In this document: positions 1 through 64,000 of the stretch, piece after piece | Layout of the letters: every line of letters starts with the position of its first letter | How positions within the stretch are numbered: position 1 is the first letter of the stretch | NCBI RefSeq assembly: GCF_037042905.1 | Contig: NC_087250.1 | Coordinates: 15,502,001 to 15,566,000, forward strand | Reading direction: 5' to 3' | From: Lytechinus pictus | Lineage: Eukaryota | DNA: 64,000 nt | The notes under the pieces: generated by a model | Told to the model about the DNA's origin: nothing | Seen by the model: the letters and a program-made list of their open reading frames with translations, nothing else | Database searches by the model: none | Position numbers and translations under genes: made by a program

Positions 1-1101
1 ATAATGAATAAATAAATTAATCTTGAGAATCTAGTCTCGAAAAAAAAACCTATAAATTTTCAACTTTTATTCTTCAAATATTCATATTTATCGAGCACTC
101 TTATAAAAGCGGAGATATCCCGGGCCAGATCGAGGCCATTCTCCGTAAAAAAAGTATTAAAAAAAAGAAAGAAGAAGACAAAAAAATGACCCCGGGTATG
201 AGTTAAAGTGAAACCGTTTCTGGGTCATACAAAATTTTGAACAAACAAAGACACATCTAGGAAGTCTATTGTTGACTTTCACCAAAAGGGCACTGGTAAA
301 CATGATTGACCTTTACGGCATTATCAGCCTGTCCAACAGCAAATGATATTAGATTCTTCAAAATTAACATAAAATTACTCATTATACAGCCATATATCAT
401 TAAGGTTTACAAATATTTGATGTAGTTTGATAATTCTTATATGTATTTAGTTACGAAGTCCAATTGTAGTAATCATGGCCGTACGCATTTTTTTCCGGGG
501 AGGGGGGGGGGGGTGAGACCGATAGACTGTTTCGAAAGAACACGAAAGCTAGCTAGGGACCGGAGCGACTGAGATTGTCATGGGATTGTTTTTGCATTTT
601 CTAAATTGAAATCGAAGAATTTCGTGCACACATTGGTAAGTAAATTTTAAAAAAATCGGAAGGGGGAGGGGCAACTGCCCCTCGCTCCCACCCTTCCCCC
701 GTGATGCGAACGACCATGCATGGCCATATTCATTGAAACCTTAATAAATCTCAAGTAGGTGATATCCCGGGGTTATTCCGGTTCATGATTATGGACCCCG
801 CGCGGGAAAGCCAGGACAATATACCTTGCATGAGAGCAGTGAATGTCAACATATCGTAGGGCAAATTGCCATTTGGTCTTTACCCACTTTGTCTACATTC
901 TCTTTGGTCTAGTCCTAGTTCGTCTACCGACCATTGCCATTTAGCCCAATTACCTTACCATTTCGTATTTTTTATCAGTTAGGTTAATACACATCTTTGA
1001 AAATATTCACTTGTTCTGATATCGCCCAGTCTATATGAGTAGATGACCTGTTAATATGAACTAAATTTGTAGCTCTTTGACAAAGTGAAAAATAATAAGC
1101 G

Positions 1102-1345
1102 CAGTGGCAAAATGAGCCAACACATTTTGAGGGGGCTCGATATGGCCTACCGCGTAAAATTAATAAGAAGTTGCCAGCGAGCGAAGCGAGCGAGCAAAAA
1201 CTTCGACATTGTTTATTACAAAAATCCAAGTTTGTGATAGATTTTGACATAATATTCGGAAAATAATATCATATTTTATCCTTATCCCCTTCCTTTTCTT
1301 TTCTTTCTTGGTCGTGAAGAAGCCCCCCCTATCTGCACGCCCATG
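1102..1345. mobile_element. hAT-like MITE
   Basis: CAGTGGC...GCCCATG ends flanked by an 8-bp direct repeat AATAAGCG. Confidence 0.55.
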
Positions 1346-2185
1346 AATAAGCGGACATTAATCCGTCTGGACATTTAGCATAAATGACCGCTATTCCAAG
1401 TGATGGTTGGACGAAATGGTAATTAGACCTGATAGTAGGAAAGGTTGATTTTAATACCGTTTTGACAAATAGAAAAAACCTTGTATTTCCTCAGAATAGT
1501 TACAATTAAGTGGACCTAACTTCTTTTGGAAATAAACTCTCAATAGATACAGTATATGAATTTTCACCGAACACACAATTTTCCCCTATAAGGCCTACAT
1601 GAAATCACATTTTGGAGCAATTATCCTTGAATTTCAATTCAAATTGAATTAAAAATGATATGACTTTCCAAATCTTAATCAAATAGATAACGTAAATGCA
1701 AGATGAATATTCATTGAGTTCATTGATAAGGGGGGAAAAGACCAAGCTGAAAGTACAACTTGTAAATAACGCCGATCTCAAAAAGATGGTCCTAACTGGA
1801 TATTGAAACAACATATAGATACTTGTGTCTGAAAAATAATGGATAAAAACGTGTTACTTCATAACTGCTATATAATACTCGAGTCTCGCAAATTCAAATT
1901 TGGTTTCATAAAGTGCGTAATACTTAAAACAGGAAATCACGAAAGGTTGCTTAATTTAGCCTTATATGATACAAAACAATTTAAGGGGTGTAAATTGGTT
2001 TTAAACTGAGTGCCAAACTTGTCGGCAGGTCTAAATGACCCCAGAATTTCAAACCTTTGTTTTCAGACTTCGGTCTTTTAGAGATAAGGACCCACGCTTG
2101 GACAAAAGGAGGGACAATGGTGGGGAAAATCCCCCTTTTCTTCCTAAACTGGAATCGGCCCTCGATCAACTTTTATGGGACTCTG

Positions 2186-5100
2186 CCCAGGTAACAATAC
2201 AGCGTTGGACCAACGTTGGATCAACGTTGGGAAATTTTTTCCCAACGTTGCCTCAACGTTGGCAGGCAAACGTTGCATCATCGATAGAAGTGCACGCGCA
2301 TACATCGTCAGACCAACAACATTTCCAACGTCAGTTCAACGTTGTCCAGCAACAATGTTTCAACGTTGTCTGGCAACGTTGATCCAATGTTGGCTAAATA
2401 GTCAAATACAACATTGCTACAACGTTGTTAAGCAACGTTGCATCATCGATAGAAGTGCACGTCCATACATCGTCAGACCAACAACATTTCCAACGTCAGT
2501 TCAACGTTGTCCACCATCAATGCTCCAACGTTGGTATAATGTCGGCTGAGTCATCAATAACAGCGTTGCTGCAACGTTGATGGGCAACGTTGCAGCAGCG
2601 ATGGACGTGCACGTGCATACATCGTCAGTCCAACTATGTTTACAACGTTGGTTCAACGCTGTCCAGCAACAATGCTCCAACGTTGTCTGGCAACATTGCT
2701 CCAACATTGTTACAACGTTGTCACAACGTTGCTCCAACATTGCTCCAACGTTATTCCAACGTATGGCAGTAATTAACAAAACATTAATTGGTTTCAAGGT
2801 GAAGTCCACCACTACAACTCTACACTCTAATCTTTATCATCATGTCTTATCCTATCCTAAAATCCTACATCCTAATCCTATATCCTATTCCTATCATCCT
2901 ACACCTATCCACTGTATCCTATCATTGACTCCTATATATAGAGCAACTTTGCTATACTTGGCAGAATACAGTTAATATCATTTTCCACACATAACCTTGA
3001 AAATTTCACTTAGAATAATATGTTTTGATTATAAATGATATGGTAAAGGAGCCACATACTTTTCTGAAACTTTTCATGGTTGAAATATTGAATAAACATA
3101 AATACTCTAATTATTATAGCAATATTACCTAAAATTTTGGTCATTTTCTGATGTAATGAATATTCATGAGTGCATAATCATTATGTCCAGATGAGGCAGG
3201 TATGGCAGCGTTGGTCCAATGTTGGTCCAACGTTGGGTGACGTTGATCCAACGTTGGTATAATGTTGGTCCAATGTTGATGGAAAGTTGATTCAACTTTA
3301 GTCCAATCTTAGTCCAACGTTGGCGTAAACGTTGATTCAATGTTTGTCTAATATCGGTTAAATGTTGTTGTAACGTTGATTCTTTGTTGGTCTAATTTTA
3401 AACAAATCCAACGATGCGCCATCTCCATCAAACAGTTTTCAACACAGTGCCATCATCATCTGTAACCTGTTCATGATTCTATCAAAAAACATTACAACTA
3501 TTATTACAGCTATTCATTTCTTTTCATTCTTTCTGTTACAAGTCTCTTCACATAATTAAGAGGAATCAAGAGAATTACGTGTAATATTTATTGAGGCCTT
3601 TGTAGCATTCAAACCTTTTTGACATCCTCTTTTTCTCAAACAAGACTAATACCAAAAAAACATATGCATATGTAATAAGAATTAAGATGTATTACATTTT
3701 CTTGCGAGTTGCAATCTCTGTTTCTGTCTACAATTGTTTAATGACTCGGTATGCAATGCCAATTGCAACGTCAGTAATTATCACAAAAACTCACATGTGT
3801 AATTGCAGTCTCTCAGTATTTACAAAATCTAAAAAGGAGGTCGCGTAACTTGGCGTCACTCAGAGTAATGTCGCTACTGCCTACTGTAACTAAAGAGTGC
3901 CTCTTTTTGATTAAGATAGAAGTCAATTGATATCTCAATATGCATGGCCATGGCCTAGTCTCGCTCGTGCCATAACTATTAAATGATATTTCAGCGTCAA
4001 GTGTAGCATGCCTCACATAGCAACTACAGGTTTGACTGCAGTTGGAAAACACTCGGTCCAGGCTAGGCCAGGCAGGACCAAGCAGGTCAATTCAAGGCAG
4101 CGTATAATAAATAAGGCAGGAATGCCAGGTAGCAAGTCATTGGGTGATTTCAAGTATGGTGTACGGTGTTGAGAGCGTGAAAGGGCTGCTGAACTGAGCT
4201 CCAACACCAAGCGTAATATTATTTTTTATTGAAATGTATTAAAACTCTAATGATTTGCTCTCATCTTAAATGTAAAAGATAATTTTACGGAGATGGTTCG
4301 TCGTGTTCGCCCCCTGTTCGTGAGCTATAGTTCATCAACACCAACACTGAACTTTAAATCACGATTCTCCCAATCCCTGGGGGTCGGTGTTGCTGAATCG
4401 GGAAATTGCATGTAGATCATCAACACCATGCAGCCACAGTGCAGTGTTGGGTTCAGCAGATGACAATCAACACCAGCCTTCAACACAAACTGCCGGAAAT
4501 ACACCATATTTTCCGAGGCCAATCTCAACACCAGCCTGATTCAAGTACGGTGTTGTCACAACAACAACACCAGATTTCAACACTGTACTTGAAATTAATA
4601 AAATCACCCAATGACTGTTGCCTTGCCCTTGGTATCGCATACTCGTTCCCACTCACACGTATTGCGAGGTTAGTATTAGTCACTCACACAAGCTAATTAC
4701 GAGGTTAGTTAGTAGGCCTATAGTTACGTATTGTATTACCGGACACTATCATGATTCCGGACGCGCATAGTACTGCGTACGAAAACAATTTCGTACCGTA
4801 AGACTTCCGCAATTCAATTTCACAGAGCAATACATAGAACAAGATTGCTAAAACAAGGCGAAAAATCCAACTTTTACCTTATTTATCTCTAAAATGACAG
4901 AAAATGATTAAAATATCATATAAGGTAGTTTTGCATTAACAATTGATATATTTTCTGATGAAAAAATGGGCCTGATTTTGCCGAATTTCAGTCTCGTCCG
5001 CTCCTTTGATCGAATGATGAAGTGTGGTGTATTGTGGTTAATCGTCATTTTTAAAGCACTGAAATAAAGGTGTCCGGTAATACTAATAGGATACACTGCC

Positions 5101-7289
5101 ATATGTTATACTGTGCAGTGACTGGTGTTAAGTACTACTTTACTACTACTTACACGAATATAGTAGCGTCGGACTGTACGCGCACAGAAGCTGACTCCGG
5201 GATCTTTCGGAGGGGATCAATGGTTGCAGTTACCGATTATCTGCAAGTGCAAAGAAAATTCCACTGTAGATTTTAGGTCCTAAATATGCAGCTTATAAGT
5301 ACTGTTCCAGATCACTAGATATTCTGGAATTTAATTGTAATATCCAGTCCAAATTCTGCCAGATTCTTCAAGTTCAAAATTGAAGGAAGCAGACTACACA
5401 GACATGACAGAAGGAGTCCGGCGTCACGACTAATTCTGCGCATCAGAATAGTATGGTATTTTTAAATAGGCACATTTGATGCTTGTATTTCCTTCTTCAA
5501 TTTCTTCTAGTTATGTGACGTTAGGCCTATGACATATCTCGTACTTACTGTGAAAGGCCTAGCCAGCTGCAAAGGACGAGGGCGTTTCTGGAAATTCTGG
5601 TCTTGAACTACATTTTTTTCTTGTTTTTCTCTTTTAATTTCTATATTAATCGACACATTAATTTTGCATCCCCCGGTGCATGCAGCCTCTCTATTCTACC
5701 CCATCTTTATTTTTGTTTTCCCCTTAGACTTAGTTCCTCTTTCCCTTCCCATTATTTTCCTTCTCTCTCGATTTCTTTTCCCCTTATTGCTGGGGGATAC
5801 CAAGGGTGACATGGATAGACAAGCAAACTTACTTGATCGACCCCCCCCCCTGGCCTTGGCCCCATTGGAAATTATGCGAGTAGTCGTCTGTATATCATTA
5901 TCAATTCTCCAATTAACCAGTTTCTAACGTTCTCAACACTGGGTATATTATGCCGGGATATTATGTTGACTGTCAAACAAATATCCAACAAACTATAGTT
6001 TCCAACAACTCTCCAATAAATTATTCCAATTACGCTGTCCACGTTGTGCCATTGTCCGTTGTTCAACAACTCTCCATCAAACTAGTTTCCAACTTTGTCA
6101 ACGTTGTGCCATTGTCGACTGTCCAACAAATCTCCAAGAAAATAGTTTCCAACGTTGTTCCTTTGTCGGTTGTTCAGCAACTCTCCATCGAACTACTAGT
6201 TTCCGACGTAGTCAACGCTGTGCCTTTGTTGGCTGTTCAACACCTATCCAATCAAACACGCGTTTCCAACGTTGTGACGTTGTTGGCTGTCCAACAAATC
6301 TCCAACACACTAGTTTCCAATGTTGTGCCATTGTCTGTTGTTCAACAACTTTCCAACGTTGCCAACGTTGTGTCATCGTCGACTATCCTACTGATCTCCA
6401 ATCTACCAGTTTCCAACGTTGTGCCAGTGTCAGTTGTTCAACAACTTTCCATCTAACTAGTTTCTAGCTTTATCAACGTTGTGTCATTGTATACTATCTA
6501 ACTAATCTCCAATCTACCAGTTTCCAACGCTGTGCATGCCATCGTCGACTATCCAACAAATCTCCATCGAACTAGTTTCTAGCCTTTGACAACGTTGTGC
6601 CATAGTTGGTTGTTCAACAACTTTCCATCGAACTAGTTTCCAACGTTGCCAACCTTGTGTCATCGTCGACTATCCAACTAATCTCCAACCTACTAGTTTC
6701 CATCGTTGTGCCATTGTCGACTGTCCAACAACTCTCCAACTAACAAGTTTCCAACGTTGCCAACGTCGTGTCATTGTTGATTGTTCAACAACTTTCCAGC
6801 GAACTAGTTTCCAACGTTGCCAACGTTGTGCATTTGCTGGCTGTCAACAACTATCCAATCAAACGTGTCTCCAACGTTGTGACATTGTCGACTGTCCAAC
6901 AACTCTCCAACTTACTAGTCTCCAACGTTGTGCCATTGTCGACAGTCCAACAAATCTCCAACAAACTAGTTTCCAACTTTGTCAACGTTGTGCCATTGTC
7001 GGTTGTTCAACAACTTTCCAGCGAACTAGTTTCCAACGTTGTGCCATTGCTGGCTGTTCAACAGCTATCCAATCAAACGTGTTTCCAACGTTGTGACATT
7101 GTCGACTGTCCAACAACTCTCCAACTAACAAGTTTCCAACGTTGCCAACGTCGTGTCATTGTTGATTGTCCATCATCTTTCCATCAAACTAGTTTCCAAC
7201 GTCGATTCAACGTTAATCCATCAAGTTTTTCCAACGTCCAACGACTTTCAAGTTTCCAACGTGGAGCCAACGTTGGCTTGTTACCTGGG
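2186..7289. mobile_element. Non-autonomous CMC/EnSpm-like DNA transposon, family A copy 1
   Basis: TIR CCCAGGTAACAA...TTGTTACCTGGG; 2-bp TSD TG; AACGTT-rich subterminal arrays; colinear second copy at 18189-23087. Confidence 0.85.
5920..7280. repeat. AACGTT-rich subterminal tandem array (~51/60-bp units)
   Basis: Repeating unit like GTTTCCAACGTTGTGCCATTGTCGACTGTCCAACAAATCTCCAACAAACTA. Confidence 0.85.
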
Positions 7290-7387
7290 TGGTTACTTAT
7301 TCTATATCCAGAAGCAGTGGCGGGCCGTGACCCGGAGGAGACAATTGATTGGAGCGGCACTGTATTGTATGTGAACAACACTGTGCC

Positions 7388-7694
7388 CAGTCGCGTACCT
7401 GGGATTTTTCACAGGGGGGGGGGGGGCAAAACCGTCCGCCAAAAAAATTGACAAGCAAAAAAAAAAAAGAAAAAAAAAAGGTCTTCAATCACAAATGAAG
7501 GATTTCGTACCAGAAAAAAATTTGACAAGCAAAAAAAAAAAAAAAAAAAAAAAGGTCTTCAAGCTCGTCAGGGGGGGGGGGGCAATAAAGGTCTTCAAGT
7601 TCGTCAGGGGGGCAGGGATACGTCCTTTGCATGGGTTGTGGCTCGTCGGGGGGGGCAGACTGCCCCCTCTGCCCCCCCCGTAGGTACGCTAGTG
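7388..7694. mobile_element. hAT-like MITE
   Basis: CAGTCGCGTACCT...AGGTACGCTAGTG ends; perfect 8-bp TSD ACTGTGCC. Confidence 0.75.
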
Positions 7695-9331
7695 ACTGTG
7701 CCCCTCCAATGATTTGTCTCCTCTGGGTCAAGGTCCAAGTAACTGCAGATATGTACCCACTTTTCGTGTCGTACGTTGATAACGTCCTCTACCTTCCACT
7801 TGTAAGGTGGCACTTGAAGTCGACTTTTTCTTCTTCAGTATGTCACATGACTGAATCACGTGAACATATTTTCACGATTTCAAGGGTGTCGTTCGAATGA
7901 TCATTGCACCCTCGACACAAATAATTCAACTGGGTTCTCGAGAGCACAACTGATCGGTAAGTTTGCATAATTATGATTTTTCCCATTGATTTGTAATTCA
8001 ATAAATTAAATGTTATGGATATTTATTTTTAAGGTTAAAATTATATATGCGAAATGAAACGAAATATTCGTATTATACCATTATTCATTGCTATTACGAT
8101 TAGCATTATTTTGTTAATACTATCATTTTTATTATCATCAACATTATTATTAGTAATATAATGATGGTGCTTATTATTATCATTGTCATTTACCTACTGC
8201 AGTTTTCCATGAATGACCCAAAGAGCTATGTTACTGAGAAATATTTTTTGGGAAGTAATACCTTACAATCCTAGAAATATGGATTGGAAAATAAAATGTT
8301 CTAACGGGGAAGTTCACCGTCAGGATATAGGATGGTTTGAATAAAAGCAGAGGAAATAGAAAAAAATATTGCCGAAAGTTTTATACAAACAGGTCAAAGA
8401 ACAACGGAGTAGTATATGAATTTTAAAAGTTTTTATTTTGTGACGTCACCGACGAGCAGCTCCTAATGCCATGAATGCAGTTTGATGTAAACTCCCCCAA
8501 AATGGTGAAAATGATAGTTATTTTTTTTGGTATCATCAGACACACCATTTCGTAACCCGCTCTATTTGAAAATATTATTCTTGTTCCGATGTTCATTTTT
8601 TACAACCGGGGAGGTTCCCAGCCAGCATGTTCCGGCGGCCCGCAGGTACTTTTGCGGTCACCGGTGGCGACAGGTTGCAGCTGTTTGCCGTTCCTGTGCC
8701 GCTGCAGCCACTGATGGCCACCGACATTGTTGCGCCTGGTGTACGAAGCAAACTGGAACAAGCGGGCCACCTCCGGGCCGGCGTTTGTAATACGATTGTG
8801 TGGATTTTACCTGGATCGTACGGCGGCCCGCAGGTACATTTACGGTGGCTACAGGCGGCAGCTGTTTGCCGCTGCAGCCACTGATGGCCCACCGACATTG
8901 TTGCGCCTGGTGTACGAAGCAAACTGGAACAAGCGGGTCACTTCCGAGCCGGCGTTTAAATTCTAGGTGGCCCATCAGCGGCCTAAAAGCGGCAATCTCT
9001 GCGGCTGGTTGCGTGGAAGTGGCAGGTAAGTTGGTAGCAGTGGTCTGCTGATAGCAATGAGGTGGCATCAAGGTGGCTAGAAAGTGGCAAATGTGATATT
9101 TAGTAGAGCGAATATTGTGTGGATTTTGCATGGATCGTACATGATTTTGTTTTCGTTAGTTTTTCCTTATATCAAATGATTCCGTCAAAATATTATGTTG
9201 AGATGAATGAACTAATGGTAAAGGTACAACAGTTGCAACTCCTTATGAAACAGGCCCCATGCAGATATAATAATAATATTCCGCATTTATATAGCGCTTA
9301 ACACATCGGAACGACGTCTCTGAGCGCTTTA

Positions 9332-9739
9332 AGGCGACCGCACACCTTACGATTGGTCTGCGACCCGATTTCAGAATAAAATGTGATGCTAATATTGAGA
9401 CTTGGAATATCTTACTGTGTAATGTTCTAAATCATCGTACGAATACCTATATTCAAATCTGTGACTATGCTATCATCCTTCTTACAATAAAAGCGAATTT
9501 AATATTATCTAGTCGTAATGACGTCATAGCAGTCGTACGATTGGCTACGATTTGAAACTAATTTGGCTTTTACTCCAAAATAAAGGCTTGCAATCTTTCA
9601 AAATGGTTATTTTAGTATTCTTTCAATTAATTTCAACCTCAAATGAAATTATATGTTCCATTCACATTTTCAGAAAATGAGCAAAATGCGATTTGTTCCA
9701 AAATCGGATCGCGAACAGTCGTAAGGTGTGCGGTGGCCT
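9332..9739. mobile_element. PIF/Harbinger-like MITE
   Basis: TIR AGGC(G/C)ACCGCACACCTTACGA; 3-bp TSD TTA. Confidence 0.75.
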
Positions 9740-10640
9740 TTACATATATAATATTACCCCGGTCATCGGATCCTTGCGTACCCGCATACAACGTAGGCAC
9801 CTTCTCCACTCCCTGGGGAGCATTCCAACAAGAGTTCCAAGACTCAATTGCTAAGCATACTACACAGGCTTTCGCATCCTACCGGGTACCCATTTAACAA
9901 CTGGGTGGAGAGTGGCAAATTGTGGATTGACGCCTTGCCAAAGGACGCTAGGCCATGGTGGGATTCGAACACACAACCCTCTGATTACAAGGCGAGAGTC
10001 AGAACCGCTACACCACGGCGCACAGTGGGCCGGGGCGAAACAAAAGTGCGCCAAAAGTAATTTTGGGCAATTTTAGATTTTAAATTTTTTGTCATGCCCA
10101 GCTGAAAGACAACACTTTGAAGAATACTTCAGCAAAATATTTCATTCGGGAATTTGCATAAAGGTTGTAAATTTCCTACCTCAAATCGTAAAATGTGACA
10201 TTTTGCGAAATGCCGCGTATATGACAACTTAGTTGAAAAACAAGCCATTTCACAGGAGGTTTTTCATGCAGGAATCTGAAATGGCACCCACATAATCCTG
10301 ATATATTCTTTTTTCGTGTGAAATGGTTCAAAGTAGATAAAATACACATTTCAGGAGGTTTATATGATAATTATTCCTCGAAATAGGCTGATAATCCATT
10401 TTTTTTGCATTTACATTAGAAACGTTTAAATTTCCGTGAATTTCCGTTTAAATTCTATCATCATCATTTTGCCAGATGTCTAAGCTTTAAGTCGATACCA
10501 AATTTAGCTGCCCGTTTTCATGTTAGAGCCGGTTTTACTTGACACAACACCCCCAAAACCTGTTAAAAAAACTGTCATGTTTATACCTCGCAGTCATCCC
10601 AGCGCATCGTGTACATGGTGTGGGGTGTACATTGCCGTTC

Positions 10641-11614
10641 ATTCCCGACCTTTCGTTGGAGAACGCGAACGCTTATTTGCGACGGTAGTTTATTTTGGAA
10701 GAGACTTTTGGGCCCGTCGTCATGGTCGTAAAACTCTGTCCTGCAATGCAAATTGTGTGACATGCGATTTTTTTTCGTTTAGCATCTGGAACGGAAACAT
10801 CCAATTTGCATTTCGTGTGCAAAACTCTGGTTGCTACTATGAAAACAGCGATATATCCGATTTAGGACGACTTTCCAAAGCCACATTTGGTTCCTCCCAG
10901 AGCTCAAGAGGCCGCCCGGGGGCCCACTTCCATTGAAGAGTGGATACCAGGCGCGACCACGCGTAAAAAGGGAAAGAGTGGGCAAGTGCGTAACGTATAG
11001 GCCTATGTAACGTGTCAAAAACGATGTTTAAAATACTGAAAAGGAGGATATGTTTTCAATACTTGTAGGGTTTCACAAGCTCAATACTTGTTAAGAGATG
11101 CATTTTCATAATCTGGAAAAGACTTGCTTCCCTTGTTTAGGGTGCTTTTCGAAACCCCATGGTCGTGCCTGGTATCCACTCATCAATGGAAGTGGTCCCC
11201 CCGGGAATTTGAATCTAATCTCCCATTTCTGGGGAAAGTAAAACATAATGCCCATTACATTGTGTGCTAGAGGCATACCGTTTGTGTAGAAGGAGTAAAC
11301 ACAAGAAAAAAACCCGCAAATACGTCTGAATTTCAGTCGATTTTGAGGGGTTTTTTTTCTTTTGTTTACTCCTACTCAAACGATATGCCTCTAGCACACA
11401 ATGTATGGGCCTCTTGCATATGCTGTGTACATATCAACGCATGCGAAATGGTTTCGGCTGGAGAGGTGATCTGACCCATGGAATCAATTGCCAGTGATCC
11501 ACCAATAATCCACATTAAATGCAATACCGATTCGATGGACTGTAATGATCTATATCTAAGCCTTAATTCAGTAACTTTTTCCTCACTCAATATGTACTCG
11601 ATGTGTTTGAAAAA
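10641..11614 (+). repeat. Unclassified ~1-kb dispersed repeat
   Basis: Colinear with 26562-27350; a short diverged match lies near 18004-18100. Confidence 0.75.
10915..11205. mobile_element. MITE with CCCGGG termini
   Basis: CCCGGGGGCCCACTTCCATTGAAGAGTGGATACCAGGC...GCCTGGTATCCACTCATCAATGGAAGTGGTCCCCCCGGG; also present inside the 26.6-27.3 kb copy. Confidence 0.65.
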
Positions 11615-12296
11615 CAAAATAAAGGTTGGTAACGCATATAAGGGCTACCCGCTCCTCTTTCAGAGATAAAAGTTACTTGTAGAATAATTTCAGCCCAAAA
11701 CCCTCCTCATAGTAAAACATTCGTGGTGTTATATACTCTGTCTACACCGCTCGATAAAGCATGGTTAATATTTTTTTCCGATTTTTAAGTATTTTTTTAA
11801 ATGTAATGATCATTTTGATGCCATACAATTATTTTCAAGATCTCATACACACTTGTTAGGCATGTGAGAAGCATAAATCAACATTCACTCTGGTCAATCT
11901 TAAAGTAACACATAACACAAAGTTTATATTCTACACATTGTTTAGCGTAATTTGTCTTTTCACAGATAGGTTTTAAGTAGCCAATCAAAATTTGGCATCA
12001 AAGTGACGTCATATCGGCTTTAAATTATGTTCAGTCGATTCTACGCCCAAAATTACCCTTAATCAACATGTTAAAATAAAAATATAACACGAAATGTAAT
12101 TTTGGCGCACTTTCAACTCATTCTGGCCCACTGTGCGGCGCTTCCATCTAAAGGGGGAAAAAGAAAATAGTGACAGGAATGAAATAGGGGAAGGAAAGGA
12201 AAGATATAATTTATATTCTTTTTGTGCACTAAGACCTTAAAACTGTTTTTGCCTGCTTTATTTGGTGCCGAGATCTACATGCGATATAATCATAAG

Positions 12297-12448
12297 CATA
12301 GGCGGCGGAAGCGGGGGGAAGGGGGGACCTTAAGGTAGACCCCCTAAAATTGTTGTGGGACCCCCCTAAATTTTGGTTGATAACTTTTTTTTTTTGCTTG
12401 TCAAATTTTTTTGGTGGTCCCTCCTAATTTTTTTTCCCGCCGCCAATG
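12297..12448. mobile_element. hAT-like MITE
   Basis: CATAGGCGGCGG...CCGCCGCCAATG; 8-bp TSD ATCATAAG/ATTATAAG. Confidence 0.7.
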
Positions 12449-12579
12449 ATTATAAGAAACCAAAGTTATGTAAAAGTTTGGCGCCGAGTCCTCACGTCAC
12501 GCCTTCCGATTACGGCATGGAACGGTGCTCAGTTCGCGAATCCATAAAATAATAAAGCGCACATTTTAATCGAACGTTG

Positions 12580-12660
12580 ATTGGCTAGAAGTTGTTCGAG
12601 CTAAGTTTTGATTGGTGGATTTCTGGGCGTTACCGGTGATGCGGATTCCTCATTTGCTTA
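12580..12660 (+). promoter_or_regulatory. H2B promoter relic: two inverted CCAAT boxes and a degenerate octamer
   Basis: ATTGG at 12580 and 12611; CTCATTTGCTTAC at 12649-12661 (one mismatch to octamer ATTTGCAT), just upstream of the H2B ATG. Confidence 0.6.
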
Positions 12661-12727
12661 CATCATCTGTTATCGCGTCGATCATCGGTACTTTGCCATT
12701 ATCATTCTAGCACCAGCAGCAATCAAT

Positions 12728-13166
12728 ATGCCGTCGTCACAGACAGGTCCTACCAAGCGTAATCAAACCAAGCGAGGCCCCAGAAGGGGGGCAAGGGAGC
12801 CAAGTGGGGAGGAAAGGCCAGCAAGCGTCGTGACGTAGCTATGAGAGTCGACGTCGATGTGAAAAACTATAGAATCTAAATCTACAAAGTGTTGAAGCAA
12901 GTTCATCCTGACACTGGCATTAAATTTCAAGAAGGGCTAGAGTAAGTCCATCATGAACACGCACATGACCAGCTTTGTTAACAGTGTGTTCAAGCGTGTC
13001 GCTGGTGAAGCCTCACGTCTATACCACACACAACAGCCGCAAGAGCACCGTTTCAATCCCCGAAGTACTGCTGCGATCTGCTTCTCCCTGGTGAGCTTGC
13101 TAAGCGCGCCGTTAATTTCGGAAGGTACCAAGGCTGCATGTCACCAAATATCCCACATCCTGATAG
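12728..13166 (+). pseudogene. H2B: Sperm-type histone H2B pseudogene
   Basis: Fragments across frames: MPSSQTGPTKRNQTKRGP (like SPTKR repeats), IYKVLKQVHPDTGI, SFVNSVFKRVAGEASRL, LLPGELAK, SEGTKA, TKYPTS; several frameshifts and stops. Confidence 0.92.
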
Positions 13167-13190
13167 ATGGAATTCCATCTCGGAGACAAC

Positions 13191-13225
13191 GGCTCTTTTC
13201 AGAGCCACTCAATTTTTAAGAAAGA
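13191..13225 (+). terminator. Histone 3' stem-loop and downstream element
   Basis: GGCTCTTTTCAGAGCC (13191-13206) followed by AAGAAAGA (13218-13225). Confidence 0.9.
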
Positions 13226-13781
13226 AACAGTTGATTTGGCTCTCCCAAATATCACATTTACCACCTTCTAGCCACTTTTGTGCCACCTCATTGCCACTAG
13301 CAGGCCGCTGCTACCAACTTACCTGCCACTTCCATGCCACCAGCTAGTCGCGGGTGGCCCTCCTCCAATGCCACCAGCATGCAACTTCCATGTTACCTAA
13401 CAACTACTCCTTTTTAGCCAACAAGCAGCCGCAGGTGGCCCACATCTATACCGCTTGTAAACTGCCAAGTGGCCCACCAGCATAAGCATCTGCAAGCCCG
13501 GCTGCGGCCCACCAGAAGCCCTCTCACGTGGGCCGCAGAAACAGCCACCTTTAGGACGCTGGTGGGCCACCTGGAATGGCTAGCTGGGTTTTCTTTCCAG
13601 TCATTGGTATGCCATTCGAAATAATGTAATAAGTAGGCCTAATATCCTGCCTTATGTTCATTTGATTTTTTCTTAACAACCGGGGTCGTCTCCTATCCAG
13701 TTAAACATGCTAATCAAATCCTTATCTCTTTTAAAAACTCACCTGTTTCATATAGTAAACGGTAAACGCATGATTTGTACA

Positions 13782-15105
13782 CAGTGGCGTAGCTAGGATT
13801 TTTTTCCTGGGGGGGCACTGGGGGGTCCTTGCTTTTTCAGGGGGGGGCACCATTTTTTCGGTGTGTGTGTGTATGTGTCACAAGGGCGGATCCGACTTTC
13901 GCCAATAGGGGACGGTGCCCGAAATTATCTTCACCTATATTTTCCCCAATCAGTCACTTCTTAGTTTTATTCTTATAAAACAACATTAACATGAAATAAG
14001 CCTTATAAAAAGTGCGAGCGCGAAGCGCGAGCGATTTTTTTTTTTTACTTTTATGTATTTTGTCCTGAAAATTTAATATTCTGGGCAATGTTATGTGTGA
14101 TCCTGAACAAGATTCGTATGTAACTAGATGGTTACTGCGAACGCCAAGCGCGAGCAGAAATTTTTATTAACTGTTCTAGCATTATCGAAAAGGGACCTGT
14201 TAAGGACTGCTTACAGTTACCCACGAAGACGGTATATATTTCAAAAATGCGAGCGCGAAGCACTTTTTGTATTAATAAATGGGATAGGTATGTAACTAAA
14301 CAATTGATGCGAGCGCGAAGCGCCAGAGGTTAGAAAATTGAGATTTCAGACCTAAAAGCGGGACACTCTATTCATATTTTGTAAATCATAAATAGGATAT
14401 AGTTAATTGGGTATCATTAATAATGCGATCATGAAGCGTGAGCAGACAAGTATTGATATTCTGACGTGAAACTGGATAATTTAAGTACATTTTAAATAAA
14501 GAACATGTAGGCCATCGCGCATGTTTTAGATTTAGACCTAGAATCTGGGCATTCTGAATACATTTGTTTAATGAAACATAATGGAATACACCTAGACAAT
14601 ATGAAATTGGCAAATCAAACAATGTGACCACGCAGCGTGAGCTTAAAATGCTGATATGTAGACCATAAAAACAAACATTTTACAGAGCACTTAAATTTGT
14701 AAATGAAAAAAAAACAATGAAAGCTCGATGTCCGAGCTAAAATATGTTTTGTATATAGACTTCAAAACTTGCTCCATATCAGCCTATTGAGCAAGATATG
14801 AATCTCATCGAACAGGCAATTCTGGCGCGAAGCGCAAGCAAAAATTTTATATGGTAACATGAAAGATTTGTTTTTTTGCAAGTCTTCCCCTCACATTATT
14901 TCATTCACTCGTCTTCCTCCTCTTATCTTCCTCTTCCTTTTTGTTCTTCTGTCTTTCTTCTTTTTTCTTTTTTTTCTTTTCTTCTTTCTCCCTTTTTTTT
15001 GTTGCTCTGCCAATTTTTTCAGGGGGGGCACCTGGGGGGGCACACCAAATCTCAGGGGGGGGGGGGCACGTGCCCCCCATGCCCCCCCCCGTAGCTACGC
15101 CATTG
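13782..15105. mobile_element. hAT-like non-autonomous element with GCGAGCGCGAAGCGCGAGC motifs
   Basis: CAGTGGCGTAGCTA...TAGCTACGCCATTG; 8-bp TSD TTTGTACA. Confidence 0.8.
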
Positions 15106-15612
15106 TTTGTACAACGCTTCCGTCCGGCTGTTATTACTCAAGCATATCTTTTGCTTAAATCGTTTGCCGCTGCATTTTCTTATGCTTACATGTTGCATTT
15201 ATGTCTAAATGTTTATATTGCTTCTGTGTTCTAGTTGTGTCACATTGCAATGTATTTTATTGCCATATTACGTATTACGATTATGTATTGTAAATTAATT
15301 TTTACTTTACAATAAATGCAAAAACTCAAGTGGGGTGTGTGTGTGGGGGGTGCGGTAGGATCGTTACCGGTTAAGGATCGGTCCCACTGCACTTGCAGAT
15401 GCAAAAAGGATGTAAAACGTAAAAAATTTGTTCACAATTTGTCAATTGATGATAAGTGAGTCCCGACTGACTGTATGTGTGTGTCTGTGGGTAGGGTGAG
15501 TGTGGATGGTGTGTATATATGTGAGTCTGAGTAATGGTGCTTGGTTAGCTCGTCACCATTTTTGTTGTCTTTATAGAACTATATAGGTGGTAAACGATCC
15601 GTGGGCTTAATT

Positions 15613-16000
15613 ATGGATTCCCCATTACCATCAGCAACAACCTCCTCCTCCTGGACGAATGGTTCTATTCCACTCTACGCAGTCACACTGGCCATCCTTC
15701 TGCTGTTCTTCTTGAAACGAACTTCCGGCAAAACGAAAGGGCGCCCTCTTCCTGGTCCAAGAGGTCTTCCAATCATAGGAAGCACTCTCGAGTTTCTCTT
15801 CTCTAAACTGGACCCGAGGGAGATCCACGAGAAATGGGCGAAGGAATACGGCGAAATATTCATGTACAAGCTGTTGGGATCTCGTTTTGTTTTCCTGAAC
15901 AACCCTGATATCATCCGCGAGGTTTATGCAGCTGGGAATCATGTCCACGACCGAATCCCTATCCTTCTCTGCAACAAAGCCCTTGGAAGATCCAACACAG
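15613..16000 (+). CDS. Cytochrome P450 (clan 2-like) exon 1
   Basis: ATG 15613; N-terminal membrane anchor; proline-rich LPGPRGLPIIG; phase-1 donor CAG|GTAATG. Confidence 0.9.
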
Positions 16001-16615
16001 GTAATGGTGTAGTTACATACATGGCATTTTCTCCTGTGATAGTTGCTCCCACTGAAAATAGACACCTCAAGCCACGCATAATCCAGAGATACAAAACCAA
16101 CCCTCACATGACTCACCCTTTGGTAATCTTAATCCTCACATAATTCTGAACCAAAAACCCTCTCACATCAACTCTAACCCTTCCCTTATACATACATAGA
16201 TATATGCGGAGGAGCATTTTTCATGTGAGAAAATGCGGTGTCACCGCGCAATCACAGATGCAAACCGTCTGCGAATCAGTCATTGGTATGCCATTCGAAA
16301 TAACGTATGCTGTGTGTTCAGGTTCACAAAATTCTTAGGGTTCAGTATATATATATATATATAATAGCCACTTTCCGTTTGGAGGAACGAAATGTGATGA
16401 CTGACGTGAACAGCATGCGTTGCCAACGCATCACGGTCCCCACTTGTGCTTGGTGATCTCACATTCGCACTAGATTGTGGTTTGTAGTGTAGATTTAGTT
16501 TTCAGGATATGCCATATCAAGGTTTGTCCTTTGGACCTTGGTATTGTTGGATACAACACCGAAGGAAAAAACCCGCCATAACTCTTACCCTATAACACGA
16601 ACTCTATTTTTTCAG

Positions 16616-17133
16616 ATCTTGGTATAGTTGGATGCAAAGCCGATCTCGACTGGAAGAATCTGCGAAAGTTCGTCCAACACGTCCTGCGGAACTTCAAGAG
16701 CTACTACTCAAGCTTTGAACCTGTTGTGGCATCTCAGGCAACGCGCCTCGTTGATGAATTCTCCAGTCACAAAGGCAAGCCCTTTGAACCGCAGGGAAAC
16801 ATCTACGCCACTGTCGCTAACATCACCACCACTATTGTAATGGGGAAGACATACGAGTACGAAGATCAAGAGTTTGTGGCTCTGGTAAAGACTTCACAGG
16901 ACATCTTTGACTATCTTGGCGCACTCACAAACAACTACCATATCCCGTTGGTTGCTTCGGTTCCCGTTAAATCAAATAGGAATGGCTACCGGTCTATTTC
17001 TAAATTGTTCCGCTTCATAAGGGACACGGTGGATGAAACCCGTAGGTCTTTGGACATCAGGAAGAAGACGACAGAAAGCGAACAGAACATCGTACAGTCC
17101 TTCCTAGAGCAGCAGAAACTCAGGGAAAAGGAG
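16616..17133 (+). CDS. Cytochrome P450 exon 2
   Basis: TTTCAG acceptor; C-helix WKNLR; open frame; phase-0 donor GAG|GTGAGT. Confidence 0.9.
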
Positions 17134-18188
17134 GTGAGTCCGAAAACCCGAAAAAAACAATGAGCGTGTTTTAGAAGACACTCATTTTCTCGTCTTTGGT
17201 TGAGCATTATGACAACACACGAAAAATCTTCCCAACTGGTCGGAAGAACTGTTTCTCACGGTGTATTCAAAGCGTGTTCACATAGTGGACTGAGTAAAGT
17301 TGTGATTTACATTTACAGGTATACGTAGAGTGTGCTTACATAGTGGACTATGTGAAAAAAAAAGATTCACACTGTGAAAAAAGCTCAAATTTGAGAGTGT
17401 GAAGATGAGATCACACTCTGTACCACTGTACACTTTGAACACACTGTAATTGGACACGGTTCTTTCCAGCATGAGTAGGGCCGAGCGAGATGAAAATAAT
17501 GAACACAAATTATATACGGCCACCAGAAGAGGCGATTGGAACTATGGGTCCCGAGGCAACCCCAGAATGCGACTATTTTCTTGAGGGGATCAGACCCAAA
17601 GGAAAATGGTCACATTCGCCTCACTAAGCGGGCCATAGTTTCGCCACACCTCCGATCGAAGGCCGTATATATTTGGTTTATATCTGTCATCAGTATTAAA
17701 CGAAAAATGTGAAATATAATCGAATGAATGACAATAAGGAATCGGTCTTCCATTGAGATATATATGTAGGCGATTGATCACAATGTGTCTACGCGCACTG
17801 TTTGCCATGCGTTTGATTCAACCCCCGCCCATCAAGCCATATACTTTTGTACTATTTACGACTCGCGGTACGTACCGTTCCCGTCTTATGACATCAGATG
17901 TCAGGATTTGCGGCACATTTGCCGAAATTGGTGACGTTGGTTGGAACTATCTTTGGCCACATGAATGTGTTTAGACCAAACACCTATTCAGAATGATATA
18001 CCGGACCTTTCGTTGCGCCACGCGAACGGACCTTTACGACTGTAGTTGCTCTTGAAGAGACATTTGGGCCCGTCGTAAAAGACTGTCCTGCAAATGCAAG
18101 GACGACAGGGCCGGTATTCAAACGTACATGACGGTGTATTTGGCTAAGTGTATTACTCAGTATAGAATTTCCTCCTCAGGAGAGCTTA

Positions 18189-21100
18189 CCCAGGTAACAA
18201 TACAGCGTTGGACAAACGTTGGGAATTTTTTCCCAACGTTGCCTCAACGTTGGTAAGCAACGTTGCATCATCGATAGAAGTGCACGTCCATGCATCGTCA
18301 GACCAACAACATTTCCAACGTCAGTTCAACGTTGTCCACCATCAATGCTCCAACGTTGGTATAATGTCGGCTGAGTCATTAATAACAGCGTTGCTGCAAC
18401 GTTGATGGGCGACGTTGAAGCAGCGATGGACGTGCACATACATACATCGTCAGTCCAACTATGTTTACAACGTTGGTTCAACGCTGTCCAGCAACAATGC
18501 TCCAACGTTGTCTGGCAACATTGCTCCAACATTGTTATAAAGTTGTCACAACGTTGCTCCAACATTGCTCCAACGTATGGCAGTAATTAACAAAACATTA
18601 ATTGGTTTCAAGGTGAAGTCCACCATTACAACTCTACACTCTAATCTTTATCATCATGTCTTATCCTATCCTAAAATCCTACATCCTAATCCTTCATCCT
18701 ATTCCTATCATCCTACACCTATCCACTGAATCCTGTCAGTGACTCCTATATATAGAGCAACTTTGCTATACTTGGCAGAATACAGTTAATATCATTTTCC
18801 ACACTTAACCTTGAAAATTTCACTTAGAGTAATATGTTTTGATTATAAATGATATGGTAATGGAGCCACATACTTTTCTGAAACTTTTCATGGTGGAAAT
18901 ATTGAATAAACGTAAATACTCTCATTATTATAGCAATATTACCTAAAATTTTGGTCATTTACTGATGTAATGAATATTCATGAGTGCTTAATCATTATGT
19001 CCAGATGAGGCAGGTATGGCAGCGTTTGTCCAATGTTGGTCCAACGTTGGGTGACGTTAATCCAACGTTGGTCTAATGTTGGTCCAATGTTGATGGAAAG
19101 TTGATTCAACGTTAGTCCAATGTTAGTCCAACGCTGGCGTAATGTTCCAATGTTTCAATGTTTGTCTAATATCGGTTAAATGTTGTTGTAACGTTGATTC
19201 TTTGTTGGTCTAATTTTAAACAAATCCAACGATGCGCCATCTCCATCAAACAGTTTTCAACACTGTGCCATCATCATCTGTAACCTGTTCATGATTCTGT
19301 CAAAAAAACATTACAACTATTATTACAACTATTCATTTCTTTTCGTTCTTTCTGTTACAAGTCTCTTCACATAATTAAGAGGAATCAAGAGAATTACATG
19401 TGATATTTATCGAGGCCTTTGTAGCATTCAAACTTTTTTGACATCCTCTTTTTCTCAAACAAGACTAATACCCCAAAAACATATGCATATGTATTAAGAA
19501 TTAAGATGTATTACATTTTCTTGCGAGTTGCAATCTCTGTTTCTGTCTACAATTGTTTAATGACTCGGTATGCAATGCCAATTGCAACGTCAGTAATCAT
19601 CACAAAAACTCACATGTGTAATTGCAGTCTCTCAGTATTAACAAAATCTAAAAAGGAGGTCGCGTAACTTGGCCTCACTCAGAGTAACGTAGCTACTGCC
19701 TACTGTAACTAAAGAGCGCCTCTTTTTTTATTAAGATAGAGGTCAACTGATATCTCAATATGCATGGCCATGGCCTAGTCTCGCTCCTGCCATAACTCTT
19801 AAATGATATTTCAGCGTCAAATGTAAGCATGCCTCACGTAGCAACTACAGGTTTGACTGCAGTTGGAAAACACTCGGTCCTGGCTAGGCCATGCAGGACC
19901 GACCAGGTCAATTCCAGGCAGCGTATAATAAATAAGGCAGGAATGCCAGGTAGCAAGTCATTGGGTGATTTCAAGTACGGTGTACGGTGTTGAGAGCGCG
20001 AAAGGGCCGCTGCTGAACTGAGCTCCAACACCAAGCGTAAAATTATTTTTCATTGAAATGTATTAAAACTCTAATGATTTGCTCTTATCTTAAATGTAAA
20101 AGATAATTTTACGGAGATGGTTCGTCGTGTTCGCCCCCTGTTCGTGAGCTACAGTTCATCAACACCAACACTGAACTTTAATTTAAAAAAATCACGATTC
20201 TCCCAATCCCTGGGGGTCGGTGTTGCTGAATGAGGAAATTGCATGTAGATCATCAACACCATGCAGCCGCAGTGCAGTGTTCAACACAAACTGCCGGAAA
20301 TACATCATATTTTCCGAGGTCAATCTCAACACCAGCCTGATTCAAGTAGGTGTTGTCACAACACCAACACCAGATTTCAACACTGTACTTGAAATTATTG
20401 AAATCTCCCAATGACTGTTGCCTTGCCCTTGGTATCGCATACTCGTTCCCACTCACGTATTGCGAGGTTAGTATTAGTCACTCACACAAGTACGAGGTCG
20501 AGGTTAGTTATATGTTTACTGTGCAGTGACTGTTGTTAAGTAATTACACGAAAATACTAGCGTCGGACTGTACGCGCACATAAGCTGACTCCGGGATCTT
20601 TCGGAGGGGATCAACGGTTGCAGTTACCGATTATCTGCAAGTGCAAAGAAAATTCCACTGTAGATTGTAGGTCCTAAATATGCAACTTAGAGGTACTGTT
20701 CCAGATCACTAGATATTCAGGAATTTAATTGTCTATATCCAGTCCAAATTCTGCCAGATTCTTCAAGTTCAAAATTGAAGGAAGCAGACTACACAGAAGA
20801 AGGAGTCTGACGTCGACGCGTCGCGACTAATTCTGCGCATCAGAATAGTATGGTATTCTTAAATAGGCACATTTGATGCTTGTATTTCCTTCTTCAATTT
20901 CTTCTAGCTATGTGACGGTAGGCCTATATATATCTCGTACTTGCTGTGAGAGGCCTAGCCAGCTGCAAAGGACGATGGCGTTTCTGGAAATTCTGGTCTT
21001 GAACTACATTTGTTTTCTTGTTTTTCTCCTTTATTTTCTATATTAATCGACATTTGCATCCCCCGGTGCATGCAGCCTCTCTATTGATCGACCAAATCTT

Positions 21101-23087
21101 TATTTATGTTTTCCCCTTAGTTTTAGTTCCTCTTTCCCTTCCCATTATTTTCCTTCTCTCTCCATTTCTTTTCCCCTTATTGCTGGGGGATACCAAGGGT
21201 GACATGGATAGAAGAGCAAACTTACTTGATCGACCCCTTGGCCCCATTGGAAATTATGCGAGTAGTCGTCTATATACCAATTCTCCAATGAGCCAGTTTC
21301 TAACATTCTCAACACTGTGTATATTATGCCGGGATATTATGTTGACTGTCAAACAAATATCCAACAAACTATAGTTTCCAACATTGTGTCAATGTTAACT
21401 GTCAACAACTCTCCAATAAACTATTCCAATTCCGCTGTCCACTTTGTGCCATTGTCCGTTGTTCAACAACTCTCCATCAAACTAGTTTCCAACTTTGTCA
21501 ACGTTGTGCCATTGTCGACTGTCCAACAAATCTCCAAGAAAATAGTTTCCAACGTTGTTCCGTTATCGGTTGTTCAGCAACTCTCCATCGAACTAGTTTC
21601 CGACGTAGTCAACGCTGTGCCTTTGTTGGCTGTTCAACAACTATCCAATCAAACACGTTTCCAACGTTGTGACATTGTTGGCTGTCCAACAAATCTCCAA
21701 CACACTAGTTTCGAATGTTGTGCCATTGTCTGTTGTTCAACAACTTTCCAACGTTGCCAACGTTGTGTCATCGTCGACTATCCTACTGATCTCCAACCTA
21801 CCAGTTTCCAACGTTGTGCCAGTGTCAGTTGTTCAACAACTTTCCATCTAACTAGTTTCAAGCTTTATCAACGTTGTGTCATTGTCTACTATCTAACTAA
21901 TCTCCAATCTACCAGTTTCCAACGTTGTGCCATCGTCGACTATCCAACAAATCTCCATCGAACTAGTTTCTAGCTTTGAGTGTGTATGTGTATATTTGAG
22001 TTTTATCAGACGTGTATCAATCAGATATGATTATTTACGTCTGGGACCGACCTTTAACGTCACCATCCGAAAGACGTGACCAGGGCTCGAACCTCGAACC
22101 TCTGCATCAATTTGTAACTTCCCCACGTAGCTTGGATTACAGGCGCACGCCACAACGCCCAGTCAACGTTGTGCCAACAACCAACTATGGCACAACGTTG
22201 TGCCATAGTTGGTTGTTCAACAACTTTCCATCGGACTAGTTTCCAACGTTGCCAACCTTGTGTTATCGTCGACTATCCAACTAATCTCCAACCTACTACT
22301 AGTTCCCAACGTTTTGCCATTGTCGACCGTCCAACAAATCTCCAACAAACTAGTTTCCAACTTTGTCAACGTTGTCTCATTGTCGGTTGATCAACAACTT
22401 TCCATCGAACTGGTTTCTAACGTTGCCAACGTTGTGTTATTGTTGGCTGTTCAGCAACTATCCAATTAAACATGTTTCATCGTTATGCCATTGTCAACTG
22501 TCCAACAACTCTCCAACTAACAAGTTTCCAACGTTGCCAACGTCGTGTCATTGTTGATTGTTCAACAACTTTCCAGCGAACTAGTTTCCAACGTTGCCAA
22601 CGTTGCAAACGTTGTGCCTTTGCTGGCTGTTCAACAACTATCCAATCAAACGTGTCTCCAACGTTGTGACATTGTCGACTGTCCAACAACTCTTCAACTT
22701 TCTTGTTTCCAACGTTGTGCCATTGTCGACCGTCCAACAAATCTCCAACAAACTAGTTTCCATCTTTGTCAACGTTGTGCCATTGTCGGTTGTTCAACAA
22801 CTTTCCAGCGAACTAGTTTCCAACGTTGCCAACGTTGTACCTTTGCTGGCTGTTCAACAACTATCCAATCAAACGTGTTTCCAACGTTATGACATTGTCG
22901 ACTCTGTCCAACAACTCTCCAACTAACAAGTTTCCAACGTTGCCAACGTCATGTCATTGTTGATTGTCCATCATCTTTCCATCAAACTAGTTTCCAACGT
23001 CGATTCAACGTTAATCCATCAGGTTTTTCCAACGTCCAACGACTTTCAAGTTTTCAACGTAGAGCCAACGTTGGCTTGTTACCTGGG
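18189..23087. mobile_element. Non-autonomous CMC/EnSpm-like DNA transposon, family A copy 2 (P450 intron 2)
   Basis: Same TIR CCCAGGTAACAA...TTGTTACCTGGG; 2-bp TSD TA; colinear with 2186-7289 with indels. Confidence 0.85.
21979..22162 (-). mobile_element. Candidate 7SL(SRP RNA)-derived SINE
   Basis: Absent from copy 1 of the host element. Minus strand: CTGGGCGTTGTGGCGTGCGCCTGTAATCCAAGCTACGTGGGG head, GGTTCGAGCCC B box, CA-rich tail. Confidence 0.7.
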
Positions 23088-23258
23088 TAAGGTACACCTT
23101 GTGGTTTCCGTAGGTCTGAGTCATAGAGAGGTGTATAGAATTGAAGTGGAGAGGGCAAGAAGGTGGTAGATTGTAAAGCAGAGTTTCTTTCGGCAATGGG
23201 TATAGTCCTTATAGAGGACGATAGTCCTTAAAAAGAGTGAAAATCAGCAGAGCTTTAA

Positions 23259-23862
23259 AGGACAAGTCCACCCTAACAAAAATTTGATTTGAATAAAAAG
23301 AGAAAAATCCAACAAGCACAACACTGAAAATTTCATCAAAATCGGATGTAAAATAAGAAAGTTATGACATTTTAAAGTTTCGGTTAATTTCACAAAACAG
23401 TAATATGCACATCCTGGTCGGTATGCAAATGAGGAGACTGATGATGTCACCCACTCACTATTTCTTTTGTATTTTGTTATATGAAATGTGAAATATTCTA
23501 ATTTTCTCCTCATTGCCAAGTGAAATAACGATTAATTTTTCCCTGTACATGTGGAATTAGCATTGTTTAATACTATATGGTTTAGTCAAGTTGGTCCTTA
23601 TTGTCAAATCTGTAAAAAGTTAAATATTGTAAAATTCGAACAATAAAAAGCAAAAGAAATAGTGAGTGAAGGACATCATCGTCTGTTTCATTTGCATGTC
23701 ACTGAGTTGTGCATATCACTTTTTTGTGAAAAAATAAGCGAAACTTTAAAATGGCATAACTTTCTTATTTTACATCCGATTATGATGAAATTTTTAGCGT
23801 TCTGCTATTTTGATTTTTCTCTATCTATTCAAAACAATATTCTTCTGGGGTGAACTTGACCT
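23259..23862. mobile_element. Kolobok-like MITE
   Basis: TTAA|AGGACAAGTCCACCC...GGGTGAACTTGACCT|TTAA; long imperfect TIRs. Confidence 0.75.
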
Positions 23863-24052
23863 TTAAGGTTGAAAGTTGAGAAACTAGTTGGAGAGATGAG
23901 GGAAGGTTGCAGTAACTTGAGTTGGCGAATGTATAGCAGAGCAGGAAAAAAGACTCGAGAGAAGAAATTCTTATAGTCTCTTTCAGTTAGAACTATATGT
24001 CTAACTCTCTTTAGTTGATTCTGAAAGTCTTTGAATGATTTCCCCCAAACAG

Positions 24053-24521
24053 GGCAAGAATCACGTCTTCACGGATCCTAACCTCTTTCAGACTGTATTC
24101 GATCTCTGCTTCGCGGGATTCGACACCGTGAGCTGCAGCATATGTTGGATCATTCGACTCCTCTCCCACCACCGGGACGTCCAGGAGAAGCTCCAAGCCG
24201 AACTCGACGACGTCGTAGGACGTGATCGCATGCCACTCCTGAGCGACGGCGACGACCTCCCTTTCGTGATGGCAACCATAGCTGAGTGTTATCGAATCTC
24301 CCGGATGATTTCCACCCAGCTACCCCATGTCGTTGACAGCGACTGCGAGGTCAGAGGATACCACGTTCCAAAAGGGAGCTTCGTGTCAGTAAACGCCTCG
24401 TGGCTGGCGTGCAATGAGGCGACCTGGGAAGACCCGGAAGTGTTCCGTCCTGAGCGATTCATCGACGACACAGGATCATTTGACGTGAACTTGGAAAACA
24501 AGATGATGAAATTTGGTGTCG
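24053..24521 (+). CDS. Cytochrome P450 exon 3
   Basis: I-helix FAGFDTV, K-helix ECYR, PERF, start of heme loop FGVG; donor G|GTGAGT phase 1. Confidence 0.93.
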
Positions 24522-24837
24522 GTGAGTGGCCAAATGTATTACTAAATATTGTTTTAAACGAATGGTAGCTACGATTAAGGCCGGTGCCATGTTCAGATGG
24601 GGAACTAACTTTGGTGGTGGTGGTGGAAGTGAGGGGGGGGGGGGTAAATAATTTTTAACTGAACATGCGCGAGACAATTTACACCTTAATCATCATCATA
24701 CAAGCTTTGAAATCTATGTCAAACCAACTCGCTTTCAGTAAAGTAAATTAAGGCTTGATTTTTTTATTAATAATTTATTTGCAGTTTCGAATCGTTCATA
24801 TAGCTTCGAATCCGTCAATAAACCTCACTCTAGTTAA

Positions 24838-25423
24838 AGGTCAAGTCCACCTCATTAAATTTTTGATTTGAATCAATAGAGAAAAATCAGACAAGCAAAA
24901 TGCTGAAAATTTCATCAAAATCAGAAAATTATGACATTTTAAAGTTTCGCTTATTTTTCACAAAATAGTTATATACACAATTTGGCCACATGCAAAAGAA
25001 AGAATCGATGATGTCCCTCACTATTTCTTTTGTTTTTTACTGTTTGAATTATACAATATTTCAATTTTTACAGATTTGACAATTAGGACCAACTTGACTG
25101 ACCCATAACATGTTAAACAACGGTAATGCTACATGTTCAGGGAGAATTAAAACTTTGTTTCACAGGACAATGATAAGAAAATTAGAATATTTCATATTTT
25201 ATATAATAAAATACAAAAGAAATAAGTGAGTGAGTGATGTCATCAGTTCCCTCATTTGCATACCGACCAGATGTGCAATAACTATTTTGTAAAATTAAGC
25301 AAAACTTCAAAATGTCATAACTTTCTTATTTTACATCCGATTTGGATGAAATTTTCAATGTTATGCTTGTTGGATTTTTCTCTTTTTATTCGAATCAACG
25401 TGGTGTTGGGATGGACTTGTCCT
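24838..25423. mobile_element. Kolobok-like MITE, inverted relative to 23259-23862
   Basis: TTAA|AGGTCAAGTCCACC...GGACTTGTCCT|TTAA; internal block is the reverse complement of the upstream copy. Confidence 0.75.
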
Positions 25424-25528
25424 TTAATAAGTGAATTTTAATTCAAATTCCATATATATGTTCGTCATGCAGTGATACGCCATTACAAATTGAAAAGTTT
25501 GTTCTCCGATGTCACATTGTTATCACAG

Positions 25529-25701
25529 GTCGACGGATTTGCGTGGGAGAGCATTTAGCCCGGACAGAGCTCTTCGTTATCATGACGCATCTTCTCCATC
25601 GCTTTATTTACGAAGAGGTCACGCCCTTCTCCATGGGTTGTACTGGAACCTTGGTGTTACACCCGTTACCCTTCGAGATCCGCGCCATACCCCGGGGGTA
25701 G
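25529..25701 (+). CDS. Cytochrome P450 exon 4
   Basis: CACAG acceptor; completes FGVGRRICVG heme motif; ends PFEIRAIPRG TAG; spliced CDS 1548 nt. Confidence 0.93.
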
Positions 25702-26561
25702 GAGGGTAATCCATTAAGGTTGGACGGCGAGGCCACTCGACCGATGCAGACAAGATATGAGTTTAAAAGCGCTACAACGCACAATAAGCCAGTTCGTAGT
25801 TCCTTTCTGTGCATGATCAAAAGGTTCTACGCATGATCAGAGGAAGGTCATTTGTACTTAAGTGACATGGTGGTTTAAAATCTAATGAGATGAGCTCCAA
25901 CTTTGATGTCTTGATCATTCATATATTCTTTTGAATTGTGGTTTTCATTTACATCCACAAAAAACAACAACGCGTCCACGAACGACTGGTTTTCACAGTT
26001 TGCCAAGTACATTGTGCAACATGCTATGATATGCATTCAAAGTAGGAATGCAACAAATACCTTCATAAAGTGTTCATTGGTGTGCTATTCTAGTCACCTG
26101 GTCTATTCAATTTCTTCATCCTACTATGTAAGGCAAGCTTACCTAATATTTTGCTTTGAAATCTGCCTATCATAATGAAAGAAATGAAAGGTCATTTGAC
26201 CGAAAATTGTCCATGAGTAACTACGAACTGGTCTATTGCATTATAGGTCACACGGCCACTTACGGTAGCTTTCTCCGTTTTCCTATTTTTCTTCTTTTTA
26301 ACATTAATGTTTTACATATATATCGATTAGTAATCGTATGTTTGCGTTTTATTTTTATTTGAATTGAAAATAATGTCTGTTTTTAGTTATATAGTTCAGT
26401 ATTTCATTGAAATCGTACGTTTGAAGGGTCATTATTTTGAAGGTATAAAGTTATTTTGTCATACACTGTTTGGGCAGGGGATGTTCCGAGCCTTGTTCAT
26501 AATTTTTTTAAACAATCCGTATTCCGTAACCATCCTTAACCTTCCGCATCAATTCGCAAGA

Positions 26562-27350
26562 TTCCCGACCTTTCGTTGGAAGAACGCGAACGCCTATTTA
26601 CGACGTTAGTTGATTTTAGAAGAGACTTTTTGGCCCGTAGTCATGGTCTTAAAACTCTGTCCTGCAATGCAAATTGTGTGACATGAGATTTTTTTTCGTT
26701 TCGCATCTGGAACGGAAACAGAGCTCGAGAGGCCGCAAGGGGGGGGGGGCCCAATTTCATTGAAGAGTGGATACCAGGCGCAACAACGCGTAAAAAGGGA
26801 AAGAGTGGGTAAGTACGTTCCGTATAGGCCTATGTAACGTTATAAAGGTGTCAAAAACGATGATTAAAATACTGAAAAAGGGATATATTTCCAATACTTG
26901 TAGGGTTTCACAAGCCAAATAATTGTTAAAAGATGCATTTTCATAATCTGGAAAAGACTTGCTTCCCTTGTTTAGGGTACTTTTCGAAACCCCATGGTCG
27001 TGCCTGGTATCCACTCATCAATGGAAGTGGTCCCCCCGGAATTTGAATCTAACCCCCATTTCTGGGGAAAGTAAAACATGATACCCTTTACATCGTGTGC
27101 TAGAGGCGTATCGTTTGTGTAGAAGGTGTGAACAAAAGAAACCCGCATGCAAACGTATTGCATACGCTGTGTACATATGCGAAATGGGTTCGGCTAGAGA
27201 GTTGATCTGACCCATGGAATCAATTGCCAGTTATCCACCAATAATCCACATTAAATGCAATATCGATTCGATGGACTGTAATGATCTATATCTAAGCCTT
27301 AATTTAGTAAGTTTTTTTCTCACTAAATATGTACTCGATTTGTTTGAAAA
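26562..27350 (+). repeat. Second copy of the unclassified repeat at 10641-11614
   Basis: Direct sequence similarity with internal deletions. Confidence 0.75.
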
Positions 27351-27767
27351 ACCACTTTCTTATCCATGTCATATTCTATTTTAGGTCCTGCATTTCGAAT
27401 ATCTCCAGCCATCAGTCGTAATACATGCATGTATGGCGCGCGGGTGTCGCGGGAAAGAATTTTGCACACGAAAAGCAGATCTGTAGGGCCTGTAACCCCC
27501 TGTAACACAAATCTTAGCATTGATTGTAGAGCAGTTTCCTACGTTTGATTCTATTGACTATAATGTACAATCAATCTTAAAAATCAAGTGTATGATTAAG
27601 CGTCAACTTTTGTGTTAGGGGACCCTAATATTAGCGTCCGTGATGATTGCGAAAGGTGGCAATTATCTGCAAGTGGACGCAGGAATCTGCATCAACACGT
27701 ATCTATACGCATCGTCCGCATCTCTTTCAGGAGGTAGGCCTATATGATAAAAAAGTGGTGATGGGAA

Positions 27768-28009
27768 CACTGCAAAAACACTGGTGTTGATTTAAGACCA
27801 GCCCGGAATCTATATATGTCTACACCAGAGAAGTGTTAAAGAACACCAGTTTCGTTTTGGTCTAACACCATATAGGTGTTTGTACAACACCAATTAGTAT
27901 TAAAACAGCATCGGTTTGATTCCAAACTGGTGTTGTTTCAGTACTTCTCTGGTGTGGACATGTATAGATTCCGGGCTGGTGTTAAATCAACACCGGAGTT
28001 TTTGCAGTG
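27768..28009. mobile_element. CACTG MITE (CMC/EnSpm-like)
   Basis: CACTGCAAAAAC...GTTTTTGCAGTG; 2-bp TSD AA; near-palindromic. Confidence 0.85.
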
Positions 28010-28189
28010 AAGGGATCCGAGGAGATCCACAGAAAAGTTGATTTTTTGACGCAACCGTTGACGCAGAGCACTTTGTGACTGCGCCTTAACTTTTGCTCAA
28101 CTGTTGTTATTGCGGGTAAAAATTATGCATTTTTATTATCCAAATATACGCAGGCATCAGCAGGTCCGTAACATGGCCGTACTATCATA

Positions 28190-30600
28190 AAAATGTTTGG
28201 TCAAACATCCTGAAAATGTTTTAGGGAAATGTTAAAATCATATGAAAATGTAGGGTTTTCTCATTGCTATAAAACATTTTCCTAACGTTTAGCTGCAACA
28301 TCTAAAATCATTTTTAACTTATTTTCCCAATGTATTTTAATAATAATAATAAAATGTTGCAATGATATCTTTATTCTGTTTTAAGTTAATGTTTGAAAAC
28401 GTTTATAATCATTTCTGATACCATACATTTTAATATAATTTAAACATTTTTTTTTGAAAACAGTGTTGTTTACGTTTAATGTTCTAAAAATTGTTTTTTT
28501 TTTAATGTTAAGAAGATCTCGCAAATATGGTTTCTTTTTGACGTTTCAGGTTAATGTTTTCAAAATATCATTTGGTTTCAAGGTCAAGCTGATCTTTACA
28601 ACTCTATCCCACAAATCATATTATCCTTTTCAGTCCTATCCTAATCTTAAACCTATCATTCTATATCCTACACCTATCCACTAGAATTCTGCCATTAATT
28701 CATATTTATGTCACGACTTTTCAACACTTGCCAAATTACGGTTAATTTTCTATATTTAACCTTAAAAATTTCACCTATGAATTATCTATTTTTATTAAAA
28801 TGATATGGTAATCAAGCTACATACTTTGGTGAAACTTTTCATGGTGAAACAAGTATGTAAATATAATCATGTTAATTGTTATATCTATGTAGGCTGAATT
28901 TTTTGGCAATTCACTGTTCTCATGAATATTCATGACTTCTAAATCATGTCCAGAAGACCAAACGTTTTCCCAATGTTGGCATAATGTTTTCCCAACATTG
29001 GCGTAGTGTTCCCAAATTGGCATAATGTTCTCCCAACGTAGGCGTAACGTAATTGCTTTTCAAATAACCCAGGAACAAACTAGATTCCAACGTTGTATCA
29101 TCGTCACAATGACTATTTTCACTATTCATGTGAAAATATATTGCAACTAAATTTTGCAGGTTGGGTCATGTACAAATAAAATGGATGACAATTATATAAG
29201 AACGCTATCATAATAAGGTTATCATGATGTCATAAAAACAAAAAAAAAAGATGGTTTTCTTCGACATAATAATTTCCAACAATATTTTTTCCATCACAAT
29301 TTCCTTATGATATTGTCAAAATATTTCATTTTGACCTTTCTAGAACGTTGGATATAATTTTAATCATATTGTAAATATATTTTAAAAACATTTTGTTTTC
29401 ATGATGTAATCAATATTTTCAAAGTGAAATAAAGATTTTCTTGCAAATGTCAATATGATGTTATGACAACATCAAAACAATAAACCTCCCAATAAATTAT
29501 ATTAACATTTTTGAAAACGCTAAACATTAAAATAAAAAGCTAATTGAAATATTCTAAACATATTGTGTGGTGACTTTTTTAGAACGTTTGATTTTGACGT
29601 CATTACATTTTGAAAACCATTAAAAGCAAATTTTCAACATTGAACAGATTTCATTAAGATATTTCTTTGATTTCTGAAAAAAAATTATAGTGAAAGTGTG
29701 ATTTTTTTTAAAACATGAATATAGGGTTTTGAAAAACGTAAAAAATAATCTAAAATGGTGTTCAATATAATATCTTTTAACTAATTTCTCGTGACCTTTC
29801 TAGAACGTTTAATGTTATTCATGTAATATTCTGATAACATTTTTAAAGAATGTTTTGTTTCTAAAAATCATTATTATGATATTATCAAAACGTTTTAAAG
29901 AATGTGTTTAGAAATAATTTTTATCATATTTTCACATCCAATGTAAAACATTATAAAGATGTTAGTAAAATGCTTTTTTGGTTCTCATAAAGTGTTAATA
30001 CTACATCACAAAAACGTAAATATAAGGATGTTTCTAATATATTTTTGAAATATTTTGGAAAACATTTGAAAAGCATTTTCCAAAAATGTTTTGTTAAAAT
30101 TTTGTAAAACCATAGTTCATATCATTTCAAGAACGTTTATTATTACTGTCATAATATTCTAACAACGTTTTTAAAATGTTATTTTTACATCGAAGATATG
30201 ACATTATAATGATGACAGGAAAATGTTGTGTTTCTATTAAAATAATATCACTAAACGTCAAAATTATTATGTTTCTAATACATTTTTGAAATATTTTTAA
30301 AGAACATCATCATTTTTTTGAAAAAATGATTTGTTGAAATATTTCGGAAACATATTTTCATGACTTTTTATAACATTATATTTTTTTGCCATAACAAGAA
30401 CGTTTTAAAAATGTTATTTTACATTAATTAAAAAAAAAAACATTATATAAATATATTTACAAAGATTTCTATTTCACAAAAATGACAATACTCTCATCTT
30501 TTTTCGAAGTCTGTATCGCATCTTTTCAAGCATCATTTCAAAGACAATATTATTCAAGAAAAGTCTTATGAAATACTTCCTGATTGTACAGGAATAACGT
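28190..30600. repeat. AT-rich AACGTT/AAACGTTTT repeat region, diverged relative of family A
   Basis: 28570-28960 shares ordered blocks with 2788-3190 (TTGGTTTCAAGGT, CTACACCTATCCACT, GAAACTTTTCATGGT, GAATATTCATGA); termini not found. Confidence 0.55.
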
Positions 30601-30829
30601 TAAGGTGTTATTCTTAATAAAGATATAATTTTTTTTCATTTTCAGGTCAACATTTGGGTCTAATTCACTTAGAAATATTGGTGAAATCAACGTCGGGGGA
30701 GATAAAATAGCCCCTACCCTCTTTTAAGTTTATTTTATTTTTTCTTCAAAGTAACATGGGCGCAAGCACATCATCCGCGTTGCAATGGCCAGATACGCGA
30801 TGGGTATGTCTACGCAGGCATTTCTCTTA

Positions 30830-31276
30830 CCGTGTTTACACTTAATCGGCATTTGAATCGGCTCGCGGTTCTGAACCGCGAGCCGATTCAGCATCGGCTT
30901 TTTCATAGCGTGTAAACGCGAGCAACTTGAATCGGCTCGCGGTTCAGAACCGGCAATTTGTACCACCAAAGTAGTAGGTTCTGAACAGCGAGCCGATGCA
31001 GAATCGGCTTTTTTACTACGTGTAAACAGAAAGCCGATTCTGCACCGGCAATTTGTGCGCATTTCAATTACTTTACCATTGTGACGTAATTGTAAGCGCA
31101 CTGATCCAGCGTTGTCTTTATTATGACGTATATTGTAGGTATGCGTATCATTTCAGGTTTTTGCATCGGCTCGCAGTTCTGAACCGCGAGCTGTAACAAC
31201 GTGTAAACGCAATCCAAATGCCGATTCTGCATCGGCATTTGGTTCAGAACCAATTGCCGATTAAGTGTAAACACGG
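30830..31276. mobile_element. Palindromic MITE
   Basis: TA|CCGTGTTTACACTTAATCGGCA...TGCCGATTAAGTGTAAACACGG|TA. Confidence 0.75.
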
Positions 31277-31933
31277 TAACATCTATAGATACGCAAGATA
31301 AATTTATACGCAAAATAACATTTAAATTTTTATCTGAGAGATAAAATGTCATCTCAGAATACCAATCTAATGGCCCCAGAATACCGCCCCAGATTCATAC
31401 TCTACTTTGGTCAAAAAGTAATTTTTAGCATTTTAAAATTTTGACGGGCGCACGCCCATGTCGTGACCTTTGATGACATGAACAGTTGACCTTTGACCTG
31501 AAATTGATGTGATGTAAATATGGTTGATATTTGATAATTGATAATGAAGATGAGATTGATAATGTGATTTCACAAAATGGTGCCTAGATGACGTCACAAT
31601 GACCTTTTGACATTGAACTTGTTTCGTACACATTGCGTGATAAGTCCACATAACTGATAAAATATTCATGAAAATTGATGGAGGAGTTTTGTTGATTCTG
31701 GTGGAACAAGAAAGGGTGGAAAAATGAAAATAAATAAAGAAAGAAATAATAAATGAAAAAGAAAATTCGTACGAAATTAATAGTTGATCTGTCGATTGAC
31801 AGATCACCCAATATGTACAGGGCCCTAGGGTCTCGACCTATTAATGGGTCATCGACAACCCTCCAAATAGCCCGCCTATTCATCTGTATGTCATCCTTTT
31901 TACGCTATTTTGCAATGCACCGTATCAGAGACA

Positions 31934-32244
31934 GGCCCGTATTCTGAAGTCAGGTTTAACTTAAACTTAGGTTTAAATTTGTGGTTTAACTATGGATAGC
32001 CAATTGTTACATAAATCACTAACGGTAGAGATATCATATTTCAGCTCATTTGGCTCTCAAATCATTCATAATTGTCCAGGAAGTATAGATAGATGATTGT
32101 CTTCACCATCGATGAATCAGGAAAGAGCACAATAAACATAAGAAACATACAACTTAATAAAAATTTTGATACTTTTGCCTTCCCATAATTTTAGCACAGA
32201 GTTAGACCATTGTCGAAGTTAAACCTGACTTCAGAATACGGGCC
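31934..32244. mobile_element. MITE, GGCCCGTATTCTGAAGT family
   Basis: Long TIR; second copy at 59446-59759; decayed copies in FN3 introns. Confidence 0.75.
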
Positions 32245-32664
32245 AGAGAGTTTTCATTCCGCAATGATGCATGTACGGATGCAAGAACTCAGTAAATATA
32301 GTGGAAGCCGAACGATTTTGGAAGTGGTGGGGGCGGGGGGGGGGGGGGGTGGGTGGGTGGTTACCATGCAAAAAAAATCAGATGAAAATTGTTACATTTT
32401 TGTACACAGGGGGGGGGGGGGGCTGAAGCCCACCCAGTCCCCCGCTTCCGCGGCCTTCAAAATGACAAAGAACTGCTAAGAGTCTTTGCCACAAGTTGGT
32501 GAACAGCAGTTTCGCCCGAAGTATCGGAGCTGACCTACTATTGCAAATTACGTCGTTTGTCCAGACGATCGAGAGCCAAGGACGAAACCTTTGTTTTGAT
32601 TCACCAATTTTCGACAAAGACTTCTTTGTTTTTCTTTATCATGACAGTCATTTGACAATACATA

Positions 32665-33190
32665 TTTCAATTCAATTCAATTCTTTATTCCATTTCCATT
32701 CAAAACATAAGACAAAGTAATATAAAGTAGTACAATTCAAGTACAATTTTGGACGAGCATTCTTACTTCGTAAAAAAATACAAAAAAAAACCAGTATAGC
32801 ATTGAGCATTAATGGAAATTAGGGGGGTCCACTAAAAAGCAAAGCTTGTAAAGTGTGCATCCCCTTGGAAATAAAGAAAATGTAGTGGACTTATTCATAT
32901 ATGCGTATATATACAGGAAAAGAAAAAAAAGAGAAGGAACAAAAAGGTCGAAATCATATTGATGTAAACATAATCATCACTGAACAAATGCAAAGCTATT
33001 CACACAAAGAGGTCTTCGCTGTGAAGGAAATATGTTGCGCAAGACAGAAGAAAAAGCAGAAAGAGAGAGGTAATGACAAGACATAGAAGACAAGACAAAA
33101 CAAGAGACAGGACAGTACAAGACCTATCCTCTGTTCTGGAACCCTATATATAGGTACGCCTCTAACATGTGTAAGCAAAAACAAATCCCT
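32665..33190 (-). mobile_element. LINE 3'-UTR fragment
   Basis: Minus-strand AATAAA + (TTGAA)n tail; ACAAGCTTTGCTTTT hairpin shared with 60500-60672. Confidence 0.45.
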
Positions 33191-33676
33191 ATGTATTTTA
33201 CAGTGCTGTAACGGTTATTACACTGCGTTCCCTTACCCTCCTCCTCATCCTGTCCCTTTTTTTTTCTACTGAAATTTCAATCCATTTGCATCGAATATGT
33301 TTATTACCTTAAGAAAAAAATCTCTTACAGAAAACTAGACACCTGGTATGACCTTCTGCTTGGCCGCTACCGCTTTTTACACCATGGGTGGCAATGGGGA
33401 ATCCCGGCTCCGCGATATCGCAATCCATTGTATCACAATTACTGCAACAATAACGCATCACAATTTCATAATCATTATGTGAATAGCCGTGAGTATGAGT
33501 GTATATCAGCGGGTATTGATATAGTACAATTAAACAATTAGAAAAAGATAAAGTTGACTTCGACTGTGGAAGATAATTCACTGAGCAATATGAATTCTGG
33601 AAAAGCAGCTGCTGCTGTGTGTCGTGATAAAACTATCACACTATCCCGCTTGGACCGAAGATTATACAAGTATGTA

Positions 33677-33725
33677 ATGAGTTTTGCAGGTGTGGCGTGT
33701 GTGGTTTTTGTTATACTTCTAAGCG
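33677..33725 (+). CDS. FN3-repeat surface protein exon 1 (signal peptide)
   Basis: MSFAGVACVVFVILLS then G|GTGAGT phase-1 donor; link to downstream exons is inferred. Confidence 0.6.
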
Positions 33726-34919
33726 GTGAGTATACAAATATACCAGGCTTTGAGTAAGGGCCTTTTCACACGTGAATCTTGAATCATCATTGAATTCAAT
33801 TCAGATCAGTTCGTTATCAATTGTAGACGGGTCAATATACGACCAAAAATACCCTTACCCGGAACAAATTGCAACAAATGATTTTTCAACGGTTTTCTTT
33901 TACTATTCGACCTCAGGAATAATATACTAAAAATCTACCGAAATCCGCATCCGGGAAAGTGGTTATTTTCAAGATGGCGTCCAAGATGGCCGCCATTCAC
34001 TGGAAATGGATACAACTGACTCACTATCCACCCTAGAATCATATTTCGGTTCATATTCCATGGTCTAGGGAAAAAAATCGTTGATACAGGCTAATGTGAA
34101 TTATAAGCCCTCCAGTGTACCTGGCAAATCCAAGATCCAAGATGGCGCACAAAATGGCTGCCGTTGGCGGGAAATCCACAATTCATCGAAGTGGCTTTAA
34201 GTTGGTTTTCATACAATGGTTTTTAGGGTGAAGTATAGTACATTGGATTGGAACAAGTTACAAGGACAGCCAGTGGTCTGGTGTGTCCAAAATCAAAGAT
34301 GGCTTCCAAAAGTGGAATTTTAAATGGCTGTTGACAATTAAAAGGGACATAGTTCATTTCATATCCGCCTGGGACATAATGGTTTTTGTGTCTATACCAT
34401 GGTTAAATGGGTCAAATAATACATTGGGGCAAGTTACAAGGACAGTCAGTGATCTGATATGTCAAAAAATCGAAGGTGACTCCAAAAAATTGATCTTAAA
34501 AATAGGCTGCTGGTACTTAAAGCAGACAAATCTCATTTCATATCGGCCTGGGAAGTGTAATTTTGGTGTCTAGTCCACTGGTTTCAAGAGTCAATTAATA
34601 CATTAGGGAAAGTAACAAGGACGGTCAGTCTCCTGATTTGTAAAAAAATCAAAGTTGGCTTCCAAAAATTGATTCTAAATTTACTGCTGTTACTTAAAAC
34701 GGACATAGCTTATTTCATATCGGCCTGAGGGTGCGATTTTGGTGTCTAACCACTGGTTCCATGGGTCACAATGATATAACTGGGACAAGTTTTAAGGCCA
34801 GTCAGTGGCCTGGTATGACCAAAAATCCATTATGGCTTCCAAAAATTGATTCTATAAGATGACCGCTGATAAAAAATGGGGGTCTTAAATTACTCTTCTT
34901 ACTTAAAAGTGGATATAGA

Positions 34920-37254
34920 CATGGGTGTCGATCGGTATTCTTGGTTGGGGGGGATGATTGACACAAATGTTCTTGTGGATGGGGATCTTTCAACATTACC
35001 CCCACTAAAATCACAAGTTAGGACATTTGGGAGTGGTTGATATGCATGGTGTTCTTGCATGCAGTGGCGTACCGTGAGTCACGGCATTGGGGGGGGGGTA
35101 CCAGCAAAATTTTTGAGTCACTTAGTGAGCGCGCGAAGCGCGCTCAGTTGCCAGGTATACTGACCTAATAGGGATATTTTAAGGACAGTGCCATTAAACG
35201 GATATGTATCTCACTGCTCAAATAATGCGAGCGCGAAGCGCGAGCTGAAAATTTTTGATATGCAGACCGAAAAAGGACATTATAAGCAAATTTTTGTAAT
35301 CATGATACATACCCGTCTCGCTAAACAAACAATGCGAGCGCGAAGCGCGAGCTGAAATTTTTGTAAATATTTACCCCAAACAAGGACATGTTAAGGACTA
35401 TATTTTAGGAATCCATTAAGAGTATACATATCTCACCATAGTCATCTAATGCGAGTGCAAAGCGCTTGCTGATTTTGCTACATCTAAACACATGAAGCAC
35501 TTTTTGTAGTCATTGTAATCATGATAATACGCATCTCACTCATCAAATATTGCGAGCGCAAAGCGCGAGCTGAAAATTTAGGATATTCAGACCTGAAGAG
35601 AGGCATTCTAAGGCCTGTTTGTAAGAATTCACTAAGACCATACGATACGTATTTCACTAAACAAATGATGCGATCGAAAAATTTTGATATTCAGATCGGA
35701 AAAAGGGACATTTTAAGGACTGATTTTTAGGAATTCATGAAGAGCAGTCATATCTCACCAATCTACTAGTGCGAACGTAAGCACGGACAGGAAATGTTTT
35801 ATATTAACACCTTAAAATGGGGCAAAAAAGAACCATATGTCACTACATAAAACAATAATAAGTCGAAGTGCGAGGAAATATATTTGGTGTATATTGACTT
35901 AAAAACGTTAAACAGACAATGCGAGTACCGGGAACAATGAAGAAATCTAGGCCTGAGCAAAATAAAGTTATGAAAAAAATGTTTCTTATGTATTATAACA
36001 TAACATTATGATAATATAACATTATAATGAACAATAATTTCTTCATTCGCACTACGTTTCTCTTCCTTTCTCCTCTTTCCCGTTTTTTTTTTTGGCCAGC
36101 CGATTGGGGGGCATGTGCCCCCATGCCCCCCCCCCCCCCGTAGTTACGCCACTGTGTTCTTGGAAATTCTTTCATTGCAGTGTACTGTACTTAATTTTTT
36201 TTTGAAAATTCAATTTGTGTTACAAGTAAGCCTATTCTAAACTCATACGAAAGAAAAAATGACAAAAATTGTCTGGACCATGTACAAAGTGATCTGTTTA
36301 TTGGACATGATGTATACAACTTCTCTCTTAAATCTAACCCGACTGGCGATATCTTTTTTTTTTCTTAATGCATGATGATAAAATGCAGATTCGGACAAAT
36401 TAAGACTAGCACAAATTACAAACTGTGTGGCTTCTCGTGCGCCATCGGGCTTACAGTCATTCCTCAGACGATTTTAACCTGGATTTTAACATGATTTAAA
36501 TGCTTTATAAGTGCATAAAATAAAAACAATCAAAACTCAATTGTCATGTTATGATATTTCTCCAACATTTTCTTGAACCATCAGTGTGTAATATCAGCTA
36601 ATATATGTGTTAAAATGAAATTTGCGTACCGCATGAGTGTGCTCATATAGAATGCAAAACTGTCATCCCTTTCCAAACTCAAAAGAGATTTCTTTTTGCC
36701 AAAATAAGAAAGAGCCAATCAAGTTTAGTTATTCAAGTCCATAACAATAACAAGAATAACATGAAAAAAAAATCCGATGTTCATATCCGAAGATACGCTT
36801 TAGAGAGAAATGAATGATTATTCTTTCTGAAACCATTAATTGATCTCACTTATTAAAAAATTGTAAGAATATGATCATATTACCACTGGTGGGATGGAAC
36901 ACCCTATCAACAAAAGTTGTTTTTCGTCGGGGTCCTTTTATGTCATGTGTTACAAAATATCATATACGTAAACATTTCATTCTTTTTCATCTTGAACCTC
37001 CACCCATCTGTTTAAAAGTCCTGGAAAAGAATGTTTTTATTTAATAACAATATACACAAATTGCGAGGGAAACAAACTGATTGATGGCATACTATAATCA
37101 TCATGATCAAACCTTTACATTTTTTCATCATCATTATTATAAATTTTCTACCTTAAATTATTGGGGGGGATGATAATACAGGCCATCCCCCCCACTTGAA
37201 ATATTGGGGGGGATATATCCCCCCCACCCCCCCCCCCCGTGATCGACACCCATG
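34920..37254. mobile_element. hAT-like element nested in the foldback
   Basis: CATGGGTGTCGATC...GATCGACACCCATG; 8-bp TSD GATATAGA. Confidence 0.8.
35062..36154. mobile_element. hAT-like element (GCGAGCGCGAAGCGCGAGC family), third nesting level
   Basis: CAGTGGCGTA...TACGCCACTG ends; TSD imperfect. Confidence 0.65.
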
Positions 37255-39049
37255 GATATAGAACATTACAAATACACCTTGGGGATATTATTTTGGTGTC
37301 TACACTAGGGTTCCAAGGGTAAAGAATACTTTGGGACTGTTTACCATGATATGCAGAATATGCATTTTGCCTTAAAATCGAAGTTGGCTTTAACAAAATA
37401 ATGGGTTCTGAAGTGAATGCTGTTACTTAAAATGGATATAGTTCATACAATATCCACCTGTGAGAAATAATATTGGTGCCTACATTCAAATGTACAGTAT
37501 ATGGATAAGTTATCATATTGTTTCATGAGTTGGTAACAACACCCATTTTGATGAAATTTTAGAATCCGCCATGGATTTAAAAAAAAATGGAATACTAACC
37601 ATTCTTGCTACTTGTCCGAATGTAATATTTGACCCTTCATACCACAATTTAGACATCAACATTATTTCTTACAGATAGATATGGTAGAACTCTGACAATT
37701 ATTGAGTGATATGAGTCGTTTTAGATGCCTTTTTGAAAACCCTCTCGGATTTTTAAGGCAAACTGGACAACTGCCTATATGTAACCAGTCCAAACGTATT
37801 ATTTTAACCATGACACCATAGTGTAGACACCAAAATCATATCTCCTTGGTGGATTTTAAATGAACTATGTCCATTTTTAAAGAAACAGCAGTCATTTTAG
37901 GCTCCGATTTTTTGGAAGCCATTTTGGATTTTCGACACAATGAACCACTGACTAATTGTAACTAATTTTCTGACTTTTAAAACCATGGTATAGACATCAA
38001 AATCATATGCCCTTGACGGATATTACATGAACTGTGTCTATTTGTAAATACCAGCGGCTAATTTATACTATTTTTAGCCACTGTGGACTTTTGGACATAC
38101 TTGACCACCTATCGTCCTTGTAACCTATCCCAATGTATTATTTTGAACCATTTACCAAGGTATAGGCACAAAACTCATATTCCCGGATATTGAACAAACT
38201 ATGTTGGGGTTTTTTTTAAATAGCAATAGCATTTTTTATTTCCATTTTTTAAGCCATCTTGTTTTTTTTTTAGCATACTGGACCACTGACTGTCCTTGTT
38301 ACTTGTCCCAATGTATTATTTGAGCGTTGAAACCATGGTCAAACCAAAATCATATCTCTCAGGTGGATATGATATGAGCTATGTCCATTTTAAATATTAA
38401 CAGCAATTTTAAACTCCATTTGGAAGCCATCTTCGATTTTTGGACACACCAGACAGTCCTTGTTACTTGTCCCGATGTACCACTTCACCATCAAAACCAT
38501 TGAACAAAAACCAAATTAAAGCCACTAAAGTAAGTACTAGATGAATTTTGTATTTTTTATCCTACGGCAGCCATTGGGCGCCATCTTGGATATTCCTGGT
38601 ACACTGGAGTGCTAATATTCACTCTAACTTGCATCAATAAATTCTTTTACCCACTGGACCATGGAATATGAATCTACATAGGATTCTAGGGTGGATAATG
38701 ATTGAGTTATATCCATTTTCAGTGAATGGCGGCCATCTTGGACGCCATCTTAGAAATAATTACTTTCCCATGTGCGGATTTTGGTAGATTTTTAGTATGT
38801 TATTCCTGATGTCAAATACTGCCAGAAACAGTTGAAAAATCATTTGTTGCAATTGTTCCGGGTCAAACCATATATTGACCCGTCTATATTGCGCAAGATT
38901 GGCTTCATAAGAAAATATCTCAACAGAGAAAATTGTAAATTCAGTCATTTCTTCACGATTCGGGCCTCCTTTACAACTTACCAGATTCTCAACGAGGGAA
39001 ATTGCAAAGGTTGCAAAATGCAGGTGCGCGTATTTTAACTCTATCTAGC

Positions 39050-39484
39050 AAGCACCGCCACATCACCCCTATTGAAACTCTTCACTCGTTGCCCCTTAAG
39101 TCTTTAAAATCCTTCTTTGATTTTTCATATAGTCAATGGAACTTCCACCAGTTACAATAAGTCTTTGATGCATAATTACCAACCCTCAAGAAATTTACGA
39201 TCCTCATCATCCAATCTCTTACAATTCCAGTTTATGCGGGGAACGGATCTTTGCGCATGCAGGGCCCAACCTGTGGAACTATCTTCCATAAAGTTTGAAA
39301 ACCCAGACTTTAGTGACCACAAGGGCAACCTGAAAAGATACCTGTTTAAGAATACTTTGGATAGACATTGACTTATTGTAAAGACGTGAATTATATGTAA
39401 ATAGTTTTTGTTGCTCTGCTCTGAAGCGCCTTGAGCATCAAGATGGACAGTGTGCTATACAAATCTCATGTATTATTATTATTC
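39050..39484 (+). mobile_element. L2-like LINE 3' end, decayed
   Basis: YQPSRNLRSSS-like C-terminal remnant; AAGCGCCTTGAGCAT...GCTATACAAAT + (TAT)n tail. Confidence 0.55.
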
Positions 39485-39564
39485 GTCTTTAGAATCATCA
39501 GACCTTTCACACGTTCACTCGAAAACCGTGATTTAAATTCGAATTCCCGAGTGAAGGCGGTATG

Positions 39565-39662
39565 CAGGGACCTGGGAACGATTTTTTCAGTGGGGGTGCT
39601 GAAATCTCTCCTCAGAGGTGGGGGGGGGGGGGGGGACAGACACAATTGAGTTTAACATAATT

Positions 39663-39733
<71 letters not shown>

Positions 39734-41851
39734 TATATATATATAAATATACATATATATGACAGTCCTTCTATGCATTCTTCTTATAAAAGAACATAAA
39801 TATATAATTAGATAATTCGAGCGCGAAGCGCGAGCTATTTTTTGTGGAAATTTCATGTATTTTGTCCTGAAAATTGAACATTTTGAGCAATGTTTGTGGT
39901 CCAAGATGCGTATGTAACAAATAATAATTGTGAGCGCGAGCAGATATTTTTTTATATACGCTCTGGCCTGATCGAAAGGGACGTGTTATAAGGACTGTTT
40001 TGCAGTTACCCATGAAGACGATACATATATCAACAATCAAATAATGCGAGCTGAAAAATTTGACATTCCGACCTAAATACTGGACATTTTAAGCACGTTT
40101 TTAATTATGAGCAGGATAGGTATATTTACAATTGATGCGAGCGCGAAGCGCGAGCGGAAACAAAATTGAGATTTCAGACCAAAAAAAACGAGAGATTCTA
40201 AGTACTTTTCTAATCATGATGAGTATAAGTATAAAACTATACAATTGATGCAAGCGCGAAGCGCGAGCGGAAATAAAAATGAGATTTCAAACCTAAAAAC
40301 GAGACATCTTATGCACTTTTCTAATCATGAACAGGATATGTATATAACTATATAATTGATGCGAGCGCAAAGCGCGAGCGGAAACAAAATTGAGATTTCA
40401 GACCTGAAAACGGGACATTCCATTCATGTTTTGTAAATCAAGAAAATGATGGGTAATTGGATATATTCTTAAATTAATAATGTGAGCGCGAAGCGCGAGC
40501 AGAAAATTTTTGATATTCTGATCTGAAACTCCACACTGAATGTAAAATGGTTTGAACAGATAAAGAAAACTCAGACGAACATAAGAATAAAGATTTGATC
40601 AAAATCAGACAAGGAATCACAGTTATTGCATTTTAAAGATTAGCATTATTCCCCACTTGTTCTCTTGTATTTTATTATATAAAATTAGGTTTATTCAATA
40701 TTTTCCTTTCAAGAACCAAAACAGTTGAATTGACAACTGATTTAGTCCATTAGATATTCTTTGCTGCAACTTATTTCATTATAAGGGAGACATATCATTC
40801 ATTCTGGTATGAAAAAAATGAAACAATTTTGATTCCACAAGGAACAGCTAGGATAGTGGGGATGTGACAGCATCAGCCCACCTATTAAATATTCATGACG
40901 ACATGCATATCACCATTTTCATAAAATATTGCTAAACTTTAGAATTAAATAACTTAACTAATCGTTATCAGATTTTGATAAAATGTATTTATTTTAATAA
41001 AATGTATTTGATATAAATATTTTCAGCCCGGAGTACCCCCCCCCCCAAAATCAAGCTGGTGAAGCTGCGTATCTGAATAAAACATGCGTGCGCGTGTTTA
41101 GAGTTAGACCTATATAGTATCCGGGCATTCTAAATACATTTTTTATGATAAAAATCAATAATGCGAGCGCGAAGCGCAAGCAGAAAACATTTGATATTCC
41201 GATCTGAAAGAGAGTGAATTTAAACACTATTTCAAGTAATGTGTCAGAAAATTCTGAAGTGGGGGGGGGGGGGGGTTCTACAAAACGTCGTTCATTTTCA
41301 TTACATCTCTGTCATTTATCATACCTACCACTAGATTTCCAGGAGGTGCGCTGCCTATATATATAGAAAATAACACACGCAGCACCCCCAAATTTTGGTG
41401 TTGCTTCACCCCGAACACCCCCGCTTCCCAGCCCGTAGGGCCATGGGGCAGGGCGAAAAAGACTGTGAAATTTGATTTCTATTACTTGTAATTTTTACTT
41501 GTAACTTGTAATTTTTGTATACAATACACGGGCGGTCGGGCGCGCGCTCACTTGATTCGACATAAAACCTGGAAGTTTCAACCACCCCAGTGTGTATCAC
41601 GTATTGCGCGCGACTTCGTCTGTATCGGAGTGGCTGCCCCGCTGGAGCTTGATTGAGTCGCGTTTAATATAGGAGGGATGTTATTGGAATATGTGAAAGA
41701 CTATATAAATGATTTGCGATTGTCTGATGTGATAATTATGTACATTATAACATATTTAAAAAAATACAGGGGGAACCTAATTTCGTGGGGGTGCTGCCTA
41801 TGGAAAATAATACACGCAGCACCCCCAGCACCCCCGCTTCTCAGGTCCCTG
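39565..41851. mobile_element. hAT-like non-autonomous element
   Basis: CAGGGACCTG...CAGGTCCCTG; 8-bp TSD GCGGTATG; internal ~115-bp tandem GCGAGCGCGAAGCGCGAGC units. Confidence 0.8.
39663..39760. repeat. (CA)n(TA)n microsatellite
   Basis: Seen directly. Confidence 0.95.
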
Positions 41852-42196
41852 GCGGTATGTGACCTTGATGACTTGTCAATCAAAGCATTGCATCGCAAAT
41901 AAAAACTAGGTGACTGCATGACAATTGCATTATCTACGGAAGTGCTTAAATGGTCATGTAAGCTCCGCCCCCAAAAGATGTTTTGGAGGTCAAGCCTTTC
42001 ACACGCAAAATTCGCACGGTAATTTGAGTGAAACTTTACTGGAATTCACATCAGGAGTAGAATTTGAATTCGTGATTGTGATTAGCCTTCGTGATTCTAG
42101 TTTAGTTTCACACGTGCTAAAAAGTCGTCATTAGCCTCATTTTTCACTGGAATCATCATTCAAATTACGGGATCCAATTCCATGATTTTTCAAGTG

Positions 42197-42474
42197 CACT
42201 GCAAAAACACCGGCGTTGTTTTAACACCAGCCCGGAATCTATATGTCCACACCAGAGAAGTGTTTAACAACACCAGTTTGGTTTTGGTCTAACACCAGAT
42301 AGGTGTTTATACAACACCAATTAGTATTACAAACAGCATCGGTTTGATTCTAAACTGGTGTTGTTTCAATACTTCTCTGGTGTGGAAATATATTTATAGA
42401 TTCCGGACCGGTGTTAAATCATGGACCTATTCTAGTAGGTCCATGGTTAAATCAACACCTGAGTTTTTGCAGTG
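42197..42474. mobile_element. CACTG MITE, second copy
   Basis: Same family as 27768-28009; 2-bp TSD TG; carries a 26-bp hairpin insert. Confidence 0.85.
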
Positions 42475-42645
42475 TGCCTTTTGGGGATATTCTTCAGCTT
42501 AAACATACTTTATAGACACTATGATTACATACAGTATTTAGTGTTTCTGTGTTAAACTGTGTTTAATAATTTTTTTTTCAATCTGCTAGGTGGTAAGAAT
42601 AAAAAACAAACAAACCTTTGTCTCATATCTCATTGTTTTCTTTAG

Positions 42646-42702
42646 TGTACTCGGCTGTGATCTCATATTTCTACTGGAAAGGTAGCAATGATAGCAATCC
42701 AA
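42646..42702 (+). CDS. FN3-repeat protein, putative small exon 2
   Basis: Polypyrimidine + TTTAG acceptor; 57 nt open (VYSAVISYFYWKGSNDSNP); A|GTGAGT; phase 1-1. Confidence 0.45.
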
Positions 42703-42796
42703 GTGAGTATGTTCATCTTGTTTAGGGTGACATTTATGATAACTGTGCATAATACCTCCAGTTTAGATTTCTATTTTTAGAACCCCCTCCCAAACC

Positions 42797-43131
42797 CAAG
42801 GGCGGAAATCTCTCCCCAAAGGTAGGGAGCTTAGGGGATGGAAAATTTGACAAGCAAAAGAAAGAAAGAAACAAAAAAGGTTATCACGCCAAATGTTAGG
42901 TGTTTTTCGACCAAAACAAATTTGACAAGCAAAAAAAAAAGAAAATAAAAGAAGGTTGTCACCCAAAAAGTAAGGTCATGTCGTCCAAAATACATGTATT
43001 ATTTCCATTTGAAAGATGTTTTTTTTTTATCATAAAAGACACAAAAATAGTAGGGGGACATTTAATATTGTGTCCCCCTACTATTTCGAGCAGAGGGGAC
43101 ACGTACGTCCCCCCTGGGATTTTCGCCCATG
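42797..43131. mobile_element. hAT-like MITE
   Basis: CAAGGGCGGAAATC...GATTTTCGCCCATG; 8-bp TSD CCCAAACC. Confidence 0.75.
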
Positions 43132-43899
43132 CCCAAACCAATATAACTCTTAAGGAAAGGAAATAGATATGGGAATCGTAACTCCCAAGGAACAAGTAAT
43201 TTTGCTAATGTTGCCACTTAAATCTGTAGTTAATGAATGTTTAGCTGGATATAGAAAGGTCAACTGTAATTTTTTTTTACTGCCCCAGGAAATCGTGGAA
43301 CATCAAATGGTTCTAATGAATTTTACTGAATAGGCACAGTGGCCAGCAGAGAAAAATATCTTTAAAAATGCATAAAACAAGAGAATGGTCAAGAGAGAGA
43401 GAGAGAGAAATATCAAAGGTGATGTAAAAAAATATTGAAAAACATTTTTTTTCTGTATATCAGTATCAATTGCAATAAGGCTATAAACTGATCAAATAAG
43501 ATAGCTCTATTTTATTTGGCTCTTTTATGGGATTTCCGTCAACATTTCATTGAAGATTGATGACACGCATGCACTTTTAAACAAAATGATCAAAACTTTA
43601 ACAATAGTTGTTAGACTGACTGGCATAAACATCCCGCTTAGATTTTAAACAGCGTTTTTACAGTTTAATAATGATAATAATAGTTATAATAATGATTATA
43701 TAGAAGTAGCAAATGTAGCATTATTACTAATAGTATGAAATGATGATAAACCCACGTCTGACGTCATTGGTTTATGTTTATACCAAATCGAAAAAGGTAC
43801 CCAGCATTACTCCAAAGAGTAATCTATTTCGTCCATTTCGATATTTCAATCGTGATGGTTTTAAGGAGAAAGGTGGACTAACAGACTGGCATAATGTCT

Positions 43900-44990
43900 T
43901 TGCATTTGGAGATATTGATGGCAAATTTACTGTATTTAAAAATATGTTCATTGTGTAAGATTCTACTTTGTTATTTATTGTGTATATTTTAATGTTTTTT
44001 ATTAATCTGATAGACAGGGCCCCTTGGCAGACCAATACTCGATATTGAAAGGGCATAAAGGGCTACACTGTATAAAAAAGTCCAAATACAAAAAAAATGG
44101 AGGGATTCCCCAAATGCTAAAATTACATGTCATGGTGGGGATTCCCCACCGCCTAGATGAAAGAGGGTCAAATGACCGAGAGCTTGATTGATGGGTTCAT
44201 GTCTTTTTTTTCTGGAAGGTCTGAATAAATGGAAACTCAATAAGCGGGATGCAAGACTTGTAGTGTTTCGAGATATTGATGGAAAATGGAATGTATTTAA
44301 AAATATGTTCATTATGTAAGATTCTACTTAGTAATTGATTGTGTATATTTTAATGGTTTTTTTAATCTGTTTAGACAGGGCCCCTTGGCAGAACAATACT
44401 TGATATTGGAAGGGCATGAAGGGCTAGCCTGTATAAAAAAAACAAATAAAAAAAAATGGTGGGATTCCCCAAATGCTAAAATTACATGTCATGGTGGGGA
44501 TTCCCCACCGCCTAGATGAAAGAGGGTCAAATGGCCGAGAGCTTGATAGATGGGTTCACGTCTTTTTTTTTTCTGGAAGGTCTGAATAAATGGAAACTCA
44601 ATAAACGGGATGCAAGGCTTGTAGTGTTTGGAGATATTGATGGAAAATGGAATGTATTTAAAGATATGTTCATTATGTAAGATTCTACTCAGTAATTTAT
44701 TGTGTATATTTTAATGTTTTTTAAAATCTTTTTAGACAGGGCCCGTTGGCAGAACAATACTTGATATTGGAAGGGCATGAAGGGCTAGCCTGTATAAAAA
44801 AAAACAAAAAAAAAATGTTGGGATTCCCCAAATGCTAAAATTACATGTCATGGTGGGGATTCCCCACCGCCTGGATGAAAGAGGGTCAAATGACCGAGAG
44901 CTTGATTGTTGGGTTCACTTCATGTCTTTTTTTTCTGGAAGGTCTGAATAAATGGAAAATCAATAAGCGGGATGCAAGGCTTGTAGTGTT
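43900..44990 (+). repeat. Tandem repeat, ~359-bp period, ~3 copies
   Basis: GGGATTCCCCAAATGC recurs at 44102, 44461, 44820; each unit has a LINE-like 3' hairpin plus oligo-A. Confidence 0.9.
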
Positions 44991-45027
44991 TAACCTTTCT
45001 TGGGCATCAACCTTGTATTACCCTTCT

Positions 45028-45231
45028 CAGGGGTGGATCCAGGATTTTCCAAGGGGGGGGGGCACATTTTCCGAGAACAATTTTGACAAGTAAAAAAAAA
45101 GTCTTCACTTTCAAGGGGGGTGGCTAACTTATATTCTAATGGCATTAAGTTGCATTACAAATTTTAATTGTGCCTGTCAAAGAGGGGAGGGGGACACGGG
45201 CCTGCTTTGCCCCCCCCTGGATCCACCAGTG
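45028..45231. mobile_element. hAT-like MITE
   Basis: CAGGGGTGGATCCAGG...CCTGGATCCACCAGTG; degenerate 8-bp TSD ACCCTTCT/ATCCTCCT. Confidence 0.6.
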
Positions 45232-46267
45232 ATCCTCCTCCCCTCACACTTTCTTACTTTACAACAGTGTTGTGCATGGTGCCGTAATGCCCGGCCTTGG
45301 CCTTACGCTTAAGGCGCTTTAATCAAAGCCTTGAACCTTGAAAGGGCCTTGGTCTTGTCATTGAGGATTTGGGGCCTGAAATTTCAAGGCTTTTTCAAGC
45401 AATTTTGTACTTTCAATTGTTTTTCATGTAAGTGATTATACATTTTCTAATTGTTGTGTATATTCAAGGACGATAATGGCCTATACTACTAGTCAGCAGC
45501 AGCAGCATATAGTTAGTGGATTATAGCAGTGTCACGAATTGTAGTTATCACTGTTATCATCACAGCAAAGAAAACATTAATGAGGAAAAAATGTTGACAA
45601 TGGCACTGGTAATGTAATAATGACTAATGATTATAATAACAATTGATAATTACATTAATAACAAATATGATAATAATAATGATGATAGTAATAATGATAA
45701 TGATTATAGGATGAAAATAATAAAAATGAATCTAAACATGATGATGAAAGTAATAATAATGATAGATCTGACTGCGATTTCGACAATAATTATCATAATT
45801 TAAAGCATACCTAACTCGAAAGAATTATAGCAAGGTTGCATGATTTTTATACTATTAGGTTTTTCCTTCTTTTATTTCATTTAGAGTCAAAAGGGGCATA
45901 TTAAGCTTTCGATCCTAGCAGAATCTTCGTCGGAGGCAAAATGACAAACATATAAAGTGGAACAACCATGATATAGACCACAGACATGCAACAGCAACAC
46001 TCATTTTATTCAGCCAGCAAAGATGATTAAAGTTTTAATGACAATTAAAATTGGATAAACTTAAACACAATCTTCAATTCTGTCGTATTAAAAATGACTA
46101 TGCCAATAGCATGATGGGCCAAAAATTTCGAGGGGCCAATATTTGCATGTTTTTTTTTTTCAAACAAGACACCCTCGTGACCATGCATTGACATGTTTTC
46201 AAATATTTTTCCACAACTCTGAAAAGTAAAAAAAAGGATAAATGACCCGAATTTCTCATTTATTTAG

Positions 46268-46585
46268 CCTTGCCAACTCTGCCCACTCTGAAGAATGCAC
46301 CCGAATTAGTCAGCGTTGCGAACTCGTTTATTTCAGTGGGATGGAATCTTAATTACACTGGTGACGGTCCAGTCTGTGGGTCCAACGTCTATGTCCAACA
46401 TCCTCTGTCGACATCGTGGTTGAGTGTCGGTTTTGTTCCCGTTGAAGAAGATGTATCCTACTACCAATTCGTGATTGACCGACTGGACGCTGGGACCACA
46501 TATGGTATTAGTGTACGTCTTCTCCATTGCTCGGGGAAAGAAGGGGCAGCAAGCCCCGAACTATCCGCGTCAACACAGAATTATG
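46268..46585 (+). CDS. FN3 domain exon A1
   Basis: AG/GT bounded, phase 1-1; ISVGW...GDGPVC...LDAGTTYGISV. Confidence 0.85.
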
Positions 46586-47415
46586 GTAAGTTGATTTCCC
46601 CGCCCCTTGTGCGTATTGGTCCGTATTGCGAAGTTGGATTTGATTTAAACTCTTGTCTAAATTTGTGCAGGCATTTTATCACACAAAACCGCATATACGC
46701 TTGCTATAAACAGGATAAATTATTCCAGTAAACGGACGATTGTATAATAAGCATAGTAGCATAAGGACCAGAAAATGCGCTCTTTGAAACTGGCCACTTT
46801 AAACCTGTAAACATATGGTATGCCAATGAAAAGATACAGGGGGGGGCGATTGTAATTGAGCAAGGCTGGAAAGCGACCGAGCACGAAAATTCGGTGTTCA
46901 TTTTCCCCAAATCGGACCAAATCATTTCGAATGAACATGCTATACGACGGGTACGAGTAAAAGTTCGTTTGTATGTTTTTACCAGAGAAACATAATAGGG
47001 CGTTTCGACGGATTCGAGAACTTAAAAAAAATGTATTGCCAAACTCCCTTCATGACAAAACATAATCAATCAGTCTTTGTCGAAAACAGAAGAATCAAAA
47101 CAGTTTCATCCTGGACCCTAGACAAACTACATTATTTTGCAAGTTTTCGTCAGCTCCTTGCCGTTTCACCAATTTTCGACAAGCCTCCCAGCTGTTCTTT
47201 ATCGTTTGACGTGACGGGCATTTTCAATACATTTACTCTGTCCTTGGATCCGTCCCCGTTACAATTGCGAAAACACCCTATTGTTCTCAAATCAGTGACG
47301 AGAAAATAACGAACTAGTATTTTAGCTGTATTTATATCACTTCGATTAAATGCATGTTTTTTTTTAACCAACCACACAAAACTAGATAACTAACCTGAAT
47401 TTCTCATTCATTTAG

Positions 47416-47724
47416 GCTTGCCAACTCTGAAAAATGCACCCGAAGTAGTCAACGTTACGAACTCGTATATTCAGGTTCAATGGCATCTTAATTACAATGG
47501 TGACGGTCCAGTCTGCGGGTCCAACGTCTATCTCCAATATCCTACGTCGACATCGTGGTCGAGTGTCGGTTTTGTTCACGTGGAAGAAGATGTACCCTAC
47601 TACCAATTCGTGATTGACCGACTGGACGCTGGGACCACATATAGTATAAGTGTCCATCTTCTCCATTGCTTGGAGAAAGAAGGGGCAGCAAGCCCCACAC
47701 TATCCGCGTCAACACAGAATTATG
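47416..47724 (+). CDS. FN3 domain exon A2
   Basis: 309 nt, phase 1-1; paralog of A1. Confidence 0.85.
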
Positions 47725-48152
47725 GTGAGTATAGTATGTGCATAATGGTCTGTTTTCCGAAATCGGATTTGATTTGGTCTAATGTTGTGTTTTAATTATG
47801 GATAGCAAGTTGTGACATAAATATCTAATACAGGTTTGATATATAAGAAAGACACTGACTTCAGAAATAAGGACAGAGCGTAAGAACTATACCAGCTCTC
47901 TCCTATCCTGAATGAGATGAGGGCGGACAAGACCGACTGGCCCGTCCAAAATGGCCCAAAACATCGAAGAAAGGTCTACACCGTAAACCTAATCGCACTG
48001 GAATGTGACTGAGGTATAACCTTTGAAACATGCCAAAAGCCCTCGGTTATTGTGTTCAATTCTTACTAATGTCTTCAATCATGTCAATGTTATTAGTATA
48101 ATATTTTGAAAAGGAAGTAAAAATAAATTTTCTTGTTAATTTCATTTACTAG

Positions 48153-48485
48153 TTTTGCCTAGCTTGTACCAACTGCCTAGTACAAAAGCATCGGGAACAA
48201 CCTATGCTACTATCCTGTGGCAAGATGAATACGTCGGCGATGGCCCAACGTGCGGCTATGCAATCGACAGGAGGTGTATAGGAGATGATGTCACGCCTTG
48301 GAAGACAGCGGGTTTTGTGCCATTGGAACCGGGACGACAGTCAGGAGAACAGCGTGTCTTCAACCTAACTTGCTTAGAACCGTCTATGGACTACCAGGTC
48401 TCAGTAAGACCTATCTTTTGCGATGGCGCAAGGACTATTCAAGTTGGAGAAGGGCCATTATTGTTTCTAACGACTTCCACAATCG
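48153..48485 (+). CDS. FN3 domain exon B1
   Basis: 333 nt, phase 1-1; ATILW...GDGPTCGY...LEPSMDYQVSV. Confidence 0.85.
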
Positions 48486-48744
48486 GTAAGCTTATCAAAC
48501 ATTATCGGCCTATTAGTTACCTCTGCCACAGTTTCGGTAAAAGGCTAATGTGGTCATATTTATTATTGTAACAATAATAATGATAATCTTTTCACCAGTA
48601 AAACTGGCCACATTAAAATTAAAGCATGATAGGCCAATACAAAGATACAAAGGTAAAAACGACTGTAATTTAGCAAAGGTGCAAAAAATCTGGAAATAAA
48701 GAAAATAAAAATGAATGAATTACCTGAATTTCTCTCTTATTTAG

Positions 48745-49053
48745 TCTTGCCAACTCTGAAGAATGCATCTGAAGTATTTAACGTTACAAACTCGTATATT
48801 TCGGTGGGATGGAATCTTAATTACAATGGCGACGGCCCAGTATGCGGTTCCAACGTCTATCTCCAATATCCTACGTCGACATCGTGGTCGAGTGTCGGTT
48901 TTGTTCCCGTGGAAGAAGATAAATCCTACTACCAATTCGTGATTGACAGACTGGACGCAGGGACCAGCTATGGTATAAGTGTCCGTCTTTTCCACTGCTC
49001 GGGGAAAGAAGGGGCAGCAAACCCCGAACTGTCCGTGCCAACACAGAATTATG
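48745..49053 (+). CDS. FN3 domain exon A3
   Basis: 309 nt, phase 1-1. Confidence 0.85.
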
Positions 49054-49822
49054 GTAAGTTAGTTGTTCCTTGACAGGCTTAATTAAAACTCTGATCTAAA
49101 GCTGTGATTTAATTATAGATAGCCAATTGTGACATGCATCTCTGATAACAGGGGTTCAGTTTATCAGCACATTTGAGTCCCAAATCATTCGTGATTGTGT
49201 GGAAACGGCGTCGTCGATATTTAAGAATTAGGAAAGAGCAAAGCAAACATGAGATGTACTAGTAAACAATGTACACAAATTTAACATGTTTGGCTTCCCA
49301 AGATATTTCTTGGTTAAACTGACGTCTGAATACGGGCCAATATGTTCCAGTGAACTACCCCCCGTGGGGATTTTCAGTGGTTCCCTAAATTATACACATT
49401 ACGCAACAAACCATCCACTCCCATCCTCTTCTCCCTCCGACAGAATTTATTGACGACTGCTATTTCCCCCCTGATGGTTTGGGGACATATGCCCGGTTAT
49501 AAAATTGTTATATGGATCTTGATTGGCTGAAATATATCACATGACTGGTCATTTATTCCAGTTATTAACAAATTTGCTAATGACTGCTACTAATGACCAT
49601 GATTGACCGGTCATGGTTTTCAGATGAGGATAGTATGAAAAGTAGACACGTAACTTTGCTCGGGTATATGGAATAACTGCTGACTCTTCCTAGCCTTTGA
49701 AGAAACAGTCCAAAAGTCCCTCGGCTATGTGTTAAACTCTTTCTGATACCCTCGATCGTGTAAATGACGTGTAGTAATATGGATGATATTAATTTAATTT
49801 TACTTTCCATTTCATTTATAAG

Positions 49823-50155
49823 TTTTGCCCAGCTTGAACCAACACCCTAACACAACAGCATCGGGAACAACCTATGCTACTGTCCTATGGCAAGATGAAT
49901 ACATCGGCGATGGACCTACGTGCGGTTATGCAATCGATAAGAGTGGTCTTGGGGGTAACGCCACGCCTTGGATGACAGCGGGTCTTGTGCCATTGGAACC
50001 AGGTCGACAGTCAGGAGAACAGCGTGTCTTCAACCTAACTGGCTTAGAACCGTCTATGGACTACCAGGTCTCAGTAAGACCTATCTTGTGCGATGGTGCA
50101 AGGATTATTCAAGTTGGAGAAGGGCCGTTATTGTTTCTAACGACTTCCACAATCG
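49823..50155 (+). CDS. FN3 domain exon B2
   Basis: 333 nt, phase 1-1; AAG acceptor. Confidence 0.82.
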
Positions 50156-50237
50156 GTAAGCTTATAAAACATTATCGGCCTATTAGTTACCTCTGCCACA
50201 GTTTCGGTAAAAGGCTAATGTGATCATATTTATTATT

Positions 50238-50305
50238 GTAATAATAATAATGATAATAATAATAATAATAATAATGATAATAATAATAATAATAATAATG
50301 ATAAT
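50238..50305. repeat. (AAT)n microsatellite
   Basis: Expanded relative to the paralogous intron position near 48570. Confidence 0.9.
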
Positions 50306-50457
50306 CTTTTCACCAGTAAAAATGGCCACATTAAACTTCAAAACATGATAGGCCAATGCAAATATACAAAGGTAAAAACGACTGTAACTTAACAAAGGTG
50401 CAAAACATCTGGAAATAAAAAATAAGAATGAACTCCCTGAATCTCTCTCTTATTTAG

Positions 50458-50766
50458 TATTGCCAACTCTGAAGAATGCACCTGAAGAAGTCAACGTTAC
50501 AAACTCGTATATTCATGTTGAATGGAATCTTGATTACAATGGTGACGGTCCAGTCTGCGGGTCCAACGTCTATCTCAAGTCTCCTTCGTCGACATCGTGG
50601 TCGAGTGTCGGTTTTGTCCCCGTGGAAGAAGATGTATCCTACTACCAATTTGTGATTGACCGACTGGACGCAGGGACCAGCTATGGTATAAGTGTCCGTC
50701 TTTTCCACTGCTCGGGGAAAGAAGGGGGAACAAACCCCGAACTGTCCGTGCCAACACAGAATTATG
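50458..50766 (+). CDS. FN3 domain exon A4
   Basis: 309 nt, phase 1-1. Confidence 0.85.
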
Positions 50767-51535
50767 GTAAGTTAGTTGTTCCTTGACAGGTTTAATTTAA
50801 ACTCTGATCTTAAGCTGTGATTTAATTATAGATAGCCAATTGTGACATGCATCTCTGATAACAGGGGTTCAGTTTATATGCACATTTGAGTCCCAAATCA
50901 TTCGTGATTGTGTGGAAACGGCGTCGTCGCTATTTAAGAATAGGGAAAGAGCAAAGCAAACATGAGATGTACTAGTAAACAATGTACACAAAGTTAACAT
51001 GTTTGGCTTCCCAAGATATTTCTTAGTTAAACTGACGCCTGAATACGGGCCAATATGTTCCAGTGAACTACCCCCCGTGGGGATTTTCAGTGGTTCCCTA
51101 AATTATACACATTACGCAACAAACCATCCACTCCCATCCTCTTCTCCCTCCGACAGAATTTCTTGACGACTGCTATTTCCCCCCTGATGGTTTGGGGACA
51201 TATGCCCGGTTATAAAATTGTTATATGGATCCTGATTGGCTGAAATATATCACATGACTGGTCATTTATTCCAGTTATTAACAAATTTGCTAATGACTGC
51301 TACTAATGACCATGATTGACCGGTCATGGTTTTCAGATGAGGATAGTATGAAAAGTAGACACGTAACTTTGCTCGGGTATATGGAATAACTGCTGACTCT
51401 TCCTAACCTTTGAAGAAACAGTCCAAAAGCCCCTCGGCTATGTGTTAAATTCTTTCTGATACCCTCGATCGTGTAATTGACGTGTAGTAATATGGATGAT
51501 ACTAATTCAATTTTACTTTCCATTTCATTTATAAG

Positions 51536-51868
51536 TTTTGCCCAGCTTGAACCAACACCCTAACACAACAGCATCGGGAACAACCTATGCTACTATCCTA
51601 TGGCAAGATGAATACATCGGCGATGGACCTACGTGCGGCTATGCAATTGATAAGAGGGGTCTAGGGGATGACGTCACGCCTTGGATGACAGCGGGTCTCG
51701 TACCATTGGAACCGGGTCCAGAGTCTGCGGAACAGCGTGTCTTCAACCTAACCGGCTTAAAACCGTCTATGGACTATCAGGTCTCGGTAAGACCTATATT
51801 GTGCGATGGTGCAAGGATTATTCAAGTTGGGGAAGGGTCGTTATTATATCTGACGACTTCCACAATTG
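51536..51868 (+). CDS. FN3 domain exon B3
   Basis: 333 nt, phase 1-1; AAG acceptor. Confidence 0.82.
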
Positions 51869-52728
51869 GTGAGTTTATCAAAAAAATTAGGACTATATAA
51901 ATTCCTTCCTGCCAAAATCTCGGTAAAATGATATGGTGTTGGTTTAGTAGTGGGTACTAATATTATGCCATCTTTGAAGTTACTTGCGACTTTACGCACA
52001 ACTTGAACATGTTCTTAGGTTAGGGTACCACGTAGGGATATATCATTTAGCACAAGAGAGGGTCGCCATTCCTTAGATAAGGTTATTCGTAACTGACGAA
52101 AAGATTTTTAAAACACCGACCAGAAAATAATGCCAAGGAATTGGCAAAAAAAAAATTACCACTGGTGTATGAAGATGACGGAATTATAGGGGAACTGGTC
52201 CGCCAAACACTCTACAACCAAGAAAAGAAAAAGGAGAAAGGTAATGAAAAGGCAAGGCAAATGTTAGGATAAGATTATTTCTTGCTATTTGACAGTATGT
52301 CGAAATATATCGCAAAATAATATTTATATTTTCAAATGGCAAAAATCTTAACTCGCTGAACCCTTCGCTGGCTACGTTTTGTCACCATGCGCCGATCTGA
52401 AGTGCTACCTCTGATTCTTTTTCCACCATTACGCCACTGAACGTTTTTTTTAAATCGCCATCACCACTCGCAACACGTCCTTCATCATCATTAAGATATC
52501 GCTATCATTATCAATGATATCGTTTGGTTAAGTTGCTGTCAGATGCCCCTGTGGAAACCCCTCTCATTGATCTATTTTTGAAATCTTTATTATGAAGTTT
52601 GCGACGTGATTTCGTGATGAAATACACGTTCATTTTATCCGAAAATGATTAAAACTTCAAGAATGGAATAAAAATATCGGGCTTTAAAAGCTTCCTATTA
52701 TTTGCTACCGGTTTCCATCATTTTATAG

Positions 52729-53064
52729 AACTTCCGACTTTGACGACAGCCCCTATTCTGACCAATCTTTCAACGTCACACGTGGTCTTTGAGTGGAGTA
52801 GCGAACACCACGGGGATGGTCCTGTCTGCGGTAACGATATCAACCTCAAGAAGGTCGTCGACGATGACAACGAACTGTGGTTCAGTGTCGGGTTCGTACC
52901 GGTTGGCAGCGAGCTCGAGTTTTACATCGGGCACCTCGAGGCGGATACCGATTATCTAGTTGCAGTTTCGGTCATTAATTGCTTATCCGGTGAAGACGGT
53001 CCACGACGGCCTGTGTTATCATTCAGGACCATCGGGCCTGTGACGAAGGTGATTTCTCCAGCAG
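52729..53064 (+). CDS. FN3 domain exon C (membrane-proximal)
   Basis: 336 nt, phase 1-1; VVFEW...GDGPVC...LEADTDYLVAV; CAG|GTACGT. Confidence 0.82.
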
Positions 53065-54309
53065 GTACGTGTGTTATGTTTTAATTTGCTTAGCCTTTAG
53101 CCAAGGTTCTTGGTGCTGTTATGTCCCTTAACACGGCCTATATGGATTCGCCTGAAAGCGTAGATCAATCGTGCAATGAGCGGGGATGAGCGCCGTGGCT
53201 CGGTCTGGCGATCACTGCAATTAGTGCACTCTGCTTTAGTCTATTTTCGAACCATGTTTTGGCATGACAAGCAGAGAACTTGTCCAAAGGCTATATTTTG
53301 CTATTTACTCAGTCAACTGAAGCACTTACAAGTATAATAAGCCAAATGTTAACCCACCATTGCATAGAATTCATATGTGCAACAACTGGGTCCCATGACA
53401 TTCATGCTTTGCCCAATCATCTGTACCAGTATGCTATCAGCCAATCAGAACGATTTTGGTAGTTTTAAACTGTCATAGCAAATTTGATATTATAACAAGA
53501 TTTGTGAAACGGGCCTCAGATATTTGATTTACAGTTTTACCCGTCGGGATAAAATTAATTTGTAATTCAGTAATGAAATATCAAACTTTAAATAATTCAT
53601 TAAAAAATATAGTGAGTAATTTTTCTGTTAAAATGCTATAATCACCACGCAGACGAGTGTTTTTTAAAGCCGATAATCTTTTGCCAATATACTTTTAATA
53701 ACAAAAAACAGCCTTTGTCGAATATCGGTTAATCAAAGTAGCAGTATCGTCCTGTGCCGGCCGCACAAAAACGTTGTTAGCCTAACGGAGCGCTAACAGT
53801 AATCCCACTATCCCAGTCACATCTTTCGGATTGTGAAGTCAAAACATTTATTTCAATGTGTAAGTAATGCATTATTGTAACATTAGGCATCGCCGCAACA
53901 TTACCGATTGTAACATGGCCTCTGTTAGCGCATTGTTAGCTCTAACAACGTTTCTATGCGGTCAGTACTGCATTCTGGACAATCGACATATTTTTAATTT
54001 TTCGTCCAGTACGAATCTTCAGAAAATCTTCTTTCCCTTCCCGGTCTACCAACTTTCGACAAAAACCTCTCAGATGTCCATTGTCATTTGACTTGCATTT
54101 TCAAAGAAATTGATGCGTTGTAGAAAGCGTCTGCGTATTAATTGCGAAAGTATGCTAATACTTAGCAGCAGGTATAATTGGTAAGGCTAGACTAAGAAGG
54201 CACCCAGGTAAAGTTGTACATAAAATGCCTCAAATATTTTATTAATACCATTTCGTGGCTAGATGAGTCAGATCAATACAACTCTCAATATGACCTTGTT
54301 TGCCTTCAG

Positions 54310-54458
54310 CAGTGCCAGACATGCCAGATGGAACTGATATCACTGAAATCCCGCCAGCAACAGCGACATCTGCCTGCCCGAGTGTGAACTGTACAGAATG
54401 CGGTGACTGGAAACTGGCCTTTACTGTCGTAACTGCGCTCCTTTTCCTTCTAATTTAG
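54310..54458 (+). CDS. Stalk + hydrophobic C-terminal exon of the FN3 protein
   Basis: TTCAG(CAG) acceptor; AVPDMPDGTDITEIPPATATSACPSVNCTECGDWKLAFTVVTALLFLLI then TAG; not in the ORF track. Confidence 0.65.
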
Positions 54459-55322
54459 TACTTGTTTTGAGGTAAGTAACACGCATGTTTCATTGGAGGA
54501 ACTCGGACACCCCCGATTAGCTAGCTGCTTCAGTTCTTAGTTTTGGCCTCAGGCGTCTCGTCCTTAAGCCTTGATCTTGAAGCTCTAAAATACGTCCTTG
54601 CCTGATTTTTTAAAGGGGAGCGAACGGAAAAAGAATTGATTATATGTTGTCTCTCATTGATTGAGTGTTAAAGAGAGCTAGGCTTGAAATATACATTTTG
54701 AGATAACTAGAGGATAAATTGGCCGATAGTTTTACACGTGTAGAGAAACGAAGATGGTTTTGAGAGAAAAGGTACCTGTTTTGCTACTTGGTAATGCACT
54801 CATTGTGATTTGAATGTATTGAGTAGTGGTGTGTTTTCCGGGCCTATATCGTAAGACTCAACTTCCCAGAAGGTTCCATAATTGGTAATGAACCTATCCA
54901 GATACGATTTTGATAATTTGAGGTGGCGCTATTAGAAGCTGTTGGTTCGTATGCCCTTTTAATTGATTAGCTTACGCGAAGAGCTGCAACATCAGTAGCA
55001 AAAGTAGGCCTATACTGTTTCTGATAAAAAGTAGGCATGTGAATGAACATGAAAAATGGGCTAAATGCCACTGATGCATTTTCATATTAGTTTATTTATG
55101 ATTAAACATTAGCGAATGCAAAATTTAATACATAATTTAATGAATAAGTGAATGGATATAATTGAATAATACGTGCATGGATCAATTATATCAATGACTT
55201 AAATGCATTCTTTGAATAAAGAAGTTAGTGAATAAAGTGATGTTCAATAGTTGTCATCCACTTTGGAAGCTAAAAGATGTCGATACATATATCATAGATT
55301 ATCATTCGTTTTGTCTTCTCAG

Positions 55323-55524
55323 TTACATCAAATTTAAGCAGTGAATTAAGGATGACCAACGATCTACGGAAATTAACGTTAGCCCGTGCACCGTTGCTAC
55401 CATACAAGCACCACACAACATTTATGCTGAATACAATGATATCGAGAACACTTACGAAGAGGCTGGAACAAAAGGCCATCACATTGGTCTGAAGTGGCGG
55501 AAATCATATAAATGGTTTACCTAA
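55323..55524 (+). pseudogene. Disabled cytoplasmic-tail exon of the FN3 receptor
   Basis: CTTCTCAG acceptor; YIKFKQ*IKDDQRSTEINV...HNIYAEYNDIENTYEEAG...WFT TAA. Confidence 0.5.
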
Positions 55525-55569
55525 GAATGTTTCTATCTTGCTTTCTTTCATTCTTTCTTATACCTGTGT

Positions 55570-58500
55570 AGACATTTTTGGGTAAACACAGAGTATCAAC
55601 TGGAAGGGGAGGGGTGGTTGCTACATTAAGATTAACATATATTATGTAAGATAGGGAGATTTAGAATGTGAGGAGATTGAACTGATGTGGTTAATAATAA
55701 AATGGCACCAAAAGCAGTTCCATTTTTGTTGGAGCATTATATAGAAGACCGCCCAGTGATGTAACATATTTCTTCATTAAACTCGAACAAAATTTTGATT
55801 ATTTATTTTCTATTACAAACAATGTTGCTGTTTTAGGGGATTTTAATTGCAATATGATGACAAGCAACCGTTTATCAAATAAAGTAAACGAGTTTCGTAA
55901 TAAGTTTAATAATTATGCGTCAAATCATAAATTATTATACTCGCATTTCACCCCATAGCAAAAAACGTATTTACTTATTATTGGTTTCAGATACAATACC
56001 CTGTTTAAAATCAGGAGTTCAAACACTAGGAATCAGTGACTATTCTTTGGTCTATCTTGTATTACATGGAAAGGCTTCACTGTTGAAACCTCTTGTAAGC
56101 AAATTATGATTATTCAGAAATTTTGATGAGGAAAAATCCAATGAAAAATTGAATAAATCGATTGGACTGAATCTGAAAATCTTCGGAACAACTTTAAATC
56201 TATCTTTATGAAAGTAAGTGATAAACACGCCCCGTACGTTTCAGTTCGTCGTGAACAAACAGCTGCACCATAGCCTAACGCAGCCACAATGCGTAGTCTT
56301 TGCCAGATCAGACGCATCGCTTGCGTTCAGCATAACAGCAAAGACAATAACTGCAGCCTCCGCCTAGATTATAGGCTAGGTGTACCATGGATCAATGATG
56401 ACTTCATCATGTCAGCTAGACAACGGGATTACTCTATAAACCCAAAACCTTCTATGCTGGGAATTATTTTTAACATTCCTGCAATACAGCAAATATTTTA
56501 TAATCTGAATAAAAGACTAAAAATGAATTTATACCAAAACGAATTGAAGAAATGCGGAACTGATGTTTGCCAAAATTGGCGAATACTAAACATTTTTATC
56601 AATTAAAAAAGAAATAGGAGAAGTGAAGATAGTTAAAGATGACGTATTGATTACAGACGAAAATATTATTTTTGAAATTTGAATATAAGTTATTTAATGA
56701 ATTTGCAACGAACCTAGCACAAGGTATTCAGGTTGCTGCCAAAAAAGTTAATAGTATGAATACGTTGTTCCCAACCGAACGTTTCGTTTTTTAAGAAATA
56801 AAATAAGAGTTTGTACTAGAATAACTGCAAAATATTGATATTTAAAAAAAGGCATCTGGGGTTGATGATCTGCATCTAAAATTGTTGAAAATATATGCTC
56901 TTCATATCGCCAAACTGCTTACAAAATTATTTAATAAGTCGCTCCGAACCTGTCGAATTCCAAAAGAATTCAAGAAAGCGAAAATAACACCAATTCACAA
57001 AGGAGGTACTTTTGAACCAAAGTATTACAGACCAACCGACACTATCTAAAATATTAGAAAAAAAAACAGTCCAGCAACAACTTTATGCTAATCAAAATAA
57101 AAAGACCTTCTATGTGATCGTCAGCAGTGGATTCTGGACTCTTCATTCAACATCTACCTGTTTGACAGAAATAGTTGATTTTATTTTTAATAAAATGAAC
57201 TCTGGTCGAATAATAGGGGTCTGTTCTTAGACCTACAGAAGGCGTTCGATGAAGATTTGATACTTGACAAGATGTATTACTATGGTATAAAAGAATCTGA
57301 ACTACTATGGTTTAAGATGTATTTGACTGAAAGACAACAATGTGTTATAATGAAAGGAGCAACAAGTTCCTTTTTAAATGTGAAAACAGGTGTCCCTCAA
57401 GGGTCCATACTTGGGCCCCTGATTTTTTGTTTATATGTCAACGATTTAGGAACCTTATCCCTATATAAGAACGATACAATTATGTTTGTTTGCAGACGAT
57501 ACTACTCTCTTTAATAGCTAGAATACAATGATTAGCATATTACAAAGAAATTTGCAATACGATCTGGACTTAATTGCGAAATGACTCAATATTGATCGCA
57601 TCTATTTACACCCACAAAAGACTAAAATTTTGATTCTCAGTAATAAACGTAAATACAAAATAAAACAATCACATTAAAATTTGAGAATACAACTTAGGAG
57701 CATGTTGATAATATTAAATACCTAGGAATCATTTTCGACTCTCAATTAAGCTGGTCTTTACATGTACAGTGCATTCCTTGTAAAATATCACGTTCTATTG
57801 CTTGCATAAGAAAAATTAAACATTTGATTAAGAGAAGTCATTTGAGACAGTTATACTTTGTACTAATGTTGTCATATATTGACTATTGTTGTACAGCGTG
57901 GGGAAATTGTTCGAAAAATAATATAACCTGATTACAAAAATTGCAGAATAGATATGCTCGGTTGGTTTTGAATACTGAATAATCAACTTCACAATATTCT
58001 TTGTTAACTACACTTGACTGGCAATCTGTTGAACCGAGGATTAAATACCAACAATACATTCTAGTACTAGTATACAAAATTTGGAATGACTATGCACCAA
58101 AATACTTGAAACCATTATCTGTATTAAACGACCCATGATTGTTTATAATACGAGACATTCCGCCCAAAATCGTTTACATATACCATACCCTAAATCCCCT
58201 CAAAAAATAATTCTCATTCACTGCAAATTCTATATTCAATAAATTACCATTGTCCGTAAAAAGCTCTTAAGTCCCCAAATAACTTCAAAAACTTTGCAAA
58301 ACTTTCACCAACATGCTCTCACTTTACAACTTGGCTCAGTTTGGGAGTTGTCTGGTTTTTAACGGCGCTCTCGTAAAAAAAAAAAAAAGAATATATGCGC
58401 CAATCAAAATTATTCTAACATATCAAAAGATGTTTTGTATTTTATTATTTTCAGTAGATACGGCCTTATATTTTAAGATTTGAGAAGTATAAGGCCGTTG

Positions 58501-58770
58501 ATTGGAGTGAGGGGGAGGGGTAGTATACCACCTGCACTTAATTACGGTTTATCTTTATGTTTTTGTTTATGTTTTCAGTTTTGATTTATGTTATTTACTT
58601 TCGTTTCATTAATGTTCTGTTATCTATTCATTTACCATGTATATAGTCTGCTATTTATTTCATCATGTTTATGTTCTTTCATACGTGGAGGGCTCCATTG
58701 TAAAACAGTTGTTTTAACTGAACCGGGCTACCCTCCACTGTTTTATCGATTATGGTAAATAAAACTTCTT
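55570..58770 (+). mobile_element. Decayed CR1/L2-group LINE ORF2 and 3' UTR
   Basis: Endonuclease remnants GGVATYI and GDFNCN; RT remnant GVPQGSILGPL; many frameshifts; GGAGGGCT...CCCTCC hairpin + AATAAA. Confidence 0.85.
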
Positions 58771-59445
58771 TTTCTCTCTCTTTCTTTAGATACGTGTCCC
58801 TGTACGTTTTGCTACTGTTCAAGACTTTGGAAATAACATACATGTACATAGATCATGAGGAACATTCTGTTCATAGCTACATTAATAACACATTTGCAAA
58901 ATATCAATCTTACACCAGTGTTATGTATACCATATATGTGTATAAATCTGCATAATTTATTATGGTATATAATCAATTTGAATTTTTTAACAGTAACTAG
59001 AAATGATAGGTCTTTAGATCATAGTTAGTTTATGGGCCTGTTTTTCACATTGTAAATCCTAATCATTTTATTTAACGGTAAGAAAGAGTGGTATGAATAA
59101 GGGTTGTTTTAAAACATTTTGTATTTTACCCCCCCCCCCCCTTCATTGTGAAGTTTTTAGATAATGCAATCTAAGCTTTTGTTTTCATTTTCAAGTAAAT
59201 TTTAATGTTATTACTCCCTCCATTTCCATGATTTTAGCCAGACTGTATACGGTGCAAAAGCATTTCTTCGAATATATATCTCTCGCTTTAGACCTTATGC
59301 ATTTACGTCATCAGGCCACCATTATCTTGCACGCGTTGGTGATCTGCATCCGGTGGCGCTTCTCTGACAAATCCGTTTATACGCGTATTTCCTATAGTAT
59401 CCTCCGAGGGAGGGCGCTGTGAGATCATGACATTGTAATATGCAT

Positions 59446-59759
59446 AGGCCCGTATTCTGAAGTCGGGTTTAATTTAAACTCTGGTTTTAAGTTATGGTTT
59501 AACTATGGAAAGCCGTTTCTTACATAAATCTCTAACAGTACAGGTTTAATGTATCAGCTCATTTGACTCCCAAAACATCATTAACTGCCTGGGAAGGATA
59601 AGTATGACAATTGTCTTCACCATTAAATAATTAGTGAAGAGCGCAGTTAACATGAGAAGCATTCACTGTAAAATAAACTTTGAAACGTTTGGCCTCCCAT
59701 AATTTTAGCACAGAGTTAGACCATGGTCTAAGTTAAAACCAACTTCAGAATACGGGCCT
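59446..59759. mobile_element. MITE, GGCCCGTATTCTGAAGT family
   Basis: TIR AGGCCCGTATTCTGAAGT; matches 31934-32244. Confidence 0.75.
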
Positions 59760-59855
59760 TAAGGGTTACTCCCTACCAATCACGTCATCAGGGATCTATG
59801 TAGAGATCCTGTGTCGCACAGTTTATCCACAGAATGTTCACAGTGTGTGTCCACA

Positions 59856-60094
59856 CACAGCAAAAACTGCGGTGTTAACCGGTGTACATAGAGGACCACA
59901 CCAGTGATTTTACACCGGTGTTAAATTGACAGTGTTAGTTTAGCACCTATAGGTGTTATTGCAACACCGTTGGTTGTTACATGTACACTCTTTGGTGTTA
60001 TATTCAATCTCTAGGGTGTAATTTCAACACCAGAGGGTGTGGTCCTCTATTAACACCCACTGGTGTCAGTTTTAACACCACAGTTTTTACAGTG
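59856..60094. mobile_element. CAC(A/T)G MITE (CMC/EnSpm-like)
   Basis: CACAGCAAAAACTG...CAGTTTTTACAGTG; 2-bp TSD CA; GGTGTT subterminal repeats. Confidence 0.75.
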
Positions 60095-60782
60095 CACGGC
60101 ATGGTCGTATAGTAGATTTTGAAGATGCTATCCGTTGAAATGCTATTAGATTTTACAGTGTGGAGAAAGTTCCTTACTGTTGACTCCTCCACATTGTAAA
60201 CATTGTAAATGTTTACAGTGTGTTTACATAGTGACCTCGGTGATTATTAGATTCAGTGTTACCATGGTTACATATGTCTGTCTCTCCGTCTTTGTCCCTC
60301 TTATCCCCTCTCCCTTCCCCCTCTCTCTTTCTCTCTTGCCAGTACTTTACAATATGATGCGTATTTAATTCTTATAGTATTTCCTGAAAAAATCATCTAG
60401 ATGCTGTCTGCACAAAGGCCTAGGTCTCGCTGTGTAGTTGTCTTCTCTCTTTTTGTATTTTATAGATAAGTATATTCTATGTTAATAATCATAAGTATTC
60501 CAGGCCCCACTTACAAGCTTTGCTTTTAAGGGGTCCTAAAACGGGCCTAAAACCAATTCGTCTATATGTTATAATCTAATTGATGTGTGTTTATGTACTA
60601 ATTTACGTTGTATGTATATCTATTTCGATTATGATGTGATGTTTTTGGTTTTAGATAAATAAACTTGAACTTGTTTGTAATTATCCATACTCTGCCATAG
60701 CCCCACTAAATCATCAAAGTGAAAGTTATAAGATATTAATTATTATTAATTAGTAATAAATTTGCAATGGTGTAAAACCTAA

Positions 60783-60983
60783 CACAGTAAAAACGATGTT
60801 TAAAACTGTTATACAACGCTGTTTGCTATGTGAGTATTATAACTCGTGTTTAAAATCTTAAACAATAAAGTTTATTTTTTTCATATTTAATTCTTTATAA
60901 GCAAGGTTGTTTAAAATATTAAAGGACTACTGCATGTGTGGAAAACGAAGTTGTATAAGATTTTAATAAGCGTTTTTACCGTG
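60783..60983. mobile_element. Possible CAC MITE
   Basis: CACAGTAAAAACG...CGTTTTTACCGTG; no matching TSD. Confidence 0.45.
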
Positions 60984-61599
60984 CCTACTATCATTTTAAA
61001 ACAGCGTTTTGATTCTAATCGTAATTCATTTTATTTCACATATTGTAATTATTTCATGTATTTCTAATCTATTTGATTTAATTTTTCCCATGTTTTCTAT
61101 TCAAATGTAATACTTAGCAGAATATTTTTTTTCTAAATGTAATTAGTTGCATGAGATATGTATGTAGTCATTACGACAAAAATAAAACTACCATGTTTAT
61201 CAAGTTTTACTATGTATTTTGGCAAGCTATGAATTCGATAGTGATGTTTTGTTTCAATCTGCTAGACTGTGCGATGTTTTTCATACTTTAATGACGAGTG
61301 AGTGTTTGCCTGTATTTAAATGACATTATAAGAGACTGCCACAAACTTATCAAATGTCAGCAAGACCTGTTTTGTCGCGTCATACCTATAAAGATCATAA
61401 TTATAGACGAATAAAATATCATTTTAAAATTAACTTAATTTTATTCATCTTTGCAAAATATAAACAAAAGCATGTGCTGGAGCTTCAATTTCTGATTATA
61501 ACAAAGCTACCATCACGACTTAGGAGTAAATTGAATACATACACTCCGAAAGTGTAGCCAAGATTTCGAAGGACTTACGCAATATACAATTTAACATGT

Positions 61600-64000
61600 T
61601 ATCCATTTTATTGTTAAACCCATTGTACATATTTGTAATCTGTCCTTTTTATCTGGTAAGGTTCCTATGAATTTCAAAGTAGGAAAAATTATACCCATAT
61701 TTAAGAAAGGGGATCCCCATATATTTTCTAACTATCGCCCTATAACTTTGCTCCCTTGTTTTTCTAAAATATTAGAAAAATGGATTTACAATAGGGTTTT
61801 TAATCATATAAATAAATATAATCTCCTTGATGACTCTCAGTACGGTTTTAGAAAACAATACTCCTGTGCACATGCTTTAATTGACCTTCATGATTACATC
61901 CAAAATAAATTAACAAACAAAGTTCATACATTAGGCTTATTTCTTGATCTATCTAAAGCGTTTGATGTCATCAACCATGATATTCTCCTCTGTAAATTAC
62001 AGTTTTTTGGTATACGTGGTGTACAGTGGTTTAAGAATTATTTGAGTAATCGTTTCCATTTCACATGTTATAATAATTTTGTTTCCAAAATATGAAGAGG
62101 ATCCAGTGTGGAGTCCCACAGGGCTCTTTACTGGGTCCTCTCCTTTTCTTGATCTATATAAATAATCTGAGCTCTTCTTCTTGATACCGTGGACCATGAG
62201 CTGCTTTTAAAGAAATTAACTTGCATTGGTTGTAGTAAGAGGACTATCACTTGGTTCAAATCATATTTATTTGATCGACAACAAGTGACACAATTTAAAG
62301 GAGCCAAATCGCACCCTTCAATCGTCAAATTAGGCGTGCCACAAGGGTCAATTCTAGGTCCCCTTTTATTTTCAATATATGTTAATAGTTTACCTGAATG
62401 TATTCATGAAGGTATTATAGATATGTACGCTGACGACACGACACTTACCGTCAGTGCGAATGATGCGACAGTTTTGGAAGAAAAATTAACTGTTGCATTA
62501 AACAAGGTCATGGCATGGATTAAAGATAATCAGCTCGTCCTCAACACTGAAAAAACTTGTGTCATGATAATAGGTTCTCGTGCTAATCTCAGGAAAATAG
62601 ATTCTTTCACGATTTTGTTAAACGGTGATTTGATAAATAGAGTTCAATTCACCAAATGCTTAGGAGTTTTGATAGATGAAGAACTGAAATGGTCAAAACA
62701 AATAGAAAATGTATGTAAACTTACTCAGAAAAGCATTGGCATAATAAAGAGAGCGAAAAGTTCTTTGCCTGTGCAGTCCTTAAAGTTGCTTTATAACAGT
62801 TTAGTGTTGCCAAGATTTGATTACTGTTCTGCTGTATGGTCGAATAGATTTCAATCCCATACAATTAAGCTGCAAAAAATTCAGAAGAGGGCTGCAAGAA
62901 TTATATTGAACAAGACATACGACACACCGTCGGCTGATTTGTTCACAAGTCTTAAATGGATGACACTAGACAAACGATTTGAGCTCAGTCGCGTTTTGAT
63001 GATATTTAAATGTGTCCACAGTTTAGCACCTTCTTACCTTCAGGTAAACTTAACCAATCCAAATGATGTACATGAACATCATACCAGACAGAGAGACAGT
63101 GGCTATTTACGCGTGCCCAAGTTTCGCACTGATTGTTATAAGTGTAGTCCAATCGTATCTTCAATATTTAAATGGAATAAGCTTGATAATTCAATTAGAA
63201 CATCTCCTTCTGTCATTTCATTTAAGAGAATGTTTAAAAGAACTTGTAATTTATAAATAACTTGCGGAACATCCACTGTTGTGCTTATTTTGTGTTAGCA
63301 TGACCTTGATGATTTGGTGTATATTATCAGTATTTTCAAGATGTCCTTCTTAATTAATTTGATTTATTGATATTTTATTATACGTCAAACGAGTGCCCGT
63401 CTGCGTTTTGTTTGCTGCTAAGTTTGTTAATGTTTCGTTTTACATTCAAATCCTAATGTGAATCTTAATGATGTAACATTCTGTACATACGTTATGCATT
63501 TTGTAAATATGTTTATTGTTATTCAGGGCCTCATGGAAGACCACTCCTTATTGGTGAATGGGCTACCCTGTCAAAATATCAGAAATAAATAAATAAATAA
63601 AATAAAAATCCTTTTTTCGTTTTATACTGTTTGCCGACGATACCAACTTAATTGCATGTCATAAAGATTTCAATAAATTAATATTACAGGTAAATAGAGA
63701 ATTAGAAAATGTTATACAATGGTTTGATGCTAATGAATTAATTATAAACAATGACAAAACGTGTGTATTATATTTTAATAGAAAATCCCACCCATATAAT
63801 TGTAATAATATTAGAATACTTATAAACCATGTTAATTTGAATGTGTGCACTTAAGTTAAATTTTTATGAATAATTCTTGATGATACTCTATCTTTCCAGG
63901 ACCATCGACAATATATTGCAAACAAAATATCTAAAAACATTGGTATCCTCCGTAAATTACGTGTATCCCTACCTCAAAATGTATTATTTATGTTGTATAA
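61600..64000 (+). mobile_element. Decayed CR1/L2-group LINE RT fragment, split by a younger LINE
   Basis: NYRPITLLPCFSKILE, QYGFR, FLDLSKAFD before ~62179; resumes with ILFADDTNL after ~63609; runs off the window. Confidence 0.8.
62180..63608 (+). mobile_element. 5'-truncated younger CR1/L2-group LINE
   Basis: Open frame to 63256 with GVPQGSILGPLLF and YADD; CAGGG...CCCTG hairpin; (AAAT)n tail. Confidence 0.88.

What the first reader, a model, noticed from the sequence alone, without database searches (positions are those of the whole stretch)
8617..13588. Pack-type CACTA/EnSpm-like element carrying a whole sperm histone H2B gene unit
Seen: between CCCAGC TIRs with a TT TSD lies a decayed H2B with SPTKR-like N-terminal repeats. 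It retains upstream CCAAT boxes and an octamer-like box, the 3' stem-loop, and the AAGAAAGA element, which abuts the right subterminal repeats. Known: the downstream element is cut off mature histone mRNA, so this is a DNA-level copy and not a retrocopy. Gene capture by CACTA elements is best known in plants. Inference: an animal transposon has captured a testis-specific histone gene, perhaps gaining a germline promoter.
Basis: partly seen in the sequence, partly recalled or inferred. Interest (0 to 1): 0.72.

Follow-up and report, generated by a model that had tools for sequence, protein, structure and literature searches.

The report
Dead sperm histone gene inside transposon
A small cut-and-paste transposon in a sea-urchin genome encloses a whole but ruined copy of the sperm histone H2B gene, promoter and 3' end signals included, likely picked up once by DNA repair and, as far as could be seen, not spread further.

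Summary
CCCAG…CTGGG ends (8617, 13588) with a TT duplication and GGTGGC-rich inverted arms enclose a full-length sperm H2B.1 pseudogene (9 frameshifts, 1 internal stop) with two reversed CCAAT boxes, an octamer-like box, the stem-loop and AAGAAAGA. Removing the block and one TT puts the flanks in register with a nearby duplicate (9 of 12 bases), so this is one insertion, not two elements round a resident gene. About 3.0 of 5.0 kb are later nested repeats. In two DNA runs (organism A, perhaps not this species) depth over most of H2B is explained by one contig each, 11% diverged, stopping at the arm boundary: likely the parent gene. No second H2B-bearing copy was seen; one other arm copy has a different interior. 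This genome is not held, so its copy number is untested. Best reading: a one-off Pack-TIR capture, now dead. A gained germline promoter has no support. Pack-TIRs are known in animals and histone capture in fungi; an En/Spm-type one is not in the published animal list. The scan's sequence look-ups found no look-alike.

The parts
8615..8616 (.). left target-site duplication TT
   Evidence: register test
8617..9140 (+). left arm: CCCAGC terminus, GGTGGC/GCCACC subterminal repeats, internal duplications (8633-8786 = 8821-8957; 8795-8821 = 9114-9140), inner inverted repeat 9004-9112
   Evidence: low-copy matches in runs X5, X9, X21
9141..9266 (.). unassigned interior (element interior or low-copy repeat)
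   Evidence: bin 9032-9214 is about 7-10 times deeper than the H2B contig in X2 and X5
9267..10020 (-). nested high-copy SINE-like repeat, body and tail; its last bases resume at 12141-12146
   Evidence: loose ends before 9267 and behind 10021 in X2, X5, X9; SINE label from the tRNA-like head is my inference
9332..9739 (.). MITE inside the SINE, TTA duplication (PIF/Harbinger-like; label recalled)
   Evidence: joint 9326-9738 skipping 411 nt in all 4 runs
10021..12135 (.). Transib-like non-autonomous element, CACAGTG ends, 5-bp CGGCG duplication (10016-10020, 12136-12140); holds further repeats (10641-11615, related to 26561-27352)
   Evidence: Transib1_SP has the same CGGCG duplication (PMC1131882); joints skipping its middle in X5
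12147..12296 (.). unassigned interior
12297..12448 (.). short high-copy TIR element with an 8-bp duplication matching at 7 of 8 (hAT-like; label recalled)
   Evidence: depth
12457..12551 (.). unassigned; may be further H2B upstream DNA, but it lies outside the stretch aligned to the likely parent contigs
12552..12727 (+). H2B promoter and leader: reversed CCAAT boxes 12580 and 12611, octamer-like ATTTGCTT 12652
   Evidence: covered by the likely parent contigs from 12552 in X2 and X5
12728..13166 (+). sperm histone H2B.1 pseudogene, full length, 9 frameshifts, internal stop at 12877
13186..13231 (+). histone 3' stem-loop (13191-13206) and downstream element AAGAAAGA (13218-13225)
   Evidence: Rfam RF00032
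13236..13243 (.). right capture junction: up to 8 nt shared between the end of parent homology and the start of the arm (possible microhomology; contig letters not shown)
13236..13588 (+). right arm with subterminal repeats and CTGGG terminus
   Evidence: other copies end at this terminus in X5 and X9
13589..13590 (.). right target-site duplication TT
13655..13701 (+). nearby duplicate of the insertion site, used as an in-window empty site

Best explanation
A CCC-ended DNA transposon without a transposase, likely of the En/Spm (CACTA) kind, sits here as one 4,972-bp insertion and encloses a full-length, ruined copy of the sperm H2B.1 gene unit, which was likely copied in once from the real gene by template-switch repair and likely never spread. 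Shown: the ends, the duplication, the single-block insertion, the gene unit, its decay and the nested repeats. Inferred: a break inside the element (or a gap left by attempted excision or a stalled fork) was filled from the H2B.1 locus, taking about 176 nt of promoter, the coding region and about 70 nt of 3' flank, and rejoining at the inner edge of the right arm, perhaps through a few shared bases. Capture happened at about the time the element was active. Whether it happened at this site or the hybrid jumped here once is open. The copy then decayed neutrally and collected a SINE, MITEs and a Transib-like element.
For: One block: with the element and exactly 2 nt removed, the joined flanks match a duplicate about 70 nt downstream at 9 of 12 bases right of the junction, against 2-6 of 12 for the 6 other offsets; 38 of 5000 random right parts reach the score; the left flank's match to that duplicate is reached by 0 of 5000 random stretches; binomial p 0.00075. 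No extra terminus inside (best 12-14 of 20, same as background). Control: both copies of another CCCAG family in the window have 2-bp duplications (TG, TA). Mobile end: an X5 contig covers 165 nt of the bin, exactly up to 13588, and X9 record 24 ends at 13591 with 56 nt of other flank. DNA-level copy: one contig each in X2 and X5 aligns over 12552-13243, promoter to downstream element, at 11% substitutions and does not go on into the arm. Single copy in those runs: depth over 12509-12874 is 22.7 and 29.8 in X2 and 64.8 and 85.3 in X5, against 23.3 and 30.5, 66.7 and 87.2 expected from that one contig. X9 record 24 has 311 nt of inner sequence that does not align, and X9 depth over 12692-13057 is 0. 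Similar ages: H2B 11% from parent, arm 9% from another copy, inner arms 13.8% from each other. Prior: 4 of 281 unique animal Pack-TIRs (1.4%) are multicopy and 67.6% show microhomology (PMC8277862 sections 7, 8).
Against: The window's genome is not held, and no listed run holds more than 0.24 of the stretch's words. The right flank is almost uncovered in X2 and X5, so organism A may be another species or lack this allele; no true empty allele and no other copy from this genome was seen. The lay showed 24 pieces and left 76,689 unshown, and it filters human-like records, which can include histone DNA, so absence is weak. The parent identity of the two contigs is inferred from length, gap counts and depth; their letters were not shown. 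The left capture junction is buried under nested repeats. The duplicate site was noticed by eye before it was tested. H2B is at least as decayed as the arms, which fits capture before arrival here as well as capture on the spot. No second H2B locus lies in the window (tblastn), whereas most single-copy Pack-TIRs lie within 15 kb of their parent (56.9%).
Confidence: 0.68

Rival explanations
1. A transposing Pack-CACTA family: the hybrid formed elsewhere (fork switch, or two neighbouring insertions fused as in Arabidopsis Pack-CACTA) and was moved in trans to several sites, this being one old copy.
For: Both termini and the duplication are intact. H2B decay is not less than arm decay. The parent is not within the window. 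Earlier AI notes report transposase-coding CACTA-type elements in this genome (unchecked).
Against: Depth over H2B in 2 of 2 whole-genome-like runs equals one contig; the arm copy in X9 has another interior; the scan's index had no look-alike for three stretches; the likely parent contig runs 613 nt past 13243 in X5 without matching the arm.
Confidence: 0.2
2. Two separate elements, each having lost its inner end, flank a resident H2B pseudogene; TT on both sides is chance.
For: A 2-bp match has about 7% chance. The outer arms align poorly with each other beyond the first 25 nt.
Against: The flanks rejoin in register with the nearby duplicate only when 2 nt are removed. No inner terminus remains. 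Parent homology ends at the arm edge in both runs.
Confidence: 0.05
3. The H2B copy entered through RNA (retrocopy or transduction of a read-through transcript) or on another mobile element that landed inside the transposon.
For: Retro-elements are active here (nested SINE). Earlier AI notes mention Penelope-like elements with histone-like end signals in this genome (unchecked). Three short interior stretches are unassigned.
Against: 176 nt of upstream DNA and the downstream element are both present and align to the likely parent. No poly(A) follows the gene. That the downstream element is cut from mature histone mRNA is established knowledge (recalled).
Confidence: 0.04
4. The captured promoter is functional and kept: it gives the element, or the P450 gene 2.0 kb beyond the right end, testis expression.
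For: Both CCAAT boxes and 7 of 8 octamer bases survive; the promoter points toward the P450 start at about 15613 on the same strand.
Against: No transposase frame to drive (0 Pfam matches in the 5 frames of 100 aa or more). The histone 3' end signals lie between promoter and P450. Survival of three short motifs is expected at about 10% decay.
Confidence: 0.05

Closest known systems
Animal Pack-TIRs (Tan et al. 2021, PMC8277862; read abstract, sections 7, 8, 9, 14, passages, supplement searches)
   Same: Host DNA between the two ends of one non-autonomous TIR element, parent elsewhere, apparently single copy, possible microhomology. Ssk-FB4 carries upstream DNA plus almost a whole gene.
   Different: 87.2% of the 370 are hAT or TcMariner; Supplementary Data 1 has no hit for Spm, CACTA, EnSpm or CMC, and its 5 S. 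purpuratus cases are piggyBac. This copy is older (11%) than their 90% identity cut-off allows, and dead, unlike Ssk-FB4.
Plant Pack-CACTA (Catoni et al. 2019, PMC6379663; passages read)
   Same: Non-autonomous CACTA-type ends, arms that differ between the two sides, captured chromosomal DNA.
   Different: Plant elements have CACTA termini and 3-bp duplications, are multicopy and shown to move; here CCC ends, 2-bp duplication, no shown movement of the loaded form.
Animal CACTA/TRC elements such as SmTRC1 (DeMarco et al. 2006, PMC1636069; passages read)
   Same: CCC termini and 2-bp duplications; the Aedes element starts CCCAG; related transposases are reported in S. purpuratus.
   Different: No transposase here, so the assignment rests on ends alone.
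Histone H3 captured by hAT transposons in Dothideomycete fungi (Dhillon et al. 2019, PMC6710886, abstract only; PMC3538342, search listing only)
   Same: A histone gene captured by a cut-and-paste transposon and inactivated.
   Different: Fungal cases were amplified to tens or hundreds of copies by hAT elements; here one copy, an animal, a germline variant, with the replication-dependent 3' end signals.
Sea-urchin histone orphons and the TU element found inside an H2B orphon (recalled, not read)
   Same: Dispersed, decayed DNA-level histone gene copies tied to transposons in sea urchins.
   Different: There the transposon sits inside the histone pseudogene; here the histone gene sits inside the transposon.

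Membership tests
Animal En/Spm (CACTA, CMC) elements | CCC…GGG terminal inverted repeats | tested here: met
   CCCAGC at both ends, 9 of first 12 bases match; feature from PMC1636069
Animal En/Spm (CACTA, CMC) elements | 2-bp target-site duplication | tested here: met
   TT/TT; register test favours 2 nt of 7 offsets; 2 of 2 copies of another CCCAG family also have 2-bp duplications
Animal En/Spm (CACTA, CMC) elements | subterminal short repeats in both orientations (feature recalled) | tested here: met
   GGTGGC/GCCACC 14 times in the arms, 9 in the rest of the window
Animal En/Spm (CACTA, CMC) elements | same ends as a transposase-coding member of the family (Repbase rule for non-autonomous elements, PMC4455052) | not testable with these tools
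   no genome held; the element itself has no Pfam match in 5 frames of 100 aa or more
Pack-TIR | non-TE host sequence between two ends of the same element | tested here: met
Pack-TIR | parental copy elsewhere, not flanked by the element | tested here: met
   contigs in X2 and X5 align over 12552-13243 and run on 89 and 613 nt without matching the arm; seen in organism A, letters not shown
Pack-TIR | not a retrocopy | tested here: met
   promoter and downstream element present and aligned to the likely parent
Multicopy (transposed) Pack-TIR | two or more loaded copies with different duplications | tested here: inconclusive
   none seen in X2, X5, X9; own genome not searchable
Single-copy gap-fill Pack-TIR | the same element without cargo at the orthologous site in an outgroup; microhomology at junctions | tested here: inconclusive
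   orthologous flank not covered in organism A; up to 8 nt overlap at the right junction, letters not shown
Sea-urchin sperm histone H2B.1 | long basic N-terminal tail with SPxK/R repeats on an H2B fold, with stem-loop 3' end | tested here: met
   met as a pseudogene only

The most novel reading that the evidence does not exclude
An animal Pack-CACTA family moved a complete sperm H2B transcription unit to several sites, showing directly one way in which dispersed histone genes (orphons and solitary variants) arise and dropping a testis promoter beside host genes such as the neighbouring P450.
Probability: 0.15. Interest if true: 0.55.

Novelty: new member of a known kind. Interest (0 to 1): 0.3.

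Why it matters
It is a clean animal example of whole-gene capture by a CACTA-type element, a superfamily absent from the published list of 370 animal Pack-TIRs, and the cargo is a complete replication-type histone unit with promoter and 3' processing signals. It shows one route by which solitary histone pseudogenes can arise. The copy is dead and, on present evidence, single, so it says little about function. It would matter more if other loaded copies, or an active promoter, were found.

Tried and rejected
Own genome: not held, so no direct copy search. Scan index by place and sequence: 0 look-alikes for 7117-15088, 12450-13588 and 8617-9260. Metagenome scan with a 25-nt arm motif: 0 matches. 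Metagenome scan with P0001: 79 loci, all ordinary H2Bs; 0 of 79 match either arm, and matches to the H2B region cover only 12847-13234. Sequencing runs: no RNA holder listed. The one RNA run laid (X21, about 6 in 100 read, tissue unknown) gave depth 0 to 1.5 over H2B, which cannot be told from reads of true H2B genes, so it is not used either way. The lay was swamped by the nested repeats; no joint between the flanks or between the arms was among the 15 joints shown (781 not shown). A degenerate terminal pattern matched only the left end. Pfam gave no match for the 53-aa H2B piece or for one P450 exon frame, so the scan is not sensitive on short pieces. Literature searches with no paper; searches whose listings showed nothing on a histone gene inside a sea-urchin transposon: 20 of 21 listed; 3; 5. 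The 1980s papers on orphons, TU elements and the sperm H2B promoter were not found and are recalled. Rejected: two elements round a resident gene; retrocopy; germline-promoter gain.
Full report
Setting. The DNA is from a sea urchin, probably Lytechinus: the best protein match is sperm H2B.1, identical in L. pictus and L. variegatus. No whole genome is held. The element lies about 2.0 kb upstream of a cytochrome P450 start on the same strand.

Observation. The ends are as described: CCCAGCCAGC at 8617, the inverse of CCCAGCTAGC ending at 13588, TT on both sides. The arms are 57% GC and rich in GGTGGC/GCCACC (14 against 9 in the rest of the window). Their inner parts are inverted repeats, 94 of 109 identical. 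The H2B copy is full length (12728-13166) with 9 frame-changing indels, an internal stop and a 12-nt insertion, 107 identities in 149 columns to P0001. Its tail scores 109-126 against three sperm H2B.1 proteins and 21-49 against 19 ordinary H2Bs from the first 20 of 79 fetched loci. Two reversed CCAAT boxes 31 nt apart, ATTTGCTT, the stem-loop and AAGAAAGA are present, and Rfam scores the 3' end above its cut-off. That these boxes are the known sperm H2B promoter elements is recalled; my search for a paper found none.

About 3,040 of 4,972 nt are later insertions: a SINE-like repeat, a MITE with a TTA duplication inside it, a Transib-like element with CACAGTG ends and a CGGCG duplication (the same duplication as Transib1_SP, PMC1131882, passages), and a 152-nt element with an 8-bp duplication. 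All are very deep in the laid runs, with loose ends or joints at their borders. Without them the element is about 1.9 kb: two arms, the 0.7-kb H2B unit and three unassigned stretches of 95-150 nt.

One insertion or two? A roughly 47-nt duplicate of the insertion site lies at 13655-13701. I noticed it by eye and then tested it. The left flank matches it better than any of 5000 random stretches. With the element and exactly 2 nt removed, the next 12 bases of the right flank match it at 9 places, against 2-6 for the other six offsets, and 38 of 5000 random right parts reach the same score (binomial p 0.00075). No further terminus lies inside. Both copies of another CCCAG-ended family in the window have 2-bp duplications.

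Parent and copy number. I laid 4 of 24 listed runs on 8300-13780 at 80% likeness. In the DNA runs X2 and X5 (organism A) one contig each aligns over 12552-13243, from above the CCAAT boxes to just past the downstream element, with 73 and 71 substitutions in 650 aligned sites. They run on 89 and 613 nt without matching the arm. Their gap counts (60, 69) fit the lesions seen in the protein alignment, so they are likely the working gene; the letters were not shown. Depth over 12509-12874 equals that one contig in both runs, so no second H2B-bearing copy shows at this likeness. Homology ends inside the first 8 nt of the arm, which may be microhomology or chance extension. The arms are low copy: right arm 3 contigs in X2 and 1 each in X5 and X9 at 13487-13490; left arm 0, 2 and 1. 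The X5 contig ends exactly at 13588 by depth arithmetic. X9 record 24 (organism B) matches 13281-13591 at 9% substitutions, with 56 nt of other flank outside and 311 nt of unaligned sequence inside; the orientation of record coordinates I read from records 7 and 14. X9 has no depth over 12692-13057. So the end is a mobile terminus, and the one copy that could be followed inward lacks H2B there.

Limits. No run holds more than 0.24 of the words, and the right flank is almost uncovered in organism A, so A may be a sister species or lack the allele. The tool shows few of its pieces and joints and filters human-like records, histones among them. Copy number in the window's own genome is untested.

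Age. H2B is 11% from the parent, part of it on the parent's side. The arm is 9% from another copy and the inner arms 13.8% from each other. These overlap, so capture and insertion are of about the same age. CpG-rich arginine codons may decay faster (inference). The data do not separate capture on the spot from one jump of a ready-made hybrid.

Mechanism. Most likely a break in or at the element was filled by template switching to the H2B.1 locus, then the copy decayed. In Tan et al. (PMC8277862; abstract, sections 7, 8, 9, 14 and supplement searches) 1.4% of animal Pack-TIRs are multicopy and 67.6% show microhomology. Against capture on the spot, most of their single-copy cases lie within 15 kb of the parent, and no second H2B lies in this window. 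The fusion of two neighbouring insertions described for plant Pack-CACTA (PMC6379663, passages) is not excluded, but the likely parent contigs carry no arm.

Promoter gain. Nothing supports it. The element has no transposase frame, the promoter points through the histone end signals, and three short motifs are expected to survive 10% decay.

Comparison and novelty. CCC ends with 2-bp duplications mark animal CACTA elements (PMC1636069, passages); a later paper says most CMCT lineages have CA…TG ends and 2-5-bp duplications (PMC12730594, passages), so the label rests on ends alone. Pack-TIRs are known in animals; the 5 sea-urchin cases listed are piggyBac and no En/Spm entry was found in that list. 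Histone H3 capture by hAT elements is known in fungi (PMC6710886, abstract). My searches listed no report of a histone gene inside an animal CACTA element, but the library lacks most older papers. Verdict: real, a new member of a known kind, dead and probably single; interest 0.3.

Noticed in passing
window 2186-7289 and 18189-23087: Two copies of another CCCAG-ended non-autonomous element with long CAACGTTG-type subterminal arrays, duplications TG and TA, 3.7% apart over 2.3 kb; the second lies inside the P450 gene span.
   Followed up: partly
window 15577-24568: Cytochrome P450 gene, exon frames at 15577-16143, 16582-17163 and 24035-24568; Pfam p450 for the first.
   Followed up: partly
window 13598-13628 and 16277-16307: A 31-nt piece of the right flank recurs at 97% in the first P450 intron; may be a templated insertion.
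   Followed up: no
window 10021-12135: Transib-like element inserted about 6-11 nt from the head end of the SINE, with the same CGGCG duplication as Transib1_SP.
   Followed up: partly
window 10641-11615 and 26561-27352: A composite of nested repeats found twice, about 7% apart; each copy lacks pieces the other has.
   Followed up: no
window 46200-53100: Tandemly duplicated exons of fibronectin type III-like look (label by eye), in units of about 1.1-1.7 kb.
   Followed up: no
window 23255-25427 and 33857-38863: Two further long inverted-repeat elements; the first surrounds a P450 exon frame at 24035-24568.
   Followed up: no
window 61595-63256 and 57194-57514: Reverse-transcriptase-like frames of non-LTR retroelements, by eye.
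   Followed up: no
window 12552-13243, runs X2 and X5: The two likely parent contigs differ by 9 nt in length, which matches the extra KGG in P0001 against P0002: possibly a tail-length polymorphism of sperm H2B.1.
   Followed up: no

Follow-up and report, generated by a model that had tools for sequence, protein, structure and literature searches.

Transib ends mostly resemble RSS23; in some insect families they resemble RSS12 and RSS23 (PMC1131882). A Transib end has been defined as an RSS23-like stretch of about 38 bp that starts with CAC and has As at nonamer positions 5 and 6 (PMC1131882). Because RSS-like Transib ends have been published, a perfect heptamer followed by a 23-spaced A-tract is a known feature of such elements. 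Transib-N1_SP, a family of the purple sea urchin, has a symmetric terminal inverted repeat (TIR) of 36 bp (PMC1131882, Fig. S4g). Its 11 listed copies are about 0.56–1.0 kb long; in the figure, CGNCG forms the 5' flank in 10 of the 11, and CGGCG is present on both sides in three of the 11 (PMC1131882). Transib1_SP is autonomous, measures 4132 bp, has a CGGCG target site duplication (TSD), and carries a single transposase gene of 676 aa (PMC1131882). What ties Transib-N1_SP to the Transib1_SP transposase is the nomenclature of the authors and a common TSD (PMC1131882).

In the 64,000-nucleotide stretch of Lytechinus pictus DNA analysed here (the window), an element with such ends interrupts a SINE-like repeat. 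Its features are:

9802..10020, minus strand: high-copy tRNA-headed SINE-like repeat, 5' head interrupted by the element (from motifs, depth, and loose ends)
10016..10020, plus strand: left TSD copy, CGGCG (5 bp), single in uninterrupted SINE copies
10021..12135, strand (.): whole non-autonomous Transib element, 2115 bp (TIR and TSD pair; many different contigs of three DNA runs)
10021..10056, plus strand: left TIR, 36 bp (heptamer and GGCC, 11-bp spacer, 14-bp distal block)
10040..10048, plus strand: 12-spaced nonamer-like ACAAAAGTG, its last six bases within the distal block common to both ends
10057..10640, plus strand: left arm, non-coding, with homology to the arms inward of the TIRs at loci L001 and L002
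10641..11615, plus strand: internal composite repeat, 975 bp, recurring at 26561–27352 without Transib ends
11616..12099, plus strand: right arm, non-coding, with no detectable homology to the left arm, L001, or L002
12100..12135, minus strand: right TIR, 36 bp, layout as on the left
12136..12140, plus strand: right TSD copy, CGGCG (5 bp)

Ends and target site

Both tips read CACAGTG, starting at 10021 on the plus strand and at 12135 on the minus strand, with CGGCG at 10016–10020 and 12136–12140, just as the earlier note had reported. Its further description of a bipartite TIR, with 11 conserved bp followed by 11 variable bp, also holds. Positions 1–11 and 23–36 are identical between the left and right TIRs, the spacers agree at 3/11 positions, and the overall identity is 28/36. 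At each end CCAAAA was again found 23 bp beyond the heptamer, with a 5/9 match to the RSS nonamer. Both ends are RSS23-like: they start with CAC and, beyond 23 bp, have As at the fifth and sixth nonamer positions.

The whole window was scanned for CAC...GTG pairs 0.1–15 kb apart with a 5-bp direct repeat. This TIR and TSD pair was the best (28/36, versus 21 and 19), and only three pairs reached at least 18/36. The pairing of the two TIRs is not due to chance. The bipartite TIR pattern matched twice in the window, at the two ends of the element, and not at all in 100 shuffles; as the pattern was derived from these same ends, the window scan speaks solely to the absence of a further copy. The remaining 11 CACAGTG sites in the window, all lacking the distal block, were rejected as Transib ends.

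The left-flank repeat carries A-box-like and B-box-like motifs and yields a tRNA call at a relaxed threshold. It has the highest depth and loose ends at 9802 and 10021, and it resumes for a few bases at 12141, beyond the right TSD. We infer that it is a SINE. Upstream of it, at 9331–9740, lies a pair of inverted repeats of about 50 bp that are 84% alike, probably a small foldback element.

At 10021, 124 contig ends of run X1, 134 of run X5, and 437 reads of run X23 depart from the window and continue with TTCC. The window likewise continues with TTCC after the right CGGCG. The target site is thus single in uninterrupted SINE copies, and the CGGCG pair is therefore a true target site duplication. 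Neither the position of the element inside a SINE nor the separate repeat in its middle 975 bp had been mentioned in the earlier note.

Interior and related copies

The internal repeat recurs at 26561–27352 with 89–93% identity. It contains a 45-bp inverted-repeat pair (10915–10959 and 11160–11204) and a foldback at about 11250–11410. Its depth is mostly above that of the arms, and contigs depart at 11615 and go on as the window does beyond 27352. A further copy lies at 17998–18099; it and the copy at 26561–27352 both begin at the equivalent of 10641, a common start that points to a separate repeat with a fixed end. The locus 26561–27352 was rejected as a second full element because the TIR pattern is absent there. 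Without the internal repeat, about 1.14 kb of the element remains.

The longest stop-to-stop frame inside the element has 142 aa, compared with 676 aa for the Transib1_SP transposase, and Pfam matched no family in any of the six frames (0 of 6). The earlier note had likewise seen no transposase inside. Among the 13 long open reading frames of the window, six of which were scanned against Pfam, no transposase was recognised. Three Rfam matches on 9600–12400, all far under the gathering score, were treated as chance hairpins.

A 12-bp motif occurs inward of both TIRs, at 10057–10068 (offset 37) and 12045–12056 (offset 80), and is a possible subterminal binding site. This reading is weakened because position 10059, within the left motif, is private to this copy of the element and deviates from nearly all contigs; the motif was not relied on. 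In a minority of contigs, 12050–12092 is replaced by 10 other letters.

Contigs of X1 and X5 cover all bins of the element and those of X11 most bins, and the flank 12149–12235 has no X1 or X5 contig coverage. The best run contains 0.37 of the words of the stretch, and no listed piece spans the whole stretch; summed depths were not taken as copy numbers. The search for runs containing the stretch listed no RNA run; on the arms, the RNA run X23 has low depth and mostly partial reads and is uninformative on transcription of this copy. One contig matches 11899–12137 and continues with 38 unaligned letters, as expected of a copy at another insertion site. A contig of organism C spans 12003–12141 with four differing letters, of which three apparently fall outside the TIR. 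With at most one apparent TIR difference, the right spacer is common to at least one other copy. Rare joints in X5, for example from 10498 to 11963, suggest shorter family members. No second full-length copy was seen among the contigs examined, and no TIR-region difference appears among the 40 of 410 differences listed.

The bipartite TIR pattern was found at two loci in metagenome contigs (L001 and L002), with no match in genome contigs (spacer 9–23) or viral contigs (spacer 0–25). These collections are not animal genomes, and their zero matches are uninformative on asymmetric copies. The two loci share about 365 bp starting at the heptamer and are mutually 87% alike. Their 5-bp flanks are CGGCC (L001) and CGACG (L002); together with CGGCG at the element, they show a GC-rich target preference of the same type as in Transib-N1_SP. 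Against shuffles, the left arm of the element scores z 5.8 and 8.7 in comparison with the arms of L001 and L002, and the right arm z 0.0 and 1.2. With the right end in one contig and the left ends in L001 and L002, the element belongs to a dispersed family whose homology ends at the TIR tip.

At L001, the Transib left arm is broken at about position 405 by an element (406–1252) whose ends form 38-bp inverted repeats and whose interior holds palindromic repeats. At L002, 33 bp (35–67) are 88% identical to 10481–10513 of the window, about 460 bp from the heptamer in both, and represent an internal motif conserved in the left arm.

The window holds several other repeats and genes. Two copies of a block of about 4.9 kb with many CAACGTTG-type tandem repeats (2409–7290 and 18234–23088, 89–94% identity) represent either a large non-coding repeat or a local duplication. 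The second copy sits between P450-like coding frames. Frames of a cytochrome P450 gene lie in 15577–24568, with Pfam p450 matches at 15577–16140 and 24035–24565, and the frame 16582–17160 looks like part of this gene, with no Pfam match of its own. Three tandem copies of a 361-bp unit, 92% alike, occupy 43905–44991. Repeated units of about 1.1–1.7 kb, 80–90% alike, fill 46218–51928; the frame 46246–46731 has a weak fibronectin type III match under the cut-off. Two consecutive reverse transcriptase frames at 61595–63256 are probably one broken non-LTR retrotransposon. With its P450, fibronectin type III, and reverse transcriptase frames, the window has the look of animal DNA.

Comparison with Transib and RAGL ends

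Compared by eye with the published figure, TIR blocks 1–11 and 23–36 of Transib-N1_SP are identical to those at both ends of the element, and the identity over the entire TIR is 32/36 on the left and 28/36 on the right. CACAGTG tips, 5-bp TSDs of the CGNCG type, and the non-autonomous state are shared as well. However, the Transib-N1_SP TIRs are symmetric, whereas the two ends of this element are 28/36 alike with spacers at 3/11, and its spacers carry four (left) and eight (right) differences from Transib-N1_SP. Its length of 2115 bp, or about 1.14 kb minus the internal repeat, also contrasts with the near 0.9 kb of that family. The differing spacers and the length imply a sibling rather than a member of Transib-N1_SP. 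By its TIRs and length, the features that the comparison covered, the element thus appears to represent a sibling family. The reading as a non-autonomous Transib, proposed in the earlier note, is supported by the TIR blocks, the TSD, and the lack of coding, and is narrowed to this sibling. No title on the sibling family was met in the literature searched; Repbase lay outside that search and may already have it catalogued.

The earlier note had placed ACAAAAGTG exactly 12 bp after the left heptamer, at the left end alone, and had derived from it a possible 12/23-like asymmetry. The placement is correct, with 6/9 matches to the nonamer on the left and 3/9 at the same place on the right. The motif is composed of three spacer bases and six bases of the distal block common to both ends. 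Matches of at least 6/9 to the nonamer occur at about 2% of all positions. By base composition, the chance of ACA before AAAGTG is about 0.018 per end, and in the window two of 42 such sites, this one among them, have it; we infer that the chance is higher given an ancestor like Transib-N1_SP. Taken alone, the 12-spaced motif is weak evidence.

The asymmetry itself is not supported. The distal block lies at positions 23–36 on both ends, with no length asymmetry, and the left nine-mer differs by one base, at TIR position 22, from symmetric Transib-N1_SP, which in its figure has a 5/9 nonamer match (by eye) at the 12-spaced place on both ends. The homologous left ends of a sister family kept ACA in neither of two cases: L001 reads GCAAAAGTG, with GCA in place of ACA and 5/9 to the nonamer, and L002 reads GTAAAAGTG, with GTA and 4/9. 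The A at position 22 was kept in both. A symmetric consensus and an ordinary Transib parent, which the earlier note had named as removing the RAG-like reading, are largely provided by the sister family Transib-N1_SP/Transib1_SP, and not by a consensus of the element's own family.

A true Transib subfamily, in which the left end gained a functional 12-spaced A-tract and the right end works through its 23-spaced one, is an improbable explanation, but it survives best among the alternatives. It would account for the difference between the left and right spacers, the latter seemingly shared between copies as judged from the organism C contig. It would also account for the A at position 22 in all three left-type ends (window, L001, and L002), which makes four As in the 12 register and is replaced by G at the right end; as L001 and L002 are so alike, this amounts to about two observations. 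Asymmetric Transibs do exist in insects (PMC1131882, PMC8355894), and the H. zea Transib responds to nonamer position (PMC4840297). The insect families Transib5, Transib2_AG, and TransibN1-3_AG share with the element a CAC heptamer followed by GG and a 5-bp TSD, but in their descriptions the spacer length differs between the ends, whereas here the layout is equal and the distal blocks are equidistant (PMC1131882, PMC8355894). In either register, nonamer positions 5 and 6 are As at both ends, and the replacement of ACA in L001 and L002, although these loci are not independent, also counts against this subfamily, as does the Transib-N1_SP match at that place on both ends. It is improbable that the element represents a subfamily of deuterostome Transibs having perfect RSS heptamers and a fixed functional 12-spaced tract on the left besides the 23-spaced tracts on both ends, whose transposase would pair left with right.

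Still less likely is a descent by internal deletion from a RAG1L-RAG2L (RAGL, TransibSU) transposon, the RAG-like origin that the earlier note had considered. RAGL, TransibSU, and ProtoRAG elements resemble the present one in their CAC tips, 5-bp GC-rich TSDs, and non-autonomous copies of about 2 kb (PMC4411706, PMC7204232, PMC10462144). Such copies with GC-rich TSDs were described from lancelets and an oyster, some of those in lancelets with CGGCG or CGACG (PMC7204232), and sea-urchin RAGL TIRs have not yet been identified (PMC9885083). The perfect CACAGTG heptamer and the 5-bp TSD also fit; however, CAC tips and a 5-bp TSD are common to Transib and RAGL and thus not diagnostic, and given the lancelet elements of similar size and TSD, these two traits alone cannot decide between them. 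The TIRs argue against this origin. In the RAGL TIRs described, an A-rich TR2 follows directly after the heptamer (PMC7204232, PMC10462144), with five As in a starfish element (PMC4411706), whereas the present element has GGCC there and no A-rich TR2. The 10-bp length asymmetry between the ends of PflRAGL-A (PMC10462144) is absent, and the TIR blocks match those of the described family Transib-N1_SP. Pfam found no RAG1L or RAG2L remnants inside in six frames, which a deleted copy need not keep, and CACAGTGG and GCGCCAAAA do not occur in the searchable text of nine supplementary files of PMC7204232, one of them truncated; this text excludes alignments given as pictures.

A chance pairing of two unrelated repeat ends, to which the composite interior and the lack of detectable homology between the arms might point, is practically negligible, as it is largely refuted by the empty site, the 5 bp that are exactly duplicated here occurring once in other SINE copies, and by the wide margin of the window's best TIR and TSD pair.

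Mobilisation and meaning

The element is thus very probably a cut-and-paste non-autonomous Transib, a sibling of Transib-N1_SP mobilised in trans by a transposase of the Transib1_SP type. This explanation draws on direct observation of the ends, the duplication, the empty site, many related copies, the lack of detected coding, and the identity of the TIR blocks to Transib-N1_SP. Transib1_SP shares the TSD CGGCG and encodes the probable type of mobilising transposase, unlike the element, in which none was detected. Gene-less Transib copies are mobilised in trans in flies (PMC1131882, 10.64898/2026.08.26.747230). No autonomous parent was seen in the window or in the pattern-scanned contig collections, which are not animal genomes. 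The difference of the spacers between the ends (3/11), unlike in Transib-N1_SP, counts against this explanation.

In the proposed course of events, a Transib1_SP-type transposase from another copy, the presumed parent, would bind both ends. Cleavage at the CAC tips would follow the nick-hairpin route, by analogy with the H. zea Transib, for which this chemistry and a 5-bp TSD have been described (PMC4840297). Insertion with a 5-bp stagger into the GC-rich CGGCG in the SINE head would then generate the 5-bp duplication. The distal block, equidistant on both ends, is probably a second, putative binding site, and the 11 bp between the blocks would be free to vary.

That Transib ends resemble V(D)J signals was already published in 2005, together with a sea-urchin family carrying the same TIR blocks (PMC1131882). 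The element adds one well-supported insertion with its empty site and a sibling family with differing left and right spacers. It would gain greater weight only if the left/right spacer difference were fixed and functional. The asymmetric Transibs named in the cited papers are from insects (PMC1131882, PMC8355894). An asymmetric deuterostome Transib, if true, would bear on the question of whether the RSS originated from a Transib ("Transib seed") or from a RAGL-A transposon.

Follow-up and report, generated by a model that had tools for sequence, protein, structure and literature searches.

The window, a 64,000-nucleotide stretch of DNA, contains one full-length copy of a SINE on its minus strand. 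The element lies inside a repeat that is present twice: host-repeat copy 2 (20979–21979 and 22192/3–23088) carries the SINE, and is 83–91% identical to copy 1 (5583–6589 and 6589–7290), which retains the pre-insertion site. A preliminary description had reported a segment of about 184 bp in copy 2, with no counterpart in copy 1 near 6585, and had quoted its minus-strand start; the sequence is exactly as quoted, and direct alignment places the empty site at the position given in Table 1. At the filled site the 184-nt element is accompanied by 29 extra bases, which complete a perfect palindrome at 22168–22224, a hairpin matched on both strands by a MIR2600-like Rfam entry. The window copy has no clean TSD because these junction bases are a direct-plus-inverted duplication of the target. 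It differs by ~2–3% from other SINE copies, whereas the host-repeat copies are 9–17% apart; this difference, together with the empty paralogous site, bears out the earlier proposal that the SINE moved after the host copies had diverged.

Table 1. Features of the SINE copy and its insertion site (element nucleotides are counted from the 5' end of the minus strand)
Feature	Position in window	Strand	Basis or remarks
Full-length SINE copy, 184 nt, long-form subfamily	21979..22162	-	Other copies 97–98% identical; paralogous site without insertion
Empty (pre-insertion) site in paralogous host copy	6588..6589	.	Direct alignment of copies 1 and 2
29 extra bases at 5' junction	22163..22191	.	Direct and inverted duplication of adjacent target; completes palindrome
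Head, nt 1–42, from 5' end of host 7SL RNA (helices 2, 3, 4 and UGUAAU turn)	22121..22162	-	Alignment to 7SL gene L031; Rfam SRP model
A-box-like element GGCGTTGTGG, nt 4–13	22150..22159	-	Position of 7SL box A named in Kojima 2020 (PMC7245038, accessible text); putative promoter role
Extra GGTTCGA unit, 7-nt repeat just before B box, marking the long form	22094..22100	-	17/40 sampled copies
B box GGTTCGAGCCC, nt 70–80	22083..22093	-	Perfect fit to tRNA-type consensus; not alignable to 7SL
Body hairpin GTCAC...GTGAC	22059..22080	-	Stretch 29/35 identical to interior of a separate TIR-bearing repeat family
3' two-tier hairpin CAGACGT...ACGTCTG, inner stem TAATCA/TGATTG	22007..22043	-	Fold and alignment with (AAC)n family
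Tail ATAAAACTCAAAT, then imperfect (AC)n run, CA-rich	21979..22006	-	Sequence; tails of other copies

Copy number, dispersal and age of the family

The element is one member of a large, dispersed family. Searching the whole genome at the DNA level produced 1812 first-look candidates; the 40 that were scored yielded 46 matches of 89–100% identity, most of them full length at 97–98%. A 27-mer from the head, searched at up to two mismatches, matched the genome 1307 times and a 27-mer from the body 1543 times, with no match for either reversed control, which disposes of the possibility of a single-copy sequence. Forty exact head matches on two contigs (C1 and C2) were then sampled in position order, passing over three matches at 7SL genes and three beside copies retrieved earlier. 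The same full-length element is found at 39 of these loci, and the remaining one is interrupted by another insertion. Mean divergence from the consensus is 1.9% (n=39). The long form of the element is also present in two older-looking copies (L038 and L039).

The copies have the marks of retroposition, variable TSDs among them, as a search for shared ends and TSDs, suggested earlier, was meant to reveal. Exact TSDs of at least 5 nt flank 16 of 37 copies (10.7% in mismatched-flank controls), those of at least 6 nt flank 9 of 37 (3.6%), and those of at least 8 nt flank 4 of 37 (0.1%); in 21 of the 37 no exact TSD of at least 5 nt was found. Many copies have CAA ahead of their 5' end, a possible target preference. 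Copies truncated at the 5' end at many break points exist, some with TSDs of their own, and the 3' ends consist of simple repeats of varying length, with (AC)n tails. At ~175 nt plus tail the element is well below the 1 kb of the SINEBase size criterion, and it is interspersed, tandem copies being a minority.

A satellite or tandem unit, or an inner part of a DNA transposon or MITE carried along as that element spreads, could also multiply a short sequence. Head-to-tail arrays do occur: four were found among the 30 best loci and one among the 40 sampled, where a second locus has a tail fragment beside its copy. The window copy itself sits in a duplicated repeat; three pairs of copies share their flanks (L039/L040, L046/L075 and L009/L042) and were therefore copied within larger repeats. 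Against this, at 38 of the 40 sampled loci the copy stands alone between unrelated flanks, the TSDs vary in length and are enriched over the control, and the simple-repeat 3' ends and the scattered 5' truncations are of the retroposon kind. Moreover, the SINE copies have no terminal inverted repeats and the paralogous site within the window lacks the insertion, so that a non-retroposon origin is highly improbable.

The family is young, and because of its ~2% divergence and the presence and absence of the element at paralogous sites it may still be active.

The 7SL-like head

The genome carries seven full-length 7SL genes (272–283 bits). The SINE head is aligned with one of them (L031) from its first bases, with 34 of 37 columns identical over the first 36 nt and 39 of 43 over 42 nt; in one copy (L038) even the single A inserted relative to 7SL is missing. 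The likeness of about three quarters to vertebrate 7SL RNA noted in the preliminary description was thus an understatement, the head being near-identical to the genome's own 7SL genes. The formal SINEBase definition, in the accessible part of its description (PMC3531059), asks for an overlap of 60 nt or more in which identity with tRNA, 5S or 7SL RNA reaches 60%. Over the first 60 nt of the element, 46 of 62 columns (74%) are identical to the host 7SL gene, an identity that is concentrated in nt 1–42. Taken together, these alignments indicate that the first ~42 nt of the head are derived from the host's own 7SL RNA.

The Rfam Metazoa_SRP model recognizes the head with 32.7 bits (E 5.6e-7 in a 361-nt search), below its gathering score of 70, the good part of the alignment covering about the first 48 of 299 model positions; a scan of the window at the Rfam gathering threshold accordingly gave no SRP match. 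The model places the head as Alu-domain helices 2, 3 and 4, in agreement with the fold proposed earlier; compared with the host's own 7SL RNA, this covariance-model alignment shows that the 5' fold with its U-turn, a feature of SINE1, is kept. Helix 2, which reads ACC/GGU in the 7SL gene, is ACU/AGU in the SINE, a compensatory C-G to U-A replacement in which both strands have changed. This covariation is one event, and the pairing requires a transcribed flanking A at position -1, which is present in 30 of 40 sampled copies and is often part of the TSD. Helix 5 is another matter: the model pairs its 3' strand with the SINE body through several non-standard pairs. Minimum-free-energy folding misses the Alu-like fold for the SINE head and for a real 7SL fragment alike (-5.3 kcal/mol for the Alu-like structure vs -13.1 kcal/mol for the minimum), and folding energy by itself is uninformative here. 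The Alu-derived mir-1268 is also among the Rfam matches of the element.

The head might instead be a diverged tRNA, or its likeness to 7SL a matter of chance, and the B box of tRNA type would suit the former. ARAGORN, however, reported no tRNA gene in the window, no tRNA family is among the nine Rfam matches at E<=10, and the head is not recognizable as a tRNA in the manner of SINE2. With 34 of 37 columns matching the host 7SL gene from the first bases, and no match to the reversed pattern against 1307 to the head, this explanation is effectively refuted. As in SINE1, the 5' part of the element is 7SL sequence beginning at the 7SL 5' end.

The head may serve only as a piece of RNA polymerase III promoter (A box and start site), the Alu fold being inherited passively, with neither SRP9/14 nor the ribosome involved. 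SINEs that have a tRNA head and a stringent LINE tail do without an Alu domain. With so little divergence between the head and the 7SL gene, retention of the fold could reflect mere youth; in addition, minimum-free-energy folding does not favour the Alu-like structure, and the element lacks the 3' strand with which 7SL clamps the Alu domain. On the other hand, helix 2 has been preserved through a change on both of its sides, and the 7SL part stops near the boundary of the 46-nt, SRP9/14-bound domain needed for Alu mobility according to the accessible part of PMC11760393, a domain kept in all the independent 7SL SINEs treated in the accessible text of Kojima 2020 (PMC7245038). We regard a promoter-only head as somewhat unlikely.

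Promoter-like boxes, body and 3' hairpin

Downstream of nt ~42 the likeness to 7SL ends, the 3' part of 7SL included. In shuffle tests, the observed score of the body was reached by 174 of 300 shuffles in local alignment with the whole 7SL RNA, by 426 of 1000 in a collinear test against 7SL nt 36–115, and by 870 of 1000 against the 3' part of 7SL. A match to 7SL seen by eye around the B box and TTCGGATGG does not rise above shuffles. Since the body is without 7SL similarity and the helix 5 pairs are non-standard, the full clamp of the Alu domain is absent.

The B box, the non-7SL body and the CA-rich tail listed in the preliminary description are all present, and there is no TTTT run inside the element. 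The B-box sequence GGTTCGAGCCC fits the canonical consensus of tRNA-type B boxes; this region does not align with the corresponding box B of 7SL (nt 76–86). Two features of the SINE1 elements described so far are therefore lacking, namely a retained 3' end of 7SL and a B box that stems from the internal 7SL box B. Of the 7SL/tRNA chimera that had been considered possible, the 7SL part holds, while on the tRNA side the B box alone fits the type and neither a tRNA gene nor a tRNA family was detected. A tRNA-headed sister family was considered among 20 body-motif matches that lack an exact head, and these proved to be 15 full-length or nearly full-length copies with mutated heads, four 5'-truncated or interrupted copies and one internally rearranged copy; a profile search over ~290 kb of retrieved sequence found none either. 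Regarding the A-box-like element, human and hagfish box A sequences are given in the accessible text of Kojima 2020 (PMC7245038).

The 3' end of the element is shared with a second non-coding retroposon family, which ends in (AAC)n and numbers at least 317 candidates. All copies examined of that family match SINE nt 109–161 (E 2e-6 to 8e-4), and both families fold into the same 3' hairpin. For the 12 common pairs, 93.9% of cells are paired, vs 19–48% when the partners are slid, and two of the 12 pairs have changed on both sides in a compensatory manner. The hairpin is likely, on these comparisons, to be a recognition module for a LINE reverse transcriptase.

The partner LINE was sought in several ways. 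Four filtered pattern searches, which combined non-SINE upstream sequence with tail or hairpin motifs, returned 8, 23, 69 and 75 matches, all of them variants or truncations of the SINE or of the (AAC)n family. A reverse transcriptase search with Pfam RVT_1 gave 12239 candidates, 150 of which were scored, and the LINE 3' regions examined were those of 16 long-ORF copies and five more from one family; most end in poly(A). LINE 3' ends had been suggested as the place to look for the tail, an expectation that failed among these 21 regions, where the SINE profile found no match at E<=10. Two candidates were rejected. A family whose ORF has 1008 aa and whose copies end in (TCAAA)n shows 29/41 identity to the SINE tail (score 17 vs 8.9+-1.4, reached by 1/1000 shuffles), and is not counted because ~200 windows were tested, its tail repeat is different and nhmmer gave no match at E<=10. 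An RT-like ORF lies 1.8 kb upstream of the truncated SINE copy L108, but the TSD of that copy separates the two, which rules the ORF out as the partner.

A modular model and the known 7SL SINEs

We consider it very probable that the element is a recently active SINE, that is, a non-autonomous retroposon of ~175 nt plus tail, built from separate modules. The first module (nt 1 to ~42) is the 5' domain of the host 7SL RNA, the second a linker with a canonical tRNA-type B box, the third the small body hairpin, and the fourth the 3' two-tier hairpin followed by AAAACTCAAAT(AC)n. In the mechanism proposed here, the A-box-like element from 7SL and, 48–55 nt downstream, the B box would direct RNA polymerase III to start at nt 1 or just ahead of it, and transcripts would end in flanking DNA because the element has no T4 terminator. 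The 5' domain, folded like Alu-domain helices 2–4, may bind SRP9/14 and thereby deliver the RNA to ribosomes. The 3' hairpin with the simple-repeat tail would be recognized by the reverse transcriptase of a "stringent" LINE, which would insert copies at new sites through target-primed reverse transcription, giving rise to short, variable TSDs and frequent 5' truncations.

The comparisons with known elements that follow draw on the accessible parts of the cited papers. In the searchable literature, 7SL SINEs are reported in supraprimates, hagfish and, in 2026, a shrew mole only, that is, in few vertebrate lineages. The SINE1-1_EBu family (Ebu1-1) of the hagfish Eptatretus burgeri is young, as is the present one, with 2363 full-length copies against roughly 1300–1800 here (Kojima 2020, PMC7245038). 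Both combine a 7SL head with an unrelated body and a simple-repeat rather than poly(A) tail, both, the present one putatively, are of the stringent, non-L1 type of mobilization, and both can be read as chimeras of 7SL and an older retroposon (PMC7245038). In Ebu1-1, however, 96 nt of 7SL are kept and the box B of 7SL is among them (PMC7245038), whereas the SINE described here has ~42 nt, a B box that is not 7SL-derived and no 3' 7SL part. The central 7SL deletion of Ebu1-1 has the same 3' boundary as that of other 7SL SINEs (Vassetzky 2026, PMC13023118). For Ebu1-1 an RTE partner and a bipartite tail have been identified (PMC7245038), whereas the tail here is (AC)n and no partner was found among the LINEs searched.

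Alu, FLAM, B1 and PB1 of Euarchontoglires and Urop of the shrew mole start at 7SL nt 1, as the present SINE does, and have the 5' Alu domain (helices 2–4) and the A-box region (PMC13023118). They consist of 7SL sequence only, with 5' and 3' parts left by a central deletion of ~183 nt, and use poly(A) and L1 (PMC13023118). More generally, the SINE1 elements described keep the 3' end of 7SL (about nt 267–299) after this deletion (PMC13023118; PMC7245038). Unlike Alu, B1 and Urop, the present element has no 3' 7SL part; its body and B box are foreign, and its 3' end forms a structured hairpin followed by an (AC)n tail. A closer parallel in extent is the 46-nt 5' Alu domain that Alu is reported to need for its retrotransposition and that is bound by SRP9/14 (Moldovan, Yin and Moran preprint, PMC11760393). 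This engineered minimal domain is almost equal in extent to the 7SL part here (~42 nt, or 47–48 with helix 2 closed), but it is a laboratory deletion construct driven by L1 in human cells (PMC11760393), while the present family is natural, belongs to another animal and has another tail. In its modular "jigsaw" build, its B box and its stem-loop with a simple-repeat tail, the SINE resembles SINE2 elements with a LINE-derived 3' hairpin, among them the sea urchin SINE2_SP families, and short variable TSDs and 5' truncations are common to both (Matetovici et al. 2016, accessible text). The head of SINE2 is a tRNA, that of the present SINE 7SL.

No earlier description of the family was found in the searchable literature, a sequence query included, and thus the earlier suggestion to look for an existing one turned up nothing there. 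The family could nevertheless already be listed in a curated repeat library (Repbase, Dfam) or in the supplement of a genome paper, and would then not be new; automated classifiers would probably call its head SINE/Alu-like, as the mir-1268 match suggests. This we judge unlikely. A Repbase curator, writing in 2020, presented the hagfish family as the first evident SINE1 from outside Euarchontoglires (PMC7245038, accessible text), and according to the accessible part of a February 2026 paper by SINEBase authors no 7SL SINE is known beyond supraprimates and hagfish (PMC13023118). Furthermore, neither 27-mer is printed, and no 7SL SINE is linked with echinoderms or invertebrates, in the searchable literature.

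Tentatively, a 7SL-headed SINE may have arisen here independently once more, for the first time outside vertebrates if the host is an echinoderm, with only the ~46-nt SRP9/14-binding 5' Alu domain kept and joined to the 3' hairpin of a stringent LINE. Independently arisen 7SL-derived lineages are regarded by SINE specialists as extremely rare (PMC7245038; PMC13023118, accessible text), and another origin in a distant animal would be an extra replicate of the 7SL-SINE evolutionary experiment, informative because the Alu fold is retained in the 5' domain only. All earlier 7SL SINEs kept both ends of 7SL, which has been read as selection on the whole Alu domain. A successful family with helices 2–4 only would argue that the 5' domain is what matters, in agreement with the human-cell deletion study (PMC11760393, accessible part), and would be the natural counterpart of the engineered minimal Alu domain. 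Hijacking of SRP9/14 at the ribosome would then be a general route to SINE success, independent of L1, of poly(A) and of the 3' half of the Alu domain. Being young and differing in presence between paralogous sites, the family might also be useful as a source of markers and for testing whether SRP9/14 is needed with a non-L1 LINE.

As for its origin, a template switch or recombination probably fused 7SL nt 1 to ~42 to the RNA of an older retroposon. SINE copies lying 35 nt upstream of three of the 7SL genes were considered as the birthplace of the family, but they are a derived variant with an 8-nt deletion of its own that was duplicated along with the genes, and more likely go back to one insertion than to the origin.

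A young, dispersed SINE family

The 184-nt element at window positions 21979–22162 begins on its minus strand with CTGGGCGTTGTGGCGTGCGCCTGTAATCCAAGCTACGTGGGG, exactly as quoted in the preliminary description, and has GGTTCGAGGTTCGAGCCC within it and AAAACTCAAATATACACATACACACT at its end. The ~2 kb around it belong to a repeat, rich in ~55-bp tandem units, of which the window has two diverged copies. Direct alignment of the two copies confirmed that the SINE is absent from copy 1, where the empty site lies between 6588 and 6589. To the left of the SINE, 20979–21979 is 91.4% identical to 5583–6589, and to the right the sequence from 22192/3 onward is 83% identical to 6589–7202 (89% in the other repeat register, 6414–7290). 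Besides the element, the filled site contains 29 extra bases (22163–22191), a direct-plus-inverted copy of the adjacent target, which leaves the window copy with an irregular 5' junction and without a clean TSD. These bases complete a perfect palindrome of ~57 nt (22168–22224), which arose by inverted duplication of the target, is not found in the paralogous copy at 6589, and was also flagged as a generic hairpin on both strands in a relaxed Rfam scan.

The SINE is a young, dispersed family of roughly 1300–1800 copies. In the assembly (811.7 Mb, 368 contigs) the window occupies C6:15502001–15566000. The possibility that the window copy is the only one was checked genome-wide, where a 27-nt head motif with up to two mismatches matched 1307 times (672 forward, 635 reverse; none for the reversed-pattern control) and a 27-nt body motif 1543 times (none for its control). 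A DNA search with the whole element gave 1812 first-look candidates, 40 of which were scored and yielded 46 matches at 89–100% identity, most of them full length at 97–98%. A sample not picked by similarity was formed by 40 position-ordered exact head matches on contigs C1 and C2, skipping three 7SL genes and three matches at or beside copies already in hand. The same element was found from head to tail at 39 of these loci, and at the remaining one (L076) it is split by an unrelated insertion, its other half being L095. Divergence from the majority consensus averages 1.9% (median 1.8%, range 0–5.7%, n = 39), and the long form, which like the window copy has an additional GGTTCGA, occurs in 17 of the 40. 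A single copy is present at 38 sampled loci, one other has a head-to-tail array of three, and one a second, tail-only fragment. Among the 30 best-scoring loci, four have more than one copy, and in three of the four the copies form head-to-tail arrays. Arrays of 2–4 copies, some with the same short spacer, were observed at five loci (see table) and suggest that the SINE, together with its TSD, was amplified in tandem once inserted. The flanks of L039 and L040 are shared, yet the former carries two copies and the latter one.

The SINE tails consist of AAAACTCAAAT and a subsequent (AC)n run whose length varies. TSDs were scored in 37 copies, leaving out L076 and two copies without a tail recognisable by pattern. 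Exact TSDs of at least 5 nt were found in 16/37, of at least 6 nt in 9/37 and of at least 8 nt in 4/37, compared with 10.7%, 3.6% and 0.1%, respectively, when 5' and 3' flanks were paired across different loci (n = 1798). Since 21/37 copies have no exact TSD of 5 nt or more, the TSDs of this SINE are short, variable and sometimes absent. Twenty body-motif matches on C1 that lack the exact head motif comprise 15 full-length or nearly full-length copies with point-mutated heads, four 5'-truncated or interrupted copies and an internally rearranged one. More truncated copies start at many different points, several with their own TSDs, and the SINE has no terminal inverted repeats. These tails, TSDs and 5' truncations, with the lack of terminal inverted repeats, fit LINE-mediated target-primed reverse transcription.

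The 7SL-derived head

The preliminary description had proposed an Alu-like, 7SL-headed SINE, an interpretation that copy number, 7SL identity and the empty paralogous site support in its essentials. The head was matched by the Metazoa_SRP model in a relaxed Rfam scan of 361 nt (22069–22163, minus strand, 32.7 bits, E 5.6e-7), with no SRP match in the window at the gathering threshold; the Alu-derived mir-1268 family also matches the SINE in the relaxed scan (32.8 bits). A better fit to a tRNA was not obtained: ARAGORN found no tRNA in the window, and there is no tRNA family among the nine relaxed Rfam matches. In the genome, the SRP model recovers seven full-length 7SL genes at 272–283 bits, of which C10 and C1 carry three each and C12 one. 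The remaining 18 scored matches, the window copy among them, reach 31.9–34.9 bits, and the three of these that were inspected (L038–L040) are SINE heads. The 7SL gene of this genome starts ACCGGGCGTTGTGGCGTGCGCCTGTAATCCAGCTACTTGGAGG, and the window copy shares with it 34/37 identical columns over the first 36 nt, 39/43 over 42 nt and 46/62 over 60 nt. The differences in the first 36 nt comprise C-to-T at CpG and one inserted A, which is missing from copy L038.

Past about nt 42, local alignment of the body to 7SL scores 15, against 15.3 ± 2.1 for shuffled sequences (174/300 reach 15). The score of a collinear test against 7SL nt 36–115 is reached by 426/1000 shuffles, and that against the 3' part of 7SL by 870/1000. 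With no 7SL similarity beyond this point, the SINE therefore lacks both the 7SL 3' end and the 7SL box B region. The SINE head is the 5' Alu domain of 7SL RNA from the host genome itself. The isolated 5' domain of the SRP Alu domain is known from the crystallographic literature to bind SRP9/14.

Covariance-model alignment places in the SINE head helix 3, identical to that of the gene, the UGUAAU turn, helix 4 (UCC/GGA) and helix 2. Helix 2 pairs ACC with GGU in the 7SL gene and ACU with AGU in the SINE, so that the CpG transition at position 3 is matched by a G-to-A change on the opposite strand. This compensation is a single event, and it requires the A just before CTGGGCG to lie within the RNA. 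That base is A in 30/40 copies and is often inside the TSD (e.g. AATCAA at L041), where microhomology at the 5' junction is another possible reading. Nearest-neighbour folding is uninformative on the head, because the Alu-like fold is the optimum neither for the SINE head nor for a genuine 7SL fragment. A helix 5 pairing with the SINE body, offered by the covariance model, was rejected on account of several non-standard pairs. Over the 40 sampled copies (L041–L080), CAA is favoured immediately before CTGGGCG, with A at −2 in 23 and C at −3 in 18 in addition to the A at −1; this bias could arise from a preference for certain targets, from microhomology at the 5' junction or from transcription that starts 1–2 nt upstream.

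On C10, all three tandem 7SL genes (gene start at 1501) have upstream of them a diverged SINE that runs in the same direction and stops about 35 nt short of the gene start, so that in this cluster the SINE displaces whatever was upstream of −37. These copies are 81–88% identical to the consensus and have a common 8-nt deletion, one locus (L031) holding two of them through a ~413-nt local duplication. No SINE was found within 1.5 kb on either side of the C1 and C12 genes.

Body, 3' hairpin and related repeats

Within the body, GGTTCGAGCCC at nt 70–80 (nt 62–72 in the short form) matches every specified position of the tRNA-type B-box consensus. An A-box-like GGCGTTGTGG at nt 4–13 is in the same place as the 7SL box A given for human and hagfish by Kojima 2020 (PMC7245038). 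The element has no TTTT run, and these features are indications of Pol III transcription, not proof of it. Over the segment at nt ~66–100, which takes in the hairpin GTCAC...GTGAC, 29/35 positions agree with the interior of a repeat of ~215 nt that has inverted termini, at least 446 first-look candidates and copies 85–89% alike. This likeness may represent a shared module or chance, the profile E being only 0.026. The SINE is a mosaic of at least four parts, in which a B box of foreign origin, a body and a 3' hairpin of LINE type accompany the 7SL head.

A SINE profile run over ~290 kb of genomic sequence gave a weak match in locus L024 (E 0.0012); the matched sequence is the 3' end of another repeat, which terminates in (AAC)n. 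This (AAC)n family has at least 317 first-look candidates (84–100% identity in the 40 scored), is at least ~550–950 nt long and contains internal ~115-nt tandem repeats. No RT-like or other convincing ORF was found in ten copies (seven of the main form, three of a variant), each taken with 1 to 3 kb upstream. All ten match SINE nt ~109–161 (E 1.9e-6 to 7.7e-4 each), and the tails of both families are predicted to fold into the same two-tier hairpin. In an alignment of 11 sequences (A1; four SINE, seven (AAC)n), 93.9% of cells are paired over the 12 shared pairs, versus 19–48% when partners are slid by 1–3 columns. Two pairs are changed on both sides between the families, A-U vs G-C in the lower stem and A-U vs U-A in the upper one, and a third on one side (U-A vs U-G), while the loops AAA and UAUC are invariant. 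No between-family difference breaks a pair, the unpaired cells being changes in single copies. With two lineages only, the covariation amounts to two compensatory events. The hairpin base is the exact point at which many copies in both families are truncated. The hairpin and its simple-repeat tail would constitute a module recognised by a stringent LINE reverse transcriptase; no partner LINE for the SINE was found by filtered pattern searches of the genome or among 21 LINE 3' regions.

The (AAC)n copies are retroposon-like and non-coding, and several have the same 3' flank, the result of copying along with a larger repeat or of insertion into one preferred site. A SINE copy in L024 lies at a comparable position of this family's tandem-repeat unit. 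A young LINE family with a 1008-aa ORF has six nearly identical 3' UTR copies, ~650 nt long, with an internal (AC)7 run and a (TCAAA)n end.

Relation to known 7SL SINEs

The present family is best regarded as a variant within the 7SL-headed kind of SINE, set apart by its lack of the 7SL 3' end and its non-7SL B box. It is a SINE in the terms of the SINEBase definition (PMC3531059), being short, interspersed, far above 100 copies and 74% identical to 7SL over 60 nt. It has in common with SINE1 (7SL-derived SINEs) the defining 5' 7SL head, whereas the SINE1 families described so far keep the 7SL 3' end and a 7SL-derived box B, and it keeps less 7SL than any described 7SL SINE family. Kojima 2020 (PMC7245038) presents SINE1-1_EBu of hagfish as the first evident case of a 7SL SINE outside Euarchontoglires. 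That element arose as a chimera with a tRNA SINE, combines 96 nt of 7SL with RTE-derived parts, ends in an (AAC)n tail and numbers 2363 copies; the present SINE would, like it, carry a 7SL head on a stringent-LINE chassis. In February 2026, Vassetzky et al. (PMC13023118) added Urop, a 7SL SINE of a shrew mole, and state that supraprimates and hagfish were the only other groups known to have 7SL SINEs and that a central deletion of ~183 nt preceded the origin of all of these SINEs. The 7SL part of the present SINE spans ~42 nt, or 47–48 if helix 2 is closed, an extent near that of the 46-nt 5' Alu domain, which a 2024 preprint (PMC11760393) reports to be necessary for Alu retrotransposition and to associate with SRP9/14. 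No description of the family was found in the searchable literature, covering 7SL SINEs of invertebrates and hagfish, sea urchin and echinoderm SINEs and both 27-mers; an entry for it may exist in Repbase, Dfam, SINEBase or the supplement of a paper.

The window also contains a histone 3' UTR stem-loop, with no obvious intact histone ORF just upstream among ORFs of at least 60 aa, and the reverse-transcriptase fragment and cytochrome P450-like exon listed below.

Locations of SINE copies, related repeats and other features in the window and at genomic loci
Feature	Location	Strand	Detail
SINE copies upstream of C10 7SL genes	L031:878–1049 and 1291–1462; L035:1295–1466; L036:1316–1466		
Head-to-tail SINE arrays	L005 (C19:10865242–10865949), L066, L013, L015, L039		
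(AAC)n family copies	L024:2380–2600, L130–L137, L139		
LINE with 1008-aa ORF	L119, L125–L129 (e.g. C2:55614101 region)		
~215-nt repeat with inverted termini, one copy	window 53770–53880		MITE-like
Histone 3' UTR stem-loop	window 13186–13231	+	Rfam, 40.7 bits, above gathering score
Cytochrome P450-like exon	window 15601–16143	+	E 1.6e-07
Reverse-transcriptase fragment	window 62189–63256	+	Pfam RVT_1, E 1.4e-18
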